DNA from: Blasia pusilla
Lineage: Eukaryota
Assembly: GCA_050084515.1 (NCBI GenBank)
Contig: CM114271.1
Location: 24,800,001 to 24,864,000, forward strand
Length of the DNA stretch: 64,000 nucleotides
Direction of reading: 5' to 3'
Part shown: positions 1 through 64,000 of the stretch, in pieces
How positions within the stretch are numbered: position 1 is the stretch's first letter
How the letters are laid out: every line of letters begins with the position of its first letter
The notes under the pieces: generated by a model
Told to the model about the DNA's origin: nothing
Database searches by the model: none
Seen by the model: only the letters and a program-made list of their open reading frames with translations
Translations under genes and position numbers: made by a program

Positions 1-2100
1 TCTAGCAGGGCAGAGCCACGGTGGAAAACTAGGATGTACTATATGCGGGCCTCAAGTGGATTCTGATTTTTCAAAGTCTTGTGGCAAGCCCATACATGGT
101 TGTCATCGTCGATATCTCCCATTGAGCCATCCATGGAGGACCTGTAGGTATGGATCTCATTTCAACAGGAGTGCTAAACTTAGACCACGCGTGCCTAGAC
201 TACTTTCCGAAGAGATTATTGGATGGGCAAATGAAAAACATACATATGATCAGAGTGGGGGTGAAGAAGATAGCCCCACTGATCCCTACAAGAGAACTGG
301 GGTGAAAAGTCTGAGTATACTATATTCGTTGCCTTATTGGCCAGTATCCTGCTTCCTCTCTATATTATCTATTCTTTATGTTATGAAATAGTGGCTATAG
401 AGGAGGATAGCTTTTGTTTGATTTGATTGTGGATATTAGCTATTATGTTCAAGTTGTGAGATGTCCATGCTTTCTTGATGATACAATCAGAATTTGCTTA
501 TACCTCATACGTTAGATGTAATGCACGTTGAGAAGAATATCGTTGAGAATCTAGTCAAGAACTTATTTGGAGTGAAAGATACGGTGAAAGTAAGGAGAGA
601 TTTGGAGGCCCATGGGATTCAATCCCATTGTGGTTGCAACCCCATCCTAGTAGACCCCAAGTTTTCCTCAAACCAGTTTCCGATTATTGTCTATCTCCCC
701 ATGACTTGAACACTTTCCTTTTGAGGATTCAGAACTTGAAGGTGCCATCTGGATATTGCGGAGAACTCTCCAAGCATGTGGTTAATCGAAAATTGGGCAA
801 TATGAAATCACATGATTACCATGTCTTCATTCAGCAAATCCTTCCTTATTGCATCCGTGGTCTTCTGAAGGACCATGTGAGAATGGTGGTTATTAGATTA
901 TCCGGCATTTTTAGAATGGTGTGTACAAAGGTGTATGATCCAACTTTATTCAACAAACTCCAAGAAGAGATTGCCATAACCCTTTGTCTCTTTGAAATGT
1001 ATTTCCCTCCATCTTTCTTCGACGTGATGACATATTTTTTGATTCATGTCGTAGAAGAATTGGACATATGTGAGCCAGTAGAATGTCGGTGGATGTATCC
1101 AATGGAGCGGTATATGGGGTACATGAAGAAGTATGTATGGTCTAAAGCTAGGCCAGAGGGGTTTATGGCAGAAGGGTATGTGAAGGACGAGGCGTTAGGG
1201 TTTGTGACAGAGTATATGAAAAGGTTTGAAGATGTGCGGACGTGAGTGTGGGATGATGGGGAGGAAGAGGGGGTCGTTGGTGAGGAGCTAGAAGGTGCGG
1301 GCACTCCAGTTCAACTTTCGTGAGAAATTATCAACTTAGCACATCAGTATGTGTTGCATAATACAGAGGTCATGGTTTATTGGCAAAGGTAAAACTCTCC
1401 AATGCATGCAATTCAAGGTTATACTTATGTTAATTACCGTTCGGACTCTCAAAGTGTATATTATTTTGGTATTGACACATTAAATACAAAAGAATGTACT
1501 AATACCATTAACATTGTTATTAAACAGGAAATATCAATCATGTTCAAGAGATATTCCTTTTGAAAAGTGGATCCGCCCTGCCATTACACAGGATGCAATT
1601 GACAACTCAAAAGACCCTGATGCTCACCTACTATCGTTAGCTATATCTCCTAATAGTAGGGCATTGTCATTCAAGAGTATGAAAGCCTACAAAAACCACT
1701 ACAAGGTAGAAGGGCCAAGTGGTGCAACACCCTTCTCCACTTATGATAGTGGAATAGGTGCAGTATTTTTAGATGAAAAAAAGTTCCAACCAGAATTGTT
1801 TATATTCGTATGTTGGGGTGTTGGTTGATATTCTCTTACTTGATTATGGGATTATAGAACAACCCATAATACTAATGCGAGGGCGGTGGGTTAAGGCATA
1901 TTGGGATTCAAGAGTAGGGTCCATGCAATTGGATAAGGAGGGTTTTTTGTTGGCCAACTTGAGGTCATGCGAGCCATTAGATCACCAACCATTTGTTTTC
2001 CCATCACAAGTGCAACAAGTGTTTTATGGAGATGCTGATGAGTGTGGAGGATGGAAAGTGGTAATGAGGAAGGAAGCTAGAGCTTAGAGAGTTTATTTTG
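1..2100 (+). pseudogene. CACTA TnpD-type transposase remnant (Transposase_21 C-terminal part, DUF4218- and DUF4216-like regions)
   Basis: Motifs SLPYW, LDVMHVEKNI, MKSHDYHVF, FPPSFFDVMT, RWMYPMERYM and PFVFPSQVQQVFY, with frameshifts and stops. Confidence 0.9.
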
Positions 2101-3354
2101 ATGACTTAGAGTCAATAGATGGAGCTTGTAATGCTTTGCCCACCTTCCATGCCACATGCATGGAACTAGGGAATCTACCAGATGCAAGTATCTTAGGAGC
2201 TAGAGTCCTAAGTGATGCAGAAATGGAAGCTGCTAGGGTGGATGTGCAGCATGTGCCAATAATCCATGTATGCGATATGATAGAAGACGTTGATTCAGAC
2301 TCTAATAACTGAGAATTAGATTAGACTAATCCATAGTTGTATCTTTGGTACTCACCAATGTGTTTTTTTTGGTATGATTCAAATAATTGACTTTTGTTAG
2401 GAGGATGTAAGTGAATTCTGGTGTTTTTGGGCATAATGGATGAAACTCTATGGCAGCAAGTAGAACTCTCAAATTGCTGTCAAGTTAGATGTTATTCTTG
2501 CTAACTTGTCGTCTACAGAGGGAGGGAGGCGCTTGGAACGGTGTACTTGATATGATTGATGAGAACATGGAATCCAATCAAAGTTCATCTTGGAATGGTG
2601 TAAATAATGTTCAACAAAGTCCTAATCCATACGAGGAAGAAAGGAATCGCAGAGTGAGAGAGAGAAAGGCCAAAGAGGCGGAGTTGTTTGGTGGGTTGAA
2701 GGATTGGTAAGTATGATCTTGGATAACCTTTATTTTTTTCTTTATTTGGTCAAGTGTATCATGTTCATATAATGGTTGTACATTAGGAAATATGACAAAA
2801 TTTGTGTGATCATATTTTGAAGGTTTGTTGCTTCAAGGGTTGTGAAGGAGCACAAGCCTTTATCATTTTGGAATCCTTCTCTTCCACAAAAACGCAGCTT
2901 ACGGTTGGAGGAGAAGGCCACTAACCAAAGTGTAATCCCTGAGGAGACTTGAAAAGATTGTTCAGATAGTGATTCCAAAGACCCCTATTATAATCCACTC
3001 CTTGAGATGGACTTCTTGGGGGTTGAAGAGGATGATGACTTGTGGCTGGAGGATGGGAGGGTATTTTCTCTTCACATCTTGTTGTTTTGTTACTCTCTCA
3101 AGATTTCAGAATTATGAATACTGTATTAACTCACAATGAGATGTCTATTTTGAATAGCCTCAAGCAAAGGAGCGTCCAGTCAAACCATCCAAACAGGGAA
3201 GTGTACGAAATTCCACCAATACAAACGATGCGGTAATGTAATTGTAGATATGGAGGAATATTCAACTATCTCTATATGTATGATTGGTATGGAATAAACT
3301 GAGTGGTAGAAACGTGTCATTATGACTTCACTAATCTTTATTCATAAAATGCTC

Positions 3355-3500
3355 TTGTTGGATTCTCAACATCCACTTCTCTAAGCACCATTAATCTGAT
3401 CGGCCCCCTTGTATGAGGAGGGGCCTAGATTGATGGTTCCAACTTAGACGTCGAAGGACTCATACTAATATGACGTAGGTGGTTTTAGGAGTAGCGTTAC
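3355..3500. repeat. Dispersed repeat shared (inverted) with about 60520-60660
   Basis: GGATTCTCAACATCCACTTCT..GGCCCCCTT..TTAGACGTC occurs in both locations. Confidence 0.7.
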
Positions 3501-4548
3501 TAGGTTTATCTAACCCTATTTTTCTATTAATAGAAATGAAGAAAAATAGGTAAAAACCCTAGTTTTCCCGAGTAGTCAAATAGTCGGGAGCCGCAACGGT
3601 AGCGCATTCTTGTATGTCGAGTTATCTCCCAGTTTAGGTTCCATCAAAGCTCTTCTGTGAGCGCACGGACGGACTATGCCACTTTGTATCTCTAAGTTTT
3701 GTAAAGATTTCAGTGATTTCGTCACTTTCTGTTTTCTCACAGCTCTCTAGTTTAGTTTACTAACAAATTTACTTACATGTGTAGCACATGGACGGAACTC
3801 CATCACAACCCATAATGCCTTCGCAAGCATATCCCCCTCCTCCATCCCCATGGGCACAAATCCAGATGCCGTGGTGGGTATCTTTGATGATGCAATCACC
3901 GATGGGTTATAGAAGTCAATTTCAGCCACCATGGACCAATGGAGCTCAATCATCCATGACCATCCCATCCCCGTGGGTAAGTAGGCTTACTATTATGCCC
4001 TTTCTTGTTTTTTCACATAGGAATTCAATTACTTGGAAGTCTAAGTAGCTAATTGTATTTCTTTTGTGGACACAAGGGACATGGGTCATCCCAACCGCCG
4101 CCCCCAACACCGTTGGCACCTCCATTGGCCAGCGGGAATACGGACGATCAATTATACCGTAGTAGGTCTCAATCTTGCGCAACACCAAGCCCATAAGAAA
4201 ATTTGACCCCGCAAGCAGGTGCATCTACATGTAACTTCTCACTTGGTTCCGAGTTTGCAAATTTATATTGAATAGGTTGTTGTATTCTTGCACGCAACGA
4301 CCTCAATTATAGAGTGATGAAAATGTGGTACTTTCCAGACCTATGTTCATGTGGCTACTCACTTCTTGAGTCTATGTTTTGGAAGTTATTAAAAATGATA
4401 TGATATGATGCAGAATTCATGCCTATAGAAATTCATTTTATAGTTTACATATTTCTAGGTCATCTGATTTGTTTATAGATCATGTGGTTTTTTAAAAAGT
4501 TTTTCAAAATTTATCGGTTATAGTTAGGGTAGAGTTCACCACACTTAT

Positions 4549-6862
4549 TGTCGCGACCCTCATAACCAAACAACTCCACATAGGCGCCAAGCAGAACATC
4601 AGAACATAAGTGGACTCACGTTGCGATGTTTGAGCTTTGGAGAGGCGTTTGGAAATGTCTCTTGGAAAAGTCCGAGAGACGAAATGCGGAACAAAGTTGT
4701 GCATTTCATACATTAGTGGTTGCAACCTGGAAACCTAGACCAAACGCGAGCCAAGACTTGAGATGAGTTGAGTCTTGGAAGGTTGGTTGCCAAAGAGGTG
4801 AGAACCAGTTTTGGAACACGACTAGCGTTTGGGGAATTCGACTGTGTTTTGGAGTATAACGTTTAGCCCCAAGATGCATTTGACACAAGTAAGAGCGCAT
4901 TGGAAAGATTATCTTGAGACGCTTCCAACGCATCAAAGATCTTAGCGAACACATAAGTACAGACTGAGATATTGGCGGAAAGAAACTGTGAAAGCAATCG
5001 GGTTAGGCCAATTGGAGGGGCCCGGGTGTCTTTCCCTAAAGGTAGGGGGACCCTGGTGATCCCTTGAAGTACTAGTAAGGGAGGAGTCTCTCCAAGATGT
5101 CTTGGAACACGAATCCCCACTTTGAGCGCCAAACGGCATCTCAGAGGCACGGGATGGAACGGAAGTTTGGCGTTGGAACTCGAAACCCAAACTTGATCCA
5201 AGGAAGTGGACTTTGTACACCACACTTGGATTCCAGCCTGAGATTCACTTTGTGCAAGTCTCGGTTAGGCACTCTTTGGACGTCCATCAGACAATTGGAA
5301 CCGCCACGCGCGAAACGTCATTGGAGGTTCTTGAACCGACCAGAAAGTCTGTCCCAAGTCTTTCGAGACTTTCCCGTGTTGTAAACCGCGAAACTAGGAA
5401 GGTTGAGCTTGATGAGAGACCGAGATGAGAACTTGGAAAGTTAGCCCGCCGCTTAATCCAAGACCCGACTAACCAAAGTGCGTGTTTGGATGCAGATCAA
5501 TGTTGAGAGCGTTGTCGTATAGTAAAATCAGTTAATGTGTAAACTCCTTTCTCGTTAAGTGTTAGATAGAATTTTATTAGTATTAAGTAAATTAGCTTAG
5601 GAAAAGGAAATTCCCATGTTTAAACCTCTTTATGGTGCCTCTTTTATACGGGCCCAACTTTAGGAAAAGAGGTAATAAATAAAAGATGACTTTATAGAAG
5701 TAAAGTAGTGAGGTTGGTGCTTTAATGAAAAGCAAAAGTAGGCTTGGTTGGTGGTTAGGTTAGTTGGGATAATTTGGAAAATATCAAGTGGGTAAAAGAG
5801 GATATTTTGGAAGAGATAAGAGGAAATCTACTTGTGTCAAAATGTGATTGGCTAAGCCTTGAAAGGAAGCAATGTGGCACAAGATAAGATTAGCTCTATT
5901 TCGTACTCTTGTGGATCACTTGTGAGTATATAAAGAGGAGGTACCTTCAAGGGTTCATCACCTTCTATTCCACATCTTGATTCTCTCATGTCACTCTTGA
6001 GTGTATGGCTTTGGGATTTCTTGCTCTTCCAATGAGAGTAGATCACCCCTCTTGGGAGAGTAACTTGACCATGGTCTATTTTTCGAGAGGTTTCTAGAGT
6101 GTGGTGTGTGTGTGTGTGGAGATGAGAGGTTTGTCACCTTAGAGGAGTTTAGTCATACTAAAATAGTGAATTTTTTGGCTTGTTACTTTCCCAATGAGAG
6201 TGGATTATCCCTCTTGGGAGAATAACTCCGCCAAAACCTATTCTTGAGGAGAGTAGAGAATGTCTGTCAAACATGGATAGGGGTGGAGCACGAGTTGTGC
6301 CCGACTTTCCTTTCCTCAATCCATACCATGTCAAGATACTCTTTGTAGATAGGCACTGGTTCACTCGCTATTTAGTTTATCACTTTGGGGAAGTGTTCAT
6401 GAACCAAATCATTCAATCTCCAACTCCGGTGATCCTTCCTATCGTCACATATGGAAGGACATGGGATTGTACTTTGTATGTCCTTATATAGCGATCCATG
6501 GATGTCAATAGGCCTGCTCAAGTAGGATTTAACACTAGTTATGCTATCTTCATCGTGTATAAGTGTAAAATAGTTTATAGGAATTTTATAGTTAGGAATT
6601 TCGGGATCCGATGTTACGAAGAAGTGATCGCCTCGGCACTTCCATTTGTGATACTTGTCGTGAGAGAATGGAGAGTAAACATAATAATTTTATATTGAAA
6701 AAAGAGATCTTCTCAGAGAGTTCATCTTGCATCGACCACGTCTGCCGCAACTAGAAGGCCTGCCCTTACTTGAAGAAAGGCTCTCGACATGACAGCGCGA
6801 CCTACTGAACTCACGCTTCCGCAATAACAAGATTAGCGTTCAAGGAGAGTAGGCGCACGATA
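4549..6862. mobile_element. 2.3 kb solo-LTR-like or non-autonomous insertion inside the CACTA element
   Basis: Starts TGTCGCGACC and ends GGCGCACGATA (CA>TA), flanked by the 5-bp direct repeat CTTAT (4544-4548 and 6863-6867). TATA-like TATATAAA near 5927. No recognisable ORF. Confidence 0.75.
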
Positions 6863-7199
6863 CTTATGCTATTTGCTGATATATACTCCTCGATTGTTCA
6901 TGATACATATGACTTTTGAGAATTGACATAATGGTTCTCAGTTTCATGATTCTTATTAAAGTGTTTGCTGAATTCTTGAATGGTCTCTTTGATTTGTGGA
7001 AATGTGGTAGTCTCCATATTCATATTCATTTGGCTATTGTATTCTAGAACCTTAGTTTCTAAAATTTAGAAACGATATGATGGTAGAATGAGTCCACATT
7101 TTCTAGGCTTAATGGGAGAATACAATTGTTCTAAATTACATGGTTGGTTGGATTATGAAAGGTGTGAAACTATTACTAGTATAAATTGGTCTTACAGTT

Positions 7200-9634
7200 A
7201 ATATAGTTCAACATAATTATGATTTGGTGAGTTTATAATCGTCGGCCCTATATTTTCGACATCTGAAAATTGGGATGGTGGTATATTTTTAAGAGAACGG
7301 CAGAGTCGCACAAAGCGTGATTTGTGGACTCGTGATGTCTTCATTAGGAAGGAGCAGAACTTAAAACCTAGATGTGAGCTCATGCCAAATGGTATTTCGT
7401 CGCCTAGAGTTCCAGGTTATGAGCCTTGGCTAAATGAATTGAAGGTATGGGTGATGAGGTACTTGGACTTATCATGCATTGAGATTAGTAAACATAATTC
7501 TAGCAGCATGGCTGCTGTTCATAATCACATTCTTGAGGCATACACATGTGTGGGAGCATAATCTCTTTCGCTTGATTTCATGAAGAATAAAATAGCACAA
7601 CTATTGAAAACTGAGCGATCCAATATCAAGAACAATTGGACATTACATGGGGCTCATCTCGCAGTCCTGTGTAACCCTGATACCAATGAGGAGTCATGGA
7701 ATCGATTAGTAGATTATTGGTTCTCCGAGGAGGGAAAAATGAAGGCAGAAAAGATAGCTCGAGCAAGGGCCAAGGTCCAGACTTTAAATTTCTCCGGCCG
7801 TGAAGATTTAGATGGACTTGATGTAAGTCATCTTGGCATTCCCTAGTTTTCTTGCTAAAGTTACATAATGGTAGAAAACTTCCATTATTGCTTAATTTCC
7901 ATATTTGCATTGAACCATTTCACATGCATGAAATTAATAATCTATGTATTTAAGGAGCATGTGTAGGTGCAACAATGTACCTCAAAGGAGTCCTTGGGCA
8001 CGGGGCTAGAATCTATGGAGAGAGACGAGTTGCCTAAACAACCAGGTTTCACACAATTGAGTTCATCGGTAAATGTAAATGCATAACTCTTTTCTTACGT
8101 GTTGGCTTGACATGGCTAGTATCATGACCTTCATTTGATTGGATCATGGAGTTAGTATCATATCCTTAATTAGGTTGAATTATGGAGTTAGTATCATGGT
8201 TATATCTGGCTGTATAATTGCAACACCATTGTTTTTTTGTACCTAATTGATCGTTGGATTATATATGCAGAGTGTGGAAACTAGAGTCACTATTCAATTG
8301 GAAGAAGTGGAAAAGAAGTGGAGCGCAGATTTGGATGATGCAAAGTTGCAGATGGAACGGCAGAACAAAGCATTAAGTGTACTCATGGAAATGGTGTCCA
8401 AGCTTACTTCAAAGGATGTGTCTTCAACACCACACTAGATTTCTAGTTCCCCGCCATCCAATTCTCAACCATATGCAACAAGGGATGAGAAGCTCACATC
8501 AGGTAGCCCATTCTCATTTTTCCGCCCTCGATTATCAATGGTTATAACTACTTGTCCTTTCCAACATGAGTGTTTCAAAACTGACTTTCTTTGTTTTGAG
8601 TAACTTTCTGTCATTATTGAACCTATACCAACGTCTGAAGCCATACAATTAGGGAAGAGGAAGATCTCCACACAAAAAGAGGCAATGGCAACTACAGAAT
8701 CTGGTGGTAAGGAGTGAGTTTAGCTTCACTAGATGTAGCGTCTTCTAATATAATTACTTGTTCAAGTGAAGAATCTGGTCTTACAATTCATTTCTCAAGA
8801 CTTGGGTTGTTTGTAGAAGTGCCAGAACGGAGCAACAAAAGGAGAAGTTTTATAGAAAGTGTAGATGGTGATACTCGAATCACTCATAAGTATGTCATCC
8901 TTGGCATAATGAATTTGTCTTTGGCGTAGTTTTCAACCTATCCACAAAACAATAGTCATTTCTTCCTACAACGTTCAATAGACTTTGGCGTCCATATTGT
9001 GCAGAAAACATGAGTATGGATAGCCAAGCCAAATTATCACCAACCAAAAGATAGAAGTCTAGGCTACAATGTGATGGTTTGAATGAGTAGGAAAGTGAAA
9101 TCAAATCGGGCTCGTCTGAGAAAAGAACTAAGGTAATTTATCTCATCTTTAATGGTCTCTTCTATTCAAGGTTTATATGACGACACTGATATTTCTTGTT
9201 GTGGACAGTCAAATGGTCGTCTAGGACTTGTGAAATTTTTGCATCATCTTGTGAAATGGGTATGGTCTTTCAAACAGATATATCATAGCAATTTTTTTTA
9301 TTTTCAGGTTAATGGTGCAAATGCATGTGGGAAGAATTTGAATTGATACTAACTAAATGCCTGTGTATTTTTTTAGATACGAATTGGTGATCACGTATTA
9401 CTCACCAAGCCAAAGTTGAGTAGGATGGTGCTTGGGTCAGGAGTTATATTAGGTTTTGGTGGAAGAGACAAGTTCCATGCCAAAGATATCCCCTTAGGCA
9501 TGGTGAGGGTTGATCTAAACGAGGTGTTCAAACCAGAACATGCTTTGTGGATGCCGAATTTGATAGAAAAATTTGGTGATACTCTTGGCTCAAGCATGCT
9601 CTGGCCAGAGATGCATATGAGAAAGGTGATTTAG
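7200..9634 (+). pseudogene. CACTA TnpA-like accessory gene remnant (spliced, disrupted)
   Basis: ORFs 7322-7846 (WNRLVDYWFSEEGK..ARAKV), a coiled-coil at 8247-8438, and 9416-9634 (GMVRVDLNEV..ALWMP..GSSMLWP), typical of plant En/Spm second ORFs. Confidence 0.65.
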
Positions 9635-10239
9635 TAGAGTAGTCTTTTCTTTTGGCACCTAACTATCTAAGGTGCACTAACTTTATTTTCATGGATGACA
9701 TGATCTCTCTTGCTCTTTCAAGATGAGATCATAAACCCTCCTATATTTTATCTTCATTTTTTTATCTACTTGGATTATAAACCCATGTAATAGTGATTCA
9801 TTTTGTAATTTGGTGTATGGAAGCTACTCTATGGTGACATTCCATCCCTCAAAATCTGTTTTCAAGAGTATATTTTCATTATTTTCTTGGTTAATTGCTT
9901 GCATATGTTTCGTTTGTAGCAAGACATTCTTATTACATCTCTTTCTAAACTCACAGAAAAAATACATGTAGTTTCTTGATTACTTCAAGATTCCACTACT
10001 CAATGTAACAACATAGTGATGATGCGCTACTTCCATGTAGTTGAGTTGACATGTTTCTGGATATATGATGTTGTTTTGTTATGTGTGCTTTTTTCAAAAT
10101 TATACTATATGCTAAGGTGAACGCTTAAGTGTTCATCATATAAATGGAAAAGAGGATTTCAATAATTCAAATCCATTAATTCTTGCACTGTTCAAAAGGC
10201 ATAAGAAACATTCCAAAATATCCAAAATTTATATTCCCA

Positions 10240-10957
10240 CTAGTCATATCGATATAACTAGCATAGTACGGTTCAATAACTGAAGTAGTAAGCTTCAAGT
10301 TCTCTCTAGTCATAATTGTATGACTCATGCAGTTCTGTTGCAATGACTACATAATTTTCACAACTCACATAGTGATATCTTTGTGACTAAACCAGTTGTG
10401 TCCGCTTCTATAGTAGTCATATAACTCTACTCTTCTAGTCATAGTACATGACTACCTGAGTCCATACCAACATTTCAATAAAATAAAATGACTACATGAG
10501 TTTCTAACTATAACTGAATGGAGTACACTTGGTGCATTTTGATAGGATATTCTGAACTTTTGCACACCAACCATGACTAAAGAAGTCGTTGGTGGTAACT
10601 AGAAAAATATACACATATGACTAGATGAGTCGTACTCAAGTCCACATCATCATTGATATGTCACAACAATAGTCCATGTCATGAGTGACACATCATACTA
10701 AATAGTCCATGTCGCTGATGATGTGTCATTATTCCACATCATCTAAGTGATTTGTCAGTCATGGCCTTATGACTTCATCCTCGAGTTATTTACCAACCTC
10801 CGTCTAAGCTGACCATCCTAGTTAGCCTAGTCGCCAAACAAATATGACTTGGCTTTTGTGTCTAAAGTAGTCGTCAGTCATTGTTAGTCGTGGTATGTAA
10901 AGTGTGACTCATATGAGTCACATAACCTAGTCATAAAACCATAGATTTCTTCTAGTG
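10240..10957. repeat. CACTA subterminal repeats and right TIR
   Basis: Repeated TAGTCAT/ATGACT motifs in both orientations, ending in TCTAGTG. Confidence 0.75.
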
Positions 10958-10969
10958 CAAGATGCTATT

Positions 10970-11213
10970 TGTCATGCGTATACACATTGCTACACAAATG
11001 TTGTTGTTACCAATTATAAACACAGAAACACAAGATACCATACTTGCTTATGACATCTGATCATCGAGATGATCATATAATAAATTATCTCCAATAAATC
11101 AAGATCACTGAAAAGCTCTGAAAAAATCTCCATCTCTTTCTCATGTCAAACCAAACCCACTCTCCTAATGAGATGCTTGGATTATTCATAAGGCAACCTG
11201 GACCATAACTTCG
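10970..11213 (-). mobile_element. Internally deleted fragment of the DNMT-retroelement family (3' tail joined to part of the 5' head)
   Basis: 10970-11060 matches the tail at 24847-24940 (TGTCATGCGTATACACATTGCTACAC). 11130-11213 matches the head repeat (AAACCAAACCCACTCTCCTAATGAG). Confidence 0.7.
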
Positions 11214-11289
11214 TTTTCGTGTAATAAAATGATTTACTAAGTATATTCCACTCTTACTAGTATTAGAGAGAGTGTTATAAGTATTAGAT

Positions 11290-12470
11290 AAATTATTTTA
11301 GAAAAATAAAATTTTACGTTTAAACGTCTGTATGGTGCCTCATTTATACGAGCCTGAGTGCGAGCCCAACTTTAGGAAAAGAGGTAATAAATGAGGCATG
11401 GAAAATATAAAATTAAAGTAGTGGATTGGTGTATTAATGAAAATAAAGTAAAATAATCTTGGTCGATGAAGAAATCAATGCTAGGGTAGTTGGGGTAATT
11501 AAAGGATATAAAGTGGGTTTATGATTATATTTTAGGAGGAGATAAAAAATAATCTACTTGTGTCAAAATGAGATTGGCTAAGCCTTGAGAAGAAGCCATG
11601 TGACACAAGATAAGATTAGCCCTATTTTTTACTTTTGTGGATCTTTTGTGAGTATATGAGGAGGAGGGACCTTCAAGGATCCTTTGGGAGTATATGAAGA
11701 GGAGAGACCTTCAAGGATTCACCACCTTGAACTTCATTTATCAGGTCTCTTTTATTGCTCTTAATTAGATGGTATTGGACTTGCTTGCTCTTCCAATGAG
11801 AGTGGATTACCCCTCTTGGGAGAATGACTTGGCTACGATATATCCTTCAAGAGTTTTAAGAGTATGATATGTGTGGAGATGATTATTTGGAAATACTTGT
11901 TATCTTAGAAGATTTTCCTTTATCATTCTAGGGATAGTGGATGGATTTGGACTTGTTACTTTTCGAACGAGAGTGAATTATCCCTCTTAAGAGAGAAACT
12001 CCATTATAACCCATTCTTGAGAAGTTAGAGATTATCAAATATAGGCTGAACTAGGAAAGCTTATCTTCCATGAATCCGAGGGAATGTGTGTAGGGATTTA
12101 TCCGTGATCTAAATTTGTGTAAATAAAGAGAGGAGGATAGAGTATGTACGTATGCGAAAATCATGGATATGAGTGGAGCGCGAGTTGTACCCGATTTCCC
12201 ATTTCTTAATCCATTCCACGTAAAAGTCCTCTTCGTGGACAGACATTGATTTACTCATTATCTAATCTACCACTTTAGAAAGCATTCATGGACCAAGTTA
12301 TGCAATCACCAACTTCGATGATATTTCCTATTGTCACATACAAATTTTACATTGTATTGGAATTATATCTTGTATGTCCCTATTTAGAGATCTATGGATG
12401 TAAATAAGCCTGCCCGAGTATGGATTAATACTAGTTGTGCTATTTTTCTTTCATACAAGTGTAAAGTAGT
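11290..12470 (+). repeat. Diverged partial copy of the 4549-6862 element
   Basis: Collinear similarity to about 5590-6590, e.g. GCCCAACTTTAGGAAAAGAGGTAATAAAT and ATCTACTTGTGTCAAAATG. A further short match lies at about 15185-15255. Confidence 0.8.
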
Positions 12471-13079
12471 TTACAAAGACTTCTTCTTCAAACTCATTCA
12501 ATAGTACTAAGCACAAAATATGCCACTTGCTGGTTAGAAATGTCAACAACCTTATCTTCTCCATATAAGCTAAAATTTTCTTCCATCTCCTTGACATATG
12601 AACCAAGTGAAAATGGGTTATTGATGCCATCGCTACTGTCTTCCCACATTTTTCTTATTCCTTGTTGTTGATTCTTCATTAGTTTTCTGTCTGAAGAAAT
12701 AGTTCACTTCACTCGACAAGTCTTCTTGGTCTTGAAGATGAATATGCCGGAATTCTCCTTCTTGCCTCTTTTTCCCTTTAAATTTAGTTCACAAACATAT
12801 GTGCGTGTTCTTCTTTCCATGTGGTAACTCTCTTACCAATTTAATTCTATTGCTACTTCTAATTTGGAAGATATAGAAATCTTCCCCCAAAGGCTAGCTT
12901 CTTCCTTACATGAAAAGCTAGACTTGAAGTTCTTATGTTAATGAAGTACTCTATACTTTTGCATTTGCTAGCTCTTCAAAATCCTTCATAACTTCCTTTC
13001 CTAGACTTACACTCACTACTTCTTCTTTAAAACCAATAACAATGCGCTCTCTTCATAAATTCTTCTTTATGTTCTTGTG

Positions 13080-13250
13080 CCATGATTCCATATTGTGAAT
13101 GGATTGAAAATCTTGGGAATTCCTTGACCTCAATAGTCACATCAACTTTGAAAGTCCACTATGAAGATGTGCAGCTTGATGGTCCCCACAACTCTAGAAA
13201 ACCTACGAGGTCCTCTACCTCGATTTTCCATCTTGAAATCCATGGGTTAT
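13080..13250 (-). pseudogene. gag fragment related to the DNMT-retroelement
   Basis: Translates as GRGPRRFSRVVGTIKLHIFIVDFQS*CDY..FNPFTIWN, versus GRGPRRFSGAIDTIELYDFITEFRSWCDS..FNSFTTWN in ORF 31769-32149. Confidence 0.75.
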
Positions 13251-13307
13251 GACCAAGGTTGCACTCTCACAAAGTTTTTGTCTGTGGGGTAGTACTTGTG
13301 TCTATCC

Positions 13308-13870
13308 TAGGGACAGAAATTTTCGTGCAAGCCTAGATTCCCACGGCCCGCTCATGGGCCTGCCTTGCCCGCAATGTAGACTCGAGCTTGTCCAACCTCC
13401 ACCCAATCCAATAACGTGTTGGCCATTCTTGTCACCCGTTCTATAGTCAACACCAAGCCCATGGAGACCCGCATTGAGACTACGCATGGACCGCATCGAG
13501 ACAGCCTAGCCTGCACCGGCCTACCATATGCCTACAAAGGGTAGGCTCCAAGGCTTGTAAGGCCTACTTTAGGCATGCCCTCTACGAGTGTGGACCTTCC
13601 TCGGCCAAGATGGGCTCAATGAGGGCCATGAGCAGGCTCAATGCAAGCCTAACAAGGGCTTAATGCAAGCCTAGCAAGGGCTTATAGCTTGCACATCCAT
13701 CTTTTCCTTGCCCACACTTGTTTCGACATCTCAAGCCTGCGCGGACGACGAGGGTACCAAAAATTGTTGGCGAGGGACCCATTGGGCATGTTCAAGGACC
13801 TCACTGTGGACATGTTTGATTATATCTGTCCCATGTATGGACATGTCTATTTCCATGAAACCTTGGTAAT
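13308..13870 (+). mobile_element. hAT-like non-autonomous element (MITE)
   Basis: Starts TAGGGACAGA, is GGCCC/GGGCC-rich, and has an inverted homologue at about 61280-61590. Confidence 0.5.
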
Positions 13871-15254
13871 GACCAAGTGATATTTATTTCCAATGCTAAC
13901 TTGAGTACCTAGATCGGCATAGAGTATTGCCCTACCATGCTTCTTGTTACTACATTTTACACGTCTTGGGGTGCACAAGAGAGTAGGTTTGAGTGCCACA
14001 TGGTTAGTTTCCAAATGAAAAAGATTTTACTATGAGGGTGAGAGTGATGATGCAAGAGGTGCAAAGGTGTTATGAGGGCATCCCCTTCCAAGATTTTGAG
14101 AGGCAAGGTAGTGATAGTAGCATTGGAGGGTTTAGGAGAGTGTGGTGAGAGATAGAGGATCTTCCTATAAGGAATCAAATCAACATCCCTCTGTATTATC
14201 CTTAGATGGAGAAGGACACGACATCACCCACAACATCAAGGAGTTATCCCACACAAGTCTATGTCCCCTACTCTCATATATCAACCATGCTTATAACATC
14301 ATTGTGCAAGCAAACACTGCAAAAAGAAAACCCAACACTCATAAACATCTCATAAGTGTAGGGAAAAAGGATGGGATAGATAACTTCAAATACAATGTTG
14401 ATGTTGCCTTGACAATTGCAAGCCTCTACCAACTTAGATGGAATACCAAATTCCTCCTCGATTGTGGAGTGAAGACCAATATGGTAATGGGTGGTATGAC
14501 ATAACAATGAAATTAAATGTTTGAGTTAACGATTAACCGGAGGAATAGAAAAGAGATGATGATGATGTAATTTCTCCCCTTCTACTTGACCATCCTTTTT
14601 ACAAATTCCTTGGATTCCCCTACAATTTAGGATAAATCCCTCATACCAAAAAAGTGTTCCATACCAACCAACCAAACCTCCCCCCCCCCCAAACCAAAAA
14701 ACATGAAAAATCCTCTTAGATGATTTTTCACTCAAAAACTTCCCCAAATAACTATTTACCTTAAACAAATCCGCAAATTCTCCTCTCACATGACAAGAAT
14801 GGCCATTTCTTCACACATATAAGTCCAAACAATGAGTTTTTGGTTGACAAAAACCATAGCTCTCCAAACTATGACATAAAAATGTCAATGCTAAAATAAT
14901 ACTTCACCTCTATAGTGTTATTTGATCGGCTTGCAAATGCCATACAAAACTCGCTTTGCTTGTCATCTTTGTGAGTAACCATTGCTTTTAGGCCCAACAT
15001 ACTCCAATCCATACGTATCTAGAATGGACGATCCCTAAAAGATCTCTAAAAAATTGATGAGGATGTCAACTTTTCCTTGAGTATATGAAATGATCACTCC
15101 TGATTATCTCCCTAATGCCATACCTAATCGTGAGAGAATGAAGAGTTATGTAGTGATTTGATAATTAGTAGGAAAAACTTATTAGATAATTCAATCTTGC
15201 ATCAACAACCGCTGCATCTAGAAGTTCTATCCTTGATGAAAAGCTCTCAATAGG

Positions 15255-15850
15255 ACACCGTTGGTCATGTAGGCATCATCAATGTTGCATGTATGAAGTG
15301 TCTCTGACAACGTAAAAGACTTTGGAGCCCGCGCATGTCACCCATCAATCCCCTCATGTAGGTCGATCTCAACTCCACCTCTTTATGGCTCGGTCACTCT
15401 GGTAGCACCAAGAGTCACCACCACAATAACCTCTACCTAAGCCGTACTACACATAAATCTCAAACTAGTGTCATCCTCCCTCGTATCTTGATACTACGGC
15501 ATGTTGGAGCTAAAGTAGCTACTCTTGGCTTCGTATGCATCATTGGTTGTGTCATTGACATGGTAGCAATCCTTCGATCCAACTAATCGGAGACGACCTT
15601 GGACCTATACCATATTTTGGGCAATCCCTCTGCTTATGGGTTCCACCACACGTCTAATTGGACAACGCCGGTCCCTGCCAGCCAACGTATGTTGGTACGG
15701 GTCATTGCTTTATGGGCTTACGATATCCGCCTTGCTCCGTGGGCACACTTGCCAGCTCTTATGGCATTTGGGCATCTATGGGCTCTTGACACATGTGGAT
15801 TTTTGACTCTCTTGGAAATCCTGTGGTCATCACCTGCTCATCATCCATGT
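15255..15850 (-). pseudogene. gag-to-pol linker fragment of the DNMT-retroelement family
   Basis: The reverse complement of 15290-15422 aligns by eye to 51925-52065 (GTGGTGACTC..GAGGTGGAGTTGAGAT). Confidence 0.7.
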
Positions 15851-16869
15851 TGAGCTCAATCCGCTCAGACATTGGAAGACTCCCTTCAATGTGGGCTTTT
15901 CCATGTGAAGCAACAAGAGTCGTTAAGCATGCTAACAAGAGTCACTACTAAGTGAGTTTCCAAGTGGGGGGAGCAAGTGTGGTCGAGTGAGAAGAACCTC
16001 ACTCTTCCAAAAGAGTTTTCTGCGAAGCTGTTTGCCAAGTATGTTGGTCCGTATGTGATAAAGGAAAACCCGTTTTAGGATATTTATATATTGACTAGTA
16101 GAAAAGAGGTCATTTTGAACCACCATGTTTGTGATTCGTGTTACTAAGAGTTGTTTAAATTACACGTTGTGAATCCCAAACCGATTAATTGACTGTTTAA
16201 TTACTTACAAGATATTCGAGTCACATTTACTGACGGCTACAAACTCAGAGAAGGGCAGAGAGTTCACAATCGGGATGGAGATAAACTATAACTAAGATGG
16301 ACTAGAAAAAATATGTGTTATTTTAATTTTTCTTCCAAAGATTAAATATTACCTAGTTTTATTTTATATTATTTTAAAAATATGGTGTGTCTTATCTAAA
16401 ATCCTTTTGAAGTCAAATGCACTAAAGTATGTTGAACTCAATTTTATAATAAGATAAAATTTGTGTGTATGATATTTGAAATAATGAGATTATTTTTTAT
16501 TTCATATAATTTTGAAATAGTGATATGGAAGGTATAATAGTAGTGCCCAATAATTAGAACATAGACACGCGAGTAAAAATTATTTATTTAAAATGAAAAT
16601 TAATACTTAGTAAGTCATACATAATTCATATAATGATCCCATGAATTTATTTTTTCTTTGTTTGGGGAAGGGGAGGGGGGGCAATATCCATAGATGAGAG
16701 CTTTAAAAATATGTAAAATGATGTGCAAAAGTTTAGGCAAGAGGGATCAAGCTCACTTGATTAAATTGAAACCTGACCACTATTTCAATATCTTCCTAAA
16801 GGGTGCTTTTCCTTACTGCTTTAGGAACAATTAATGGTTCAGAGTTTTCTACTGGAAAAGAATCAAAGA

Positions 16870-17200
16870 ATTAGTGATATTTATTAGGAGAGAATGTTTC
16901 TTTTTAATCAATTCCTTCTTTCTGTGAATATGCTTTAGCTACCAGCCTGGCCTTATACTTGAGAATACTTCTTGAAGAAGACCGTTTGATGTTGAGAACC
17001 CATTTACAAGAGACTATGTTGGTAGTATCTATGGATGACTTGCGCTTTATAGAATTTCAAACAAGAATCCAAGTTTTATTTTCATGAAGAGAGGAAATTT
17101 TAAGTTCCATAGCAATTTTCCATTTATGAGCATATGGTTTAGAGAGTGCTTTTGATTTAATGATTGGATCACATTGGATACAATAAGAGATAAGATTGTT
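16870..17200 (-). pseudogene. Ty1/Copia reverse transcriptase fragment
   Basis: Minus-strand CKWVL...YKARLVAKAYSQ..GID..ETFSP motif. Confidence 0.75.
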
Positions 17201-17869
17201 TGAGCCAACAACATCCTTAATATGTACTGGTATAAGTGTTCATGATGATCACGCTCGAATGAAAGGAAGTGGGTAGATGTCCAATGGGATTTTCTAAAGC
17301 AATAGCACCTTTTACTATGCTGAAGGATCTCCCACAAGTTCAAGATTTGTTTGTGGTACTGTCTGATTTGGGGCCTCCCACTATTTCAATATTTGCGTGA
17401 AGTATACTTTTCCTTACTGCTTTAACATTAAACATGAGAATATGAACGAGAATGAAGGATACAAAGTTTGGAAAGATCCGAGAATGGAGGTGTAGAGGAT
17501 CCTTGCATCATGTACAGATAGAGTTGTTCATGAAGTTGTTCCTTAGACCAGGGAGCATGTTAATGCTTGAGACACATGATTTTTGTATGACTCATCTATC
17601 ATATTGTATGTATAAGAAGTGAAGGTGATCGAATTAGATTACCAATTCACCTTTATAATTCCAAAATCTTGATGTAAGTGTTTTTGTAGAAAAGAAGTCA
17701 TGAGTGGGACTAGTTATCTATTAAATGTTCTTGTCAATTTTGGTTAATCTAATTGTGCTCATGGTGTGTTGGCCGAATATGTTGGTGTGCTCCCCACCAT
17801 CTTGCCCAAGCATTGTGTCTTTTTGAGAGCCATGATGACTCTTCTTTGTGTAGGGATCTAACAAGTGGA

Positions 17870-20770
17870 GGTGTTATATAAGGATCCGAGGAAGAGGAGT
17901 GGTTGGTGAGAGAAGACGATAGGATAGTATGGGCTTGTTTATACTAGGTGGATGTTTCCACTGAAGCATTTTATGAAAGTCTTGAAAGACCATGTCAGAA
18001 CAAGATACAAGCCTGAGGCAAGCATGAAAATGGGTTGCATTTTGCATGAAACCTTGGTATATTTGATAGAGTATATGGTGGGAGTTGAACATGTGAACGC
18101 TAGGATATGGAAAGCTGAGGAAGATGAAGGAGTAGTAGGTGAAGTTCTTCAAGGCAAAGGTTCCCATTGCAGTTGCCTAGATATATTTGGCAGATTGCTC
18201 ATGAATATGTGTTGCAAAACACTAATGTAATGCAATCATGGTGGCAGTGAGTAAACCTTCCCTCACTCAATCCTACATGATGTTGCATTTATCTGGGTAA
18301 TGATCTTGTTTTGATGTCCTTGCTCACCAAATCTTGTTCAGCTAATAATGGTATAACCTGTACAGGAAAAATGATATGGAGAAAAGTGCACATATTGTGG
18401 ACCATTTAGGGGGCTTTCCATCATTCACAGAATAGATTCGAGGGGCAATCCGAAAGCATTCTACAATGCCCACATATGGACAAGGATATCTACTTTTTGT
18501 CTGCTCCATCTCGAATGTCTATCGTAGGTTACAAGAGGATGAAAGCATATGGAAACCACTTTCGTATGGTAGATCAAAGTGGCATCATTTTGTCATATGC
18601 GATTCAGGGTTGATATCTGTATTTGAGCAAATGAGTAATGACCAAGATAGAAAATGGATGGAAATGGGATACATAGGAGAGCTTATTGATATATGGAAAT
18701 TGGACTATGGGAACACATCCAATCCTATCATTCTCATGAAAGGGACTTGGGTGCGACCAGATTGGCGCGAGGGTAGACCTACAATGAAGCGTGATAGTGA
18801 TGGTTTCTTAATAGCAAACGATGCTTGAGAAGTATGAACCTTTTGTGTTCCCAAGTTAGGTTGATTTGGCCTTCTTCTAGATGTGGAGGAGTTGCCAGAA
18901 CGGCGTGTAGTGTGCCACAAGCAAGCAAGGAATTGTAGGGTATCAAGTAATATGGTAGAGTTTAGTTTAGATGGCCATGGGGCTTTTGAAGGTCCTAGTA
19001 GAACCATTCAACCTGTCATAGTTGTCAGTATCCAATACGTACCAATGATGAGGATAGAAAGATGGGAGGGCAACATTGAGATTGCGTTGAAACTTAATGA
19101 TGCTTAGGGTTTATACCAAAAATTTGGGCATGGGTTCATAGGACCTTCACATTGTCTGTTGGAAACTAACTAAGCAAAATGTGATTCATGTGTAGTGATT
19201 GGTTGCATTGGAGTGTGTAATATATCGGTTATGGTTATTTTGTCGAATAGGATGGAAAATAAAATTGGAATGAAATTTGTGACTCTATGGAGGTCTGCGT
19301 CGCTTATGGGAAAAGATGACTTAAGGAATTGGTGGCATCATTGAAACAGACGGGTGTTGAATTGTAAGATTTGACATATTGAGCATTCAAGTTTGGGCCT
19401 TTGTGAATGATCAGAAGAAATATGCTTAATTCATGTTCTTGCAAAAAATTTCCTCATGTGTAGAGTGGGGACTTGTTCTAGGCAAGTGCCTGCCCGGCAT
19501 CCTTCAAAGATAGACACTTTCCATAGTAGATTGAAGAGACGAAGCTCTTGATTGCTTGGAAAGATATTGCCACCGAGGAAAAATCTGCTGACAAGATTGA
19601 TGCTTGCACCAAAGGTGAGGAGTCTCCAACTTGTGATCCAAACTGTCTTGGAGACTTTGCTGAATACGATCACTCAGGGTCAGATGAGCTTGCGGCTCCT
19701 AAGGAGCCGCAACCATCAATTGTTGGGGGAAAGAAGAAGTAGGTAATTTCCATATATCTATTGGAGTGGATCAATGTTTGCAATTGTCTCCATATGTAGA
19801 ATCATTTTCAAGGCACCGTCTCTAATTGGTGGTATGCATTGGAGTGGCAAAAAGGCACAGTTGGGGGGCCAAGTAATTGGGCAAGGGATGTATTTTCTAG
19901 GCGTGTTAATGATATTTGTAGTCAATGGGAAACATAAATGTACTAGACAGGGTCAAGGTGGCATGTCTCAAGGTGGTAGAGATGGCTCCTATGCACAGAA
20001 CTCGAAGCCAATTTCATTCCACGGTGGATATTGTCCATTGGGGCAAGGGTAGAATAGTAAGAACCTAACAATTTGCATTATCCAATTTCTCTTTTCCCAT
20101 ATTTCATAGGGAGATGGGGGGAACGTTTTATGATGTGCATGTGCACTACTCATACCATTTTTGTCGTGTGTGGACCCTCTGCAAGGTGGATTCTCCAACT
20201 ACAACGAGGGAAATTTTCATATGGTGCCAAATAGTCAAGATCGATTTGGAACTAGCCATGCCCTTTATGGAATCAATAATACTTCTCCAAACATGTATGG
20301 AAAAAACCAATGATTCAGTGGACCAACTGAAGGAGTGCAAATGACAAAGGGTATAGGTAATACCAAGTCACATTTAGAGAAGTATCGTCCCTACATGGAC
20401 AACTTCTTCCTTGTAGCTTTAGTAAGTTAGTGTAACTTGTAAGTGATTTTAATTCAATGTGTAAGTCTATTTGTAGGTGGATAGATTTGCAAAGTGTGAC
20501 GAATGCTTGAGTGAAGTGTGTCATGTGTGCAACAAACTATATGACTCTAGGCTTGCAAAGGGCAAGCGTTGGGAGATCATACACACCAAACTCAGTGATA
20601 GATAGGAGTGTGCGACACGAGGGGGTAAAATTTGGCAAAGTGGGTGAAAAAAGCTCAGGTTGGATCACCACAACTTCCAAAGGAAAGAATAGGTGGCATG
20701 CATATTTTAGAGCAGAGATATTGCGATGGCTTGACATCTCCATTGTGAAATTTTTAGACTGGCACATTAT
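17870..20770 (+). mobile_element. Second, more decayed CACTA remnant
   Basis: WMFPLKHFMKVLK..PEASM..EDEGVVGEVL (DUF4218-like) and LDYG..PIILMKGTWV..DGFLIAN (DUF4216-like), paralogous to 1050-2087. TnpA-like ILRWLDISIV near 20720. Confidence 0.8.
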
Positions 20771-20774
20771 GGAG

Positions 20775-23700
20775 TTTTTGTTCCTACGTCATGATCAGAG
20801 GTGATTGCAGACGAGGTGGTGGACATGCCCTTGGAGCATGTGCTCGGGCTCTCCACCTCAGATTCTTGGCACGTTGCGACTGCTAGGATGGCAGAGATGC
20901 CTGCTAGACCTGTGATAGAGTGTCCCATGGTGCTATGAGGAGTTGCTTTGCTGGATAACTGAGGAGAGGGATTCCATTTGGTTAGTCCAAGAGGTAGAGT
21001 GTTTTGTCCGCAACGCGTCTTGTTGGATTCTGGAGCGCAACCCTTGATGTTGGGGAAAGTGATATTTATAGGATTGGGCCTGACAAGGGCCGATGTGGAG
21101 CGTTGCCCATTTAGGATACATACATCCTTGGGTGGAGTGAATACGACGCAATTTATCATTTGACTAGAGGTCGTGGTGAGGATTCGATAGGGACATCCAT
21201 CAAATGAGTCTGTGGTGCGAGCCAAGGCGATAGTAACCGATGCCGAGTCCAATGACATCTTGGTTGGAAGACCAGTGTTATACCCGAGTCAACGTCCTAC
21301 AAACCAAGATCGTAGTCAGGTGATGAGTGGCTTAGTTTGTTACCCGTTCAATTCACGGGTGGAGTGATCGAGCAACGACATGGAGAGATGGTGACATTAG
21401 CAACATTCAGCAGTGCCATCACGTAGCCTAGTGATTTGATTGAGGGGCATGTCCATACAGAGGACACACCCGAGCTTGACATTTCTAGGGAGAGGAGTGT
21501 TTTGGTAGCCACATCATTCCGTGGAGGAGAGGTGCCTCTGTGGGGCTCAAGAGAGGAGCTTTGACACTTGGCCAATGAGCATGTGAAGATAGCGTGGAGT
21601 GAGACGTTTCCACCAAAGCATGGCGGGTCAAAGGAATGCAAGGTAGCCGGGAGTGCTACAATAACACCCTTAGATATGATACTAATTGTGTGGCCCATCC
21701 TAGACGAGGATATTTGGGTGTTGGATCTCTTAGGAGGGATCAACACTAGGTTGGCTGATTTTTTGCAAGCAAGAGTGCGCGTGCAGCAGTTCCTTTATGT
21801 GGAGCTTGATGAGGTTGCAAGGCGCGTTTCACTTCGACATGTGGCATAGGTACGCTTCCATTCTCCCGACTTGTTGTTTGCATCTGCCGTACAAGGGTGC
21901 CAGAGTTCCCTACCGAAGGATATTTTGTTGCTGGGGGTGCAAGATTTGGAGCGAATAGGGATCATTGATTTGGTCATTGCGGGTTGGCCATGTCAGGGCC
22001 AATTGAATGCTAGATGAGGTAGCGGGTTGGATGACACTAGATATAGGTTGTTTTGAGAGATGATGAGGATCTTGCGACACTTGCAAGAGCATCAGTCCCG
22101 TTATCCAGCTTAAATCTTGGAGAATGTATCAATTTTGGGCGATTCAAGGTCACAGGTGGTGACAAGTGCACATCAGGTGCATGCATGGATTGACGCAATG
22201 GTGTATTTGGCTGTGGGGAGTGTAGGTTCACGAGCATATTGCCCTATGATGGACCGATTGGTTACCACATGAGGTGTTGCGGAGGGCATATTTGAGAGTG
22301 GAGCACCCCTCCCATTTGTTGGTGGATTCTATTCTGGATCAAGGTCTTCAATCACATACAGTGCGGCACGATGATCGACTGCCGTTAAGTATAGTCAACA
22401 GGCATGTCACGGGCAACCTTTCCTACATTTGTGAGTTTTCCCGCTTCCTATGCATATAAGGAGTCTAATTCTGGCATGGTTTGGGATGATTAGAAAAAAT
22501 GGTTGGTGGAGCCCAACGCCAATGAGCGAGAGTGGGCGATGGGATTTCCCAAAGGAGTGATGGAAATATTGTCATTATTAGAGGCATCACAACGTCATGT
22601 CTCGGGTCAGGCGATGGACATGAACTGCTTGACATGGATTATCAACTTATGAGTATGTAGCTCAGTAGCATCAGATGAGGTTGCAAGAGGTCACAATTGT
22701 TGCATTGGTGAGCCCCATGCCTATCGAGATGGTTGAGGCAATGAATGGGGTCGAGATCCGAGGAGATCGACATGCCAGGGGTGATCGGGAGAGACACCCT
22801 TGGACTTCTTGAGATGTTTTGTAGGTATGACGAAAGATGATAGCTACAACAACGAGCGTACTTCTGGGTACTACACATGGAGGAGATGAGATTTGGCAGT
22901 TATCTATAGGAGAGCAGTCGAGTCATGTTGTTTAAGATGGGGTTGCACCATATCAACCACCAATACCCGCATCAAAGAGTCCTACCGTAGTCACGATGGA
23001 GACTTGGGAGCCATATATGGGCCCTTTGTTGATAGGAGGAGAGCGCGCGGCGCTGGATACATGAGTTCCTTAGGAGTTATAGGAGTTGTTTTGCATTTAG
23101 CATGCATAATTTGGGTATGTTGAAGGGTCCAAGGATCTGCATTGAGTTGTCTAGCGACACGTCGACCTTCCGATAATCCTATGGGTATAGTGATATGGAG
23201 AGGGCTCTGATTCAATGTAGGAGCTAGGACTTTGTTAGAAGAGGACTTTGTTAGAAGTGGAGATGTTGCATTGGAAGTATGCATCTGCTACTGTCATGCC
23301 CGCTAGGAAGGATGTGCATTGGCAACTATACGGAAAGGCGGATGTGTGGAGATTACCGACACATCAATCGGCAAACAGAGTCCGATAGATATGCTATGCC
23401 CACCCCCGAGGAGATCTTTGATGCTATTGGCTATGCAAAGGTGTTATATTGATGACATCATAGTCTAGTTATATGAGCGTCACGGTTGAGGAGCATGAGC
23501 GACATCTAGAGAAGGTGTTCCGACGATTGCAATTACATGGGCTAAAGCTATATCCAAGCAAGTGCAAGTTACTCTATGACTAGATTGAGTACTTGGATCA
23601 CACAATATACCCAAATGGTCTTGGTGTGCAACAGACAAAGGTAAAGGCTATTACACGCATTTCACGCTCTATAGATGTGAGTCGAGTTCGTGCATTCATG

Positions 23701-24296
23701 GAATTGGCGAACTTCTATTGAAAATATGTCAAGGGTTTTAGTTTGAATGCGAAGCCCCTAATCTTGCTCACTAAGGTGGATCACCAATGGCACTAAGGGG
23801 ATGAGCAGGAGAGAGCATTTTAGCTACTCTAGGACAGGTTGACGTCTGTGCCCATAATGAGAAGATTGATCGGGGGACGTCCTTTCTAGTTGCATAAAGA
23901 TTGGAGCACATTGGGGCTTGGAGCGATGCTCACCTAGCATGATGATGAGGGTAGAGAGTTTGTGGTGGCTTACGCTAGTCGCTCGAACAACGTTGCAGAG
24001 GCAAATTATATCTCGTATGAGTGTGAGTGCTTGGCTGTAGTGCATTTTAGGTGTTACTTGTTTGTCCACCCCTTGATCCAGCCACTTAAGTGGTTGATGG
24101 AGTCCAAAAAGCTTATAGGGAAGCTTGCAAGGTGAGCTCTGTTTTTGTAGGAGTATGATTTCTAGGTGGTGCATAGACGTGGGATGCTCAACCAGGATGT
24201 AGGTCGGTTGAGCCGTCACCCATGCTCAAGTCAGTGAGATGCGACTGGAGCTCATTGGCATGGAGAGGGTGATAAGGAGATGGTACCAAGATGGCA
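20775..24296 (+). mobile_element. DNMT-retroelement copy A, 5' part (protease, methyltransferase, internally deleted RT, RNase H); 5'-truncated
   Basis: VLLDSGAQP at about 21016; VLDLLGGINT and DLVIAGWPCQG; CGDYR..DRYAMPTPEEIF joined directly to CYIDD (deletion at about 23443); VVAYASRS. Confidence 0.9.
21715..22640 (+). pseudogene. DNMT3-like C5 cytosine methyltransferase domain of copy A
   Basis: Motif I VLDLLGG, motif IV GWPCQG with the catalytic Cys intact (TGT 21991-21993), motif VI ILEN, motif IX EREWAMGF and motif X VSGQAMD; internal stops present. Confidence 0.88.
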
Positions 24297-24358
24297 CTAC
24301 ATAGCCCAAAATCCCAAATAGGCTCACGATTCTTTGTTAGACCTTGCCATTGTTGTTA

Positions 24359-24844
24359 GGTCTCACACCAAGCTCTCCATGGTGTGAAATCTCTCTCTTG
24401 TTAAACCAAATCCACTCTCCTAATGAGAGGCTTGGGTTACACACACAAGGCAAGGAGGACCATAGCTCCGCCACCTTATGCCAAGAGGTACAACAAAGAG
24501 AGAATGAGCTCTCAAGCTCTCTCTCTTGGAGCTATACCCCCTTCCCTCTCCCAAGCCCTCTCCACGGTGACCTATGCTCACACGTCACCTCCTTGGCTCT
24601 TGACCTGTTGTAGCGGGTCAAGGGCCACTTTCCAAAGTGGAAAGTCAAATATATCAAAGATAAGAATATACCCAAAATAGTAAGTTCCTCAATATGGCTC
24701 CAAATGAGCCGAAACGAAGGGGAAATCTGCTCTCTCACGTTATCTGTGGCCTCAGAAGGTCATCCTTAACCTCCTGAGACTATCCTCAAGTATCTCCAAA
24801 GACGCTCTACTAGATCTCGCCGATCTATCCTAAAAGACATAACA
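24359..24844 (-). repeat. About 490 bp 'head' repeat (LTR-like) abutting the tail of copy B
   Basis: Homologous to 33739-34223 and, inverted, to 35907-36347. Begins TGTTATGTCTTTTAGGATAG on the minus strand. Confidence 0.9.
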
Positions 24845-24846
24845 GT

Positions 24847-27800
24847 TGTCGTGCGCATCCATATTGCTACACAACATACATCGCTGTCATCGAACATACA
24901 CACAAACACGCACAATCCCATGCTAACTCATGGCATCCAACCAACGAGCCAAGAAGTACCAAAATATCTTGAATCGCCCCCCTACTTGGTGGTTAGGTCC
25001 CTCTAACTCCATATAGCCATCTCTCTGTACGTGCCATGACATACATCTCTCGGACGCTAAGAGAAAAAAGGCCGGATGCTCATGTGGCCCCATCGTTAGT
25101 CGTCTTCTTGTCATCCATATCACAAACACAAGTTGGAATCTAGAACTACCTATTCTATGTACATCTGAGACATATCCATCGTCCCCAAGGAACCCTAGTG
25201 AGAGGTGGCGTGAGAGATGCCATATGCCACCCTCTCAAACATCCATCACAGACTAGCATAATGGTTGCAGCACGGGTGGAACCACACAACATTCATAGCA
25301 AGCCTGCAAGAACTACAACTAAGCTCGGATCAATTGTATTGTCAATGTTAGGAAGGTGACATGACACACAATTACGCGTATGGTCCTTCCAAAAGATACC
25401 ATCGCGTCCTTCCAATAAGAGAACACCAGATGGAAAAACCTCACGCACTCTCAAGATAATACGCTACGCAATCATATCCAACGTGGTGGGTACCGTTTGC
25501 TGCAAGTAGACATAGTCTCCTTGATGGAACCTCCGGATAGTCAGCCGATAACCACCTCCCCGAATAGTTGCGTACCTCAACGTATCCGGATATTGCGCAA
25601 TCGCCAAGTTTTTGAACGCCATGTGCATCACTCCGAAACAGCTCAACCCTTTGAGAACATGCTCGCATCCATACATCAGGGTCATCAAGGTTCAACACCT
25701 TACCAACATCTTGATGAATGGCCGTAGGTAAATCCGGCTCTCGGCCATAAAGTAGCAAGTACGGTGAGAAAGACGCTGAGGATGCTTGCTTGCTGAATTT
25801 ATATCCCATCGCCAACCACGGAAACAAGAGGTCCCAATCTCCTAGGTGACCTCTCTGCAAGCCATACTTGCGTAATCCTCTCTTCACCGTGTGCACAACC
25901 CTCTCCGCTTGTCCATCCGCTTCAAGATGATCTTGTGAAGTAGTGCGGTGGTCGGTCATCGCCTCATCACACAAAGTCTAAAACTTCCCACGAAACTCTT
26001 TACCCTGGTCTGTCAACACCTCAACTAGTGTGTCGTAATAACTCAACACTTGATCTAGGAAGGCAAACGCAACTCTCTGACTCGCTTTGTCAGGAAATCA
26101 ACCAACTCTATCCAATTTTAGAAGTGCTCGATCATCACCAATACATAACGACTATGGCGCTTCAGCAAAGGTAAAGGTCCTGAAAAATCCAAACTCCATC
26201 AATAACCGAAACCCATCATTGGGAGTGGATGTAACTGTGGAGTTGGAGCATTGAACGATGCTTGGACCCAATCACACACCATACACCTAGAAACAAATTG
26301 TTGAACATCAGTTTGCATGCCTCGCCACCAGTATTGTATCTGGAGCAAACTATATGTCTGCTTCACTCCAAAATGACCCAACTCCTCGTGGGCATGATGC
26401 ACCAAACGTGCTCTCTATGAAGGATGAGGCACTATACGTTCTCTACCATCCTCCCAAACTCGCAACACATATGTCCCCTCCCACCGGAACCGTCTAGCTC
26501 GTTGTAGGATCCGATCCCGCTCTCTAGCACCCACTATGCTCGCGACGCTGCCAGTACCTAGGTACTACAAGACTACTCCATCGTCGTGAATGTCTCAGCC
26601 ACTTGTCATCTCCTCATCGGGCTCTGGATCTAAGGAGTCTCCATCAGACCTGGCTATTGAAGTCTCAGCAATCTGGCTCTCCATAGCCAACAAGCCCCAG
26701 TAGGCATGCCATCCTCACAGCAACTCCTCATCACTCACTCCATGCCAACGAGTTCTAGTCGCATCTTGCTGACTCGGGCATGGGTTATGGCTCAAACCAT
26801 ATGCATCCTGGTTGAGCATCCTAGATCTATGCACCACCTCAAAATCATACTCTTGCAACAAACGAGCCTACCTCGCAATTTTCCCTATAAGCTTGTCGGA
26901 CTCCATCAACCACTTAAGTGGATGATGATCATTACTGATGGTAAAGACGTTGCCAAATGGATAACACCTGAAATGCATGACAATCCACACTGCATCCAAG
27001 CAATCATCCTCTTACAAGCTATATTTTGCCTCTCGAACATAAGCCACCACGAACTCTCTACCCTCATCGTTATGCTGGGTGAGCACGGCTCCAAGCCCCA
27101 ACATGCTCCAATAAGTATGCAACAAGAAAGGACATCCCCTGATTGGTCTCCTCAATATGGGCACGGACGTCAATCTATCCTTGAGCAGCTGAAATGCTCT
27201 CTCTTGCTCATCCCCCAGTGCCACTCCTGATCCACCTTGGTCAGTAAGGTCAACGGCTTCGCAATCGAACTGAAACCCTTGACGTACTGTCGATAGAAGT
27301 TCGCCAATCCCATGAATGCACAAACTTGACTCACATATGTAGGGCGTGGAATGCGTGAAATAGCCTTTACCTTCGTCAACTGCATACCAAGGCTACCTAT
27401 GTATATTATATGATCCATGTACTCAATCTAGTCGTAGAAGAACTTGCACTTGCCTGGATGTAGCTTCAGCCCATGAAACTGCAATTGTCAAAACACCTCC
27501 TCTAGATGTTGCTCATGCTCCTCAACCATGGCGCTGAAGACTACAATATCATCAATATAACACCTAGAAAAATCTAGACTTACCAAGAGCTTACCCATGA
27601 CCCTCTGAAACTCATCCGAGGTGTTCTTTAACCCAAATGGTAAGAACCGCCACTAGTACAAGAAATCCCTCCCATGAGGATTGATGCCCCAAAATGCGGG
27701 CTTCTTCCTCTAATCTGATAGATAGCTGATGGTATTTGACTCAAAGATCTAAGGAACTAAAGAACTTTGCATGCCCAATAGCATCAAAGATCTCATGAGG

Positions 27801-30800
27801 GGTGGGCATGGCATACCTGTCAGACTTTGTTTGCCGATTGACAGGTCGGTAATTTCCACACATCTGCCTATTTATCCAGTTGGCATGCACATACTTCTTG
27901 GTGGGCATGACAGTGGCAGATGCATACTCTCCATGCAACATCTCCACTAGTCCTACTCCAACCAAGTCCTAGCTTTTTTTCAAAATTAGAGAAAAAGTGG
28001 CTTTTTCTCTGAATTAGAGCCCTCTCCATGTCACTGTACGTGTAGGGTCGTCGGAAGATCGACGTGTTGCTCCACAACTCAATGTGGATCCCTAGACCCT
28101 TCAGCGTACCCAAATCATACATACTTAATGCCAAAAACTCCTATAACTCCTAAGGAACTGACGTATCCGACGCCGCTCTCCTCCTATCAACTTAGGGCCC
28201 ATATCTGCCTCCCAAGTCTCCATCATAACTATGGTAGGACTCTCTGGCGCGGGTGTTGGTGGTTGCTATGGTACAACCCTATTTTAGACAGTAGAACTCG
28301 GATGGCTATAGGGAAGCAGCGAGTTCTGTAGGAACTCCGATCTCCTCCACGTGCAGTACCCTGAACCACACTCGATGTTGTGGCTATCATCTCCCTACGT
28401 ATGTGCAAAATATCGCAAGAAGTCCAAGGATGTCTCTCCCGATCATCCCTAGTGTGTTGATCTCCTTGGGTCTTGCCCCCAGCCATTGCCTCAAACGTCT
28501 CGGTAGGCATGGGGATCACTAACGCAACAACGGTGATCTCTCGCAACCTCAAACAACGTTGCTCATCTACTCCTAAGCTGACAATCCATGTCAAGCAGTT
28601 CAGGTCTATCGCTTGATCCAAGACATGACATCATGATGCATCTGATAGTGATGATACTGCCGTCATTCCCATGGTGAATCCCATCGCTCGCTCTCGCTCA
28701 TCGGTGTTGGGTTCCACCAACCACTGTACCTGGTCATCCCAAACCAAGCCAAATTCGGCCTCTTTGAATGCATAGGAAGCGGGAAAACTCAAAAATGTGG
28801 GAAAGGCTACCCGTGGCATGCCAATCCTGTTGACCATAGTCAACAAAGGTTGATCATCATGTCATTTTGCTTGTGATCGACAACGTGGATCCAAAATAGA
28901 ATCCACCAACAATTCAGACGGACACTCCACTCTTGCATACGCCCTCCGCAAAACCTCATGTGGCACCAAGTTGGTCCACCAAGACGCCGACGATGTGCTT
29001 GTGAATCCACACTCGCGGCATCCAATAACACTAATGGGCCAATCCATGCGTGGATATGATATGCTCTCATCACCAATCGAGACCTCGAATCGTCCAAAAT
29101 TGGCACATTCTCCAAAATGTATGTTGGAGAACGAGACTGATGCTCCTGCAAGTGTTGCAAGATCCGCATCATCTCCCAAAAAAAATTGGATCAAGAGTTA
29201 GCTAACCCGGTGCCTCGTCCAACACTCGAATGGTCCTAATACGGCCAACCAGCAATGACCAAATCTATGGTCCCTACCCACTCCAAGTCATGCACCCCTA
29301 GCAATGAAATGTCCCTTGGTAGGGAACTCTAGTATCCCTCGATGGCGGACGTAGACAACAAGTCGGGAAATCGGAGGCGTAACTTCACCACATGGGGAAG
29401 TAAAGCACGCCTTGCATCATCATCAATCTCAACGTACAGGTACCGCTGCACACGCACTCTTGTCTGCAAAACATCAGCTAATCCAATGTTGATCCCTCCA
29501 AAGAGATCCAACATGAAAATACCTTCCTCTAGGATGCGCCACACAATCGAGATGGTGTCTAAAGGGCTTATAGTAGCACTTCTAGCTACCTCGGGTTTCT
29601 CTGACCCATCATGCTTTGTTGCAAATGCTTCACTCCACGCCATCTGCACGTGCTCAACAGCTAAGCGTTGGAGCTCTTCAATTGAGCCCCACAGCGGCAC
29701 CTCTCCTCGACAAAATGATGTGGCTACTAGAACACTCCTCTCCCTAGAAGTGTCTGGCGCGGGGTGTCTTGTGCATGAACATGACCTTCAATCAAATCAA
29801 AAGGCCACATGATGGCGTTGCTAAATGTTGCTAAAGTCGCCATTTCTCTTGGCCGTCGCTTGATCACTCCACCCGTGAATTGAACGAGTAACAAACTAAG
29901 TTGCCCATCACCGAACTGCCATCTTGGTATGTAGGATGGTGACTCCTCCTAGTAATCTAGGGAAAACAGTGCTCCATCAACCAAGATGTCATAGGGTCAG
30001 ACTTGGCATCGGTCACTATCGCCTTGGCTTGCTCTATAGACTCATCTATAGGATGTCCTGGGAAAATCCTCACCATGACCTTCTGTCGGGTCATAAACTG
30101 TATGGTACTCGCTCCACCTAAGGATGTCTGTATCGTGAATGGATAACGCTTCACATCGGTCCTCGTCAGGCCCAACCCTACAAATGCCGCTTTCCCCAAC
30201 ATCAAGGGTTGCGCTCCTGAATCTTACAAGACAAGCTGCGGACAAAACAATCTACCTCATGGACTCACCAACTGGAAGGTCTCTCCCCGGTTATCCACCA
30301 ACACAACACCTAGAGCAACCATGGCATACTCTATTGCGGGTCTAGCAAGCATCTCGGCCATCCTAGCAGCCGCAATCTGCCATGAATCTGATGTGGACAG
30401 CCCGAGCGTAAGCTCCAAGGGCATGTCCATCACCTCCTTTGCAATCACCTCTAAACGTGATGCAGGAACACCATCTCCATGCTCAAATAGCATAGCGGCC
30501 AGTCAAAAAACCTCGGTAGGGATACCTCCCAACGTCATAACATCGATAGGAGAAAACAAAGGAGCCCGGTACACCATTGTGGCCGCCCCCAATAGCGTAC
30601 TAGACACATACTCCTCCCGAGCATCAACAATAGGAGTCTTTGCGCTCGCTTCTCCCATTGCCTTCCGTGCCTACACACCAACAACATCAACTCTCCGGGA
30701 ACTCTCATCAGGACCCATTGATGGGGTCCTCATCGCCTTGGACAACATGAAAGACTGAGGAAGCCTCATATGTTTTCCGCCTTCCTCTCTTTGTGGATCC

Positions 30801-33800
30801 AACTCTACGGCGGTTCCACATGTAACAACAGTGGTTGTCTCCAATTGGCCAGTCGCGCACATCTAGCTAAAATCCTCCATATCTCCGATTGCTCTATAAG
30901 AAGTCGATGCCACAGATCCGGCATCAGATAACCTCAATGCGATAGCAGAAATCTGCTGTTGTAGCTGCTGTATGTGAGCAGCTATCCCAGCCTCTTGCCC
31001 AACATCTCCCTCGACACGTCTAGGTGGTGGAACTCTACCTCCTCCACCGGCAACTCCACCATCCCCTCCGACAAATCCAGCTCCTCATCCCCCAACAGGA
31101 CCACCTAGTCCATGACCTCTAGGCCCACCCTTATCAACAACTCGCTCTGGTGCCCTCTCTAGCCCTCGGTCTGGACATAACTTGGGATGTAGGCTAAAAC
31201 ACTTGGGGCGTGTATGACCGTACCTCTGGTAGTAGTCACAGTGATAAACTCTTGGTGCAACACCATCTCCTCCTCCATGTTGAGGCACGCGCCCATGAAC
31301 CTGACGTGTGCAATCGTGGTGGTGATGGGCTCCACCACATGCCCAACAAATAATCACACACGGCTGCTGCTGAGTTGCATATGAAGGCGCAGGTCTATGT
31401 GGCACGGCCTCTTGGTATCCTCCTTGAGCTCATGGTGCCACATACCTATCTCAAAATCCAAGTTGCTGCACTGGTGGTGCAGGCAATCGTGATTGCTCTT
31501 GCCTAGAACCCATGGTGGCTACCCTCTCCTCCGCCATGTTCCGCTCAATGTTCTTGACGATCGTAAAAACATCTCTCAATGTAGGTGAGGTGTGCTTAGA
31601 AGCATCCCATCCCAAAATGAAGACGGACGGTGCAACTGCTCCAATGTGAGTTACCCCTCCTAAAACATCACAGGTGGAAGTGGAAGAGGAAGAAGCCTCT
31701 CTTGACTCCTCCTCCTCATCTGCAAACAGCTCAGTCCATGACACATAGTGTGGGTCATAGTAGAGTCTCTATACCTCAATCTCTTGGGCATGTCTGTGGG
31801 AGAACTCATGGTAATCGTCCATGGGCGCCCCCTCTAAATGCTGCAGCATACCGTTCCATGTTGTGAACGAGTTGAACTCTCTAGAGTTCCTAGCCCGTTG
31901 TGAGTCGCACCAACTCCTAAACTCTGTAATGAAGTCGTATAGCTCTATGGTATCTATAGCACCCGAAAATCTACGCGGTCCTCTACCCCAATCGTCCAAC
32001 TTGTACGCCCAACTAGTAGGACCACTCAATGTGTGCGGTAAATCATTAACACACTCCTCTACACTCTCCCCCTTGTGTAAAGACGACACAGAAGGAGGTC
32101 GAGGCGGTCCATCACATGGAGACCTTCGAAACCTCGTGCCACTCCGCATAAATCCTCTGGAGCTACTCTCAGGTCCACCACATGGCCTCTCAAAGTCCCA
32201 AAAGGACGCCGTGATGACCCTTGTGCTATGCTCACGCGATCACTCTTCATCTCATGAGTAATCCCTCAATCACTCAATCCAACATGCAGCACTCAATCTA
32301 CACTCTCTCTCACTGAGACGTGTACTGTGCGACAACAAGCGGCGTGGTGCAGCAAATCGGTTGATCTCTTGTCTCATGAACAACATATATCCTCAATTCT
32401 GGACATCCCGCATAGGTCTAAATCCATACATCAATGATGCTCTCAACATCTGGACGAAACCCAATATCCCAAAAATTGCCCAATACCCGGAATTCCCTCA
32501 CATGTGCAAGGCAAAGGATCAAAATGGGTAACGTAAACAATGTCGATGTTGCTCCTCAGCAATTGCAAATCTTGATCTCAAGTTTCCCAACTTGGTCGTG
32601 AAGAAAAACTCCTCCAAGTAGCACGTCGTACTCCCCTCGTACTGATGATGCTCAAATCTCCTCGATGTGCGGTGCGGGTCCAACGGTACGGTGCGGCACT
32701 GGAAGCACAGAACGATTACACACGGCACGTCACTCAAGAATGGATGTGGAATTCAGCGGAAAATCCTCCTCAACAACAAAATAAAATCTGCTCCCTAGTG
32801 ATGGTGCGACTCCGTAATCGAGACGGTGTGGTGCGGCCGCAAGCCGCACGGCACGGCAATCGGCGGCGAGTTGCGGCTACGGGCATCATGGCACGGTATT
32901 CGATCATCGTCGAGCGGCTACCAGTCACGACATAGCAAAGTAGAAAAAAATATATGACTCCATCAATCCAAAAAAGTTTCCTGTCATCGCTGAGCGACCA
33001 ATCCATACTCGGTTGGTGACGAATTGTTACAATATAATATCGGCATCGAGAAAAAAATTGCAAATCAACCGTCATATTTCTGACGGTGCAAGAATAGTAG
33101 AGGGCACCCGTTGACGTTGTCGGACGGACTCAAGTCGACGGACGGAATGGGATAAATGTCGATGGAAAGACATAGATCCGACTAGCTTGCGTCACGAGAG
33201 TTCGAGTCGAGGCTGAATCGGGAGCCAGAGGCCGAGCGACGGGCGTGGGAGACAGACGCCAAGAGTCACAAAGCCGCAAGTCCAGCACCTAGACCCCCCA
33301 CCAGGAAATCTTCTTCATTCGACCTTCCAAAAAAAATTGACGAGGACTTTCGTGAAACCCAACGTCTCTTCTCTAACAAATTTTTCAGCTGCGCTTCCGC
33401 TCTCATTACTCCCAACAAAAAATTCAATTCAAACGTGTAAAATCAGAAATCAGAGAGGTACATGGTGCTCCCAAGAGCACCGGCATGGGGAAATTTGTTT
33501 CCAAACTCAATTTCTAATAGAAATTGAACAGCCCTTCCACTTGACACTCTCCCACACGAAAAATCGAACAACAAAATAGAAAATGGAGTGGCTCTTGCTC
33601 CCGCAAACACTCCCATGAGCCGCTGAATAGAGAACGCAGTCTCCAACATGCACCAACATCAAGTGACCAACAAGCTCCTAAATTGAAGCTCTCTCACTCC
33701 ATCATTCTATCTTTGTAAGTCAATCGAATCTCTCACAAGGTCTCACACCAAGCTCTCCATGGTGTGCACTCTCTCTCTTTTCAAACCAAACCCGTTCTCC

Positions 33801-34223
33801 TAATGAGAGGTTTGGGTTACATACATAAGGCAAGGAAGACCATAGCTTTTCCGCCTCATGCCCAGAGGTTCAACAAAGAGAGAATGAGCTCTCAAGCTCT
33901 CTCTCTTGGAGGTATATCCCCTTCCCTCTCCCAAGCCCTTTCCACGCTGACCTATGCTCGCTGGTCACCTCCTTGGCTCTTGACCTATTGTAGCAGGTCA
34001 AGGACCGCTTACCAAAGTAGAAAGTCAACTAAACCAAAAATGGTAACTTACCCAAAATAGTAAGTTACTCAATATGGCTCCAAATGAGCCGAAACGAAGG
34101 GGAAACCTGCTCTCTCAAGTTATCCGGGGCCTCAAAAAATCATCCCCGACCTCCTTAGGCTGTCCTCTGTATCTCTGATGGTGCTCTACTAGGTCTCGCC
34201 AATCTATCCTAAAAGACGTGACA
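24847..34223 (-). mobile_element. DNMT-retroelement copy B, full length (about 9.4 kb), decayed, nested in opposite orientation inside copy A
   Basis: Head at 34223-33739, gag with CWACGGAH..C knuckle (about 32150-31100), protease (about 30230), methyltransferase (about 29515-28590), RT (about 28100-27200), RNase H, integrase (HAHEELGH..CMVC), PHD (about 25295-25170), tail ending GCGCACGACA. Confidence 0.92.
28590..29515 (-). pseudogene. DNMT3-like C5 cytosine methyltransferase domain of copy B
   Basis: MLDLFGGINIG, DLVIAGWPY (Cys>Tyr), YILENV, AHRRRL, ERERAMGF and DQAID motifs. Confidence 0.88.
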
Positions 34224-35904
34224 GAGATCGGATCCTACAACAAGCCAAACAGTTTTAGTGGGAGGGGACACATGTGTAGCGAGTTTGGGAGGATGGTAGA
34301 GTTCATGTAGTGCATCATTCTTCGTAGAGAGCTCGTTTGGTGCAGCATGCCCACAAGGAGTTGGGTCAATTTGGAGTGAAGCGGATGTACAACTTGCTCC
34401 AGATATAGTATTGATGGCGAGTCATGCAGACTGGCGTTCAATAGTTTGTTGCTAAGTGCATGGTGTATGATCGAGTTCGGGCATCATTCAATGCTCCAAA
34501 TCGGTAGTTGCATCAATTTATGATCATAGCTCTAGGTTATAGATGGAGTTAAGATTTTGCAAGATCTTTACCTTTGACGGAATGTCATAGTTGTTATGTG
34601 TTGGTGATGGTCGAGCACTTCTCGTAGTGGATAGAGTTGGTTGCATTGCTTGACAAAGAGAGTGAGGGAGTAGCGTATGCCTTCCTAGATTGAATGTTGA
34701 GTCATTATGGCGTACCAACTGAAGTGTTGACTGACCAGGGTACCGAGTTTCGAGAGGAGTTTCAGGCCTTGTGTGATGAGGTGCTAATTGACCATCACAC
34801 CAATTTGCGAGATCATCATGAGGTAGATGGACTAGTGGAGAGGATTGTGCAGATGGTGAAGAGAGTTTTACGTAAGTATGGCTTGCAGAGAGGTCAGCTA
34901 GGAGATTGGGACCTCCAATTGTGGTGGTTGGCGATGGGGTACAGATTCAACAAGTAGGCAGGCATGCATCCTTAGTGTCTTTCTCGCCGTTCTTGGTGCT
35001 TTATGGCCGAGAGTCGGATCTACCTACGGCCATTCATTGAGATGCTCGTAAGGTGTTAAACCTTGATGACCATGATGTATGGATGCGAGCATGTTCTTAG
35101 AGGGCTGAGTTGTTTCAGAGAGTGATGCCTATGGCGTTTGAGAACTTTTCAATTGCACAATATCGGGATATGTTGAGGTATGCGACTATTTGGGGAGGTG
35201 GTTATCGACCTACTATCCAGAGGTTTCATCAAGGAGACTATGTCTACTTCTACTTAACGACATCCACGACATTGGATACGACTACAAGGCGTATTATCTT
35301 GAGAGTGCGTGAGGTTTTTCCATCTGATGTTCTCTTATTGGAGGATCGAAATGGTATGGTTTGGAAGGACCATATGCATAATTGTGCGCCATGTCACCTT
35401 CCTAACATTGACGGTGTAGTTGATCTCAGCTTAGCAGTAGTTTTTGTAGGCTTGCGATGTATGTTATGTGGTTCCGCCCGTGGTGCAACCACTATGCTCG
35501 TATGTGATGGATGTTCAGAAGATGGCCTATAGCATATCTGACGCCACCTCTCACTATGGTTCCTCGGGGACAATGGATGTGCCCTAGATGTACATAAAGT
35601 AGATAGTTATAGATTCTGACTTGTATCTGTGACATGGATGACAAGAAGGCGACTAACAATGGGGCCACAAGAGCACTCGATCTTTTTTCTCTTAGCGTTC
35701 TAGAGATGTAGGTCATGGTTGGTAGGGATCGATGGCTATCTATAGTTAGAGGGACCTAATCACCAACTATGGGGTGATTGGAGATATTTTGGTACTTCTT
35801 GTCTCGATGTTTGGATTCCATGATATAGCATGGGATTGTGTGTGTTTGTGTATATGTTCGGTGAAAACGATGTGTGTTGTATAGCAATGTGTATGCGCAC
35901 GATA
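34224..35904 (+). mobile_element. DNMT-retroelement copy A, 3' part (integrase, PHD finger, tail)
   Basis: Resumes at RDRILQ..WEGTH, about 200 bp downstream of where the 5' part stops when compared with copy C. EVLTDQGTEF, CMLCGS..CDGC..H..CPRC; tail ends GCGCACGATA. Confidence 0.88.
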
Positions 35905-35906
35905 GT

Positions 35907-36631
<725 letters not shown>

Positions 36632-36689
36632 AATACCTCCAAGTATTACAAATTTTTAATCTCTTTTCATATGTCATTTGTAGTTTATC

Positions 36690-37260
36690 AGGAAATCGTG
36701 ATGGAGTGTGCTTAATCTATGTTGTGATGCTTATTATAGGGGATGAAGCACCTATAGCTCATCGTCATACATTTGAGGCATTAGACTGTACGTTACAAGA
36801 TATCATGGAAGTGGTTTCTGATAATCTACCACATATATCATTAAGTGACAAACTCATAATATTTGGTGGTGACTTTTGTCAAGTTTTTCCCATTGTTCGT
36901 CATGGGGACCGTCCACAAATCATCCAACCCATTATAAAGAGGTTTTCTTTATGGTCTTATATAGGTGATGAAATTGACGAAAAACAAGCAAGTTCAAAGG
37001 TTGGAAGGTTATTTGCGTGCCTAACAACAAGCTTTTGCTGATTGGTTATAAGACGTGGGAGAAGGTCATGTACCTTAACAACCTTATTTGGGAGAAGACT
37101 TTATACGATTATCATCTGAAATGGTTTGTTAATAAAATATGCGATTTTATTGATATTATTTAGCAAAATTCTCCCAACCGATGGGCCATCTCCACATTAT
37201 TTGTGTTTGAAGATTAGTACAACAATCATGCTCTTACAAAACATGAATGGCACTTTGTTC
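36690..37260 (+). pseudogene. Helitron PIF1-like helicase fragment
   Basis: LIIGDEAPIAHRHTFEALD..LQDIM, GGDFCQVFP, and later PH..CLKIST..MLLQNMN. Confidence 0.85.
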
Positions 37261-37455
37261 GTAGTTACCTGCATTTTCAACACTTCTTGATTTAATTTTT
37301 CTTCTCTATGCTAACTATCATCGACTACAAGAGAAAAAAAAATTCTTCTGAATCTTATCTTTTGATCTTTTGATCTTCCAATTAGCACCATTTGTTTGAA
37401 AAATTAATTCAAGAAGTGTTTTGTAAGAGCATGATTGTTGTACTAATCTTCAAAC
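37205..37455. repeat. Fold-back inverted repeat (39-bp perfect arms plus about 20-bp inner arms)
   Basis: 37205-37243 is the exact reverse complement of 37417-37455. 37281-37301 pairs imperfectly with 37398-37418. Confidence 0.9.
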
Positions 37456-38761
37456 TACGAACAAAGTGTAATATATAAAAAAAGAGAAAATAAGACGCAC
37501 TTTTGTATATATATCATTTTGTCCGGCAGTCATGCATGTTTGCGTATCGTTCCTCTCACATGGAGCGGGCGCCTTAGTAGTAATCCAATAAAAAAATTGT
37601 CTTCGTCCAAATGAATGAATCGAAACCGATCTCCACCGCTCTCTCCCTCTGACCATCTGTCATGTCAGAGAAAGCTTCCTACCATATCTACGCTCTCCGG
37701 AATCCCTGTTCGAATCCCCGATGAAAAATTTCCCCCCGAGTCCGGCAGTCCGACGGGCCCGACCGCACCGGTTGCGAGCAAAGCGCACGCCGATGATCCT
37801 AGAACAGTAACGCGCTACGTCCGACGACCGCGATATCGCCAAGACACGCGAAGACAAACTCGCGCTCACGAGTCTAGACTGACACGGAATCCCGTCTGCC
37901 CAAATGCAGAAGGATGTGCGATTCTGCACACTCGTGTTCGGGTGTTGACGCTGCTGCTGCTACTTTCACCCACCCCGACGAAAAAGTTCCTCAGTGTCTG
38001 CCCGTCTTTCTTCGAGTCACGCGAGACGCTCATAAGGTTCGCAGGCTTGCGAAGGTGCGATATGCGGAGGGGAGTTGCGACAAATCGCCACGGTTAAATT
38101 TAGCGAAGTAGCCGGAATGAGAGGAAGCACCACAGGCGAGCAAATCAACACGACCTTCGCTCGCTCACGAGTCCGGCCTTTCGGCGCACACTGCCACCAA
38201 AGCGCGGTGCCGAACCACCTACTACTCCTGCTCGATGTTTGACATTTGGTGACAGGAATTGATCTGAGCGACCCACCCACCCGCAGTACAGTGAATGAGC
38301 TATGGCGGCATGATAAATACGATTTGACTTTGGAGGATCTATGCGTTCGTGATTAATGAACGCCCACCGAACAACACCTACTTCCCGTCACACCGCACAT
38401 GGTCATGCAATTCGTTCCGTTCCTTATTGCCATCCGTATGGCTGTCCGCCAGGCTTCCTCTACTGCTACCAGAATCCAGATCCCCGGGGCCTCGCCGATC
38501 ATGACATCGACGGGAATCGGAAAGTAAGCTCTACGTGAGGACGTAGAGGTGACTTTCAATCTACGGCCGGGACGTTGGTGCATCTCGGCCGTCAAAGATT
38601 CGTCCATAATGAGATCTCAACCGTAAAGCGGCCGTGGGGAGTTCACGGAAGAGCGGTTTCGGAAGCGGTGTGCTGGCTGCTGCACTCCTCCATAAAAGCT
38701 TCCAGAGCTGTGGGTATTCGACTGCGACACCGACGGCGATGAACCTCTGGAGCCGTGACAC

Positions 38762-38890
38762 AGAGAGAGAGAGAGAGAGAGCTTCGACTGTGGAAGTGAT
38801 CGAGTCCGCAGCCCTTTCACGTCTCTGGAGCTCGGAAGCCTAGAATTTGAGCTTTGGCTGTTGGTGGTGTGGGCAATTGCAGTATATAGG
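38762..38890 (+). promoter_or_regulatory. (GA)n tract and TATA-like box upstream of the Ole e 1 gene
   Basis: AGAGAG run at 38762-38781; TATATA at 38883-38888, about 55 bp before the ATG at 38939. Confidence 0.45.
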
Positions 38891-38938
38891 GGATGGTAGT
38901 TGCGTAGCTGGGAGGGGGAGGAGCAAGGAAGTGGGAGA

Positions 38939-41556
38939 ATGGCGATGAACAATCTCAGACTCTGTGTTTTGGCAATTCTGTTAGTGGTGGGATGGTCGAA
39001 TGGAGTTGCTGGAATGGAATACGAGAAGGGATGGTCCGCATTGGTCAGCGGAAACGTATTTTGCGATCAATGTCTGAAGAACGAAGTGTTTCCCTTCGCG
39101 CTGCCGATGAGTGGTGGGTGCTTCTTCTCCTTTTAATCCATCCCGCGCACGAATGTGATGTCTCTTTCCGCTTCTGTACTGTCAGTCACTTCGCTCTCTC
39201 CCGATTCGAGAGGCTTCTGTTGTCAGCTGGAACGCCACTTGTCCCCCACAAGCTCACTCGAAGCTTTCATTGCGAGCATTTCTAGACATCTATAGCTCCT
39301 GTGTTCGGATAAGTCCAGAGAGTGCGCATCGAAATTCCTGCCTGTCAGTTGAGTGAGAATATCGAGATTTTTAGCTCCTTTGATCAGTCCAGAGAGTGTA
39401 CATCTAGAGATTGTGCATCGATATTTCTACCTCCTTTGATCAGTCCAGAGAGTGCAGATCTAGAGATTGTGCATCGACCTTTCTAACTCCTTTGATTAGT
39501 CCAGAGATTGCATGTCGATATTTCTACCTCCTTTGATTAGTCCAGAGAGTGCACATCTAGAGATTGTGCATCGACATTTCTAACTCCTTTGGGCAGTCCA
39601 GAGTTTGCACATGGTGATTTCTAGCCCTTTTGATTAGTCCAGAGAGTGCACATCTCCAGATTGTGCATCGATTTTACTACCTCTTTTAATTATCCCAAAG
39701 AGTGGCACATCTGGAGATTGTGCATCGACATCTCGAGCTCCTTTGATCAGTCCAGAGAGTGCACACCTCGAGTTTGTGCATGGATTTTTCAACCTCCTTT
39801 GATGTGTCCAGAGAGTGCACATCGAGGTTTCTAGCTATACTCATTAAGTTGTGGCCTGCGTTGAAGGTGCGAGTGACTAGGACGGATGAAGGAAGGGGAA
39901 GAAAGTACTCTCTGAGAGTGACTGCACTGTACCTTGCGAGAGAGAGATTGTACTCATTTAGTAGTGATTGTCAAAGCCTTCAGACCATAGTTCACTGTGA
40001 TTGGACGGTGCCGTTGAGATTTGGGACCCACTTTCGCATCCAGATTTCAAATACTTCTTATTTGTCTATTACTTATTTTTTTTTCCACATTCTTAATCCG
40101 GACTATATCAAATGACGCAAGAAAACTCATGCGTTCACCCATACCTCGTAGGCACCCGTTCGATTCCACGGAGTTCGATTCCACGGAGTGTGGAATGGAA
40201 CGGGTGATCTCTCACCAGTTTAATTCCTAGAGAGAGAATTTGAATTGTAAAGTTTTTGGATATTCTTTTCCGGAGAAGTAGTCATCAAACAGGCCCAACC
40301 AAAGATTGCGACTTGAGGAGAAGGTCGTATGGAAAAGACAGTGCAGAGACTAAGTGATGGATTTGCGACGACTCGCGCCTAATTTGGATATAGAGAGCAT
40401 GCACTGTTTCATCCTACATATTCATCGCTCGATGCCGGGATCGTCGGTATCCTGACACTGACCATTTCTCTCCTGGGCAGGTCTGACACGCTAGTGGCCT
40501 GCGCTGTTGCAGGTGCCAAAGTCACCATTCAATGCTACGGAGCGGATGGCAGCGCAGCGGCTTCTACGACTGTCTCCACTGACTTCTTGGGTGGATTCTT
40601 TGCCACATTCAAGGACGTTTCGAATTTAGATGGATGTAACGCCGTTATGACCAGCACAGACAGCGCTTGCGCCATGACCGACGGGGGCGCTCACGCACTT
40701 TCTTTCAAATCGAAGTTCTTCTTCAACTCGTTTTACACCACCGGGCCGATGTTTTTCAAGCCCGCTCAGCCCAAGTCCTTCTGCCCCGGCTCTCCCACGC
40801 CCAAACCGCCTCCGTTCAACTTCCCCCCGCTGCCTCCTTCCCCCTGGGAGCAACCTTCTACCTGCACGCCCGAGTGAGTGCCTCTTACACATCCATCTTC
40901 CTAAATGCCTTCTCTTTGTCGGTCATGACAAGTCCTAAAAAGTCGCTCCACTCGGATCTTTGGTGCAGTGATTCTGATTTTACTCGTCTTCAAATAATCG
41001 TGAGAGTCGTCGCAGATTGTTTGAATTTTTTGAGTAGATCCAGCTAATTTGATGACCCTACTAAGTGCCACTTCTCAATGCCAGCAATCCGGAAACGAAG
41101 ACAGTTGAAACTAAGCTTGCGAATGGTTGAGTTGTGCTAATGAAAGAGCTGTGGAACTTTCCTGATCTTCACACAGCTAAGAGCGGTCTTCTGTGGAATG
41201 CCTGCAGGCAATGGATGAATTCGGAGTTTTTCTGTCATTGGAAGAATGCCACACCGTTCCAGACCACTGTGGGAATGATGTTCGGAAAGGACGCGAGAAA
41301 ACGATATGGAGATAAGAACCTGTACGATGCTATGAAAGATCAAAGTGGGCAAGATGATTTGCTCAAGCAAGCTATTGGTGCAATGATGAACGCGTACAGC
41401 AACCCAATGTTTGGCATGACTCCGAGAGCTGTTAGGTACGAATTCAATATGGCTCTTAAAGGATCGCAGCAGCTGAAATGGGACGAAGCTTGGAAATTCA
41501 AGCAAGCTAATCTTGGCTGGGGTAATGGAAAGTGCATGCTCACCCCGTGCAAGTAA
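38939..41556 (+). CDS. Secreted Pollen Ole e 1 / proline-rich protein with a PDF1-like C-terminal domain; exons 38939-39113, 40513-40873, 41208-41556
   Basis: Signal-peptide-like N-terminus, VSGNVFCDQC..PMSGAKVTIQC (Ole e 1), Pro-rich linker, C-terminal LLKQAIGAMMNAY..FKQAN. The GT-AG introns are phase-compatible. Confidence 0.88.
39285..39832 (+). repeat. Intronic minisatellite, about 58-bp unit with shorter variants, roughly 10 copies
   Basis: Recurrent CTCCTTTGATCAGTCCAGAGAGTGCACATCTAGAGATTGTGCATCGA. Confidence 0.9.
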
Positions 41557-42191
41557 CTATTTTGATTACATACTAGAGATCGTAGAATGTAATTATGGCA
41601 GCATAAATATTTTCTGCTAAACCTGTTATATTGCAATAACTAAATTATAACAGTTTACATATTCTTTGTGAAAATTGAAACTCTGCGTCATACAAGTTAG
41701 AAGATTGGAGTGAAGGGTAACCATTGTTGCCCATGTCTAGCAAACATACTGTTAAAGAAATGAAATATTAAAAAATTGTTTGGGAATATATTCACTGTTT
41801 CCAAATTTAAGAGGGGAAAAAATCTCCACCGTTTTGATATGATATGATTATATGTGCCCCAATCCGTAATCCTGGGGGACAAAATAATAACCGAGATAGT
41901 CAGATGGGAAAACAAATCATGTTTCTACCTCTAAAACTGAAACTGCACTTCACTATACAACCAATAATTCTCACGAGCATTTTTCTTCAAAAAACCTGCT
42001 GTTGAAATTTTGCCTGCAATAACCTCTGAACTCATAGTGAAAACACTACATCAATATACACAGATAATTCATAAGACTTTACAAATTCATTTCCAAGTGG
42101 TATAGACAGTGCAGATACTGCAGAAATTCTCGTTACTATAATGGGTCCCAGACACTTGAGCATGTTGCCCTCTTCCAGTATCCGAAATCTC

Positions 42192-45100
42192 TCACCAATC
42201 CGCTCGAGTGAAAGAAGTTGATTTTGAGCTCCATACTTTTCTTCCACGCAATGCACTAGCAGCCCAGCCTTTAACCACTTTCGGACTTTCAGGCAAACTA
42301 GATTTTCCCTCGTCCTTCTTGTCTGAGGATGATTCCCCAGTAATTTTTTCAATACCTGCAAGCTTCTGGTCCTAGAAGATGCAAGCAATATTTTAGATCA
42401 TTTGACACAATTAGTAACCAAGGTACTTGCCACATCTCTATCTAAAACTCCCACCAAGAGCTTGTCAACGATCCATTTTGTTTGAGGTAAGTTAGCAAAT
42501 TTCACCTTGGTACTGGTTATTAAATCAATCTTTGAATGATCCAACACCCGGTGGCCTTCTTCATTGATGCGAATGAAATCTTCATATTCGCAATCCCAAG
42601 CCACATCATCATCACAAACGAAGTAATCCTGCAGATAGTCAACCAAGAAACGAGCATATGAGGTTGAAATATACCCTACTGGCAAAACTTCAGAACATCG
42701 ACAGCAAACTGCTTTCAGATACTCGATGTGGAGGAGCATGACGACAGTTATGAGATAACGGAAACTACCTCCAAATGGAAAATAGGTTGCATAGACGTCC
42801 TCTCCAATCCCATGATAGTCAAGGAGAAGGAAGCATCTCCATCTTTAAGGGACTCCATCGTGTGACCATAGACTGGACTCTTCTTGTCAATGACGTGTCT
42901 AACCATGATACCATATCTTAAGTAGGATACCTGCACACGAACACGGCCCTTCCATGATTAGGTGAAGAGCCACAATTTTCCATTAGCAACGCCCTGTCGT
43001 ATTAAACAATCTAATAACATAACGTTCATGATCCAGATAAAAGGTAAATATACCTCTGGTCGCACAAGTTCCAAATCTTGAGTCGAACAGAACATCGACC
43101 CAGATGGCAGCTTGATAAATATCCGAAATGTGAGACATATCTTCGCATCAACCAACTCACAAGGTGGAGGACCAGTGAGAACTAATCGCACAGCAAAAAC
43201 CCTGAATACTTGTCACATGAGCAGTATTAGTCACAGCAATGGTAAGAACTCAGGACAAGCATATCATGTCAGTGATCAAAGCAGGATTCATTGTAGGAGG
43301 ATATTTCACTTACTTAAATTTTTCCTTGTCTTCCATTGATACTGAACTGAAGTCATCAGCCTTAATTATGGCCTTCTTGGAGCAGCGCACTGGATGTGAT
43401 GGTTGGGACATTCTCGCAAAGACTGCACGATCACAGGAGAGCCAGCCCTGTCATTGTAGTTGCATTGGAAAAGGACTGACCAATTACTCAACAACCGAAG
43501 ATACAGGAGAGCAACAACATTAAGGAGGAACAACGATCCAGGAAAAAACACTAACCTGCTCCACTTAGAAAGACGAACAGAAATTGTCCCATCAGAGTAT
43601 TGACATTTGCAATAACTAGGCACAGTGGGGACATAGCATTCACAGGGGAGCCACCAAAGGTTGTCGAGAGTGACAGCCTGCAAAGTAGAAGAGATGTCGC
43701 ATTAGCATTGCAATTGTCTGCGCTTGCAGTAATGGCCAAACTCGAGATCAGGGTAAAAACAGAGAGAGCCGGAAACTTACGCATAGAGGAACACTTGCAG
43801 CAAAGCCGAGGCTTTCTGCCTTGCAGCTGCCACTCGACTGACAATTACGACCTCATCCTCGGCCAGAGTTACTCCGTCAAAGGCAAGTCCTCCCTTGTCG
43901 AAGAGATATAAGGGTGTAAACATCAACGCGAGACAGATGGGAGTGCAAAACACACCTAACACGAAGTGGGTCATTGGCATCTGCACGCACAGAAAATTTC
44001 AATCCATCAAAACTCCGAAAATATGGGCATACGCTGGGACCTCTATCCTCTAAATAATTCAGGGGTGCGCCAATGAATGAGAGTACAAGGCAATTTAAAA
44101 TGATAGAAATGATGCCTGCACTTGAAAATGGAGTGCATCTCCGTTTTGTGGGACTTTTTTGAATGCTCATTTGATGTCCATCGTCTCAAACGGAATTACA
44201 TTACAAGCCAGATATGTGTTTACCTTCAAGCAAGCCACGTAGAAGTCTTGCACAAGGGTAACGAACCCTTTGTCTTGCCTCACCATCATTCCCTCCATGC
44301 CTCGCCTTCCCTTGGCTCTAAATCTGCCCCTGATTCTGGCACCCTCGAATGCTGCTGCTCCGGCCCTTCCGCCATCGGTTCTCTCAGTATATTCATCCTC
44401 AGGAATTTCTAACGGTCCACCATCCTCTAGGAAGTCACTACCGGACCGTCTCGAGATGCTCATGGGATTGGCAAGCGCCATTTTAAATCTCACACGACGC
44501 CATCGGTTACGAGCTTCTACGGAGGCATTCCTCGAGAGACTAGAGGAAGATGGACCCAAGGGAGGTTTCGAAGAAACATGCCTTCCAGGCATCACGTCAG
44601 TCTCCATTTGATGCTTTGGAGCACCGAAGTGGTCGTCGAGGTGCTGCCCATTGGATGGAGATTTAGGTTCCCCTGTGACATCCACTGGCACTTCCTCAAA
44701 TTCCGAAGCCGGCTCCACAACTTCCTGGATCTCTTGCTCTTGCCCCGGCTGGAATGAAGCGTAGATCTCCTCCATGGTCTTCCTATCCACTGAATCTGCA
44801 GTGTTAACCACACCTTCCGCATCGCCTTCTTCAACAATTTCGTTGGGGGGTTTATGTTCAAACTTGGGCCTCCGTTCCTCATCGACTTCGGCCGGATGAA
44901 CAGTAGTGCCATTAAGATTGGAATAAAAAATCCCCGGGTTCCGTAGTCCCGAGCTTCTCAATCGCAATGAACGATCCTCATAACGTCCATTGCTGAGGAT
45001 TTCGGGGTCATGATTTCTCTCCGATGCCCGAGCGTCCTTAATATCTCGTGCACTGGTCCTGTCACCACCTCCTCCCCGGAAGAAGATCAGGGAAGGATCA

Positions 45101-45600
45101 TCCTCTACACCATCACCGAACTTTGTTCCGCCGAAATATCCTCTTGCTAGCTTCCTTTTCCCATCTTGACCACCGCTGGCCAAAATCTGCTCTTTGTCTC
45201 CAAACGAGCCATCGAAGCTGTGCTGGTGACTGAGTCGACCGGTTCGTTCTTGAACACCTTCGTGCTCCTTGTACTCCTGCCTCTTAGTAAACGTCAAGGC
45301 TTCGGGTGCATCATAGTAAGTCTCACGCCTTGAACCTTCGCTGACGATTCCAGGCATGGAGAGTGTTCTTAGAACGTGCTCCGAAGACGAGCTGGACGTC
45401 TTCCTGAATGCCGGAGACGTCTCGCGGGGCGTAAGAAACGGAAGTCCTTCTCCATACAAGGAAAAATCCAGCCCCGTTTCCTCTATGGACGGTGCCGATG
45501 ACAGGGAGACCCGTAGATTATCACGCTTCCACGCCGTTTTGGACGGTCCTGTCGACGGGAGGCAAAATTCAGAATGAGAATTGGAAACTCGGCGAAACGC
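42192..45600 (-). CDS. Inward-rectifier K+ channel (Kir/IRK family) homologue, multi-exon, with a long low-complexity N-terminus; start and last exon uncertain
   Basis: Slide helix QDFYVACLK, TM1, pore LSLSTTFGGS, TM2 ..LSGAVFARMSQP..VRCSKKAI, VRL..ELVDAKI, RHVIDKKSPVYG, IMGLERTSMQP and DDDVAW..YED..LDHSKID follow the Kir domain order, with GT-AG boundaries between blocks. Confidence 0.85.
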
Positions 45601-46282
45601 TGTGGCTGATCAGCACCTGAAGCGATGATATTCAAAAAGAACGGACAAAAGCGCAAGCATCGTTTGAGAATCGATATAGTCAAGAAACGAATGCAGAAAA
45701 CGAGCAGCTCAAAGCATAGAAAAGGAACATGGCCACAAAAGTGGTGTGCCGAATTAATGCAGGAAACTTGAAAGGGAGGAGTAGTAACTGATCATGAGCT
45801 GCAACTACAGGGATCGGTCCAGAGCAGACTGATATGCAACCAACGCTACACACGACACTTCCTTCTTACACTGTGCAGAGTGGTGGGAATTCCTTCAACT
45901 CTCTCGAGTTTCGTCACACCACACCATCCTCGATCGTAACCATCTCTCTACTGTCCGTACCAGATCAAACTCGTAACAATCCTCTCGTCAACTCAAGGGA
46001 AACAGTAACACCTGGGAGAGCTTCGGAACAATCTCGCCGCAGGCAACAATTCACAGCACCGATCACACACTGTCCATCAATCTCTCACAAGGTAATCGCG
46101 CTAGAGCATTTCTTACGAGCACGCCGATTCGTCAAATGACTAGCGGATTCTCATCCAAGACTGACTAATTCCCTCCTTATCCACCCGATCAGAAGCTCAT
46201 TGTCCGCCCTCCAATCTCCGCCTCCTCCACCTGCCCGATTCGATTTCCTTCGACATATGAATCAATCAATCATTATCCTTCC

Positions 46283-46285
<3 letters not shown>

Positions 46286-46315
<30 letters not shown>
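46286..46315. repeat. (CT)n tract upstream of the Kir gene (likely 5' UTR or promoter)
   Basis: Directly visible in the sequence. Confidence 0.8.
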
Positions 46316-46320
<5 letters not shown>

Positions 46321-49300
46321 CTTCTACTCCAATCGGATCCGAGGAGCGCAGTAGTTCCGAGTCCTTCACTGATCCAGGTGCGCTCAAAACAGCAGATCTT
46401 ATTCTGCGAATGGGTTTCGGACACCGCGGACAACAGGGAGCTAAGGAGGACCAAGGCATGCGGATCACAAGCACATAAAACGGGCCCTGGGAGAAAACTG
46501 AAAGGGCTCCTTCTACCTATCTATCTCCCCTACATCCATTCTGGATGAAACGCGAAACAGAGCCCTTCTCGGGGCAGAGGACAGAAAAACAAACTGTCCA
46601 ACTCTCCTCCCGGACCTCTCCTCTGCTCTGCTCTTGCCTTCCTTCTCTGCTGAAAGCGGGACCTCCTCTCCACCCACGCATGCCACCTGCGTCACGTTCA
46701 GTTGGTGCCTGTCCCAACGTCGTCGCCTATTCTCAAGCACGAGGCTAATCCATCCGTCATCCTGCCATCAGGGGCCTCGGATAGGTTATCGGACGGCTGT
46801 CAGTTTCTGTCCGATAACGGATGACGACGGGAATGGTGGGGTACGCACGGAATAAGTCGGCTCCCTTGGTAAGTCTCGTAGAGAGCTGGACGCCACCGAC
46901 TAATCTATGCTGAGGCCCTTCCGGTACCAGCCACGTAGGATTACCTCCTCGGGATGAACGTGGCAGTACTCAGCTCAATGTCCACGTGTGGACTTGCCCT
47001 CTGCGGGACTCCGCGGGAGTTGCTGTTGAGTCATGAGATGGAGGGAAGACCTTGGCTCCGTACATGAACTTGGCCCGCGTACGCGCCCCTCTGGAGGTTC
47101 GGGTTCAAGAGGTGGCGGGCCCGTCACCCCTCCATCCAACAGTCCACTGCCCATCCGTACCGGCAGCCGCGGAACCCGTGAAGCTGTCCCGATATTCGTT
47201 GCGGCGTCTCCCCGTCTCGGGACGCCGACTCAAGCGACTACCAGTCTCCCCCACACCCAAGCTACCGTGGAGATTTTCCTACAATTCCAGAGCGGAAATA
47301 ATGGAGCTACATGCGTCGATTTCACAGTTGCCACGCCCTGGTTGGCTGAACGCCATGTTACAATTCTCCTGGGCCTAAGCCCTCGGTGGCGGCTAAGGAC
47401 GTCTTTGCTGCGTGCCTGTTCCCTCGTTCGCGTCGAGGCATCTTTGGTTGTTCCAACAAGCGAGACTAAACTAAAACGTAAGGTTTTCATGACTCCTTGC
47501 CACCCATTCCTTTAGTATTTAAAAGTTGACCAAAAAAATCAAGTGACTTTCAGTATGATCAAGTTCTCTAGCTTTTCAAGTTCTTAAAAAACCATGCTCA
47601 TGAATGGTATGTTTTAAACCATGATTAAAAGAAATCCTTTGTAATTTTTTTGAACGAAATTCTAAGCGTTTCCGCTTCTTATTAAAATTAGAATTATTAA
47701 TTCATTTCTGTTTCCCCGTAAAAAAATATTACAATTCTATGAAAGGTTCTTACCCAATATCTAAAACCCATAATGAAAAATCTTCATAGCCACATGAATT
47801 TGTTCATATTTGAATGATTGTAAGATTTCAAAGTTCGTAGCATGTCTTATTATCGAGTGAAATTCTACTCCCAATCACGTCAAACTTTGTTATTTCCTTT
47901 CCGCTAACCTTAATGCGACAATAAAATTTTACTTCAATAAATTTCAATGTAGCGAGAAGATGAGACGACCTCACAAGATCCAGATATTTATTAACAAATG
48001 GTACGCTTTTGTGTTATTGTTATCCATCTTCAAGATTTCACACTAATGGGGAGGAATTTATTGGGCCCAGTGCTTTAATTTTTGAGATAAAGTATTAACT
48101 TTTCGTTCAATGGGGCCGAATACCCAAAAGACATATAATTGACATCGGCCGATACTCCAACATTGACTTTGTCGAGCATTTCCTTACGTTTGTGAGATAT
48201 TACTTCCTACTCTTCCTTCTTTGCTTGCGATTTATGTTTAGTAGGCTTCTATTATTTCTTGACATTTTTATTCCATCTTTCAACCCCATCTCATACCGAG
48301 CCAAATTAGGCTATTCTGTTTTAATCTTTTATCCTTCCATACTTTCCTTTCTCTTAGCGTGGGATAGGATTAACTTTACTTAACGTTAGTTTATTTATTT
48401 TCAATTTGAAGACGTCGATAAGTTTCCTACCAATCCATTTGGGAAAAAGTTAAAGAAACACATGAAGATCACTTCTTGATCACATCACTCAATGTTCTAA
48501 GCCATTAATTCGAGTTTTAATGAAGCCCACGATTAAAGAGACAAGGCTGGATTTAAACCACTTTAAATGCTCTTATAGCCACTTAAACTGGCCAATTTTA
48601 AATGAAACAAAGTTAGTTTTAGGGCATGGTTAAGTAATAATTAATCACTAGTAAGGTGCATGTGAGATGCCTGGATAAAAAAGATTTTTTTTATTATGAA
48701 AATAATTAAAAAATTTATTTCATGAAATATATTTTTATACACAATGTTTCAATTGTATTATTTTTTCATTGGAATGTGTATCATTATAGATCATAATATG
48801 AATTGAACTCTTTTATCCTACTCTAGATAACGCCACATATGACTTGCCATGAAAAAGGCATGCATGGATAAATATTTTCCAATCTTTCGTAAAGTTTGAT
48901 CTTGTGACTTATTGATAGTGATGGAAAAAGCTGGACGGATAGGGAATTAGGATCTACATAAATCAAAAGGCAACCCTGACTCATAAGAAATCAATGGGAT
49001 ATGAGGAATGAAAAGTCAATCTCCAATGTTCTTCCTTGTAATAATTTCAGCATCAATATTATGTTGCATGAATCTACGAATGATTAACCGAGTGTCATTC
49101 ACTTGTCCTTTTGCCCCATTCATGTTCCGTAAAACCACAATTGGTGCATCAATCTTCAAACACAACCGATGTGGAACCAGTCTAGAAGGTAAGCATATAT
49201 TCAAAAACTCTGTCACATCTGAGTAGCCAATAGGCCGAGATCTATCGTGGATAGGGCGTAGGAGCCAGCGGACTATCTTGAGTGTAACTTTATCCCACGG

Positions 49301-50519
49301 TGTCGGATGAGGTTGAGGATAGGTCCATTGTGTCAAGAACGTCGTTTCTGACAACTTTCATGTTGAGGTCTTTTACATCCGGATGACTTGTTGACCAGGT
49401 CACCCGCCCCTGGTAACTTGGGCGCGCACGTTACCAAGGGGAGGGCTATTTTTAGGGGAAGAGCCTTTTGGCTCTTCCCAACCCTATATAAGAGAGGAAG
49501 ATGGCTTCCATAAGCAATCTTTCTCATGTTGGGCCGTTGGAGCACCTCCCTTGTATGTGTGTGAGATAGGACTAGGGTGCTAGCGTCCGGATTCCTTGAT
49601 AGCACAGGGTGGACGAGGCTCGACATGCCGATGTAGATTGAGGAGTGGAGTTTTAGACCGGGTGTGCCATTTTTACTACTCTTTATTTTTTACATGAGAA
49701 AGATGTTAGGGGGCTGGTGGGAACTCATTGTTTGCAGGTAGGCAAGCGAGTTGCCTTGGTCGGGAGCCCCTGGAGACGCGTGTGTTGCGGGTGTTTGGAA
49801 GGGCATGGGCGGAAGCGCTGTCCGTTTTTCTCAGATTTTGCTGGTATGGATTGACGCGGTACAGCAGCCGAGTGTAGTGTGCGGTGGAGCGTCGGGTGTA
49901 CGCGAGTGAGGATGTCGAGAGAGAGAAGAAAAGAGAGTTAGGGCTTGCAGCCGCCGGGGGCGTTGACGGGCGTTTAGGTCGGCGGGCGCGGACAGACGGC
50001 GCGGACGGCGGGCGGCGAGGGCGCGCCCCCCTGTGTGTGATTGAGAGTGCTATGTATCGAGTAGTAGCTGGTGCTAGGTGGGTGCAGTGATGGTGACGAG
50101 TGTAGATTCTTTTCATGTGTAGCATGTTGGTGGATTACGGCGGTTGCCGAGTAGGGGTTGCGTGTATGACCCAAGAGAGTGCCACTAGGTTAGGTGAATC
50201 AGTTGGGAGGCTCATGGTGAGCGTGAGTGTTGAGCGTGCGTGAGGCCGGGTATGTCATCACGGGATTGATGTTAGCATAGGTGAGCTAGTGAGGCGTGTG
50301 GGAGACTCTCGGTGAGTCTAAGTGCTTGAGCGGGTGAGACAGGGTTTGTCATCACGGCGTTCTTCCAAGGTTCGGAAAATGGGGTAGTGCGAGCAGTAGT
50401 AGTGGTGTGACACGGAGTGGAGTGAGATACCGAGGGGTTACCTGTGAGGAGCTACCTTGACATCCATCCGTGGCTGGATAGTCATCATCGACACCGGTCG
50501 GTGGCGAGATCGCTGCATG

Positions 50520-51800
50520 AGACGAGAGTATTTGGCAGGAGATGGACGACATGGGCCATCGAGGCATGCGTCGTTTCTCGGGTGCAGTGGGCACCATCGA
50601 CTTAGATGATTTTATCTAGGAGTTTGACACATGGTGCGACTTCCAGGAGATACGGACCCCGACACGGGTCAACCCTTTCATGGCATGGAAGGGGTTGTTC
50701 CAGTACTTGGAGGGTCCTCCAATGGATGACTACATGGAGTTTCCATCACTACATTCAATAGAGATTGATGCCTGGAGGATGTATTAGGCTCCAGGGTATG
50801 TGTCCACTAATGGTCGCGAGGCATATGATGGGATTGTGAGAAGAGAGAGACCCACACCATAAGCCCGGAGACTAGATGGAGAGGAGGGCAGTGAGACAGG
50901 CGATGTGGCAGAGACCTCTGGTGGTAGAGGGCCACCCAACTTCAGCCCCACAGTGGAGTTCTTCCGACAGTTAGGGAAGAGTTACCAGGGCTTACGCACC
51001 GACAAGCTGAAGAGTCTATAGGATTTTCAGCGACGATCGGGTGAGAGTCTGAGAGAGGCATTCACAAGCATGAGGAGGCTGATCATTGCTACGTTTGGAG
51101 GATCGAGGCGCGATCACCCGATTGGTGACGGGTTCGGACCGAAAACTACGGAGGAGAGTTTGAGATGCGGTGCTGAATCACAAAGCGAAGCCCACATTGA
51201 AGGTAGTCTTTGAGTTGTCAAAGCGTATTGAGCTCAACATGAGTGAGGAGCAGGTAGTGACCGCTGGATTTTCTCGGGAGTCGACGGGTCCACGAGCGAC
51301 GGTGACCCCATAGGTGCCACAGCAAGCACCAGTATCACGGGAGCGGGCCAGTGTGCCTAGAGAGCAAGGCGGGTACCGTGAGCCTATGAGGCAACGACCC
51401 GTACCTACATATGTTGCCCAGCAGGGACCGATGTGGTCTTGTTGGACGTGTGGAGGGGCCCATAGGCATAGAGACTGCCCACAGCATGGGAGAGGACCAC
51501 CAGTGCCTCCAATTGCTCAGGAGCCACAGAGGATGGTCCCACCACAACACCAGTGTGACCATTGCCATAGATATGGTCACACTAGGGATAGATGTTTTGA
51601 CCTTCGTCGAGGGGCACGTCCAAAGGTAGGCCGAGGGCCTTGGGGCGGTCGTCCTAGAGGAGGTCAGGGAGTTCATCCTGGACGTGGTGGTAGAGGACCA
51701 CCACCAACTAGAGGAGATGGAGCAGGAGCACCAGAGCCGCCACTTCTCTCATGCATCGATCAGTTGGAGCAGAGGATTGTTGCCATGACGATGATGCGCT
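50520..51800 (+). pseudogene. gag of copy C with two zinc knuckles and an RGG-rich stretch
   Basis: RRFSGAVGTIDLDDF..WKGLFQYLEGPPMDDY; CWTCGGAHRHRDC and CDHCHRYGHTRDRC. Confidence 0.8.
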
Positions 51801-52429
51801 TTAGGAAGGCACGGAGCTGCGAGCAGCTAGTGTGACTCCAACTTCTACCTCTTACCCTGACCCGAGTAAGGATCTTGCCAGTATAGGATTTATGTGTAGT
51901 ACAGCCCAGGTTGAGGCATCTGCAGTGGTGACTCGGGGTGCTGCGAGAGGCACCGAGCCATGGAGAGGTGGAGTTGAGATTGACCCACCAGAGGGGACCG
52001 ATGGGCGGCAAGCCAGGGTTCCACAGTCGTTCACATTGTCGGAGGCACTACACACACCATCGATGGTGCCTCAACGACCAACGGTGCCTACAGTTCAGGC
52101 ACCTACGTCGACGTCACGAGGAGTTGGAGTGACAACTCCTATGCCGGCTCGAGTGGAGTCAATGTTGACCATAGTGTTGGAGGTGGCCACCAGAGTGAGT
52201 CAGACTCCGCTATTTTCCGCCATAGATTTGGCGACGTTGGGGGTTGGACCAGCTGAGGTGTTCCCGTTGGCCGCCACGTTGTGTGAGCGTGGAGAGATGA
52301 CTGCTTCTTGTTCAGAGGTAGTTGAGGAGGTGGTGGACTTGCCATCAGAGCCGGTGCTTGGGACGTTCCCCACAGAGTCATGGCATGCGGCGGCGGCGAA
52401 GTTGGTAGATATGCCAGCTCGACCGGCCA

Positions 52430-52900
52430 TAGAACGAGTAGTGGTGACACCTGGAGTAGTGTTACTGGATAATCGAGCTGGAGTATTTCGCTTGGTTAGT
52501 CCGACGGGGACTATATACCACCCGCAGCGCGTCCTACTTGATTCGGGAGCGCAACCCTTGATGTTAGGGAAGACGGCGTGTTTACCATTGGGATTACGGA
52601 AGGCCGACATTGAGCCTTGTCCCTTCCAGATCTGAGACCTCAATTGGGGCGTATCACCCACTCAAGATATGACTCGACAGAGATTGTTGTTAGAGTCCGG
52701 CCGAGTATCGACGGATAGTGCTATGGTGCGCACACATGCGATTACGACACTGGCCGTAAGTGCGATGTGTTGGTGGGGAGTACAGTGTTATATCCCCTAG
52801 GATTCATCCTTGACTTCTGGGAGGAGACCGTTGCTAATCGGCCAAGATGGCCATCAGGTGACGGCCAGATGAGTCAGTTACCCATGCAGTTTGCGGGACG
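52430..52900 (+). pseudogene. Retropepsin-like aspartic protease of copy C
   Basis: VLLDSGAQP active-site motif and downstream DVLVGS..L. Confidence 0.85.
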
Positions 52901-53249
52901 AGGTGGTCGATCACGAGGCGAGTCTCTGACCACGTTGGCAGCTTTCACAGGTAGTGTTAGCTGGCCAGGAGAGTTGTTGGAGGGGAACGCACATGCGGAG
53001 GATGTCCCAGTAGCGGATAGTCCCACGGAGAGACAGGCCATGGCGGGTGTCTCTTCCCATGTTGGAAAGGCCTCTTCACCATTGTGGGGTACGACTCGAG
53101 AGCTACAGAGGAGTGTCGACGACCTCGTGAGGCAGGCGTGGAGTCATGTTTTATCCCAAAGCAGCAAGAGTCACGTGGCGATCGGGCTCTTGGAGTGGAG
53201 ACGTTGACCCCATTGGATACCACACCTGTTGTGTGGCAGTGCCCAGAGG

Positions 53250-54190
53250 AGGGTGTTAGGGTGTTAGATCTCTTCGGAGGGATTAGCACTGGATTGGCTG
53301 CACTATTGCAGGCGGGCATACGGGTGCATCAGTACCTTTATGTGGAGAGAGATAAGACCGCGCGGCGAGTATCATTACGTCACGTGGCAAGATTGGTCCA
53401 GAGGTATCCTAAGTTGTTGCCGGTATCTGCAGTACGGGGATATCAGCATACGCTACCCACCGACATCTCTTTGGTGGGGGCGCAGGATCTGGATAGAGTT
53501 GGCACCATTCATTTGGTGATTGCTGGATGGCCATATCAGGGTCATTCATCAGCTGGCCGAGGATTTGGATTGCAGGATCCGAGGTCAGGGATGTTTTGGG
53601 AGATGCTGCAAGTAGTATGACACTTGTAGGAGAGTCAGATATGTTCTCCAGTGATATATTTTGGAGAACGTGCCATTGTTGGGAGACACTCGTGCACGTG
53701 TGATGACGAGTGTACATCAGGTGAGGTCCTGGTTGGGACCTGCTATGTTGTTAGATGCAGCGAGAGTTTGGTCACGTGCCCATCGTCCACGACTATGGTG
53801 GACTAACTTGATACCATCAGAGGTATTGAGTCGAGCATACGATGGAGTCCAGAGAGCACCACATCTCACAGTGGATGCTATTTTGGGCTCAGGGTGTCGA
53901 TCTCAGGTGGTGACACGAGATGATAGACCACCGTTGGCCATGGCCAATAGGGTGGGGGAGTTGAGGGCAGCCTTACCTACGTTGGTAAGCTTCCCAACAT
54001 CCCATGCCTTTCGTCAGGGAGGGCCAGGCATGATTTGGGATGAGGTGACCGGAGCATTGGAGGAGCCTACAGCATATGAGCGCGAGCCCGCCATGGGGTT
54101 CACTACCGGTACTACGGCGGTGCCAGGGATGACTGAGGCATCCCGGAGACAGGTGTTGGGGCAGGCAATGGACCTCAACTGTCTCATATG
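53250..54190 (+). pseudogene. DNMT3-like C5 cytosine methyltransferase domain of copy C
   Basis: VRVLDLFGGISTG (I), YLYVE (II), LVIAGWPYQG (IV, Cys>Tyr), GLQDPRSGMF, ILENV (VI), AHRPRLWWTN (VIII), ERE.AMGF (IX), RRQVLGQAM (X). Confidence 0.92.
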
Positions 54191-54654
54191 GATAGTCAGC
54201 CTAGGTATGGCTGAGCAAAGACGGATGCGAGTGTCATCCATGTCGTCACGTCCACGAGTTGGACCATTGCCTACAGGGTCTGTATAGGCATTGGTTGGGG
54301 GCAAAACAAGGAGAGATAGGCACCCATGGACTTCCTGGGACGTCGTTCAAGCAGAGAGTGCGAAGGCCGCTAGAGTAGCACATGTTCATTTTTCGGATGC
54401 GGAGCATGGTGTAGGAGGTCAGAGTGGAGTGGATGTTGCGGAGGTGGCTAGGGTTGCTACATAGCAACCAAAGCCCGAGGTTACGTCCTCTCTGAGTGAG
54501 GTCACGATGGAGACTTGGGAGCTTGTGATAGGTCTCAAGTTGATAGGAGGAGAGCGACGGCGAGTTCATAGGTTTCTAAGAGGGCATGTCAGTTTTTTTG
54601 CCTTCAGTATGAGAGACTTGGGTATCGCTGAAGGGTCCCGGGATACGGATTGAG

Positions 54655-55940
54655 TTGGCTAGTGATACGTCGATCTTTCGTCGACCCTACAGGTATTCTT
54701 ATATGGAGCGAGCCTTGATTCAGAGCAAGAGTCAGGACTTGTTGGAGGGAGGACTTATGGAGTTATCACATGGGGAGTATGCATCTCCCACAGTCATGCC
54801 GACAAAGAATGATATATATGGCAATTGGACGGATAGGCGGATGTGTGGAGATTACCGTCCTATCAACCAACAGACGAGGTCAGATCGGTACGCCATGCCT
54901 ACTCCCGAGGAGATCTTTGATGTGGTAGGGAATGCAAAGATCTTCAGTACTTTAGATCTCCATGATGCTATCATCATCTTCTTATTAGGTTGGAGGACAA
55001 GGAGAAGACAACATTCTGGGGGATAGATCGGTTCGGGAGAGATTGCTTATATCAGTGGCGGTTCTTACCATTTGGGTTGAAGAACGCGCCTGCAGAGTTT
55101 TAGAGAGTGATGGATAGGATTCTCGCTGGCTTGGATTTTGTACGATGTTACATAGATGATATTCTTATCTTCAGTTCCATGGTTGAGGAGCATGAGCGAC
55201 ACTTGGAGGAGGTGTTTCGGCGATTGCGTTACATGGACTGAAGTTACATCCAGGCAAGTGCAGATTCTTTCAGGAGTAGATTGAGTACTTGGGACACATC
55301 ATATACCCGAGTGGGTTAGGCGTTCAGAGATGAAGGTAGAGGCTATTGCGCAGATTCCACGCCCTATAGATGTGAGTCGGGTCCGAGCATTTCTTGGACT
55401 GGCGAACTTCTATCGACGGTATGTCAAGGGTTTTAGCGCGATCACAAAGTCTTTGACCTTGTTGACGAGACTTGATCAGGTTTGGTTGTGGGGAGACGAT
55501 CAGGAGCGAGCATTTTAGGAGCTCAAGGACAGGTTGACGTCCTCACCCATTTTACAGAGACCGGTTAGGGGTCGCCCATTCCAGTTACATATGGATTGGA
55601 GCATGTTGGATCTAGGAGCAGTGCTTACTCAGAGGGATGACGAGGAGAGGGAGTTCGTTGTGGCTTACGCGAGCCGATCAAACAACATTGCAGAGGCGAA
55701 GTACAGCTCCTACAAGGGAGAGTGCTTGGCTGCAATGTGGGCCATGCCACATTTCATGTGCTATTTATTCGGTAACCCTTTCACACTTATCACTGATCAT
55801 CCGCCGTTGAGGTGGTTGATGGAGTCCGACAAGCTCACGGGAAAGCTTGCTAGGTGAGCTCTTTTACTACAGGAGTATGAGTTTGAGGTGTTTCATAGGC
55901 CAGGTCGGCTGAACCAGGATGCGGATGGGTTGAGTCATAA
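54655..55940 (+). pseudogene. Ty3/Gypsy reverse transcriptase and RNase H of copy C
   Basis: RMCGDYR, FSTLDL, LPFGLKNAP, CYIDDIL, FLGLANFYRRYV, VVAYASRS, ITDH.PL. Confidence 0.95.
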
Positions 55941-56199
55941 CCCATATCCAAGTCAGAGAGACGACACAGGAGCTAGATGGCACGGAGAGAGTAATGAGGA
56001 GATGGTGCCCGGTTGGCATGCATCTGCCTATCTTTGTTGGCTGACTATGGTAGGTCAGCCACAGGTGATGACTCCAGTGGTGGAGTTGGATGATGAGTCT
56101 TTGGATCCCGAGTTTAGTGAGGAGGCGAAAGGTGGTCGTGATATCCATGATGACGTGGAGGTTGTGGAGTTCTTGCGCACTGGCGTCATTGCGAGTACA

Positions 56200-57581
56200 G
56201 TGAGTGCTAGGGAGCGGGATCGGATCCTAGAGAGAGCCAAGAGGTTCAGGTGGGAGGGGACTCACATTTTGCGGGTATGGGGAGATGGTAGGATACGAGT
56301 GGTTCCTCATCTTCCCATTGAGCACGTGTAGTGCGACATGCCCATGAGGAGTTGGGACATTTCGGAGTAAAGCGTACTTACAGCTTACTCCAGGTTCACT
56401 ATTGGTGGCACGGCATGCATCTTTGGGTACAACGGATTTGTGGCGGATGTATGGTATGTGACAGAGTGCAAGCATCCTTTAATGCTCCAACTCCGCAGTT
56501 ACATCCTTTGCCGATTATGGGTTTAGGTTATCGGTGGAGTTTAGACTTTGCGGGACCTTTGCCATTGACGGGACATCATCATAGGTACGTGTTGGTCATG
56601 GTGGAGCATTTCTCCAAATGGATAGAGTTAGTGGCACTACCAAATAAGGCGAGCGAGGGAACAACTTATGCATTTCTAGATCGTGTGCTTAGTCACTTTG
56701 GTGCACCGGTGGAGGTGTTGACTGACCAGGGTACCGAGTTCAAGGGAGAGTTTCAGGCCTTGTGTGATCAGGCGCTGATAGATCACCACACCACGTCCAG
56801 AGATCATCCTGAGGCGGATGGGTTGGCGGAGAGAGTGGTACAGCCGGTGAAGAGAGGATTGCGCAAGTATGGCTTGCAGCAGGGACAGTTGAGGGAGTGG
56901 GACCTACAGTTGCCATGGTTGGCTATGGGTTATCGCTTTGGTCGGCAGGCATCCTTTGCATCATTTTCACCGTACTTTTTGCTCTTTGGGAGAGAGCCAG
57001 ATTTACCTGCAGCGATTCGACGTGACATGGTGGAGGTGTTAGATCTTGATGATCCAGATATATGGGTACATGCATGTTCTTAGAGGGCAGAAGTTTTTCG
57101 TAGAGTTATGCCTATGGCCTTTGAGAACTTAGCTATTGCCCAACATAGAGATACATTGAGGTACGTGACCATTCGTGGAGGAGATTATCATCCAGGGATT
57201 AGAAGGTTTCATCCTGGAGATTACGTGTATTTACAGCAGGCGGCACCCACAACGCTAGATGTCACTGCAAGGTTCACAATCCTACGTGTGCGCGAGGTAT
57301 TACCGACCGGAGTCCTCATGTTGGAGGGACGGGATGGTATGGTTTGTAAGGATCATGTGCGCAATTGTGCGCCATATCATCTTCCGAACGTAGATGGGAC
57401 GGTGGTTCTGAGCTTGGCAGTGGTACCTGCAGGCTTGAGGTGTATGTTGTGCGGATCTGCGAGGGGTGGAGCCACCATGTTGGTATGTGATGGTTGTTCT
57501 TGAGGGTGGCATATGTCATGTCTGACCCCCCCTCTTGATGTGGTTTCCACGGGACGATGGATGTGTCCGAGATGTGTATAG
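56200..57581 (+). pseudogene. Integrase with C-terminal PHD finger of copy C
   Basis: HHCC motif (HAHEELGH..CMVC), SLDFAGP, LTDQGTEF, DGLAER; PHD CMLC..CDGC..WHMSC..WMCPRC at 57441-57575. Confidence 0.93.
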
Positions 57582-60099
57582 GGTAGTAGGTCATGTTAGA
57601 GAGATGTGATATTTTCTATCTGGAGTTTGGGAGATCCAACTGCCAGCTAGGGGCACGGTTGTGTGATCTCCATGTATATGTATGAGTTGATTTTTGTACA
57701 TGTGTGGATCGACCCGTGTGTGGGGAAGATCGGTGTTGTGTGGTATAAATGTGACCAGCGATGTATGTTGTGTAGCGATATGTATGCGCACGACGACAAC
57801 TCTGTTGAATAAATATAATTCATTCCCTCATTTGTAACAAAATCAATACTAAGATAAATATGGTTTTGTACATAATATACACTTTTTAGAAAACATTTTC
57901 CCAAAAACTTAGTCTAAATTTGATAAATTAGACAAAATTAAGTCATTTTCATTAAGAGTAAGAATATTAAGAATAAAAATTATTACCTATCCATAAAATA
58001 GAGACATGACTTATGTATTTATGTCATCAACATCTCTATTTCTTGGTTTAAGAATAATTGTATCTCTCAAAAATTTGATGTCATTAAACCTTTGAAGATC
58101 ATTCCCATATATAATATCAATAAGATAATTTACATTCTTGCTATAAGCAATCATGTTAGATAGTAGTGGAATAAAATCTTCTCCCAAAGAAGTATGTAAC
58201 GGAAACACCTAAAGCAATACCTCCCTTACTTCTTACTCTTGCAAGGAGAAAATTATATAATAAGGTCTTTTATGTTCCACCTAGGCCATCCATAAAAAAA
58301 ATTTACATAAGGTTAGATCATTATGTGTCATGTTATCCAATTGATCTTGCAATTGATTGTGTATAGCATCCCAAATGATCCATTGTCCATCATTCAAAGA
58401 TGCCTCTCCACTTCTAACTTGCTCACGTAAGTCATTTTGATTATATAAGAGTGTCTCTTCCTCCAAAAGTGTTTGTGAATGAGGGGATTCAAAGTTAGGT
58501 TGTGGCATATCTGGAAAATCATACAATCTCTTTCGAAGATCTTGCAAATGATAATGCAGTGTTAATGGTAGAAGCATCAAGTGGAAGATTCGGAATTCTT
58601 CTTATCTGCAAGGACAACCGATATAAATCTAAAAGCTATCCATAGATATGGTTGTGAATAGGAAGAAGGAAAAGAAGAAGAAAGATGAACAAAGTTCTAA
58701 TTCTTTTGATTACCTCATGTTGTTCATATAATATATCCTCTATGAGTGGAGCCAAAAATTGACTTCATGCTACAATCAATCTAGTAGGTATATTATAAGG
58801 CAAAATAACAACAAATAATTGGCAAAGTGAGGAACCGATGCGAATCTCTGAAGATTCTTGTAAGCAAGAGAAGACTTCATTATCATCCTCAAGAAGTCCC
58901 AATTGAAAAGCAACTTCCTTAAAAGTTGGATGTATTACTCTATGTACAATTCTCAAGTGTTCATAGAAAGACGCACCTAGAACATGATGAAGAAGTAATC
59001 GTAGCCAATGACGTTCTACGTCAACTGTTGAAACATATGTAATTGGTTGGATCATTTAGTATCGGAAAAAAATCACTTATTTTCTTACATTAAAATTTGA
59101 AAGTTAAATAAGAAATTCAACCCAAATTAAAATAATGGCTACATAAGCATAGTACAATATATATTGTTTACTTGGATATGTAAGGCATAAATATCCAATA
59201 AGATGACGCAACCATTTATTCTTTGTATTCTACGAACTCTTTTTTTTTTACTCCAACGATAATATAAAGGAAAGTTATGATCTAAATACTCTCGAGCCAT
59301 TCGATCCAGTTGACAAGAAATAAACCATTGAGCTAAGGTGGTCTCCCTATTTCTTTGTAAAATATCTCATGCATGTCAAAATCACTGATGTAAACCATTT
59401 ATGCCTTTGCTAGATGAAGAGCCAATCTCATTACACTTGGATGTTCAACATATAAATTAAACTTGAAAAGTTGCCAACATGCCTCTAAAGAAGAGATATA
59501 CCTACATACAATTCCAATATAACTTACTTTATAGACTTCAATGTATATAATGTCATTAAAAAATTGAATGAGAATTAGAAAGAGAATAAAATTCTGTTAA
59601 GTTTACCTTGCATCGAGATATATGTTTATCTCATAGATGATCTCCATTGTCGTGGAGGTATCCATATCTTTTGAGACCTTAAATGATATAACATCAAATC
59701 CCTTACATACATATTTATATAAGTATTTCACCGCAGAAATATTATTTCTGATCTCCAAATTAATTTGAAAATCAAAGAGGATATATAATAAAGGATTATA
59801 AGGCATGACCCATCAATTATCCAAGCACTTGTCGCGCTGAATTATCTTCTTTCCATCGTCCAATCTAGCGAATGTAGCGAGAACAGATATAAGATATAAG
59901 ATATGAAGATTAGAAGAGATGAAAGATATATGTAGGATTTACAACCAAAAATAAATAAAATTTATACACTACAAGAAGCTCTACTTTAGAGTTCATTGAG
60001 AAATTAATAGTTTAAGAACCTTTGATAGATTGGGTAACCATCTTCAATCTCCGAAGTCAGAGCCGTAAATGCCTTGGCATAGCCTTTGGTATATTTTTT

Positions 60100-62600
60100 A
60101 GTTTCCCTATCCATGCATCACCTTGTACTTTGCCTCGATAGAAGAAAGAGATATTGTAGGTTTTTGACCCATGATTCCACACCTGATCCTATCAAGAAGC
60201 AAAAATCCAAAACAAATCTTTGTGAATCTGATTCTTCAGCCCAAGTTGAGTTACAAAAGCCTATCATTTTGTCCCAACGCTATAAGTGATGCCATAGTCG
60301 CTAGTGCATGTGGTGTACTTCAACAAACGCACCCATGCCTTCCAATGATTGTCACGAGGCTTAGTTGAGAACCTACTCAAAACACCCAAAGCGAAATTGA
60401 TGTCTAGTCTTGTTGTATAATAAAGTATCAAACTTCCCACTAGCCTTCTATTCGTTGATGCATCGTGATCTAATCCAGCTGGGCATCTTAATGCAATATA
60501 GGGTTAGAGCATCCCAACAACACTAGTCAAGAAATTACCCACTTCATATTACTACAACTTCTTGGACGTCTAAATCAAAACCATCAATTAAAGCTTTTCC
60601 TCATGTAAGGGGGCCCATCACATCAATGGTGCACAACAAGAAGTGGATGTTGAGAATCCATCATATATGGCACTAAAAGCAATCATTTTCATGATAGTAT
60701 TCATAAGGCAAGTTTGCTACTATCCTCATGCAAAATAATATTAAAAAATAAGCTCTTTTGTAGTATTATTTGCCTAAAGAGCCCTAACAAGAAAAAAATT
60801 GCCCCGTAAGCCCTATCAAGCAAATAGTGTTTTTGTAGATAGATAGGAACTTTATAACTTGTGCCTTATGGATGGTTATCTTGCAATTAACATGGTTGTA
60901 CATATCATTATCTTTATTTTTTACTGAATTTTCATAAATTATAATATGTATATATAAATTCAATTTGGAATTGATTCTCCTATTTTAATTTTATACTTCT
61001 TATATCTTGTAATTAATAGGACTCAAATGTCACTATTAATTTGGTAGATAAATTGATTTTTCTTGAGTTATCGTATAAATAATAAGACCCCGACTTATAC
61101 CAAATGAAATATTACTATACTCTTTTATAAGAAAAAATATTTTGAGCCCATAGTAGTTTGCATAATATTGGTTGAATTTTGAAAATCATATCCCCAATCC
61201 TCTCTCTCATTTAAAAAACAAAAAAACCCCTTCCCTTCCTTTATTTTCATTGTGGAAAACAAAAAAATTCCCATTTGGAATCAAGGTTTCATGGAAACGG
61301 ACAAGTCCGAGAATGTCCATGGACATGCCCAGCGGGTCCCTTCCATGTGCCTGAGCTCCTAATGTAGATTCGGGCTCGGCCAACCCATATCCATTTTTTT
61401 GCCCGCATAAATCCCATTTGTAGCCCATGAATGAGCCTACACAGGGCCCGCCATACCTCGAGTCATGCGCGGGCTTCATACGGGCTATAAAATGGGTGTG
61501 GGCTGGCCAAGCTTGGATCTACATTATGGGCTTGGCGGGCTTGGGTGTGGGTCGTGGGTCCGCGAGCCCGCACGAACATATCTGTCCTAGGGATGGACAT
61601 GGACTTTGTCTCTGTATAACCTTATCTCCTATGATGATGAGATCATATACTTAAAGGATGACCAACATGTACATCCCATCTTCACAAAATACATACAATT
61701 TTGCTTCTAAGATACTCTTGGTGAGGCCCATTTCTTTGAAGAATGTACGTCATTGTTGATACCATACCTTAGGGGCTTGCTTTAGCCCATACAATGCTCA
61801 ACGAAGTAGACCTACTTTCTCTTTTGATTTGGGTATCTCAAAATCTAATGGTTGAGATACATACACTCCTCTTTAAGACTACTATTAAGAAATGAAAACC
61901 TTACATCACACTTGTATACATGCCAACGTCTTATTCTCACCACAACTAGAACAATTTGAATGGTTATCATCCTTGTAATAGAGCAAAAGTCTCATAGTAA
62001 TCAAAACCTTCAATTTGTGAACAACCTTGTGCAACCAATCTTGCTTTGAGTTTATCCAACATACCTTTCAACTTCTACTTGGTCTTGTACATCCACTTGG
62101 TACAAAATATCTTACTCTCCTTAGCTTCTGAACCAAAGTCCAAATTTTCTTTCTTTGAATAGCATCCATCTCTATTTGCATGGCCTCTTTCCATTGAGAA
62201 TCCACAAGAGCCTCGTCCAAGCATGTTGTTTCTTCCACCTTCAAGAACTTTATTATTAAGGCCATATTGACAAGATGTGCATAAGCTCTATTGCGCTCTT
62301 CTAGTCTCTTGGATCTCCTTGGATATGTAGTTGGTGGATCCTTACCATCCAAGAACAACTTTATCCACTCAAGGTATAATGACCATAGGGGAAGAGCAAG
62401 TTTCTCTTTGTACTTATCACTAAATTCTTTTTCTTGGTGATTTGGTGCATGCATTGATGATGTGTTTGGGTGGGTTATCTCTCTGTTTGAGGATAATATG
62501 GATGGACCACTAATATTTGCTACTTGACAAGGTTGTTCTTGAAACAACACATCAAAACTCCACCACTCATTGAAGTCGGTAGGAGATTTCACCGCCACAG
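60100..62600 (-). mobile_element. Ty1/Copia pol remnant, interrupted
   Basis: WKEAMQIEMDAI, ALYGLKQAP..W (about 61790), RRLVGSLI..TRLDI.FALGVLSRF (about 60400), ISLSSIEAKY (about 60140). Confidence 0.8.
61280..61590 (-). mobile_element. hAT-like MITE, homologue of 13308-13870
   Basis: Shares GGACAGA..TTCGTGC, AGGGACCC.TGGGCATGT and TTTCCATGAAACCTTG blocks in reverse orientation. Confidence 0.5.
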
Positions 62601-64000
62601 CCCCAATGGCTTATCCAAATAATGTGAGGGTAGGGAAGGAGAGTGTCCCCCTCATCCCTCCCCTTATAGGTACGCTTGAATTTTATCCCCCTATTCATCT
62701 TAAAATCCCAATTCCCAAACCACTTGCTCTCAACAAAGAACTCATCTTAAGGCTTGCTTCTCCCTCTTGGCTCTCACTTAGTTCCCATAAGGAGTTCCAC
62801 ATCTTTCCCCCAAAGACTTGTATAAACCCACATATCTATCTTGCCTCTTGGCTAGTCTTAGCATGGGGCCTAGGTATAGTTTGCCAAACCTCGGTCTTAA
62901 GGGTTGTATGTTTTCTCACATATTTTGATCTCCCTTAGGTATATTTTTTTTGCCCTTTCTCCAAGCGCAAGGCTTATCTCGTGACTTGCCGCTTACCTAG
63001 TCTTGTGAGTGACTCAGTAGTGTTTGTTCTACCTTCGTGCTTCCATTAAGATCGATCCTCATTTAACGTGCAACCATAACTTGCTTGTTGAATCCCTCCA
63101 GTGTATGCATCCAAGACTTAGCTATTTATGATGACTTTTATTCCTTTTCTTTCAAAATACCTTAACTTTCGCCTACTATGATACGTTTTCAACACATAAA
63201 AACAACATGTGTACTACCATCACCCATATCTATTGGAGTTCTCTCACCTTGATCACAACTAAAAAGAGTTACGAATCCCACCCAAGAAATTACTCAAACA
63301 TGATAATCAAGTTTATTAGGGTGTAGATAATCAAGTTTATCTTCCTATGTCTATTTGTTCCCGATGCTCTATCTTTGGAGACATAAAACTAGACAAAAAG
63401 AGAATGTGAGAACTTTATACAAGAGAGGACGGAAAGATAGGAAAGCATATCCTCCTCCTTTTCCCCACCCTCCTCTATTTAGTGGTAATATTATAACAAA
63501 CTGTACTAATCAACACCAAATAAATATAATAAATACCAACACTAGAGAGAATCCATGGCATTTAACATTGAATCTTTTACAACTAGGTCTAAGAAAAATG
63601 AGCTTCAAACTAGTCTAATTGGAAAATTCCAACGTGTAAAATTCTATTTAAAAGAAGAATATATACAAGACTATTCAAGTTCAAAAGGAGGACGTGTCCA
63701 TAATATTCAATTTTATTTGAAAAGAAATAGTCTTAAAATAAGTAATTAAGGATATTTCAAAGTGGTTATTTTGGTTTTTTACTAGTAAAAGTACGTAAAG
63801 TTGTAGTAAATAGTAGAGGTGAAATGAAATGTGTCAATTTAGCTATTTATTTTTATAAAAAATAAAAATTTTAAAAAAATAAGAGAAAAACTTCATATGA
63901 ATTTTAGAATATAGTGTTATGGCTAATGTTACTTCTAATTTTTACAACTAGGTGAACCAACAATAATGAACTAGAATTTTTTACAAATCCTTCTTCTTCT

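Follow-up and report, generated by a model that had tools for sequence, protein, structure and literature searches.

A Ty3/gypsy retrotransposon family in Blasia pusilla with a probable permuted LTR and a probable internal integrase site

In the analyzed window, a stretch of 64,000 nucleotides of the Blasia pusilla genome (24,800,001-24,864,000 of contig CM114271.1), we identified three copies (A, B and C) of a Ty3/gypsy retrotransposon with the layout A1-body-B1-nn-A2-B2, in which nn is a 2-bp spacer. We propose that the repeats of this element represent a permuted LTR, which is cut internally by the integrase. The probability of this reading is estimated at roughly 0.87. In its fuller form, a self-priming Ty3/gypsy element would have moved its attachment (att) site into the LTR and would commit early to the left LTR; this version is less secure and is still favoured.

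Layout, termini and copy forms

The A repeats have a size of about 480-515 bp and the B repeats of about 130-140 bp (about 128 bp in copy B). In most copies, the downstream A repeat is followed by a second B repeat (B2), which ends with CA and is followed by unique flanking sequence. The junction of B1 and A2 had been recognized in an earlier note on this DNA, in which B2, present at about 36516-36631 in copy A and in most other copies, was overlooked. Copy B is located in reverse orientation inside copy A, and a deletion has removed its 3' end together with about 190 bp of copy A. The features of the window are as follows.

10970..11210, minus: related copy, of which the end of A, the A|B joint and B ending with CA remain
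20771..24297, plus: copy A, left arm; 5'-truncated body, split by copy B
24298..24357, no strand: filler of about 60 bp, replacing the deleted end of copy B and about 190 bp of the host copy A
24358..24844, minus: copy B, A2, about 30 bp short of its end; B2 and the 3' target duplication are absent
24836..24856, minus: att palindrome of copy B; end of B1 (..GACA), spacer AC and start of A2 (TGT..)
24847..24974, minus: copy B, B1, about 128 bp, ending with CA
24975..24984, minus: copy B, polypurine-like tract TAGGGGGGCG, directly 5' of B1
24985..33700, minus: copy B, body; leader and decayed gag-PR-DNMT-RT-RH-INT-PHD, assigned by similarity to copy C and L025 and by domains
33701..33716, minus: copy B, putative primer-binding site adjoining A1; complementary with mismatches to 33873-33888
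33717..34223, minus: copy B, A1, the 5' repeat, starting with TG; putative self-primer sequence at 33873-33888
34224..35776, plus: copy A, right arm with the integrase-PHD region; its polypurine-like tract (35768-35776) is decayed
35777..35904, plus: copy A, B1
35895..35915, plus: att palindrome of copy A, spacer GT
35907..36349, plus: copy A, A2; a (GT)n tract up to about 36511 stands in place of its end and of the A|B joint
36516..36631, plus: copy A, B2, 3' end of the element
49207..49210, plus: copy C, 5' target duplication ACTC
49211..49691, plus: copy C, A1; TATATAA at 49485-49491, putative self-primer at 49516-49529
49692..49705, plus: copy C, putative primer-binding site, complementary to 49516-49529
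51314..57580, plus: copy C, broken gag-pol; Cys/His knuckles, LLDSG, DNMT, RT, RNase H, DDE integrase and PHD
57648..57657, plus: copy C, polypurine-like tract
57658..57798, plus: copy C, single B ending with CA, with a 3-nt GAC duplication; A-body-B form
57799..57802, plus: copy C, 3' target duplication ACTC

The reading frames of copy C and its sister copies contain, in this order, a C5 DNA methylase, reverse transcriptase (RT), RNase H, integrase zinc finger and core, and a PHD; RVT_1, RT_RNaseH, Integrase_H2C2 and rve were matched in the same order. The methylase belongs to PF00145 (E 2e-9), with DNMT3A/3B as best matches among solved structures, and the best solved match of the RT is Ty3 (E 1e-70). 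The gag match is weak (E 0.006) and the protease was assigned by motif alone, namely LLDSG of copy C, which we take to be protease-like; the Cys/His knuckles were presumptively named in the same way. No tyrosine recombinase family was matched by the 46 frames of at least 100 aa from two full copies. All examined copies carry stops, and C-family copies are about 93% identical to copy C. Among the matches listed, homologues of the methylase region were found in Marchantia (up to 62% over 95% of the query), Sphagnum and Closterium, with Marchantia proteins as the closest named ones, and homologues of the integrase-PHD region in volvocine and other chlorophytes (47-52%). Neither set of listed matches contained one labelled Klebsormidium.

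The junction is a conserved palindrome. On the minus strand of copy B, GCGCACGACA (24856-24847) is followed by AC (24846-24845) and TGTTATGTC (24844-24836), and copy A reads GCGCACGATA (35895-35904), GT (35905-35906) and TGTCACGTC (35907-35915), as described in the earlier note. Its description of the palindrome as att-like also fits, the two halves being the termini of the element. In the whole assembly (390 Mb, 26 contigs), the genome-wide count suggested there was carried out with the pattern GCACGACA-N{0,8}-TGTCAC, which gave 1,491 exact matches compared to 7 for a reversed control. Among the first 100 matches, inspected by eye, 96 have a spacer of 2 bp, like the two copies described in the note, and the remaining four have spacers of 0, 1, 3 and 7 bp; the spacer is hence fixed and not variable among copies. 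The 2-bp spacers are GT (30), AC (28), GC (23), AT (8), AG (3) and TT, GG, CA and AA (1 each). A GC spacer makes the palindrome perfect, and AC, GT and AT are its C-to-T products. These four spacers account for 89 of the 100 matches, and GC, already assumed as ancestor in the note and present in many copies, is thus the likely ancestral spacer as judged by sequence. Independent decay of the two GC positions was rejected, as AC and GT are in excess (chi2 9.0, P 0.003).

Related elements were found in a metagenome scan (80 loci, 60-84% identity). Among the 65 loci whose match stayed within the contig, 27 carry the palindrome downstream of the PHD, the distance between the two being consistent, with the spacers GC (12), AC (11), GT (2) and AT (2), the spacer length being fixed by the pattern. 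A second B is located downstream in 20 of these 27 loci, several of which are possibly the same locus in different assemblies. Four relatives reach A1; one of them is 5'-truncated, and an exact 4-bp duplication was detected in 3/3 testable ones.

For the analysis of the outer ends, 29 B-family and 28 C-family hits were extended upstream; hits in which not both ends are visible are 5'-truncated, interrupted or of the short form. A 4-bp target duplication is located outside A1 and B2. In the B family it is exact in 7 of 8 copies and has one mismatch in the other, and among the 14 full C-family copies it is exact in 11, has one mismatch in 2 and is absent in 1. In total, TG...CA termini with an exact duplication were found in 18 of 22 full copies. 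No strong target preference was apparent among 27 duplications. The earlier note had considered that the downstream A repeats might end at a fixed CA followed by a duplication matching the 5' flank, as in canonical LTRs; the duplication was instead found beyond B2.

Of the hits, 9 of 39 in the B family and 10 of 29 in the C family are single-repeat A-body-B forms; genome-wide, such forms account for at most 354 of 1,286 cases in the B family, a count which includes pattern decay. Copies like copy C, which had been described as LTR-less, do therefore exist, and where both ends are visible an exact duplication is present in 7 of 9, including copy C itself. Solo A|B units were detected at 5 of 30 joints, with two exact duplications, two with one mismatch and one unread. 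Two complete identical LTRs were not found at the ends of inserted copies, all of which are A...B-nn-A|B or A...B.

The paired repeats of a copy resemble each other more than those of different copies. Paired A repeats differ by 0.050 compared to 0.068 across copies, which answers the comparison of paired and unrelated A repeats proposed earlier, and paired B repeats by 0.021 compared to 0.029 (permutation P <1e-4 and 14 copies in both cases), B1 having been selected by the query, which biases the B comparison. The greater likeness within copies holds throughout A and B and also for variants close to the outer ends. Among the A pairs of the B family, six differ by 0.025-0.090 at a cross mean of 0.106; the A pair of copy B in the window differs by 0.138 and lies above this mean.

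Primer site, G tract and A|B joint

Sequences which would bound a reverse-transcribed repeat were found at both sides of B-nn-A. In the B and C families, TAGGGGGGCG or a decayed version of it is located directly 5' of B1, and a G tract precedes B also in a third family (D) and in the metagenome relatives. In all three families, the sequence just after A1 is complementary to a stretch inside A (11-16 nt). The complementarity comprises 14 nt in the C family, where it starts about 31 nt past TATATAA and was found at 18 of 21 5' ends, and 16 nt in the B family, where it was found at 5 of 7 5' ends and is mismatched in copy B. For family D, the primer site was predicted from its A sequence, a prediction that was not logged beforehand. 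The first 100 A-end hits of this family consist of 53 A|B joints and 47 body-side hits, and 46 of the latter begin with the predicted ACTCAAAGAAC with at most 2 differences (by eye). The pairing is kept at the same place by three different sequences and would match the self-priming of Tf1. The folding energy of the leader did not single out the primer stem (z -1.38, 16 of 200 shuffles equally good), and a shuffle control for stems, which is uninformative owing to the G-U pairs allowed in it, gave stems of up to 17 nt.

Judged by these sequence features, the primer site and the G tract appear to delimit B-nn-A as a repeat which holds the palindrome about 130 bp inside. With B-nn-A taken as the LTR, the element has its primer site and polypurine tract (PPT) where Ty3/gypsy elements have them. 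Two suggestions of the earlier note do not agree with this. An att-like sequence does not replace the PPT, as a polypurine-like tract is located about 130 bp upstream of the junction. Likewise, the junction is not a concatemer or tandem-insertion joint and would lie inside an ordinary reverse-transcription LTR; the end-to-end joint would be A2|B2.

At the A|B joint, A2 ends where the primer site starts and B2 begins where the G tract ends. Most joints are precise. Of 83 joints, 14 are longer than the mode; the figure is 2 of 123 at the two parent boundaries (P 8e-5) and 0 of 323 at internal control intervals. The joint sample derives partly from an exact-joint pattern, which understates the variation. 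The extra bases are ACA or A, corresponding to the start of the primer site, or G or GGGGGCG, corresponding to the last bases of the G tract. The C family has 571 joints, and in the first 100 of these, extras of ACA (3), ACA-like (1), A (1) and G (3) were detected. Two of the three ACA joints are neighbours and possibly go back to one event. The joints of L139 and L319 contain a partial G tract and filler, and that of the relative L260 about 19 bp of filler. Comparable primer and tract remnants are known from retroviral 2-LTR junctions. The remnants of primer site and G tract thus indicate, as far as the sequence can tell, that the joint is formed anew from cDNA ends and is not copied from RNA.

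Proposed mechanism and alternative explanations

In the proposed replication cycle, the RNA would start about 31 nt downstream of the TATA box of A1 and stop within A2. Its 5' end would pair just past A1 and prime the minus strand in a Tf1-like manner, and the plus strand would begin after the G tract before B; both sites are present in the sequence. Reverse transcription would yield a linear B-nn-A-body-B-nn-A, with B-nn-A as the true LTR. The DDE integrase would engage GACA-nn-TGTC of the left LTR, probably since this one is double-stranded first, and would nick each strand after CA, so that the 2-bp spacer gives two CA-3' ends with 2-nt 5' overhangs. Insertion of these CA-3' ends would produce the 4-bp duplication, consistent with the observed termini and duplications. 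The original cDNA ends would be end-joined before or after strand transfer to form A-body-B-nn-A|B, for which the imprecise joints speak. Single-LTR intermediates or annealing of B with B may lead to A-body-B, and later recombination of A1 with A2 to solo A|B. Both of these forms can also stem from later recombination.

Transcription was analyzed in three raw runs from a single study carrying the same species label, together with one contig set, in which reads stem from many copies and a DNA control is absent. Reads along the family are mostly of one strand, and 16 reads of this strand cross the palindrome. Reads across the A|B joint are of both strands (9 and 12), so transcription may run through the joint. 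No RNA start or end was mapped by the three-run read set.

The use of the two LTRs appears to be asymmetric. In the B family, a B located after a G tract is followed by A in 932 of 1,286 cases, whereas a B located after a joint is followed by A in 13 of 1,369. Twelve of these 13 cases are chance matches in the flank and one is an extra repeat unit; the 6 candidates of the C family consist of 2 chance matches and 4 extra repeat units. The mirror form flank-A|B-nn-A-body(-B) was represented by 0 of 19 candidates in the B- and C-family searches, which covered windows of 550-700 bp past the junction. From a closed 2-LTR circle with its two identical palindromes, the mirror form would be expected in half of the products. 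Its absence suggests that the integrase uses the left palindrome almost exclusively, and the integrase probably commits to the left LTR early. The simplest reason for the choice would be the order of reverse transcription, in which double-stranded DNA forms at the left LTR long before it does at the right one. The circle suggested in the earlier note, if free and opened at random, is contradicted by the lack of mirror products (0/19 candidates).

A corrected version of this idea, in which the integrase depends on covalently closed 1-LTR and 2-LTR circles as substrates and opens them at the palindrome, has the same permuted-LTR anatomy and is considered unlikely. The A|B joints resemble 2-LTR circle junctions, and an opened 1-LTR circle gives A-body-B with the exact duplication observed in 7/9 copies. 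The share of A-body-B is similar in the older and the younger family and does not rise with age (9/39 vs 10/29, P 0.41, in small samples chosen by query similarity). In addition, the accessible text of PMC1180852 describes that foamy virus integrase cuts palindromic LTR-LTR circle junctions. However, mirror copies of the type flank-A|B-nn-A-body-B would be expected about equally often, but none of the 19 candidates, drawn from some 1,369 joints of the B family and from the search in the C family, is of this type. Closed circles would need one of the sites to be marked, e.g., by strand-specific methylation or prebound integrase.

Much less probable are split repeats in the style of PAT and Ngaro, where the RNA would run from A1 through B1-nn-A2 into B2, the ends would be rebuilt from the internal junction and the joint would be inherited. 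The layout is indeed the A1-B1-A2-B2 of PAT, Ngaro and VIPER as given in the available parts of PMC6681497 and PMC7192593, the joints are mostly precise and some RNA reads cross them. This explanation does not account for a primer site and a G tract located exactly at the two boundaries which form the joint in three families, for the bases of both within joints, or for a variant at the fifth base of B which is common to B1 and B2 of the same copies; moreover, a tyrosine recombinase was not matched by the 46 frames and the duplications are of 4 bp. The data on primer site, G tract and joint therefore demote inherited repeats of this kind. We give hardly any credence to an ordinary A...A LTR element with an att-like sequence in place of the PPT, or to targeted tandem insertion at element ends. 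A1 and A2 are direct repeats starting with TG and are more similar within a copy, as such an element would have them, but a polypurine-like tract is present before B1, and A2 is followed by B2 and not by body or flank in most copies. Both versions were rejected on the target duplication, which lies beyond B2 and not beyond A2, and on the element ends, which are not followed by A repeats (13/1,369, of which 1 is real). The permuted LTR with early commitment to the left LTR is hence preferred here.

Significance and comparison with known systems

In classical LTR elements, the integrase acts on the ends which reverse transcription has produced, and LTR circles mostly count as by-products. The thousands of genomic copies of this family point to a cut inside the LTR, with the original ends of the cDNA being ligated and retained within the copy. 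The family would thereby be a natural system for the disputed productive use of internal palindromes or circles by integrase, and it suggests a route from an ordinary LTR to split direct repeats. As a speculative extension, which we regard as doubtful, a green-lineage clade reaching from liverworts and mosses to charophytes, perhaps also chlorophytes, may have uncoupled attachment from the RT ends and normally integrate 1-LTR and 2-LTR circles, and split repeats including those of PAT and Ngaro may be permuted LTRs. If this is true, the clade turns classic dead-end circle products into productive ones. LTR finders which require TG..CA and a duplication at the ends of two LTRs, like the criteria in the accessible text of PMC6317226, would miss the family or set its boundaries wrongly, and solo-LTR and age estimates would be off under canonical LTR criteria.

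In the literature search, which was thin on subscription journals, Repbase reports and theses, no published description of permuted LTRs in Gypsy elements was found besides a figure legend on Klebsormidium. The accessible text of PMC6317226 does not contain the words PHD, methyltransferase or Marchantia. An active PHD-bearing Gypsy element of Chlamydomonas is described in the available part of PMC9940879, streptophyte Gypsy-DNMT3 elements are named in passing in that of bioRxiv 10.64898/2026.05.21.726589, and the part available of bioRxiv 10.1101/363937 holds nothing relevant.

Split repeats were defined in tyrosine-recombinase elements, according to the accessible sections of PMC6681497 and PMC7192593. 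The Blasia element shares with PAT, Ngaro and VIPER (order DIRS) the order A1-body-B1-A2-B2, a junction mirroring both ends and solo A2-B2 units (SIRE), as far as these sections describe them. In contrast to these elements, it has a DDE integrase and a 4-bp duplication, and its 46 frames of at least 100 aa gave no tyrosine recombinase match; it does not belong to PAT/Ngaro. Integrase cleavage of palindromic circle junctions was reported for foamy virus (PMC1180852) and HIV-1 (PMC1905944). In the passages available, this case resembles the cut presumed here in the internal palindrome and the processed ends. The viral palindrome, however, consists of ligated RT ends, whereas here it would be a fixed site of its own, located about 130 bp within the LTR, and the inserted copy would keep the ligated RT ends in its interior.

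For Tf1, the accessible text of PMC7175516 describes self-priming, in which 11 nt at the RNA 5' end pair with a site adjoining the LTR. The Blasia element may resemble the self-priming Ty3/gypsy elements Tf1, sushi and Tcn1 in this respect, as 11-16 nt after A1 are complementary to the putative RNA 5' end, and among solved structures its RT matches Ty3 best. In Tf1, sushi and Tcn1 the RT-defined LTR ends are the termini, whereas the termini of the Blasia element would be located inside the LTR. Circle junctions of the IS30 and IS3 families consist of abutted ends with a fixed spacer of 2-3 bp and are opened by a DDE enzyme. These are DNA transposons which build the junction anew, whereas here the junction would be carried in the RNA.

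The closest known element by description is KnitGypsy-Dnmt3 of Klebsormidium nitens (de Mendoza et al., 2018, PMC5890265). According to the accessible text and the legend of Fig. 4c, it has Gypsy domains, a Dnmt3-like domain in Pol and DIRS-type repeats; the order A-coding-B-A-B is spelled out for SymbioDIRS in Fig. 1e of the same paper. The Blasia element likewise combines a Dnmt3-like DNMT within Pol, Gypsy domains and split repeats, a comparison made on the published description. It differs from the Klebsormidium account by its thousands of copies and its occurrence in Blasia pusilla. The accessible text of PMC5890265 gives no primer site, PPT, target duplication, single-repeat form or mechanism for KnitGypsy-Dnmt3, and the permuted LTR would explain a repeat layout which, as far as this text goes, was published once without a mechanism. 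By description, the family is best filed beside KnitGypsy-Dnmt3.

Variant repeat ends and joints

At about 1% of the A|B joints, the boundaries between A2 and B2, an additional repeat unit was found downstream, giving the order B-nn-A|B-nn-A|B, where nn is the 2-bp spacer (loci L226, L313, L314, L316, L318 and L320). In some of these extra units A is shortened. They may be products of unequal recombination or of multi-LTR intermediates. At four other loci (L011, L018, L066 and L080), leader sequence of 130-380 bp or more is appended to A2 beyond the primer site. In L011, B2 begins precisely at its first base after the extended A2, and the 4-bp target duplication is intact. Such A2 copies may stem from cDNA that ended past the primer site, or from a dimer that was later resolved. 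On the contig that holds the window, a unit repeated in tandem (L113-L115, G000:C1:7.356-7.361 Mb; each about 1,036 bp) combines a B-family joint with a D-family A1 and the primer site of that A1.

The genome-wide pattern of spacer states is skewed: among the matches listed, AC and GT are commoner, and GC and AT rarer, than independent deamination predicts (P 0.003). Subfamily structure is perhaps responsible.

Decayed copies and other features of the window

Rearranged parts of the copies and further features are located as follows (window coordinates).

547-1245, DUF4218 frame
10970-11210, minus strand, A|B end left as a remnant by a related subfamily
14900-15898, minus strand, fragments similar to copy C
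24298-24357, filler of 60 bp where a deletion cost copy B its B2 and copy A about 190 bp
36346-36511, (GT)n tract, about 165 bp long, in place of the A2 end and joint of copy A
39314-39836, 41/56-bp tandem array
44167-45609, minus strand, 480-aa frame with no Pfam match

The remnant A|B end adjoins another, different repeat (11212-12473), which resembles 5510-6577.

PHD-bearing elements in green algae

Among the matches listed, integrase-PHD homologues at 47-52% were found in Volvox, Pleodorina, Tetrabaena and Haematococcus. An active Gypsy element carrying a PHD is reported from Chlamydomonas (PMC9940879).

What the first reader, a model, noticed from the sequence alone, without database searches (positions are those of the whole stretch)
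49207..57802. Complete, TSD-flanked Gypsy-like insertion with no long terminal repeats
Seen in sequence: both boundaries are fixed independently, because excision restores the Helitron codons (YLSIDFVTNEGMNYIYSTE|FLNICLPS). The insert begins TGTCAC and ends GACGACA with a duplicated ACTC (4 bp, or AACTC 5 bp if the last A is target). Only about 220 bp follow the PHD stop codon and they do not resemble the 5' region by eye. I find no polypurine tract or clear tRNA primer-binding site. The same tail also ends without a following repeat at 10970 and 36631. Inference: the mobile unit is head-to-tail with short inverted integrase ends, which standard LTR replication cannot regenerate.
Basis: partly seen in the sequence, partly recalled or inferred. 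Interest (0 to 1): 0.9.

Follow-up and report, generated by a model that had tools for sequence, protein, structure and literature searches.

The report
Gypsy-DNMT3 retrotransposon copy missing its 3' repeat module
This is a decayed copy of a plant (bryophyte-type) retrotransposon that carries a DNA methyltransferase; the copy really has no terminal repeats, but its family does, in an unusual split arrangement (head-body-tail-head-tail), so the copy is a cut-down derivative and not a new repeat-free kind of element.

Summary
The insertion is real. It spans 49211-57798 (TGTCAC...GACGACA), has a 4-bp duplication ACTC, and splits a Pif1/Helitron helicase remnant. It has no terminal direct repeat.

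It encodes gag(CCHC)-PR-DNMT3-like-RT-RNaseH-integrase-PHD and is riddled with stops.

The family is not repeat-free. Reads of the same species laid on the copy show abundant tail-to-head joints (57794 to 49210-49213) and head-end-to-tail-start joints (49690 to 57658). Head depth is about 1.7 times body depth. The usual form is therefore A(480 bp)-I-B(141 bp)-A-B.

Other copies in the window show the same layout. So do 20 of 80 related metagenome loci, with 4-bp duplications in 5 of 5 complete ones. The tails at 36631 and 10971 are second tails, each preceded by a second head.

The same split-repeat layout was noted for KnitGypsy-Dnmt3 (PMC5890265, Fig. 4c legend).

Copy C lacks A2-B2. The likeliest cause is a B1xB2 deletion. 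Less likely, it is a one-unit product of reverse transcription. How an integrase element regenerates A-I-B-A-B remains open. A conserved G-run abuts the start of B, and the B|A joint is the palindrome GACAGCTGTC.

The parts
49207..49210 (.). left copy of the 4-bp target-site duplication (ACTC)
   Evidence: 4-bp rule supported by 5 of 5 complete relatives
49211..49690 (+). A: head repeat unit (starts TGTCAC; TATA box TATATAAG at 49485-49492), U3/R-like
   Evidence: Boundary 49690 from read joints 49690->57658. Depth about 1660 against about 1000 in the body. TATA box seen by eye.
49691..50619 (+). leader / 5' untranslated region with a short internal repeat (50204-50357)
50620..51832 (+). gag remnants with two CCHC zinc knuckles (51314-51832)
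   Evidence: Translation (CCHC seen by eye). No Pfam hit at E<=0.01.
51805..52632 (+). protease region (LLDSGA motif)
   Evidence: Translation, motif by eye. No Pfam hit.
53021..54284 (+). DNMT3-like C5 cytosine methyltransferase domain, in two frames
   Evidence: PF00145 at E 9e-4, below its cut-off. 198 homologues, many annotated as or carrying PF00145. The orthologous ORF of L073 hits only DNMT3A/B/C in PDB, 29 of 29.
54613..55854 (+). reverse transcriptase and RNase H
   Evidence: PF17917 at 6.8e-27 and PF17919 at 1.1e-24. The RT piece matches the other copies.
56322..57581 (+). integrase (H2C2 zinc finger, rve core) and C-terminal PHD finger; in-frame stop at 57501-57503, final stop 57579-57581
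   Evidence: PF00665 at 4.8e-15 and PF17921 at 4.5e-13. PHD PF00628 at 2.7e-8 in the orthologous ORF of L073. In C the PHD is read by eye.
57643..57657 (+). conserved G-run (polypurine-tract-like) that abuts the start of B
   Evidence: alignment of 25 sequences; 14 sequences
57658..57798 (+). B: tail repeat unit (ends GACGACA); the last ~43 nt are conserved across families
   Evidence: Boundary 57658 from read joints. 42-nt matches at 89-93% to the other copies.
57799..57802 (.). right copy of the target-site duplication (ACTC)
48401..49210 (-). target: downstream half of a decayed Pif1/Helitron-type helicase (EFLN... onward)
57803..58600 (-). target: upstream half of the same helicase remnant (...YIYSTE)
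24301..34223 (-). copy 'A' of a related family, nested in copy 'B'. A1 33738-34223, B1 24851-24962, A2 24358-24845. No B2, and its 3' end is lost together with ~184 bp of the host copy.
34226..36631 (+). 3' part of copy 'B' (5' part at 20769-24300). B1 35789-35904, A2 35907-36349, (TG)n 36350-36512, B2 36516-36631.
10971..11213 (-). 3' end of a further copy: B2 (10971-~11090) preceded by the end of A2 (11134-11213)

Best explanation
Copy C (49211-57798) is an old, inactivated insertion of a Ty3/Gypsy-type retrotransposon. Its polyprotein carries a DNMT3-like methyltransferase between protease and RT, and a PHD finger after the integrase.

The family's usual proviral form is A-I-B-A-B. A is a 480-bp head with the promoter, I is the coding body, and B is a 141-bp tail. 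After the first tail come a second head and a second tail. A DDE integrase inserts the element by TGTCAY...GACA ends and makes a 4-bp duplication.

Copy C has only A-I-B. The likeliest cause is unequal recombination between B1 and B2 after insertion, which removed A2 and one B and kept the duplication. This is the small-repeat counterpart of solo-LTR formation.

How the family works:
- Shown: repeat layout, termini, duplications, domain order, and the positions of the G-run and the TATA box.
- Inferred: transcription starts about 30 nt after the TATA box in A1, so the RNA lacks the first part of A and A2 supplies it, as U3 of a 3' LTR does.
- Inferred: the G-run primes the plus strand at the first base of B.
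- Inferred: the A-end|B-start joint is the equivalent of a U5|U3 (LTR-LTR) joint.
- Inferred: the B-end|A-start joint is the two integrase ends back to back (GACA-GC-TGTC).

On this reading the provirus is a circular permutation of a conventional element whose LTR would be B+A. Copy C can make protein-coding RNA at best and cannot be copied again.
For: **Copy C itself**
- Boundaries, duplication and target are established.
- No terminal repeat in C.
- Domains are established.

**Reads of the same species**
- The body has about 1000x depth, against about 1.5-6x for the flanks.
- The listed tail-to-head joints (57794 to 49210/49211/49213) total 334 reads in run X17 and 334 in X18. They are also present in X1 and X2 contigs.
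- Head-end-to-tail-start joints (49690 to 57658 and close variants) total 485 reads in X17.
- Head depth is about 1660 against about 1000 for the body.
- 598 reads in X17 have AT-rich, non-agreeing sequence before 49211. These are genomic flanks of first heads.
- From these incomplete counts, full : solo A-B : A-I-B is roughly 1 : 0.45 : 0.34. This is what recombination between a longer and a shorter repeat pair would give.
- Only 304 of 67,230 laid reads in X17 are at least 99% alike, so the family is old and has had time for deletions.

**Other copies in the window** show B1-A2(-B2).

**Related loci**
- 20 of 80 are B-A-B, which is 15-16 of 39 non-redundant groups.
- A1/A2 pairs of 328-342 bp at 86-92% identity occur in the five loci L010, L018, L040, L073 and L079.
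- 4-bp duplications occur in 5 of 5 complete copies.
- The G-run abuts the start of B in all 25 aligned sequences.
- The B|A dinucleotide is GC in 9, AC in 10, AT in 3 and GT in 2 of 24. All are purine-pyrimidine, as expected for GC plus transitions.

**Precedent.** The PMC5890265 Fig. [quoted passage not shown]
Against: - A-I-B ends are frequent among related loci: 25 of 80, or 21-22 of 39 non-redundant groups (L022 was misclassified there). 3 of 6 such copies with both ends have a perfect 4-bp duplication and one has a 3-of-4 match. For repeats of only 115-141 bp this is more than I would expect from recombination alone.
- These are short-read metagenome contigs, so a skipped B-A-B loop or a chimeric join is possible. 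L016 matches L015 at 13 mismatches in 2690 nt, then has 4 mismatches in the last 20 nt of B, then a different flank.
- No transcript ends were mapped, so the roles assigned to A, B and the G-run are inference.
- No primer-binding site was identified.
- The permuted-LTR reading does not by itself explain why the mirror form A-B-A-I-B is never seen (0 of 17 loci with a 5' head).
- Nothing in C's single B shows that it is a B1/B2 hybrid.
Confidence: 0.55

Rival explanations
1. Copy C is a primary integration product, not a later deletion. The family's replication would regularly yield both a full A-I-B-A-B DNA and a one-unit A-I-B DNA. The one-unit form could come from an RNA ending at the first tail, from reverse transcriptase not making the A-end to B-start switch, or from a one-LTR-type circle opened at the palindromic B|A site. 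The integrase inserts both. A-I-B copies are then dead on arrival.
For: - A-I-B 3' ends occur in 25 of 80 related loci, and 3-4 of 6 have 4-bp duplications.
- L016 (A-I-B type) differs from the full copy L015 by only 0.5% in 2.7 kb.
- B starts exactly at a conserved G-run, and the B|A joint is a palindrome of the two integrase ends (letters between joints). A unit-length molecule with exactly C's ends is therefore a natural intermediate.
- B is UG/UGUA-rich and ends in CA, like a plant poly(A) site. This is seen by eye, and the plant-signal comparison is recalled, not tested.
Against: - The metagenome contigs may be collapsed or chimeric.
- In the host species the rough read counts put A-I-B copies (about 0.34 per full copy) below solo A-B units (about 0.45), as simple recombination predicts.
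- No RNA or cDNA ends were seen.
- The family is old, so deletions had time to occur.
Confidence: 0.3
2. The autonomous mobile unit is the repeat-free A-I-B with short inverted ends, replicating by a route that needs no terminal redundancy. The A-B additions in other copies are secondary.
For: - C is flanked by a duplication and has no repeats.
- A-I-B ends are common in related contigs.
Against: - Tail-to-head and head-to-tail-start joints are abundant in the same family and species, and the head is about 1.7 times as deep as the body.
- B-A-B is found across at least three diverged groups and other host species.
- A conserved TATA box lies inside the head, so the head's first part would not be transcribed from a lone copy (inference).
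- 5 of 5 complete relatives with duplications carry A2-B2.
Confidence: 0.06
3. Copy C's missing A2-B2 is an assembly collapse in the window's source assembly. The real locus would be a full A-I-B-A-B.
For: - No read or contig listed bridges 57798 into the flank.
- The family has hundreds of copies.
Against: - Other copies in the same window were assembled with B-A-B intact.
- The window resolves nested copies at 77-87% identity.
- The exact 4-bp duplication and restored helicase frame fit a real junction, although a collapse of the copy's own loop would keep them too.
Confidence: 0.05

Closest known systems
KnitGypsy-Dnmt3 of Klebsormidium nitens (de Mendoza et al. 2018, PMC5890265; section 9 and the Fig. 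4 legend read)
   Same: Both are Gypsy-type polyproteins with an un-rearranged DNMT3-like domain inside pol. The repeat layout was described there as that of a DIRS element (A-coding-B-A-B). The host is a streptophyte.
   Different: - The hosts here are bryophyte-like. The best named hits are Calypogeia, Marchantia, Riccia and Sphagnum, with more distant fused forms in Closterium.
- A PHD finger follows the integrase. The paper's main text has 0 occurrences of 'PHD'.
- The 4-bp duplications, the palindromic B|A joint and the G-run at the B start are not in the text I read. The paper's supplements were not available to me.
- I did not compare sequences with K. nitens directly.
Canonical Ty3/Gypsy (Metaviridae) LTR retrotransposons
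   Same: Shared features are the PR-RT-RNaseH-integrase order, H2C2 plus DDE (rve) integrase, TG...CA termini, a short target duplication, a G-rich tract upstream of a repeat, and a promoter in the 5' repeat.
   Different: There are no two identical LTRs at the ends. The repeats are split (A at the 5' end, B-A-B at the 3' end). No tRNA-type primer-binding site was recognised next to A. There are extra DNMT3 and PHD domains.
DIRS-order elements with split direct repeats (Ngaro / PAT-like; layout as summarised in the PMC5890265 Fig. 1e legend for SymbioDIRS-Dnmt3: A-coding-B-A-B)
   Same: The order of repeats is the same. An internal B|A joint holds a copy of both element ends.
   Different: Those elements encode a tyrosine recombinase. 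From memory, they make no target duplications. Here there is a DDE integrase and 4-bp duplications.
Solo LTRs and other intra-element recombination products of LTR retrotransposons
   Same: A deletion between two direct repeats of one element keeps the original target duplication. Copy C would be the B1xB2 product and 'A-B' units the A1xA2 product.
   Different: The deleted segment is the short 3' module, not the coding body. The product still looks like a full-length element.

Membership tests
Ty3/Gypsy LTR retrotransposon | pol order protease-RT-RNaseH-integrase with an rve-type DDE integrase | tested here: met
   PF17917, PF17919, PF00665 and PF17921 appear in this order. tblastn maps the same order in three copies. 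RT PF00078 is present in fused homologues.
Ty3/Gypsy LTR retrotransposon | two long terminal direct repeats at the very ends of the element | tested here: not met
   Copy C has none. The family has A...B-A-B, not LTR...LTR.
Ty3/Gypsy LTR retrotransposon | TG...CA termini and a 4-6 bp target-site duplication | tested here: met
   Copy C has TGTCAC...GACGACA with ACTC. Duplications occur in 5 of 5 complete relatives and 3-4 of 6 A-I-B relatives.
Ty3/Gypsy LTR retrotransposon | tRNA primer-binding site next to the 5' repeat | tested here: inconclusive
   No TGG-type site was seen after the A end or at the A start (by eye). No host tRNAs were available.
Ty3/Gypsy LTR retrotransposon | polypurine tract directly upstream of the 3' repeat | tested here: met
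   A conserved G-run abuts the start of B in 25 of 25 aligned sequences. Its function was not tested.
Gypsy-DNMT3 (KnitGypsy-Dnmt3-like) | DNMT3-type C5 methyltransferase domain inside the Gypsy polyprotein | tested here: met
   The domain lies between protease and RT. The L073 orthologue hits only DNMT3A/B/C chains, 29 of 29, best E 4e-8. Fused proteins carry PF00145 with PF00078, PF00665 and related domains.
Gypsy-DNMT3 (KnitGypsy-Dnmt3-like) | DIRS-like split repeats A-coding-B-A-B | tested here: met
   Met at family level. Copy C itself does not have them.
Gypsy-DNMT3 (KnitGypsy-Dnmt3-like) | common descent with the K. nitens elements (sequence relationship) | not tested
   No K. nitens sequence was retrieved. 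Hits reach Closterium, but Klebsormidium was not listed.
DIRS order (Ngaro/PAT-like) | tyrosine recombinase instead of DDE integrase | tested here: not met
   An rve integrase is present. No recombinase domain was found in the pieces scanned.
DIRS order (Ngaro/PAT-like) | split direct repeats with an internal B|A joint | tested here: met

The most novel reading that the evidence does not exclude
A streptophyte-wide lineage of integrase-encoding Gypsy elements may replicate by a non-canonical route. In this route the integrated form is a circular permutation of a two-LTR molecule. The integrase would work on an internal 10-bp palindrome (GACA-GC-TGTC) that holds both element ends back to back. 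The A-end|B-start joint would be a preserved LTR-LTR (U5|U3) joint, made afresh in each cycle next to the plus-strand primer site. TSD-flanked A-I-B copies such as C would be primary insertions of the unit-length form. This would be an LTR-type retroelement that uses a circle-junction-like site, or two ordered template switches, instead of terminal LTR ends.
Probability: 0.3. Interest if true: 0.75.

Novelty: new member of a known kind. Interest (0 to 1): 0.5.

Why it matters
The claim that made this finding exciting, a complete integrase element with no terminal redundancy, does not hold. The copy is a cut-down member of a family with split repeats.

What remains is still useful. The Gypsy-DNMT3 elements, described in print only for Klebsormidium, are abundant in bryophyte-type genomes. 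There are hundreds of copies here, and relatives occur in Marchantia, Calypogeia, Riccia, Sphagnum and Closterium.

These elements combine a DIRS-like repeat layout with true integrase hallmarks (TG...CA ends, 4-bp duplications). No published model explains how a DDE-integrase element regenerates A-I-B-A-B.

The details found here give concrete handles for an experiment:
- the plus-strand-primer-like G-run exactly at the start of B;
- the palindromic joint of the two ends;
- the absence of the mirror form A-B-A-I-B;
- the recurrent A-I-B copies.

For annotation, LTR-based tools will miss or mis-bound these elements.

Tried and rejected
- **Whole-genome census.** No genome is held for this window, so all copies could not be tabulated.
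- **DIRS-like repeats inside C.** None were found.
- **Splicing as the source of the A|B joint.** Rejected. The skipped segment has TA..CG ends, not GT..AG.
- **Ribozyme or known structured RNA in A or B** (retrozyme-like circular RNA). There were 0 Rfam matches in the window, L073, L079 and L040.
- **tRNA primer search.** ARAGORN found 0 tRNAs in the window and 0 in 30 loci. No complementarity test was possible.
- **Conserved RNA structure across the B1|A2 region.** The result was weak: -16.6 kcal/mol, covariation term -1.2, 14 sequences. I make no claim beyond a small conserved hairpin before the G-run.
- **Reverse-transcription schemes.** I considered a primer site after A with the LTR equal to A, and a primer site at the A start with the LTR equal to B. 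These predict A-I-B-A and B-A-I-B respectively. Neither is observed, so both are rejected as they stand.
- **Coding integrity as an age proxy for full versus A-I-B loci.** All copies are equally decayed, so this was uninformative.
- **Aligning integrase pieces of window copies A and B as a query.** They contain stops, so C's integrase alone was used.
- **Metagenome counts of B-only ends.** I do not treat them as solid, because of the L015/L016 chimera pattern.


Full report
**1. The observation**

TGTCAC begins at 49211 and GACGACA ends at 57798. ACTC stands at 49207-49210 and again at 57799-57802.

On the minus strand the right flank reads ...YLSIDFVTNEGMNYIYSTE and the left flank continues EFLNICLPSRLVPHRLCLKIDAPIVVLRN.... 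The left flank matches Pfam Pif1_2B_dom from profile position 1 (E 4e-10). The insertion therefore splits a decayed Pif1/Helitron-type helicase at one exact point.

The copy has no terminal direct repeat:
- The repeat finder reported 32 short families, none of the 20 listed joining the ends.
- blastn of the copy against the window finds inside it only itself and one 61-nt internal pair.

The PHD frame stops at 57579-57581, leaving 217 bp.

**2. What the element encodes**

Three-frame translation and Pfam give this order:
- gag with two CCHC knuckles (by eye);
- a protease-like LLDSGA stretch (by eye);
- a C5 methyltransferase (PF00145, E 9e-4, below its cut-off);
- RT and RNase H (PF17917 at 6.8e-27, PF17919 at 1.1e-24);
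- integrase (PF17921 at 4.5e-13, PF00665 at 4.8e-15);
- a C-terminal PHD-like finger interrupted by a stop.

In the better-preserved orthologue L073, the PHD finger is PF00628 (E 2.7e-8). Its methyltransferase ORF hits only DNMT3A/B/C among solved structures (29 of 29, best E 4e-8).

Homologues of the methyltransferase piece carry names from Calypogeia fissa, Marchantia, Riccia and Sphagnum. Longer, fused forms with RT, RNase H, integrase and PHD domains occur in Marchantia, Sphagnum, Closterium and metagenomes. The host is thus bryophyte-like, and the element is a Gypsy-DNMT3 type.

The copy is dead. Every domain is split by stops or frameshifts.

**3. The family is not repeat-free: evidence inside the window**

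A self-comparison of the window shows three more copies of related families, at 64-77% identity to C in the body.

- **Copy 'A'.** This minus-strand copy is nested in a plus-strand copy 'B'. It has a 488-bp head at its 5' end (33738-34223) and the same head again (24358-24845, 86.7%) directly after its tail (24851-24962). Its 3' end is lost together with about 184 bp of the host copy.
- **Copy 'B'.** This copy shows the whole 3' module: tail 35789-35904, head 35907-36349, a (TG)n run, and tail again at 36516-36631 (85%).
- **Third copy.** Its 3' end lies at 10971 on the minus strand, with the end of a head at 11134-11213 just inside it.

**4. The family is not repeat-free: reads of the same species**

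Laying two raw-read runs and two contig sets labelled as one organism on 48600-58400 gave these results.

- Depth is about 1000 over the body, against about 1.5-6 in the flanks. That means hundreds of copies at 88% likeness or better.
- 'Goes back' joints run from 57794 to 49210, 49211 and 49213. X17 has 210 + 95 + 29 reads and X18 has 226 + 81 + 27. The letters between them make GACA-GC/AC/GT-TGTCAC.
- 'Skip' joints run from 49690 to 57658. X17 has 384 reads, or 485 with close variants. X18 has 370 for the main one.
- Depth over the head is about 1660.

The family's usual form is thus A(49211-49690)-I-B(57658-57798)-A-B, and copy C lacks A2-B2.

In X17, 598 reads have unrelated AT-rich sequence before 49211. 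These are the flanks of first heads. The listed counts are incomplete, because 214 joints and 5285 loose ends were not shown. Taken together they suggest roughly 1 full : 0.45 solo A-B : 0.34 A-I-B.

**5. Other hosts**

A scan of metagenome contigs with C's integrase gave 80 loci at 58-81% amino-acid identity.

Classified by BLAST with family-specific A and B queries:

| Class | Loci |
|---|---|
| B-A-B | 20 |
| Single B followed by unrelated sequence | 25 |
| B-A then something else | 2 |
| Less than 500 bp after B | 6 |
| No B found (most end soon after the integrase) | 27 |

L022 is counted among the single-B loci, but it is B-A-B.

After merging near-identical loci, there are 15 B-A-B groups, 22 B-only groups (21 after the L022 correction), 1 mixed group and 1 other.

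Five loci hold a complete element. Their A1/A2 pairs are 328-342 bp at 86-92% identity, and B1/B2 pairs in the B-A-B loci are about 108-129 bp at 88-98%. All five have a 4-bp duplication: AAGG, TCTC, AATG, CATA and AATC.

Of six A-I-B loci with both ends, three have a perfect 4-bp duplication (TACA, ATTA, TACA). One has a 3-of-4 match, and two have none.

None of 17 loci with a 5' head has a B next to it. The mirror forms B-A-I... and A-B-A-I-B were not seen.

Caveat: these are short-read assemblies. L016 (B-only) equals L015 (B-A-B) except for 13 mismatches in 2690 nt. It then has 4 mismatches in the last 20 nt of B and a different flank. That is the signature of a join inside B, either real or made by the assembler. 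I treat the B-only frequency as weak evidence.

**6. Anatomy that bears on mechanism**

An alignment of 25 tail regions shows three conserved features.

- **A G-run.** It is preceded by a small hairpin-like inverted repeat, and its last bases abut the first base of B in every sequence, including C (57643-57657).
- **The last ~40 nt of B.** These are conserved between families whose coding regions are only about 70% alike.
- **The B|A joint.** It reads GACA-NN-TGTCAY, with NN = GC (9), AC (10), AT (3) or GT (2) of 24. NN is always purine-pyrimidine, as expected for GC altered by transitions. The ancestral joint is the 10-bp palindrome GACAGCTGTC, with the two integrase ends back to back.

The A-end|B-start joint in the moss-type group reads ...TTTTCA-GT-TGTGG, which is again CA-NN-TG.

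A TATA box preceded by a G-run sits inside every head. I saw it by eye.

No tRNA-type primer-binding site was recognised after the A end or at the A start. No host tRNAs were available to test this. No Rfam family matches. A consensus fold of the junction region is weak.

**7. How it most likely works**

*Shown:* the repeat layout, the termini, the 4-bp duplications, the domain order, and the positions of the TATA box and G-run.

*Inferred from standard LTR-element biology:*
- Transcription starts shortly after the TATA box in A1. The RNA therefore lacks the first part of A, which A2 must supply.
- The G-run is the plus-strand primer, so B begins where plus-strand DNA begins.
- The A-end|B-start joint is then the equivalent of a U5|U3 joint.
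- The provirus is a circular permutation of an ordinary element whose LTR would be B+A, opened at the palindromic B|A site.

Simple two-primer schemes predict A-I-B-A, B-A-I-B or B-A-I-B-A, none of which is seen. So either a joined (circle-like) intermediate is opened by the integrase at the palindrome, or reverse transcriptase makes an ordered extra switch from the B start to the A end. The absence of A-B-A-I-B argues for a directed process. I cannot decide between these two routes.

**8. What copy C is**

C has A-I-B with an intact duplication. Two origins fit.

- **(a) Unequal recombination between B1 and B2 after insertion.** This is the small-repeat analogue of solo-LTR formation. I favour it because the family is old. 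Only 304 of 67,230 laid reads in X17 are at least 99% alike. The rough counts also put A-I-B copies below solo A-B units.
- **(b) A unit-length primary product.** This is suggested by the frequency of A-I-B ends in related contigs and by the logic of the B|A site.

Either way, C cannot be a source of new copies, because its RNA would lack the first ~280-300 nt of the head.

A repeat-free autonomous unit is not supported. An assembly collapse at 57798 is unlikely but was not excluded by a bridging read.

**9. Comparison with what is known**

The closest described element is KnitGypsy-Dnmt3. The Fig. [quoted passage not shown]

A 2026 preprint mentions 'streptophytes (Gypsy-DNMT3)' in passing (10.64898/2026.05.21.726589; passages).

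Four full-text searches found no paper that describes these elements in bryophytes, their duplications, or a replication model:
- 'KnitGypsy-Dnmt3';
- 'Gypsy-DNMT3';
- split direct repeats + integrase + Gypsy;
- DNMT3 + retrotransposon + bryophyte + Klebsormidium + integrase.

Subscription journals and supplements were not searchable. The element fails one defining test of a canonical LTR retrotransposon (two terminal LTRs) and one of DIRS elements (tyrosine recombinase). It fits the Gypsy-DNMT3 kind.

**10. Verdict**

It is a new (bryophyte) member of a known, barely described kind, and copy C is a derivative. Interest is moderate. The open question is how an integrase element maintains a split-repeat provirus, and the junction features found here make that testable.

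Noticed in passing
window 24301-34223 (minus) inside 20769-24300 + 34226-36631 (plus): One Gypsy-DNMT3 copy is nested in another of a related family (77% identity). About 184 bp of the host copy and the inserted copy's B2 are missing at the 3' junction, so no duplication can be read there.
   Followed up: partly
window 36350-36512: A long (TG)n microsatellite sits exactly at the A2|B2 joint of copy 'B'. In copy C, B begins with GTTGTGTG, so the run may have grown from the start of B.
   Followed up: no
window 48600-58400, read differences: Differences between reads and copy C are dominated by C>T (728) and G>A (808), against 30-230 for other types in X17. CpG observed/expected is 0.73 in C and 0.50-0.59 in related loci. 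This fits methylation-driven deamination of elements that themselves encode a DNMT.
   Followed up: partly
L015 vs L016: The two contigs are 99.4-99.5% identical over 2.7 kb of integrase-to-tail sequence. One continues B-A-B plus flank. The other has 4 mismatches in the last 20 nt of B and then a different flank. This is either a chimeric assembly or a recombinant.
   Followed up: yes
upstream of B in all copies, e.g. window 24985-25005 (minus), L073 ~11390-11426: A conserved small inverted repeat (GTTAG...CTAAC) lies just before the G-run. It is invariant or nearly so in 14 of 14 sequences.
   Followed up: no
window 5510-6259 vs 11212-12031; 39314-39836; 3356-3530 vs 60488-60663: Other repeats unrelated to the finding: an 828-bp direct pair at 71%, a tandem array of roughly 110-160-bp units, and a 177-bp inverted pair.
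   Followed up: no
window 53500-53530 (DNMT motif IV region of copy C): Where C5 methyltransferases have the catalytic Pro-Cys motif, copy C reads GWPYQGHS. The catalytic cysteine codon appears mutated in this copy. The motif assignment is by eye and from memory.
   Followed up: no
window 14899-15898 (minus): There are short fragments of gag, protease and RNase H of a further related copy, heavily deleted. This may be the body belonging to the 3' end at 10971-11213, interrupted by other insertions.
   Followed up: no

Follow-up and report, generated by a model that had tools for sequence, protein, structure and literature searches.

Transposon-borne cytosine methyltransferases invert the usual picture, with a parasite carrying the silencing enzyme of its host. 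A stretch of 64,000 nucleotides from Blasia pusilla (contig CM114271.1, positions 24,800,001 to 24,864,000; hereafter the window), in which a DNMT3-like domain had been noticed between the protease and the reverse transcriptase of a Gypsy-type element, raises the question of whether such an enzyme is a regular part of a land-plant retrotransposon family, and what it might do there.

One bryophyte Ty3/Gypsy LTR retrotransposon family is represented in the window by three copies, all dead and diverged and one of them inserted in another, with the order protease (PR), reverse transcriptase (RT), RNase H (RH) and integrase (INT) in all copies and direct LTRs on copy B. Copy A, on the forward strand, is interrupted by the insertion of copy B: its 5' part (20813-24261) carries PR, DNMT, RT and RH, and its 3' part (34310-36349) carries integrase, a frameshifted PHD finger (about 35400-35560) and the 3' LTR (35752-36349). 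The entire copy B occupies 24358-34224 on the reverse strand, and its LTRs (24358-24845 and 33738-34224) are plain direct repeats with 86.7% identity over 488 nt. Copy C extends from 50542 to 57581 on the forward strand. Searches of this and the other two copies with four relatives by tblastn revealed gag-PR-DNMT-RT-RH-INT in collinear order on A, B and C.

In copy C, the gag region (50542-51604) was located by tblastn to residues 1-350 of the Marchantia protein P0161. Two zinc-knuckle-like strings (CX2CX4HX4C) can be read from the translation of ORF 51314-51835, and Pfam zf-CCHC gave no match on this broken ORF. The protease region (LLDSGAQ, 51823-52761) aligned by tblastn to P0161 413-713 and P0168 1-181, with the D-S-G motif inside ORF 51805-52635. 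The DNMT3-like C5 cytosine methyltransferase domain, with motifs I-X, lies at 53250-54230, followed by reverse transcriptase at 54601-55327 (scattered across several frames; tblastn to P0027, P0158 and P0168), RNase H at 55490-55870 (PF17917, 94.1 bits, ORF 55519-55857) and integrase, comprising the H2C2 zinc domain and the core, at 56322-57176 (PF17921, 49.5 bits; PF00665, 56.1 bits; also tblastn). A PHD finger (57441-57575) forms the C-terminus of the polyprotein; it scored 44.8 bits against PF00628 (cut-off 24) with X at its one internal stop (57501), and the frame terminates at 57579-57581. The PHD finger was recognised in all three copies. A comparison of 46-51 kb with 57-62 kb gave no LTR pair for copy C, whose 3' end seems to be truncated near 57.8 kb.

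The cytosine C5-methyltransferase motifs were read directly in each copy and occur in order in all three, where the earlier note had placed them. Copy C has motif I (VLDLFGGISTG) from 53256, motif IV as LVIAGWPY and ENV at 53661, then AHRPRLWWTN, EREPAMGF and GQAMD; it is broken by two stops (53618 and 53627) and one frameshift before 53655. The same motif order is found in copy A (21688-22649, forward), with seven stops and frame changes, and in copy B (28565-29544, reverse), with five stops and a frame change. In motif IV only copy A keeps the catalytic Cys, still reading PCQ; copies B and C have Tyr instead. The motif wording quoted in the note proved to be a composite, since LVIAGWPC belongs to copy A alone, copies B and C having PY, and ERAMGF comes from copy B; the motifs themselves are present. 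No window copy can now carry out the activities proposed below, which concern intact members of the family.

ORF 53655-54287 matched 851 representative proteins at E<=1e-3 and 454 at E<=1e-10 (best 1.8e-77), a sequence similarity far above chance. The proposed PF00145 check gave a divided result: the broken ORF 53021-53620 scored 19.2 bits, under the 22-bit cut-off, whereas intact relatives, to which the broken window ORF is 60-69% identical, passed it at 35.1-46.1 bits. PCQ, ENV and RxR are nearly invariant among 21 relatives, and PCQ and ENV are found at single positions in the intact metagenome element L049. The ESM Atlas returned one Streptophyta PF00145 cluster together with phage methylase clusters.

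A single relative alone matched DNMT3A at 1.7e-08. When a profile of the 21 relatives was searched against the PDB, the best matches were DNMT3A (1.2e-27), DNMT3B (1.5e-25) and DNMT3C (1.7e-25), ahead of DRM (3.3e-14), M.HhaI (2e-09) and DNMT2 (3e-06); DNMT1 was absent at E<=0.01. The alignment to DRM covered motifs I-IV only, against the DRM C-terminal half, as expected of a permuted enzyme. An AlphaFold model of the domain (pLDDT 78, pTM 0.79) was compared by Foldseek, and among the matches listed (to rank 49) all were DNMT3A, DNMT3B or DNMT3C, with E about 1e-16 and target-normalised TM about 0.8. By profile and predicted fold, on which this likeness rests, the domain is DNMT3-like with an unpermuted motif order, and the earlier reading of a DNMT3-type enzyme with motifs I-X collinear, unlike plant DRM, was borne out; the domain tree is unrooted and comprises element-borne DNMT domains only. 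Neither PWWP nor ADD was found by Pfam in relatives P0161, P0168, P0156 and P0027. Certain DNMT3s are described as having no companion domains (PMC12344493, seen in part), therefore their lack does not exclude DNMT3 membership.

The same data bear on whether the domain has been retained for something other than DNA methylation, such as methylating RNA in the manner of DNMT2, or serving without catalysis as a structural or DNA-binding module. The enzyme of the Klebsormidium element gave no detectable methylation in a published yeast assay, a result that is inconclusive (PMC5890265, consulted in part), but the near-invariance of the catalytic Cys, ENV and RxR among the 21 relatives and the far closer profile match to DNMT3 (1e-27) than to DNMT2 (3e-06) make such a role very improbable.

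The nearest named relatives of the window family come from the liverworts Calypogeia, Marchantia and Riccia, followed by Sphagnum and Closterium. Among 394 relatives, DNMT lies between PR/gag and RT in 50 and between RH and INT in 152. Single unbroken ORFs of 2188-2374 aa in relatives encode ZnK-PR-DNMT-RT-RH-INT, and a sister architecture, RT-RH-DNMT-INT-PHD, is present in chlorophyte algae (Haematococcus, Monoraphidium, Chromochloris); the PHD finger accompanies the element in both architectures. Many annotated loci of the family are found in Marchantia polymorpha. Vascular-plant members were absent from the matches listed in the protein searches. A metagenome scan with a single window ORF gave 219 pattern matches, none of which was confirmed; the metagenome loci described here come from a second scan, carried out with alignment A1, and the DNMT domain is unbroken in 6 of 80 of them. 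No papers were found for the Marchantia gene identifiers of the family. The earlier note knew of no well-described land-plant family, and a literature search likewise found none in main texts; supplementary trees or tables may include bryophyte copies. Current annotation of bryophyte genomes lists such loci as genes for a "hypothetical protein" or a "DNA (cytosine-5)-methyltransferase", and metagenome bins present them as bacterial methylases.

Between diverged lineages, dN/dS for the DNMT domain was 0.18-0.23 for window copies A or B against C (RT-RH 0.15-0.16) and 0.10-0.14 for the intact metagenome elements L048, L049 and L050, ratios that are rough because the between-lineage dS of 1.2-1.9 is near saturation; ORF2 of L049 and L050 gave 0.06. 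Judged by these ratios, the domain is under purifying selection between lineages (0.10-0.23), close to RT-RH, and the proposed comparison of dN/dS across copies thus came out as not neutral. Higher values were obtained for close copies, namely about 0.5 for DNMT and 0.6 for RT-RH between the closest window pair, A and B, and 0.91 between the intact-domain loci L004 and L010. These are expected from post-insertion decay and so give no evidence of constraint.

This pattern can be set against the possibility that the stretch is left over from a host DNMT3 gene, or was captured by chance in a single element, and was then copied along without being a functional family component. All three window copies are dead, yet DNMT occupies one and the same place in elements of Sphagnum, of Closterium and of at least four species of liverwort, and two intact metagenome elements keep the domain despite a dS of about 1.4, with dN/dS of 0.10-0.23 between lineages. 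Fixed position and purifying selection refute a remnant or capture as far as sequence data allow, and we consider it extremely improbable. As had been proposed from the three window copies, the family carries the domain as a fixed component and not as a one-off capture; dozens of polyproteins from other species have it at the same position.

RNA-seq data labelled as the source species gave low, sense-biased coverage of the window copies by reads that are 95-99% alike; these reads originate from related copies. The observed/expected CpG ratio was 0.56-0.69 in the copies and 0.44-0.85 in their flanks, with no clear difference, and this overlap permits no conclusion on past methylation.

The earlier proposal that PR, DNMT and RT form one continuous frame stood in part: the frame is the same throughout, but in the bryophyte clade a conserved UAG splits Gag-PR-DNMT from RT-RH-INT-PHD. 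This candidate leaky stop, at the end of ORF1, reads UAG-CAA-CCA in copy C (54462-54470, forward) and at the homologous in-frame site of copy B (28260-28268, reverse); copy A has a Tyr codon there. UAG-CAR-YYA is the plant readthrough consensus, according to the part of PMC3159437 consulted. TAGCARYYA occurs twice in the window against 3.6 expected, which is not above chance, so that only the homologous in-frame position carries weight. Among 61 metagenome loci with the anchor, the homologous stop is present in 38 (stop-CAR in 37, TAG-TAA in one more). An exact fit to UAG-CAR-YYA was found in copies B and C and six metagenome loci (L028, L048, L049, L050, L060, L061), and 31 further loci have CAA-CCC or CAA-CTC after the stop. 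In a sister clade (20 of the 61 loci) the stop codon position is ACA and the DNMT-RT frame is open. Five protein models end at the UAG site (three from Marchantia, one from Calypogeia, one from a metagenome). In the intact element L049, a TAG is the sole separator of an ORF1 of 1369 aa and an ORF2 of 1047 aa in the same frame. From this conserved in-frame position between DNMT and RT, ORF1 is read as Gag-PR-DNMT, and production of RT-RH-INT-PHD probably requires readthrough of the UAG.

Alternatively, the UAG could be an ordinary ORF1 terminator, with RT-RH-INT-PHD made through splicing, reinitiation or a subgenomic RNA. Most stop-bearing loci lack the full CAR-YYA, the largest clade (30 loci) having CAA-CCC without the final A, and the stop is TAA in 10 of 38. 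Conserved RNA structure 3' of the UAG was not found in nine sequences (eight weak predicted pairs, none compensatory, -3.4 kcal/mol), and an RNA structure as the readthrough signal was rejected. On the other hand, ORF2 is in the frame of ORF1 in every unbroken stop-bearing element and opens immediately after the stop with no ATG requirement, the residues directly past the stop are conserved, and the eight exact consensus matches, six metagenomic and two in the window, fall at this site. We regard an ordinary terminator as unlikely.

Taken as a whole, the account that we consider moderately probable is that of a bryophyte Gypsy family with a Gag-PR-DNMT frame, a leaky UAG and RT-RH-INT-PHD beyond it, whose active DNMT acts on its own cDNA or insert and whose PHD finger serves as a tether. 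The anatomy is shown by the sequence: the first frame encodes Gag with zinc knuckles, the protease and the DNMT3-like C5 cytosine methyltransferase and closes at the conserved UAG, past which the same frame encodes reverse transcriptase and RNase H, then integrase with the PHD finger at its C-terminus. The DNMT of intact family members would be an active DNA C5-methyltransferase. Fusion to Gag-PR would bring its output to the level of Gag and carry it into the particle, and it would methylate the new cDNA or insert of the element either inside the particle or within the pre-integration complex. Occasional readthrough of the UAG would yield RT-RH-INT-PHD, as in the gag-UAG-pol arrangement of murine leukaemia virus, and the PHD finger would take the place of the chromovirus chromodomain, tethering integrase to a histone-tail state.

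An active DNMT might instead work in trans on chromatin, either marking a target region together with the PHD reader, as a safe heterochromatic landing site, or laying gene-body-like CG methylation that blunts host non-CG/RdDM silencing. The predicted Gag stoichiometry of the ORF1-encoded DNMT is far above any in-particle need, the same element carries a PHD chromatin reader in both architectures, and the authors of PMC5890265, in the sections consulted, leave the function of the enzyme open. The PHD finger, however, is fused to integrase past the stop and not to the DNMT, so that the two would mostly be separate products, and we doubt that a role in trans is the correct explanation.

More tentatively, and with the likelihood lying somewhat against it, the copies may belong to an old, green-lineage-wide Gypsy group with its own epigenetic kit of a DNMT3 writer and a PHD reader. 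The group would take the form RT-RH-DNMT-INT-PHD in chlorophytes and PR-DNMT-RT-RH-INT(-PHD) in streptophyte algae and bryophytes. The bryophyte clade would have shifted DNMT to the Gag-PR frame, before a leaky UAG of the tobamovirus type, so that DNMT is made at capsid level and the replication enzymes depend on readthrough.

The sole streptophyte example in print comes from an alga, and the single assay of its enzyme was without result (PMC5890265, as far as consulted). Gypsy-DNMT3 elements are abundant in liverworts and Sphagnum mosses, the model Marchantia polymorpha included; here the integrase carries a histone reader, and the DNMT:RT ratio would be set by a stop that is probably leaky. 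If this reading is true, the many annotated Marchantia loci would make the function of a transposon-encoded DNMT testable in a genetically tractable land plant. The finding also bears on annotation, as element loci pass as host genes in bryophytes and as bacterial methylases in metagenome bins.

Several known systems share parts of this arrangement. The candidate leaky stop of copies B and C, UAG-CAA-CCA, fits the CAR-YYA of type I readthrough (tobamovirus UAG-CAA-UUA; consensus UAG-CAR-YYA). In these viruses and in the gag-UAG-pol of murine leukaemia virus, as here, an in-frame UAG separates the polymerase from an upstream product made in abundance. The window family differs from both in having PR and DNMT upstream of the stop and in the many relatives with CAA-CCC or TAA. 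We know of no plant LTR retrotransposon with a leaky-UAG Gag-PR-DNMT strategy. Mammalian DNMT3A, DNMT3B and DNMT3C, the top sequence and fold matches, share the I-X order and the motif VIII wording RxR-x-W-x-NL, whereas identity is about 21% and the element domain sits inside a retrotransposon polyprotein without PWWP or ADD; to our knowledge no DNMT3L partner exists for it. Plant DRM, a de novo enzyme, is likewise DNMT3-related and differs by its circular permutation.

Chromoviruses are Gypsy elements with a chromodomain after integrase. They too have a histone-tail reader at the integrase C-terminus, which in the window family is a PHD finger (PF00628); Pfam gave no chromodomain in window ORFs or tested relatives. 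The main text of a plant LTR classification (PMC6317226) does not contain "PHD", "methyltransferase" or "Marchantia". EpiLTRs of Cymbomonas and Euglena are LTR elements that combine epigenetic modules, a DNMT and a chromatin reader; unlike the window family, their DNMT is sister to DNMT4 and is joined by a Dam-like adenine methylase and a chromodomain, and the portion of the preprint consulted separates them from "streptophytes (Gypsy-DNMT3)" (bioRxiv 10.64898/2026.05.21.726589). SymbioDIRS-Dnmt3 and SymbioLINE-Dnmt of Symbiodinium are also retrotransposon-borne C5 methyltransferases, and those of SymbioDIRS carry out de novo CG methylation in yeast (PMC5890265, in part); they belong to other element classes (DIRS with tyrosine recombinase; LINE) and to another host kingdom.

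The closest system is KnitGypsy-Dnmt3 of Klebsormidium nitens, a Gypsy-type LTR element with a DNMT3-like domain (de Mendoza et al. 2018, PMC5890265), which was compared with the window family through its published description, as available in the parts consulted. No K. nitens protein was among the matches listed in three protein searches (52; best 120 of 211; 102). Both have an unpermuted DNMT3-like domain inside the Gypsy coding region, kept among copies, and KnitGypsy-Dnmt3 is also intronless and multi-copy with a DNMT Ka/Ks <0.2, like the window family. The host is a charophyte in one case and land plants (liverwort-type, also Sphagnum) in the other. KnitGypsy-Dnmt3 has DIRS-like repeats (Fig. 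4c legend of PMC5890265), in contrast to the plain direct LTRs of copy B; its DNMT lies in the Pol ORF, whereas here it is the C-terminal domain of Gag-PR-DNMT before the conserved UAG; and a PHD finger, present in the window family, goes unmentioned in those parts of the paper. The window family is of the known Gypsy-DNMT3 kind, with land plants as hosts and a variant of its architecture.

Copy C, one of three diverged copies of a bryophyte Ty3/Gypsy family in the window, lies at 50.5-57.6 kb (plus strand) and encodes gag, protease (PR), a C5-MTase-like domain, RT, RNase H (RH), integrase (INT) and a Cys/His-rich tail, in that order. Its gag contains two zinc-knuckle-like strings, and its protease carries the motif LLDSGAQ; a search for an LTR pair for this copy found none. 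The same domain order is repeated two more times. Copy B, a whole element (24358-34224, minus strand), lies between direct LTRs of 488 nt that are 86.7% identical, and interrupts copy A, which spans 20813-24261, resumes at 34310 and has its terminal LTR at 35752-36349. All three are dead relics. At 13085-15878 (minus strand) lies a fourth fragment, scrambled and derived from this Gypsy family or a related one; its gag-like and RT-like parts are in disorder, and no DNMT piece was detected in it.

Overall, the window forms a transposon nest. An ORF at 547-1245 (plus strand) contains DUF4218 (PF13960, 116.8 bits), a domain typical of plant CACTA/En-Spm-type transposase genes. Direct repeats at 5805-6093 and 11531-11857, 5.7 kb apart and 75-86% identical, may represent LTRs of a further element. 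In a tandem-like array at 39344-39836, a 130-nt unit recurs in seven copies (63-100% identity) whose spacing alternates, 56/41 nt. The longest open frame (44167-45609, minus strand, 480 aa) matched nothing in Pfam, and its ESM Atlas search gave no usable hit. Directly past the truncated 3' end of copy C, G+C falls to 0.32-0.37 (58000-64000); one of the minus-strand ORFs at 58281-59055 was examined with Pfam, giving no match.

Translation of all three copies revealed the MTase motifs in unpermuted order, as the earlier note had claimed: I (FGG), then the acidic residue that follows the second strand, then IV (GWPC/GWPY), VI (ENV), VIII (AHRxRLWWTN), IX (ERxxAMGF) and X (GQAMD). The motifs quoted in that note are real, but form a composite of different copies, the motif IV Cys being kept in copy A only. 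The domain is broken by two stops and one frameshift (53618-53655) in copy C, and by five and seven stops with frame changes in copies B and A, respectively. The broken copy C ORF alone scored 19.2 bits against PF00145, under the Pfam cut-off of 22 bits, while intact relatives clear it with 35-46 bits. With the other half-domain ORF (53655-54287), 851 representative proteins match at E<=1e-3, of which 454 reach E<=1e-10.

A Marchantia relative gave DNMT3A catalytic domains as top match (1.7e-08), before M.HaeIII and DRM. With a profile of 21 relatives, E-values were 1.2e-27 for DNMT3A, 1.5e-25 for DNMT3B and 1.7e-25 for DNMT3C, followed by DRM (3.3e-14), M.HhaI (2e-09) and DNMT2 (3e-06); DNMT1 was absent from the matches of this profile at E<=0.01. 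The DRM alignment is confined to motifs I-IV and the C-terminal half of DRM, which fits a permuted enzyme. Foldseek, given the predicted structure of a relative with 64% identity (pLDDT 78, pTM 0.79), returned only DNMT3A/B/C among the matches listed to rank 49, with target-normalised TM of about 0.8. Pfam found no PWWP or ADD domain in the relatives examined. The earlier reading of the domain as DNMT3-like and not permuted like DRM is borne out by profile E-values, motif order and predicted fold, an assignment made by similarity.

Named relatives of the domain come from Calypogeia fissa (up to 69% identity) and from many loci of Marchantia polymorpha at 60-65% identity (e.g. Mp_4g09160, Mp_6g11220, Mp_8g17980, Mp_2g26090). 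Further relatives come from M. paleacea, Riccia sorocarpa and four Sphagnum species, with Closterium more distant. The matches listed in three protein searches (52; the best 120 of 211; 102) included no named vascular-plant protein, weak evidence that vascular plants lack the family. A tree built from 77 DNMT domains carried by elements places copies A, B and C with Marchantia and Calypogeia in a 20-row starred clade (99), which makes a liverwort the probable host. The DNMT lies behind gag/PR and ahead of RT in 50 of 394 relatives, which, with its identical position in the three copies, upholds the claim of a fixed family component. In a further 152 it follows RNase H and precedes integrase, and a PHD finger usually closes the protein; this architecture forms one starred clade (99) in the DNMT tree, and a search from a metagenome polyprotein of this type found Haematococcus, Monoraphidium and Chromochloris. 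The remainder are DNMT-only fragments (191) and one INT-PHD protein, all counts being biased by the choice of queries. Two relatives, P0175 and P0350, were deposited under bacterial metagenome-assembled genomes (Obscuribacterales, Minisyncoccia), and other metagenome relatives are labelled 'site-specific DNA-cytosine methylase' or 'transposase InsO'; all these are probably contigs of plants or algae that were mis-binned.

Between DNMT and RT, copy C contains UAG-CAA-CCA at 54462, and copy B the same nine letters at the homologous site (28268-28260); copy A has a Tyr codon there. TAGCARYYA matches the window only at these two sites against 3.6 expected, a count not above chance; what carries weight is that both are in frame at the homologous place. 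Of the 61 metagenome loci that include a downstream anchor, a stop occupies this codon in 38, followed by CAR in 37: TAG-CAACCC (20), TAA-CAACCC (10), TAG-CAACTA (2), TAG-CAGTTA (2), and TAG-CAACCA, TAG-CAACTC and TAG-CAATCA in single loci. The frame is open through ACA in 20 loci, and three have other codons. In L049, an intact metagenome locus, ORFs of 1369 aa (gag-PR-DNMT) and 1047 aa (RT-RH-INT-PHD) share one frame, separated by TAG alone, as also in L050 and L028. Five protein models stop exactly at the site (three Marchantia, one Calypogeia, one metagenome), and in two longer Marchantia models it is bypassed like an intron. The continuous PR-DNMT-RT frame considered in the earlier note needs refining: in the window's clade a conserved in-frame stop interrupts it. 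The sister clade L051-L080 (e.g. L053 10034-12574), 35-41% identical in the DNMT domain to P0157, the first protein of the alignment, has the sense codon ACA and an open DNMT-RT-RH frame, so the stop is clade-specific. It makes Gag-PR-DNMT the first ORF; judging from sequence, RT-RH-INT-PHD most likely depends on readthrough. UAG-CAR-YYA is described as the consensus of context-driven readthrough in plant cells in the text of PMC3159437. A search for conserved RNA structure 3' of the stop found none.

The polyprotein ends in a PHD finger in all three copies, a feature absent from the first reading, at the position where chromoviruses instead have a chromodomain. With its internal stop read as X, the copy C finger scores 44.8 bits (PF00628, cut-off 24). 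Every RNA read that covers this stop, and most of the depth in DNA contigs, shows another letter there, so the stop is private to copy C.

Comparison of copies A or B with C gave dN/dS of 0.18-0.23 for DNMT and 0.15-0.16 for RT-RH, at a dS of 1.6-1.9, near saturation. For the intact pair L049 and L050, values were 0.12 (DNMT), 0.21 (PR and linker), 0.42 (tail) and 0.06 (second ORF), and for L048 and L049 the DNMT value was 0.14 (dS 0.25). Ratios for A and B (DNMT about 0.5, RT-RH 0.6) and for L004 and L010 (DNMT 0.91, dS 0.06) are as expected of post-insertion decay. Across 80 loci the domain is unbroken in 6, has internal stops in 41, and is not spanned by the best match in 33. The pattern points to constraint along lineages with neutral decay within copies, as a functional element component would give.

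Three RNA-seq runs labelled with the source species (10-12 million records each) placed 152, 213 and 211 reads on copy C. Nearly all are 95-99% alike and the majority fit partially, and thus derive from related copies. Depth over DNMT was 0-1.3 and over RT-INT reached 11.5 at most, with the first mate mostly on the minus strand. From a DNA run, 61,189 contig pieces mapped to the 8 kb around copy C, indicating a highly repeated family.

In intact members, Gag-PR-DNMT would be the main translation product, with occasional readthrough yielding the full Gag-PR-DNMT-RT-RH-INT-PHD. Both could enter particles via Gag, carrying DNMT along with the cDNA and allowing it to methylate the cDNA or fresh insert, while the PHD finger may steer integrase toward a histone-tail state. 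Self-methylation might bring gene-body CG methylation mimicry, self-restraint or protection; the same idea appears in the text of PMC5890265 for algal and dinoflagellate elements.

The value of the dead window copies lies in the family they uncover and its occurrence in a model liverwort, Marchantia polymorpha. The literature searched, supplements excluded, yielded no description of this bryophyte family, its PHD finger or in-frame stop, in agreement with the earlier remark that no well-described land-plant family was known. Neumann et al. 2019, who classified plant LTR elements, mention neither methyltransferase nor PHD nor Marchantia in the main text (PMC6317226), and later papers give 'streptophytes (Gypsy-DNMT3)', with land plants unnamed in the text (PMC12344493, bioRxiv 10.64898/2026.05.21.726589). 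The text of De Mendoza et al. 2018 describes KnitGypsy-Dnmt3, attributes its acquisition to the Klebsormidium lineage and reports Ka/Ks <0.2 for that family (PMC5890265), with which the dN/dS pattern found here agrees. The Gypsy-DNMT3 kind of element is already known from Klebsormidium; the bryophyte family, its PHD finger and its in-frame stop appear to be new.

Follow-up and report, generated by a model that had tools for sequence, protein, structure and literature searches.

Does a PHD finger at the C-terminus of a retrotransposon integrase influence where the element inserts? The question is raised by a 64,000-nucleotide stretch of the Blasia pusilla genome (contig CM114271.1, positions 24,800,001 to 24,864,000; hereafter the window), in which the initial annotation placed such a finger in three copies of one element and proposed that it steers integration into H3K4-unmethylated chromatin. 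Copy A (49211-57798) is a Ty3/Gypsy element of the KnitGypsy-Dnmt3 kind that encodes, in this order, a gag with two CCHC knuckles, a protease (PR), a DNMT, a reverse transcriptase (RT), an RNase H (RH), an integrase (IN) and, at its coding end, the PHD. The following features were assigned to this copy.

49211..49690, + strand: repeat A, which begins TG, with a TATA at 49485
49692..49704, + strand: putative self-priming site, a 13-nt complement of 49517-49529 (0/5000 shuffles)
50548..52900, + strand: gag-like region with two CCHC knuckles (51440, 51554) and an aspartic protease (DSG at ~52540), from motifs and tblastn to P0081
53252..54200, + strand: DNMT3-like C5 cytosine methyltransferase, motifs I, IV, VI, VIII, IX and X in canonical order
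54462..54470, + strand: family-wide in-frame TAG that separates DNMT from RT, with CAA-CCA after it (a CAR-YYA readthrough context)
54634..55930, + strand: reverse transcriptase and RNase H; several frameshifts found in copy A only
56322..57440, + strand: integrase with HHCC zinc domain, DDE core and C-terminal region, in the frame of the PHD
57441..57575, + strand: PHD finger (C4HC3) at the integrase C-terminus, from the six-frame pattern scan, Pfam and solved-structure matches
57648..57657, + strand: polypurine-tract-like G run straight before repeat B
57658..57798, + strand: repeat B, which ends CA

The gag-like and protease region (50548..52900) of copy A gave no Pfam match. The assignment to Ty3/Gypsy is based on the PR-RT-RH-IN order, the DDE integrase, the TG...CA ends and the target duplication. 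What departs from this class is the absence of two identical terminal LTRs, the ends reading A...B-A-B or A...B instead. Membership in the DIRS, PAT or Ngaro groups was rejected, as rve and Integrase_H2C2 domains are present and a recombinase match is absent, and a domesticated host gene is excluded by the target duplications and the decay of the copies.

The six-frame scan of the window returned a single complete C4HC3 match (57441-57575, +); its eight ligands are all in place, one premature TGA (57501-57503) interrupts it, and its frame ends at 57579-57581. With an X placed at the premature stop, the domain matched Pfam PF00628 with an E value of 3e-11 and 43.6 bits, above the cut-off of 24 bits, as well as 78 solved sequences, the best of which include PHF12, CHD4 and PHD1 of KDM5A/B. 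It shares one reading frame with the integrase, which contains one premature stop of its own (57081-57083). The fusion is real, because elsewhere in the family a copy has retained a natural open frame of 403 aa that spans both the rve integrase core and the PHD. Among the 30 closest loci, the PHD is unbroken in 23 and the frame stops one residue past the last Cys in 27. An artefact is ruled out by the Pfam match, the PDB matches and the 145 relatives described below. An AlphaFold model of the integrase-PHD reached a mean pLDDT of 42 (67-84 in the PHD part), too poor for pocket analysis. The other two window copies lie one within the other.

20769..36633, + strand: copy C, lacking its 5' end and interrupted by copy B (20769-24357, 34226-36633)
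35789-35904, 35907-36349 and 36516-36631, + strand: repeats B1, A2 (followed by a GT run) and B2 of copy C
24358..34223, - strand: copy B, of an older subfamily, nested in copy C and reading A1-internal-B1-A2 after loss of B2; PHD at 25161-25295

The annotated presence of the finger in all three copies holds for copy A, whole save for its one TGA, but copy B retains six of the eight ligands (25161-25295, -; Pfam E 5e-7), and copy C keeps a frameshifted remnant (35458-35591, +) that gave no Pfam PHD match. Repeat A2 of copy C contains an expanded GT microsatellite (36349-36510), and a fragment at 14900-15898 (-) represents a fourth copy of this Gypsy family.

The breadth of the module was assessed in 162 relatives, comprising the best 150 cluster representatives of a profile search and 15 earlier proteins, with three overlapping; 147 of the set are 50%-identity cluster representatives. 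The C4HC3 pattern was found in 145 of them, a Coleochaete transcript and a Scenedesmus pol being named members of the lineage, and since the profile query contained the PHD, this figure shows breadth and not the presence of a PHD in every lineage member. These sequences identify the integrase-PHD as an old, lineage-wide module of a green-plant Gypsy lineage that also bears a DNMT3-type methylase. The Blasia family itself is represented by ~10,000 decayed copies in the 390-Mb genome, where searches returned 10,694 candidates for the integrase end and 10,071 for the DNMT. The best PF00145 matches in the assembly (L051-L054; G000 C20 and C23) lie on small contigs with scores far above those of the element DNMTs, and may be bacterial contamination or host genes. 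Within single copies, identity between paired repeats is 93-100% for subfamily A, compared with 86-87% for copies B and C of the window. Every family copy examined is decayed, the longest open frame being 490 aa in the 20 full copies and 739 aa among the best 150 DNMT matches, a state that would suit a PHD that is a functionless remnant. We find this reading hardly credible, because all eight ligands are kept across clusters with less than 50% identity, and each in 19-20 of the 20 full copies.

We then asked how the PHD and the DNMT are expressed relative to each other. In copy A the DNMT is broken by a frameshift and has lost its catalytic Cys; the catalytic PC is present in 18/20 full copies other than copy A. 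A natural open frame of another copy resembled DNMT3A (E 4e-8) more than DRM2 (7e-4) or HhaI (5e-3), and the domain is intronless within the Gypsy element. We tiled 47 landmarks over the 20 full copies and scored open frames between the 46 neighbouring pairs. For 45 pairs, two or more of the 20 copies had a bridging open frame, but the DNMT-RT pair was open in 0/13 in-phase copies, because a fixed TAG (54462-54464 in copy A) stands between DNMT and RT. This codon is present in 19 of the 20 full copies, in 17 of them as TAG-CAA-CCA, and the same nine letters recur near 28268 in copy B, where DNA identity is only 71%. According to the accessible text of PMC2194720, CAR-YYA is the readthrough signal of tobacco mosaic virus. 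Thus gag-PR-DNMT forms frame 1, and RT-RH-IN-PHD lies behind a conserved stop. A single open DNMT-PHD frame is thereby excluded for the Blasia family. The annotated "same polyprotein" for the two domains stands insofar as both belong to one element and the enzyme is DNMT3-like, but not at the level of the frame, which the TAG splits.

The downstream frame is most likely reached by readthrough of the TAG; given the conserved stop in a CAR-YYA context, readthrough is probably the only source of the full polyprotein. A Met 15 codons past the TAG bears against readthrough, and a separate pol RNA could serve instead. The family is transcribed at a low level: three RNA runs each gave ~1,500 strand-biased reads out of 10-12 million, two thirds of which fit only partly, and RNA depth climbs ~3- to 5-fold from ~54400 on, which a separate pol RNA or mere cross-mapping could explain. 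Across 27 metagenome loci, the stop context was TAG-CAA-CCY, a partial match, in five and TAA-CAA-TCA in two, and no common stop was seen in the more distant group of these loci. While the DNMT of the Blasia family is in phase with pol but severed from it by the fixed stop, relatives P0009, P0081 and P0094 have a single frame.

This arrangement bears on an ADD-like partnership, in which the IN-PHD would bring the element's DNMT3 to chromatin and the enzyme would methylate the new copy or the target. Co-retention speaks for it: of 65 proteins that contain both RNase H and PHD, 47 also encode a DNMT in that frame, where it precedes RT in 4 and separates RNase H from integrase in 43, and P0081 holds protease, DNMT, RT, RH, IN and PHD in one 2811-aa frame. 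The analogy with the ADD domain of animal DNMT3, drawn by the initial annotation, fails in the Blasia family, where the DNMT ends the upstream frame and lies ~1000 codons and a stop codon from the PHD. Moreover, KnitGypsy-Dnmt3 produced no methylation in yeast, a result called inconclusive by its authors in the accessible part of PMC5890265. We consider the partnership very unlikely. As the DNMT lies before the stop and the PHD behind it, the PHD would accompany the integrase and not the methylase after protease processing. The two DNMT layouts, after RNase H and before RT, separate with a support of 99 in a quick integrase tree, from which the PHD was left out, as was P0094, whose PHD fails the pattern. 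A homologue search with the DNMT region yielded 3 proteins only.

In many distant relatives (P0015, 1650-1997; the clade of P0099, P0103 and P0157), ~350 extra residues with DPxxGxG-like and SPWF-like motifs follow the PHD. These tails resemble amino (N4C/N6A) methyltransferases; there are 59 long tails, and the atlas lead, N6_Mtase, stands at 0.82 only. Relatives with such a tail and a DNMT would be dual-methylase elements. No second methyltransferase was found in the family of the window. Another relative, P0213 (2710 aa), has N-terminal CCCH zinc fingers.

To evaluate what the finger could read, we mapped KDM5A PHD1 onto the alignment. As reported in the accessible part of 10.1101/715474, the H3 Arg2 and Ala1 anchors of this domain are the Asp after Cys3 and the C-terminal Trp; D312 and W335 weigh most in binding, E305A and D292A each bind ~6-fold more weakly, and K4 is held partly through backbone carbonyls, for which no acidic side chain is needed. 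Neutralising both acids of the BAZ2A PHD drastically weakened H3 binding (PMC5415848, accessible text), and the BAZ1A PHD, which lacks such acids, bound DNA and no histone peptide (PMC5636791, accessible text). The Arg2 Asp is present in 137 of the 145 relatives and in 20/20 full copies, and the Blasia family keeps the Ala1-pocket Trp; the second Arg2 acid, after Cys4, is missing from it. The H3K4me3 cage Trp two residues before the His occurs in 0/145 relatives. At the positions of E305, D306 and D292 the Blasia family has Ala or Gly. An acid at any of these (Cys3-5, Cys3-6, before Cys1) was found in 1/10 close versus 122/135 distant relatives, and at Cys3-5 or Cys3-6 in 0/10 versus 91/135. 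The domain of the Blasia family is net basic; the ten close relatives carry a net charge of 0 to +4, the others mostly a negative one, and the neutral-to-basic PHDs form an 11-row branch (SH-aLRT 95) in the integrase tree.

These residues divide the proposal that the PHD reads H3K4me0 and, in the manner of a chromodomain, steers integration into H3K4-unmethylated, TE-rich chromatin. Its fold, its position, the missing K4me3 cage Trp and the retained Arg2 Asp and Ala1 Trp all agree with such a reader, known K4me0 readers are among the closest solved relatives, and the partly backbone-held K4 of KDM5A (10.1101/715474, accessible part) indicates a route to it. The acidic contacts to Lys4 are gone, however, with all three acidic K4/R8 positions lost in the Blasia family. 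Because acids are present in 122/135 distant and 1/10 close relatives, the idea fits the distant relatives better than the Blasia family. For the subclade, which lost these contacts, we propose little discrimination of K4 methylation; by analogy with the solved domains, the loss may abolish H3 binding altogether.

The same residues raise the possibility that the subclade PHD is a basic DNA- or protein-binding module of the BAZ1A kind, holding target DNA, the internal att palindrome discussed below or its own multimer. The charge shift and the clade-wide loss of acids would be explained in this way, the BAZ1A PHD offers a precedent (PMC5636791, accessible text), and the ends of the element call for unusual processing. 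Charge alone is a rough measure, though, and the Arg2 and Ala1 anchors persist. In addition, relatives with acidic PHDs (L088, L096, L135 and L136) have the same split repeats, so the end structure is independent of a basic PHD. We judge this module improbable.

The steering proposal also makes use of insertion sites, since every copy was said to lie inside other TEs. The flanks of the window copies contain the following remnants, for which we take DUF4218 to denote CACTA and PIF1 to denote Helitron elements.

49070..49210, - strand: Helitron-type Pif1 2B remnant, left flank of copy A; PIF1 N-part at ~58200-58320 (-)
36676..36963, + strand: PIF1 remnant, right flank of copy C
17931..18107, + strand: CACTA-type DUF4218 remnant left of copy C

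Locally the statement is correct, with copy A in a Helitron-type PIF1 remnant, copy B in copy C, and copy C between CACTA and PIF1 remnants. As evidence of targeting it does not hold, as nesting is at chance genome-wide: after removal of two duplicate loci, 3' flanks were repetitive in 24/42 distinct cases versus 429/840 control tiles (51%, p=0.53), with repeats detected only against 600 kb, or 0.15% of the genome. When family DNA was excluded, the figures were 14/32 versus 207/618 (p 0.25). Family DNA makes up 23% of the sequence of 60 evenly spaced 10-kb samples and is already present in 36 of them. A Helitron preference gave no signal, 2 flanks matching versus 5/60 random samples. Before the duplicates were removed, the non-family flanks were AT-richer than controls (GC 0.386 versus 0.430, p 1e-4) and had lower CpG/CHG ratios (0.56/0.57 versus 0.68/0.78), which favors steering; this composition fits gene avoidance and also selection after insertion. 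The resolution of the test is low, with 42 flanks that are all survivors of selection, and it does not distinguish targeting from such selection. Overall, H3K4me0 steering by the Blasia family PHD is unsupported by these sequence data, and we hold it to be unlikely.

Elsewhere in the window, decayed CACTA/EnSpm pieces (DUF4218, DUF4216, Transposase_24) occur at 547-2084, 7562-7843 and 17928-18825. The interval 37250-48700 had no match in the sampled pool and probably contains host genes, with a weak, below-cut-off Pollen_Ole_e_1 match at 40383-40874. Within it, a 480-aa host open frame (44170-45609, -) gave no Pfam or atlas match; it has homologues in Marchantia, Selaginella and Diphasiastrum, and is closest to Marchantia and lycophyte proteins.

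The ends of the element provide a second line of evidence on how it integrates. Copy A is the short form, A-internal-B, flanked by a 4-bp duplication (ACTC at 49207-49210 and 57799-57802). Among 47 distinct copies, counted after two duplicate loci were removed, the 3' end is B-A-B in 26, short (ending at B) in 16 and partial in 5, and the layout A-coding-B-A-B was also found in five metagenome loci. Long and short forms alike have TG...CA ends and 4-bp duplications, the latter exact in 17/18 copies with both flanks and differing by one mismatch in the remaining one. A G run precedes the first B in ~50/52 cases. The 13 bases past A complement a stretch 32 bases behind the TATA, a match reached in 0/5000 shuffles; in 4/5 relatives a 10-16-base complement lies 31-32 bases behind their own TATA with different letters. 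No such complement was found in window copy B or in L080, and the RNA fold of the whole region was not significant (z -1.2).

The B|A junction reads CA, two bases, TG, the two bases being GC in 11, AC in 13, GT in 4 and others in 3 (n=31), a spread that would be as expected for decay of a CAGCTG palindrome. Small indels mark 5/31 A|B junctions, some matching primer-site bases, and numerous A|B variants appear in a DNA run. None of the 9 short copies with both ends read had the mirror form A-B-A-internal-B, an absence that a symmetric two-LTR-circle model fails to explain. Recombination between B repeats could be another source of the short form. Two loci, L045 and L049, contain an extra B and junction upstream of the first A (B-A-internal-B-A-B), possibly through multimeric circles or unequal recombination.

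Taken together, these ends suggest integration from DNA circles. The true LTR made by reverse transcription would be B+A: self-priming after A and plus-strand priming before B would generate B-A-internal-B-A, whose ends would be joined into circles. The PHD-tipped DDE integrase would then open the circle at the CA-GC-TG palindrome inside the LTR, a two-LTR circle yielding A-internal-B-A-B and a one-LTR circle A-internal-B, with 4-bp duplications in both. The DNMT3 would be made at Gag levels and the RT-IN-PHD through TMV-type readthrough, and distant relatives would add a second, amino-type methyltransferase behind the PHD. To this joint reading of a green-lineage-wide clade, with the LTR as B+A, circle opening at CA-GC-TG, DNMT3 at Gag levels, TMV-type readthrough and a tail methyltransferase in distant relatives, we assign a probability slightly short of even. 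Circles are usually dead ends for retroviruses. If the circle model is true, they are a productive intermediate of a family that fills about a quarter of a land-plant genome, and the range of substrates that a DDE integrase can use changes.

For the finger itself, the best overall explanation is a weak H3-tail tether of the integration complex, nearly blind to K4, that travels with the integrase, a proposal to which we give an even chance. In this mechanism the DNMT ends frame 1 (gag-PR-DNMT), and RT-RH-IN-PHD would most likely follow via readthrough. The PHD would most likely tether the complex to nucleosomes through the free H3 N-terminus, weakly; the Ala1 and Arg2 pocket residues are present, and the binding is predicted from them. 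Insertion would then be widespread, leaning no more than slightly toward AT-rich intergenic DNA, and nesting would not be targeted. Most members of the lineage have acidic PHDs and the Blasia subclade has a basic one, a natural contrast that, together with ~10,000 mappable insertions, makes the steering of integration by a transposon PHD testable. With its thousands of DNMT3 genes, such a family may in addition have influenced methylation of the host.

PHDs in transposons and a DNMT3 in a charophyte Gypsy element have each been published already. The integrase-PHD fusion appears to be undescribed for this lineage, reader domains on retrotransposon integrases being known, and the readthrough stop and the permuted LTR are more surprising features than the PHD. 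The accessible article text that we covered contains no account of an integrase-PHD fusion in this Gypsy lineage or of the readthrough stop, and does not explain the split repeats; bioRxiv supplements could list such fusions. REM1 is reported to have its PHD in a separate antisense frame.

The closest known system, compared by description, is KnitGypsy-Dnmt3 of Klebsormidium nitens (PMC5890265, accessible text), which shares the Gypsy domain set, an intronless, non-permuted DNMT3-like domain and A-coding-B-A-B repeats, noted there as like those of DIRS-type elements and left unexplained. Its DNMT is described in the Pol ORF, whereas that of Blasia is cut from RT by the fixed stop, and the term PHD is absent from the text and three supplement files of that paper, its figures lying outside this check. 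Chromoviruses likewise have a putative chromatin reader at the integrase C-terminus, and some of their clades self-prime (PMC6317226, accessible part); the Blasia family differs in its PHD, split repeats and DNMT. No chromodomain Pfam match was found at the integrase C-terminus of the Blasia family or the relatives tested, and the term PHD does not occur in the accessible part of that plant LTR survey (PMC6317226). PHDs are common transposon accessories with a proposed influence on insertion or chromatin, as in CR1, Chlamys PLEs, REM1 and cnidarian fusions, but the accessible parts of these reports describe no C-terminal PHD on a Gypsy integrase together with DNMT3 (PMC6673714, PMC8557442, 10.1101/2021.11.30.470311). 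With KDM5A/KDM5B PHD1, BAZ2A and BAZ1A, the Blasia PHD shares subtype, spacing, Arg2 Asp and Ala1 Trp (accessible parts of 10.1101/715474, PMC5415848 and PMC5636791); it differs from KDM5A/B and BAZ2A in lacking the acidic wall and the N-terminal acid, as does the DNA-binding BAZ1A PHD (PMC5636791, accessible text). EpiLTRs and DAM-LTRs, as described in the accessible part of 10.64898/2026.05.21.726589, are also LTR elements with a methyltransferase and a chromatin reader, in their case a chromodomain and a DNMT4-related DNMT rather than the PHD and DNMT3-like enzyme of the Blasia lineage. Finally, the split direct repeats A1-B1-A2-B2 are shared with the tyrosine-recombinase elements PAT and Ngaro (PMC7192593, accessible text), from which the Blasia family is set apart by its DDE integrase, TG...CA ends, 4-bp duplications, polypurine tract and self-priming site.
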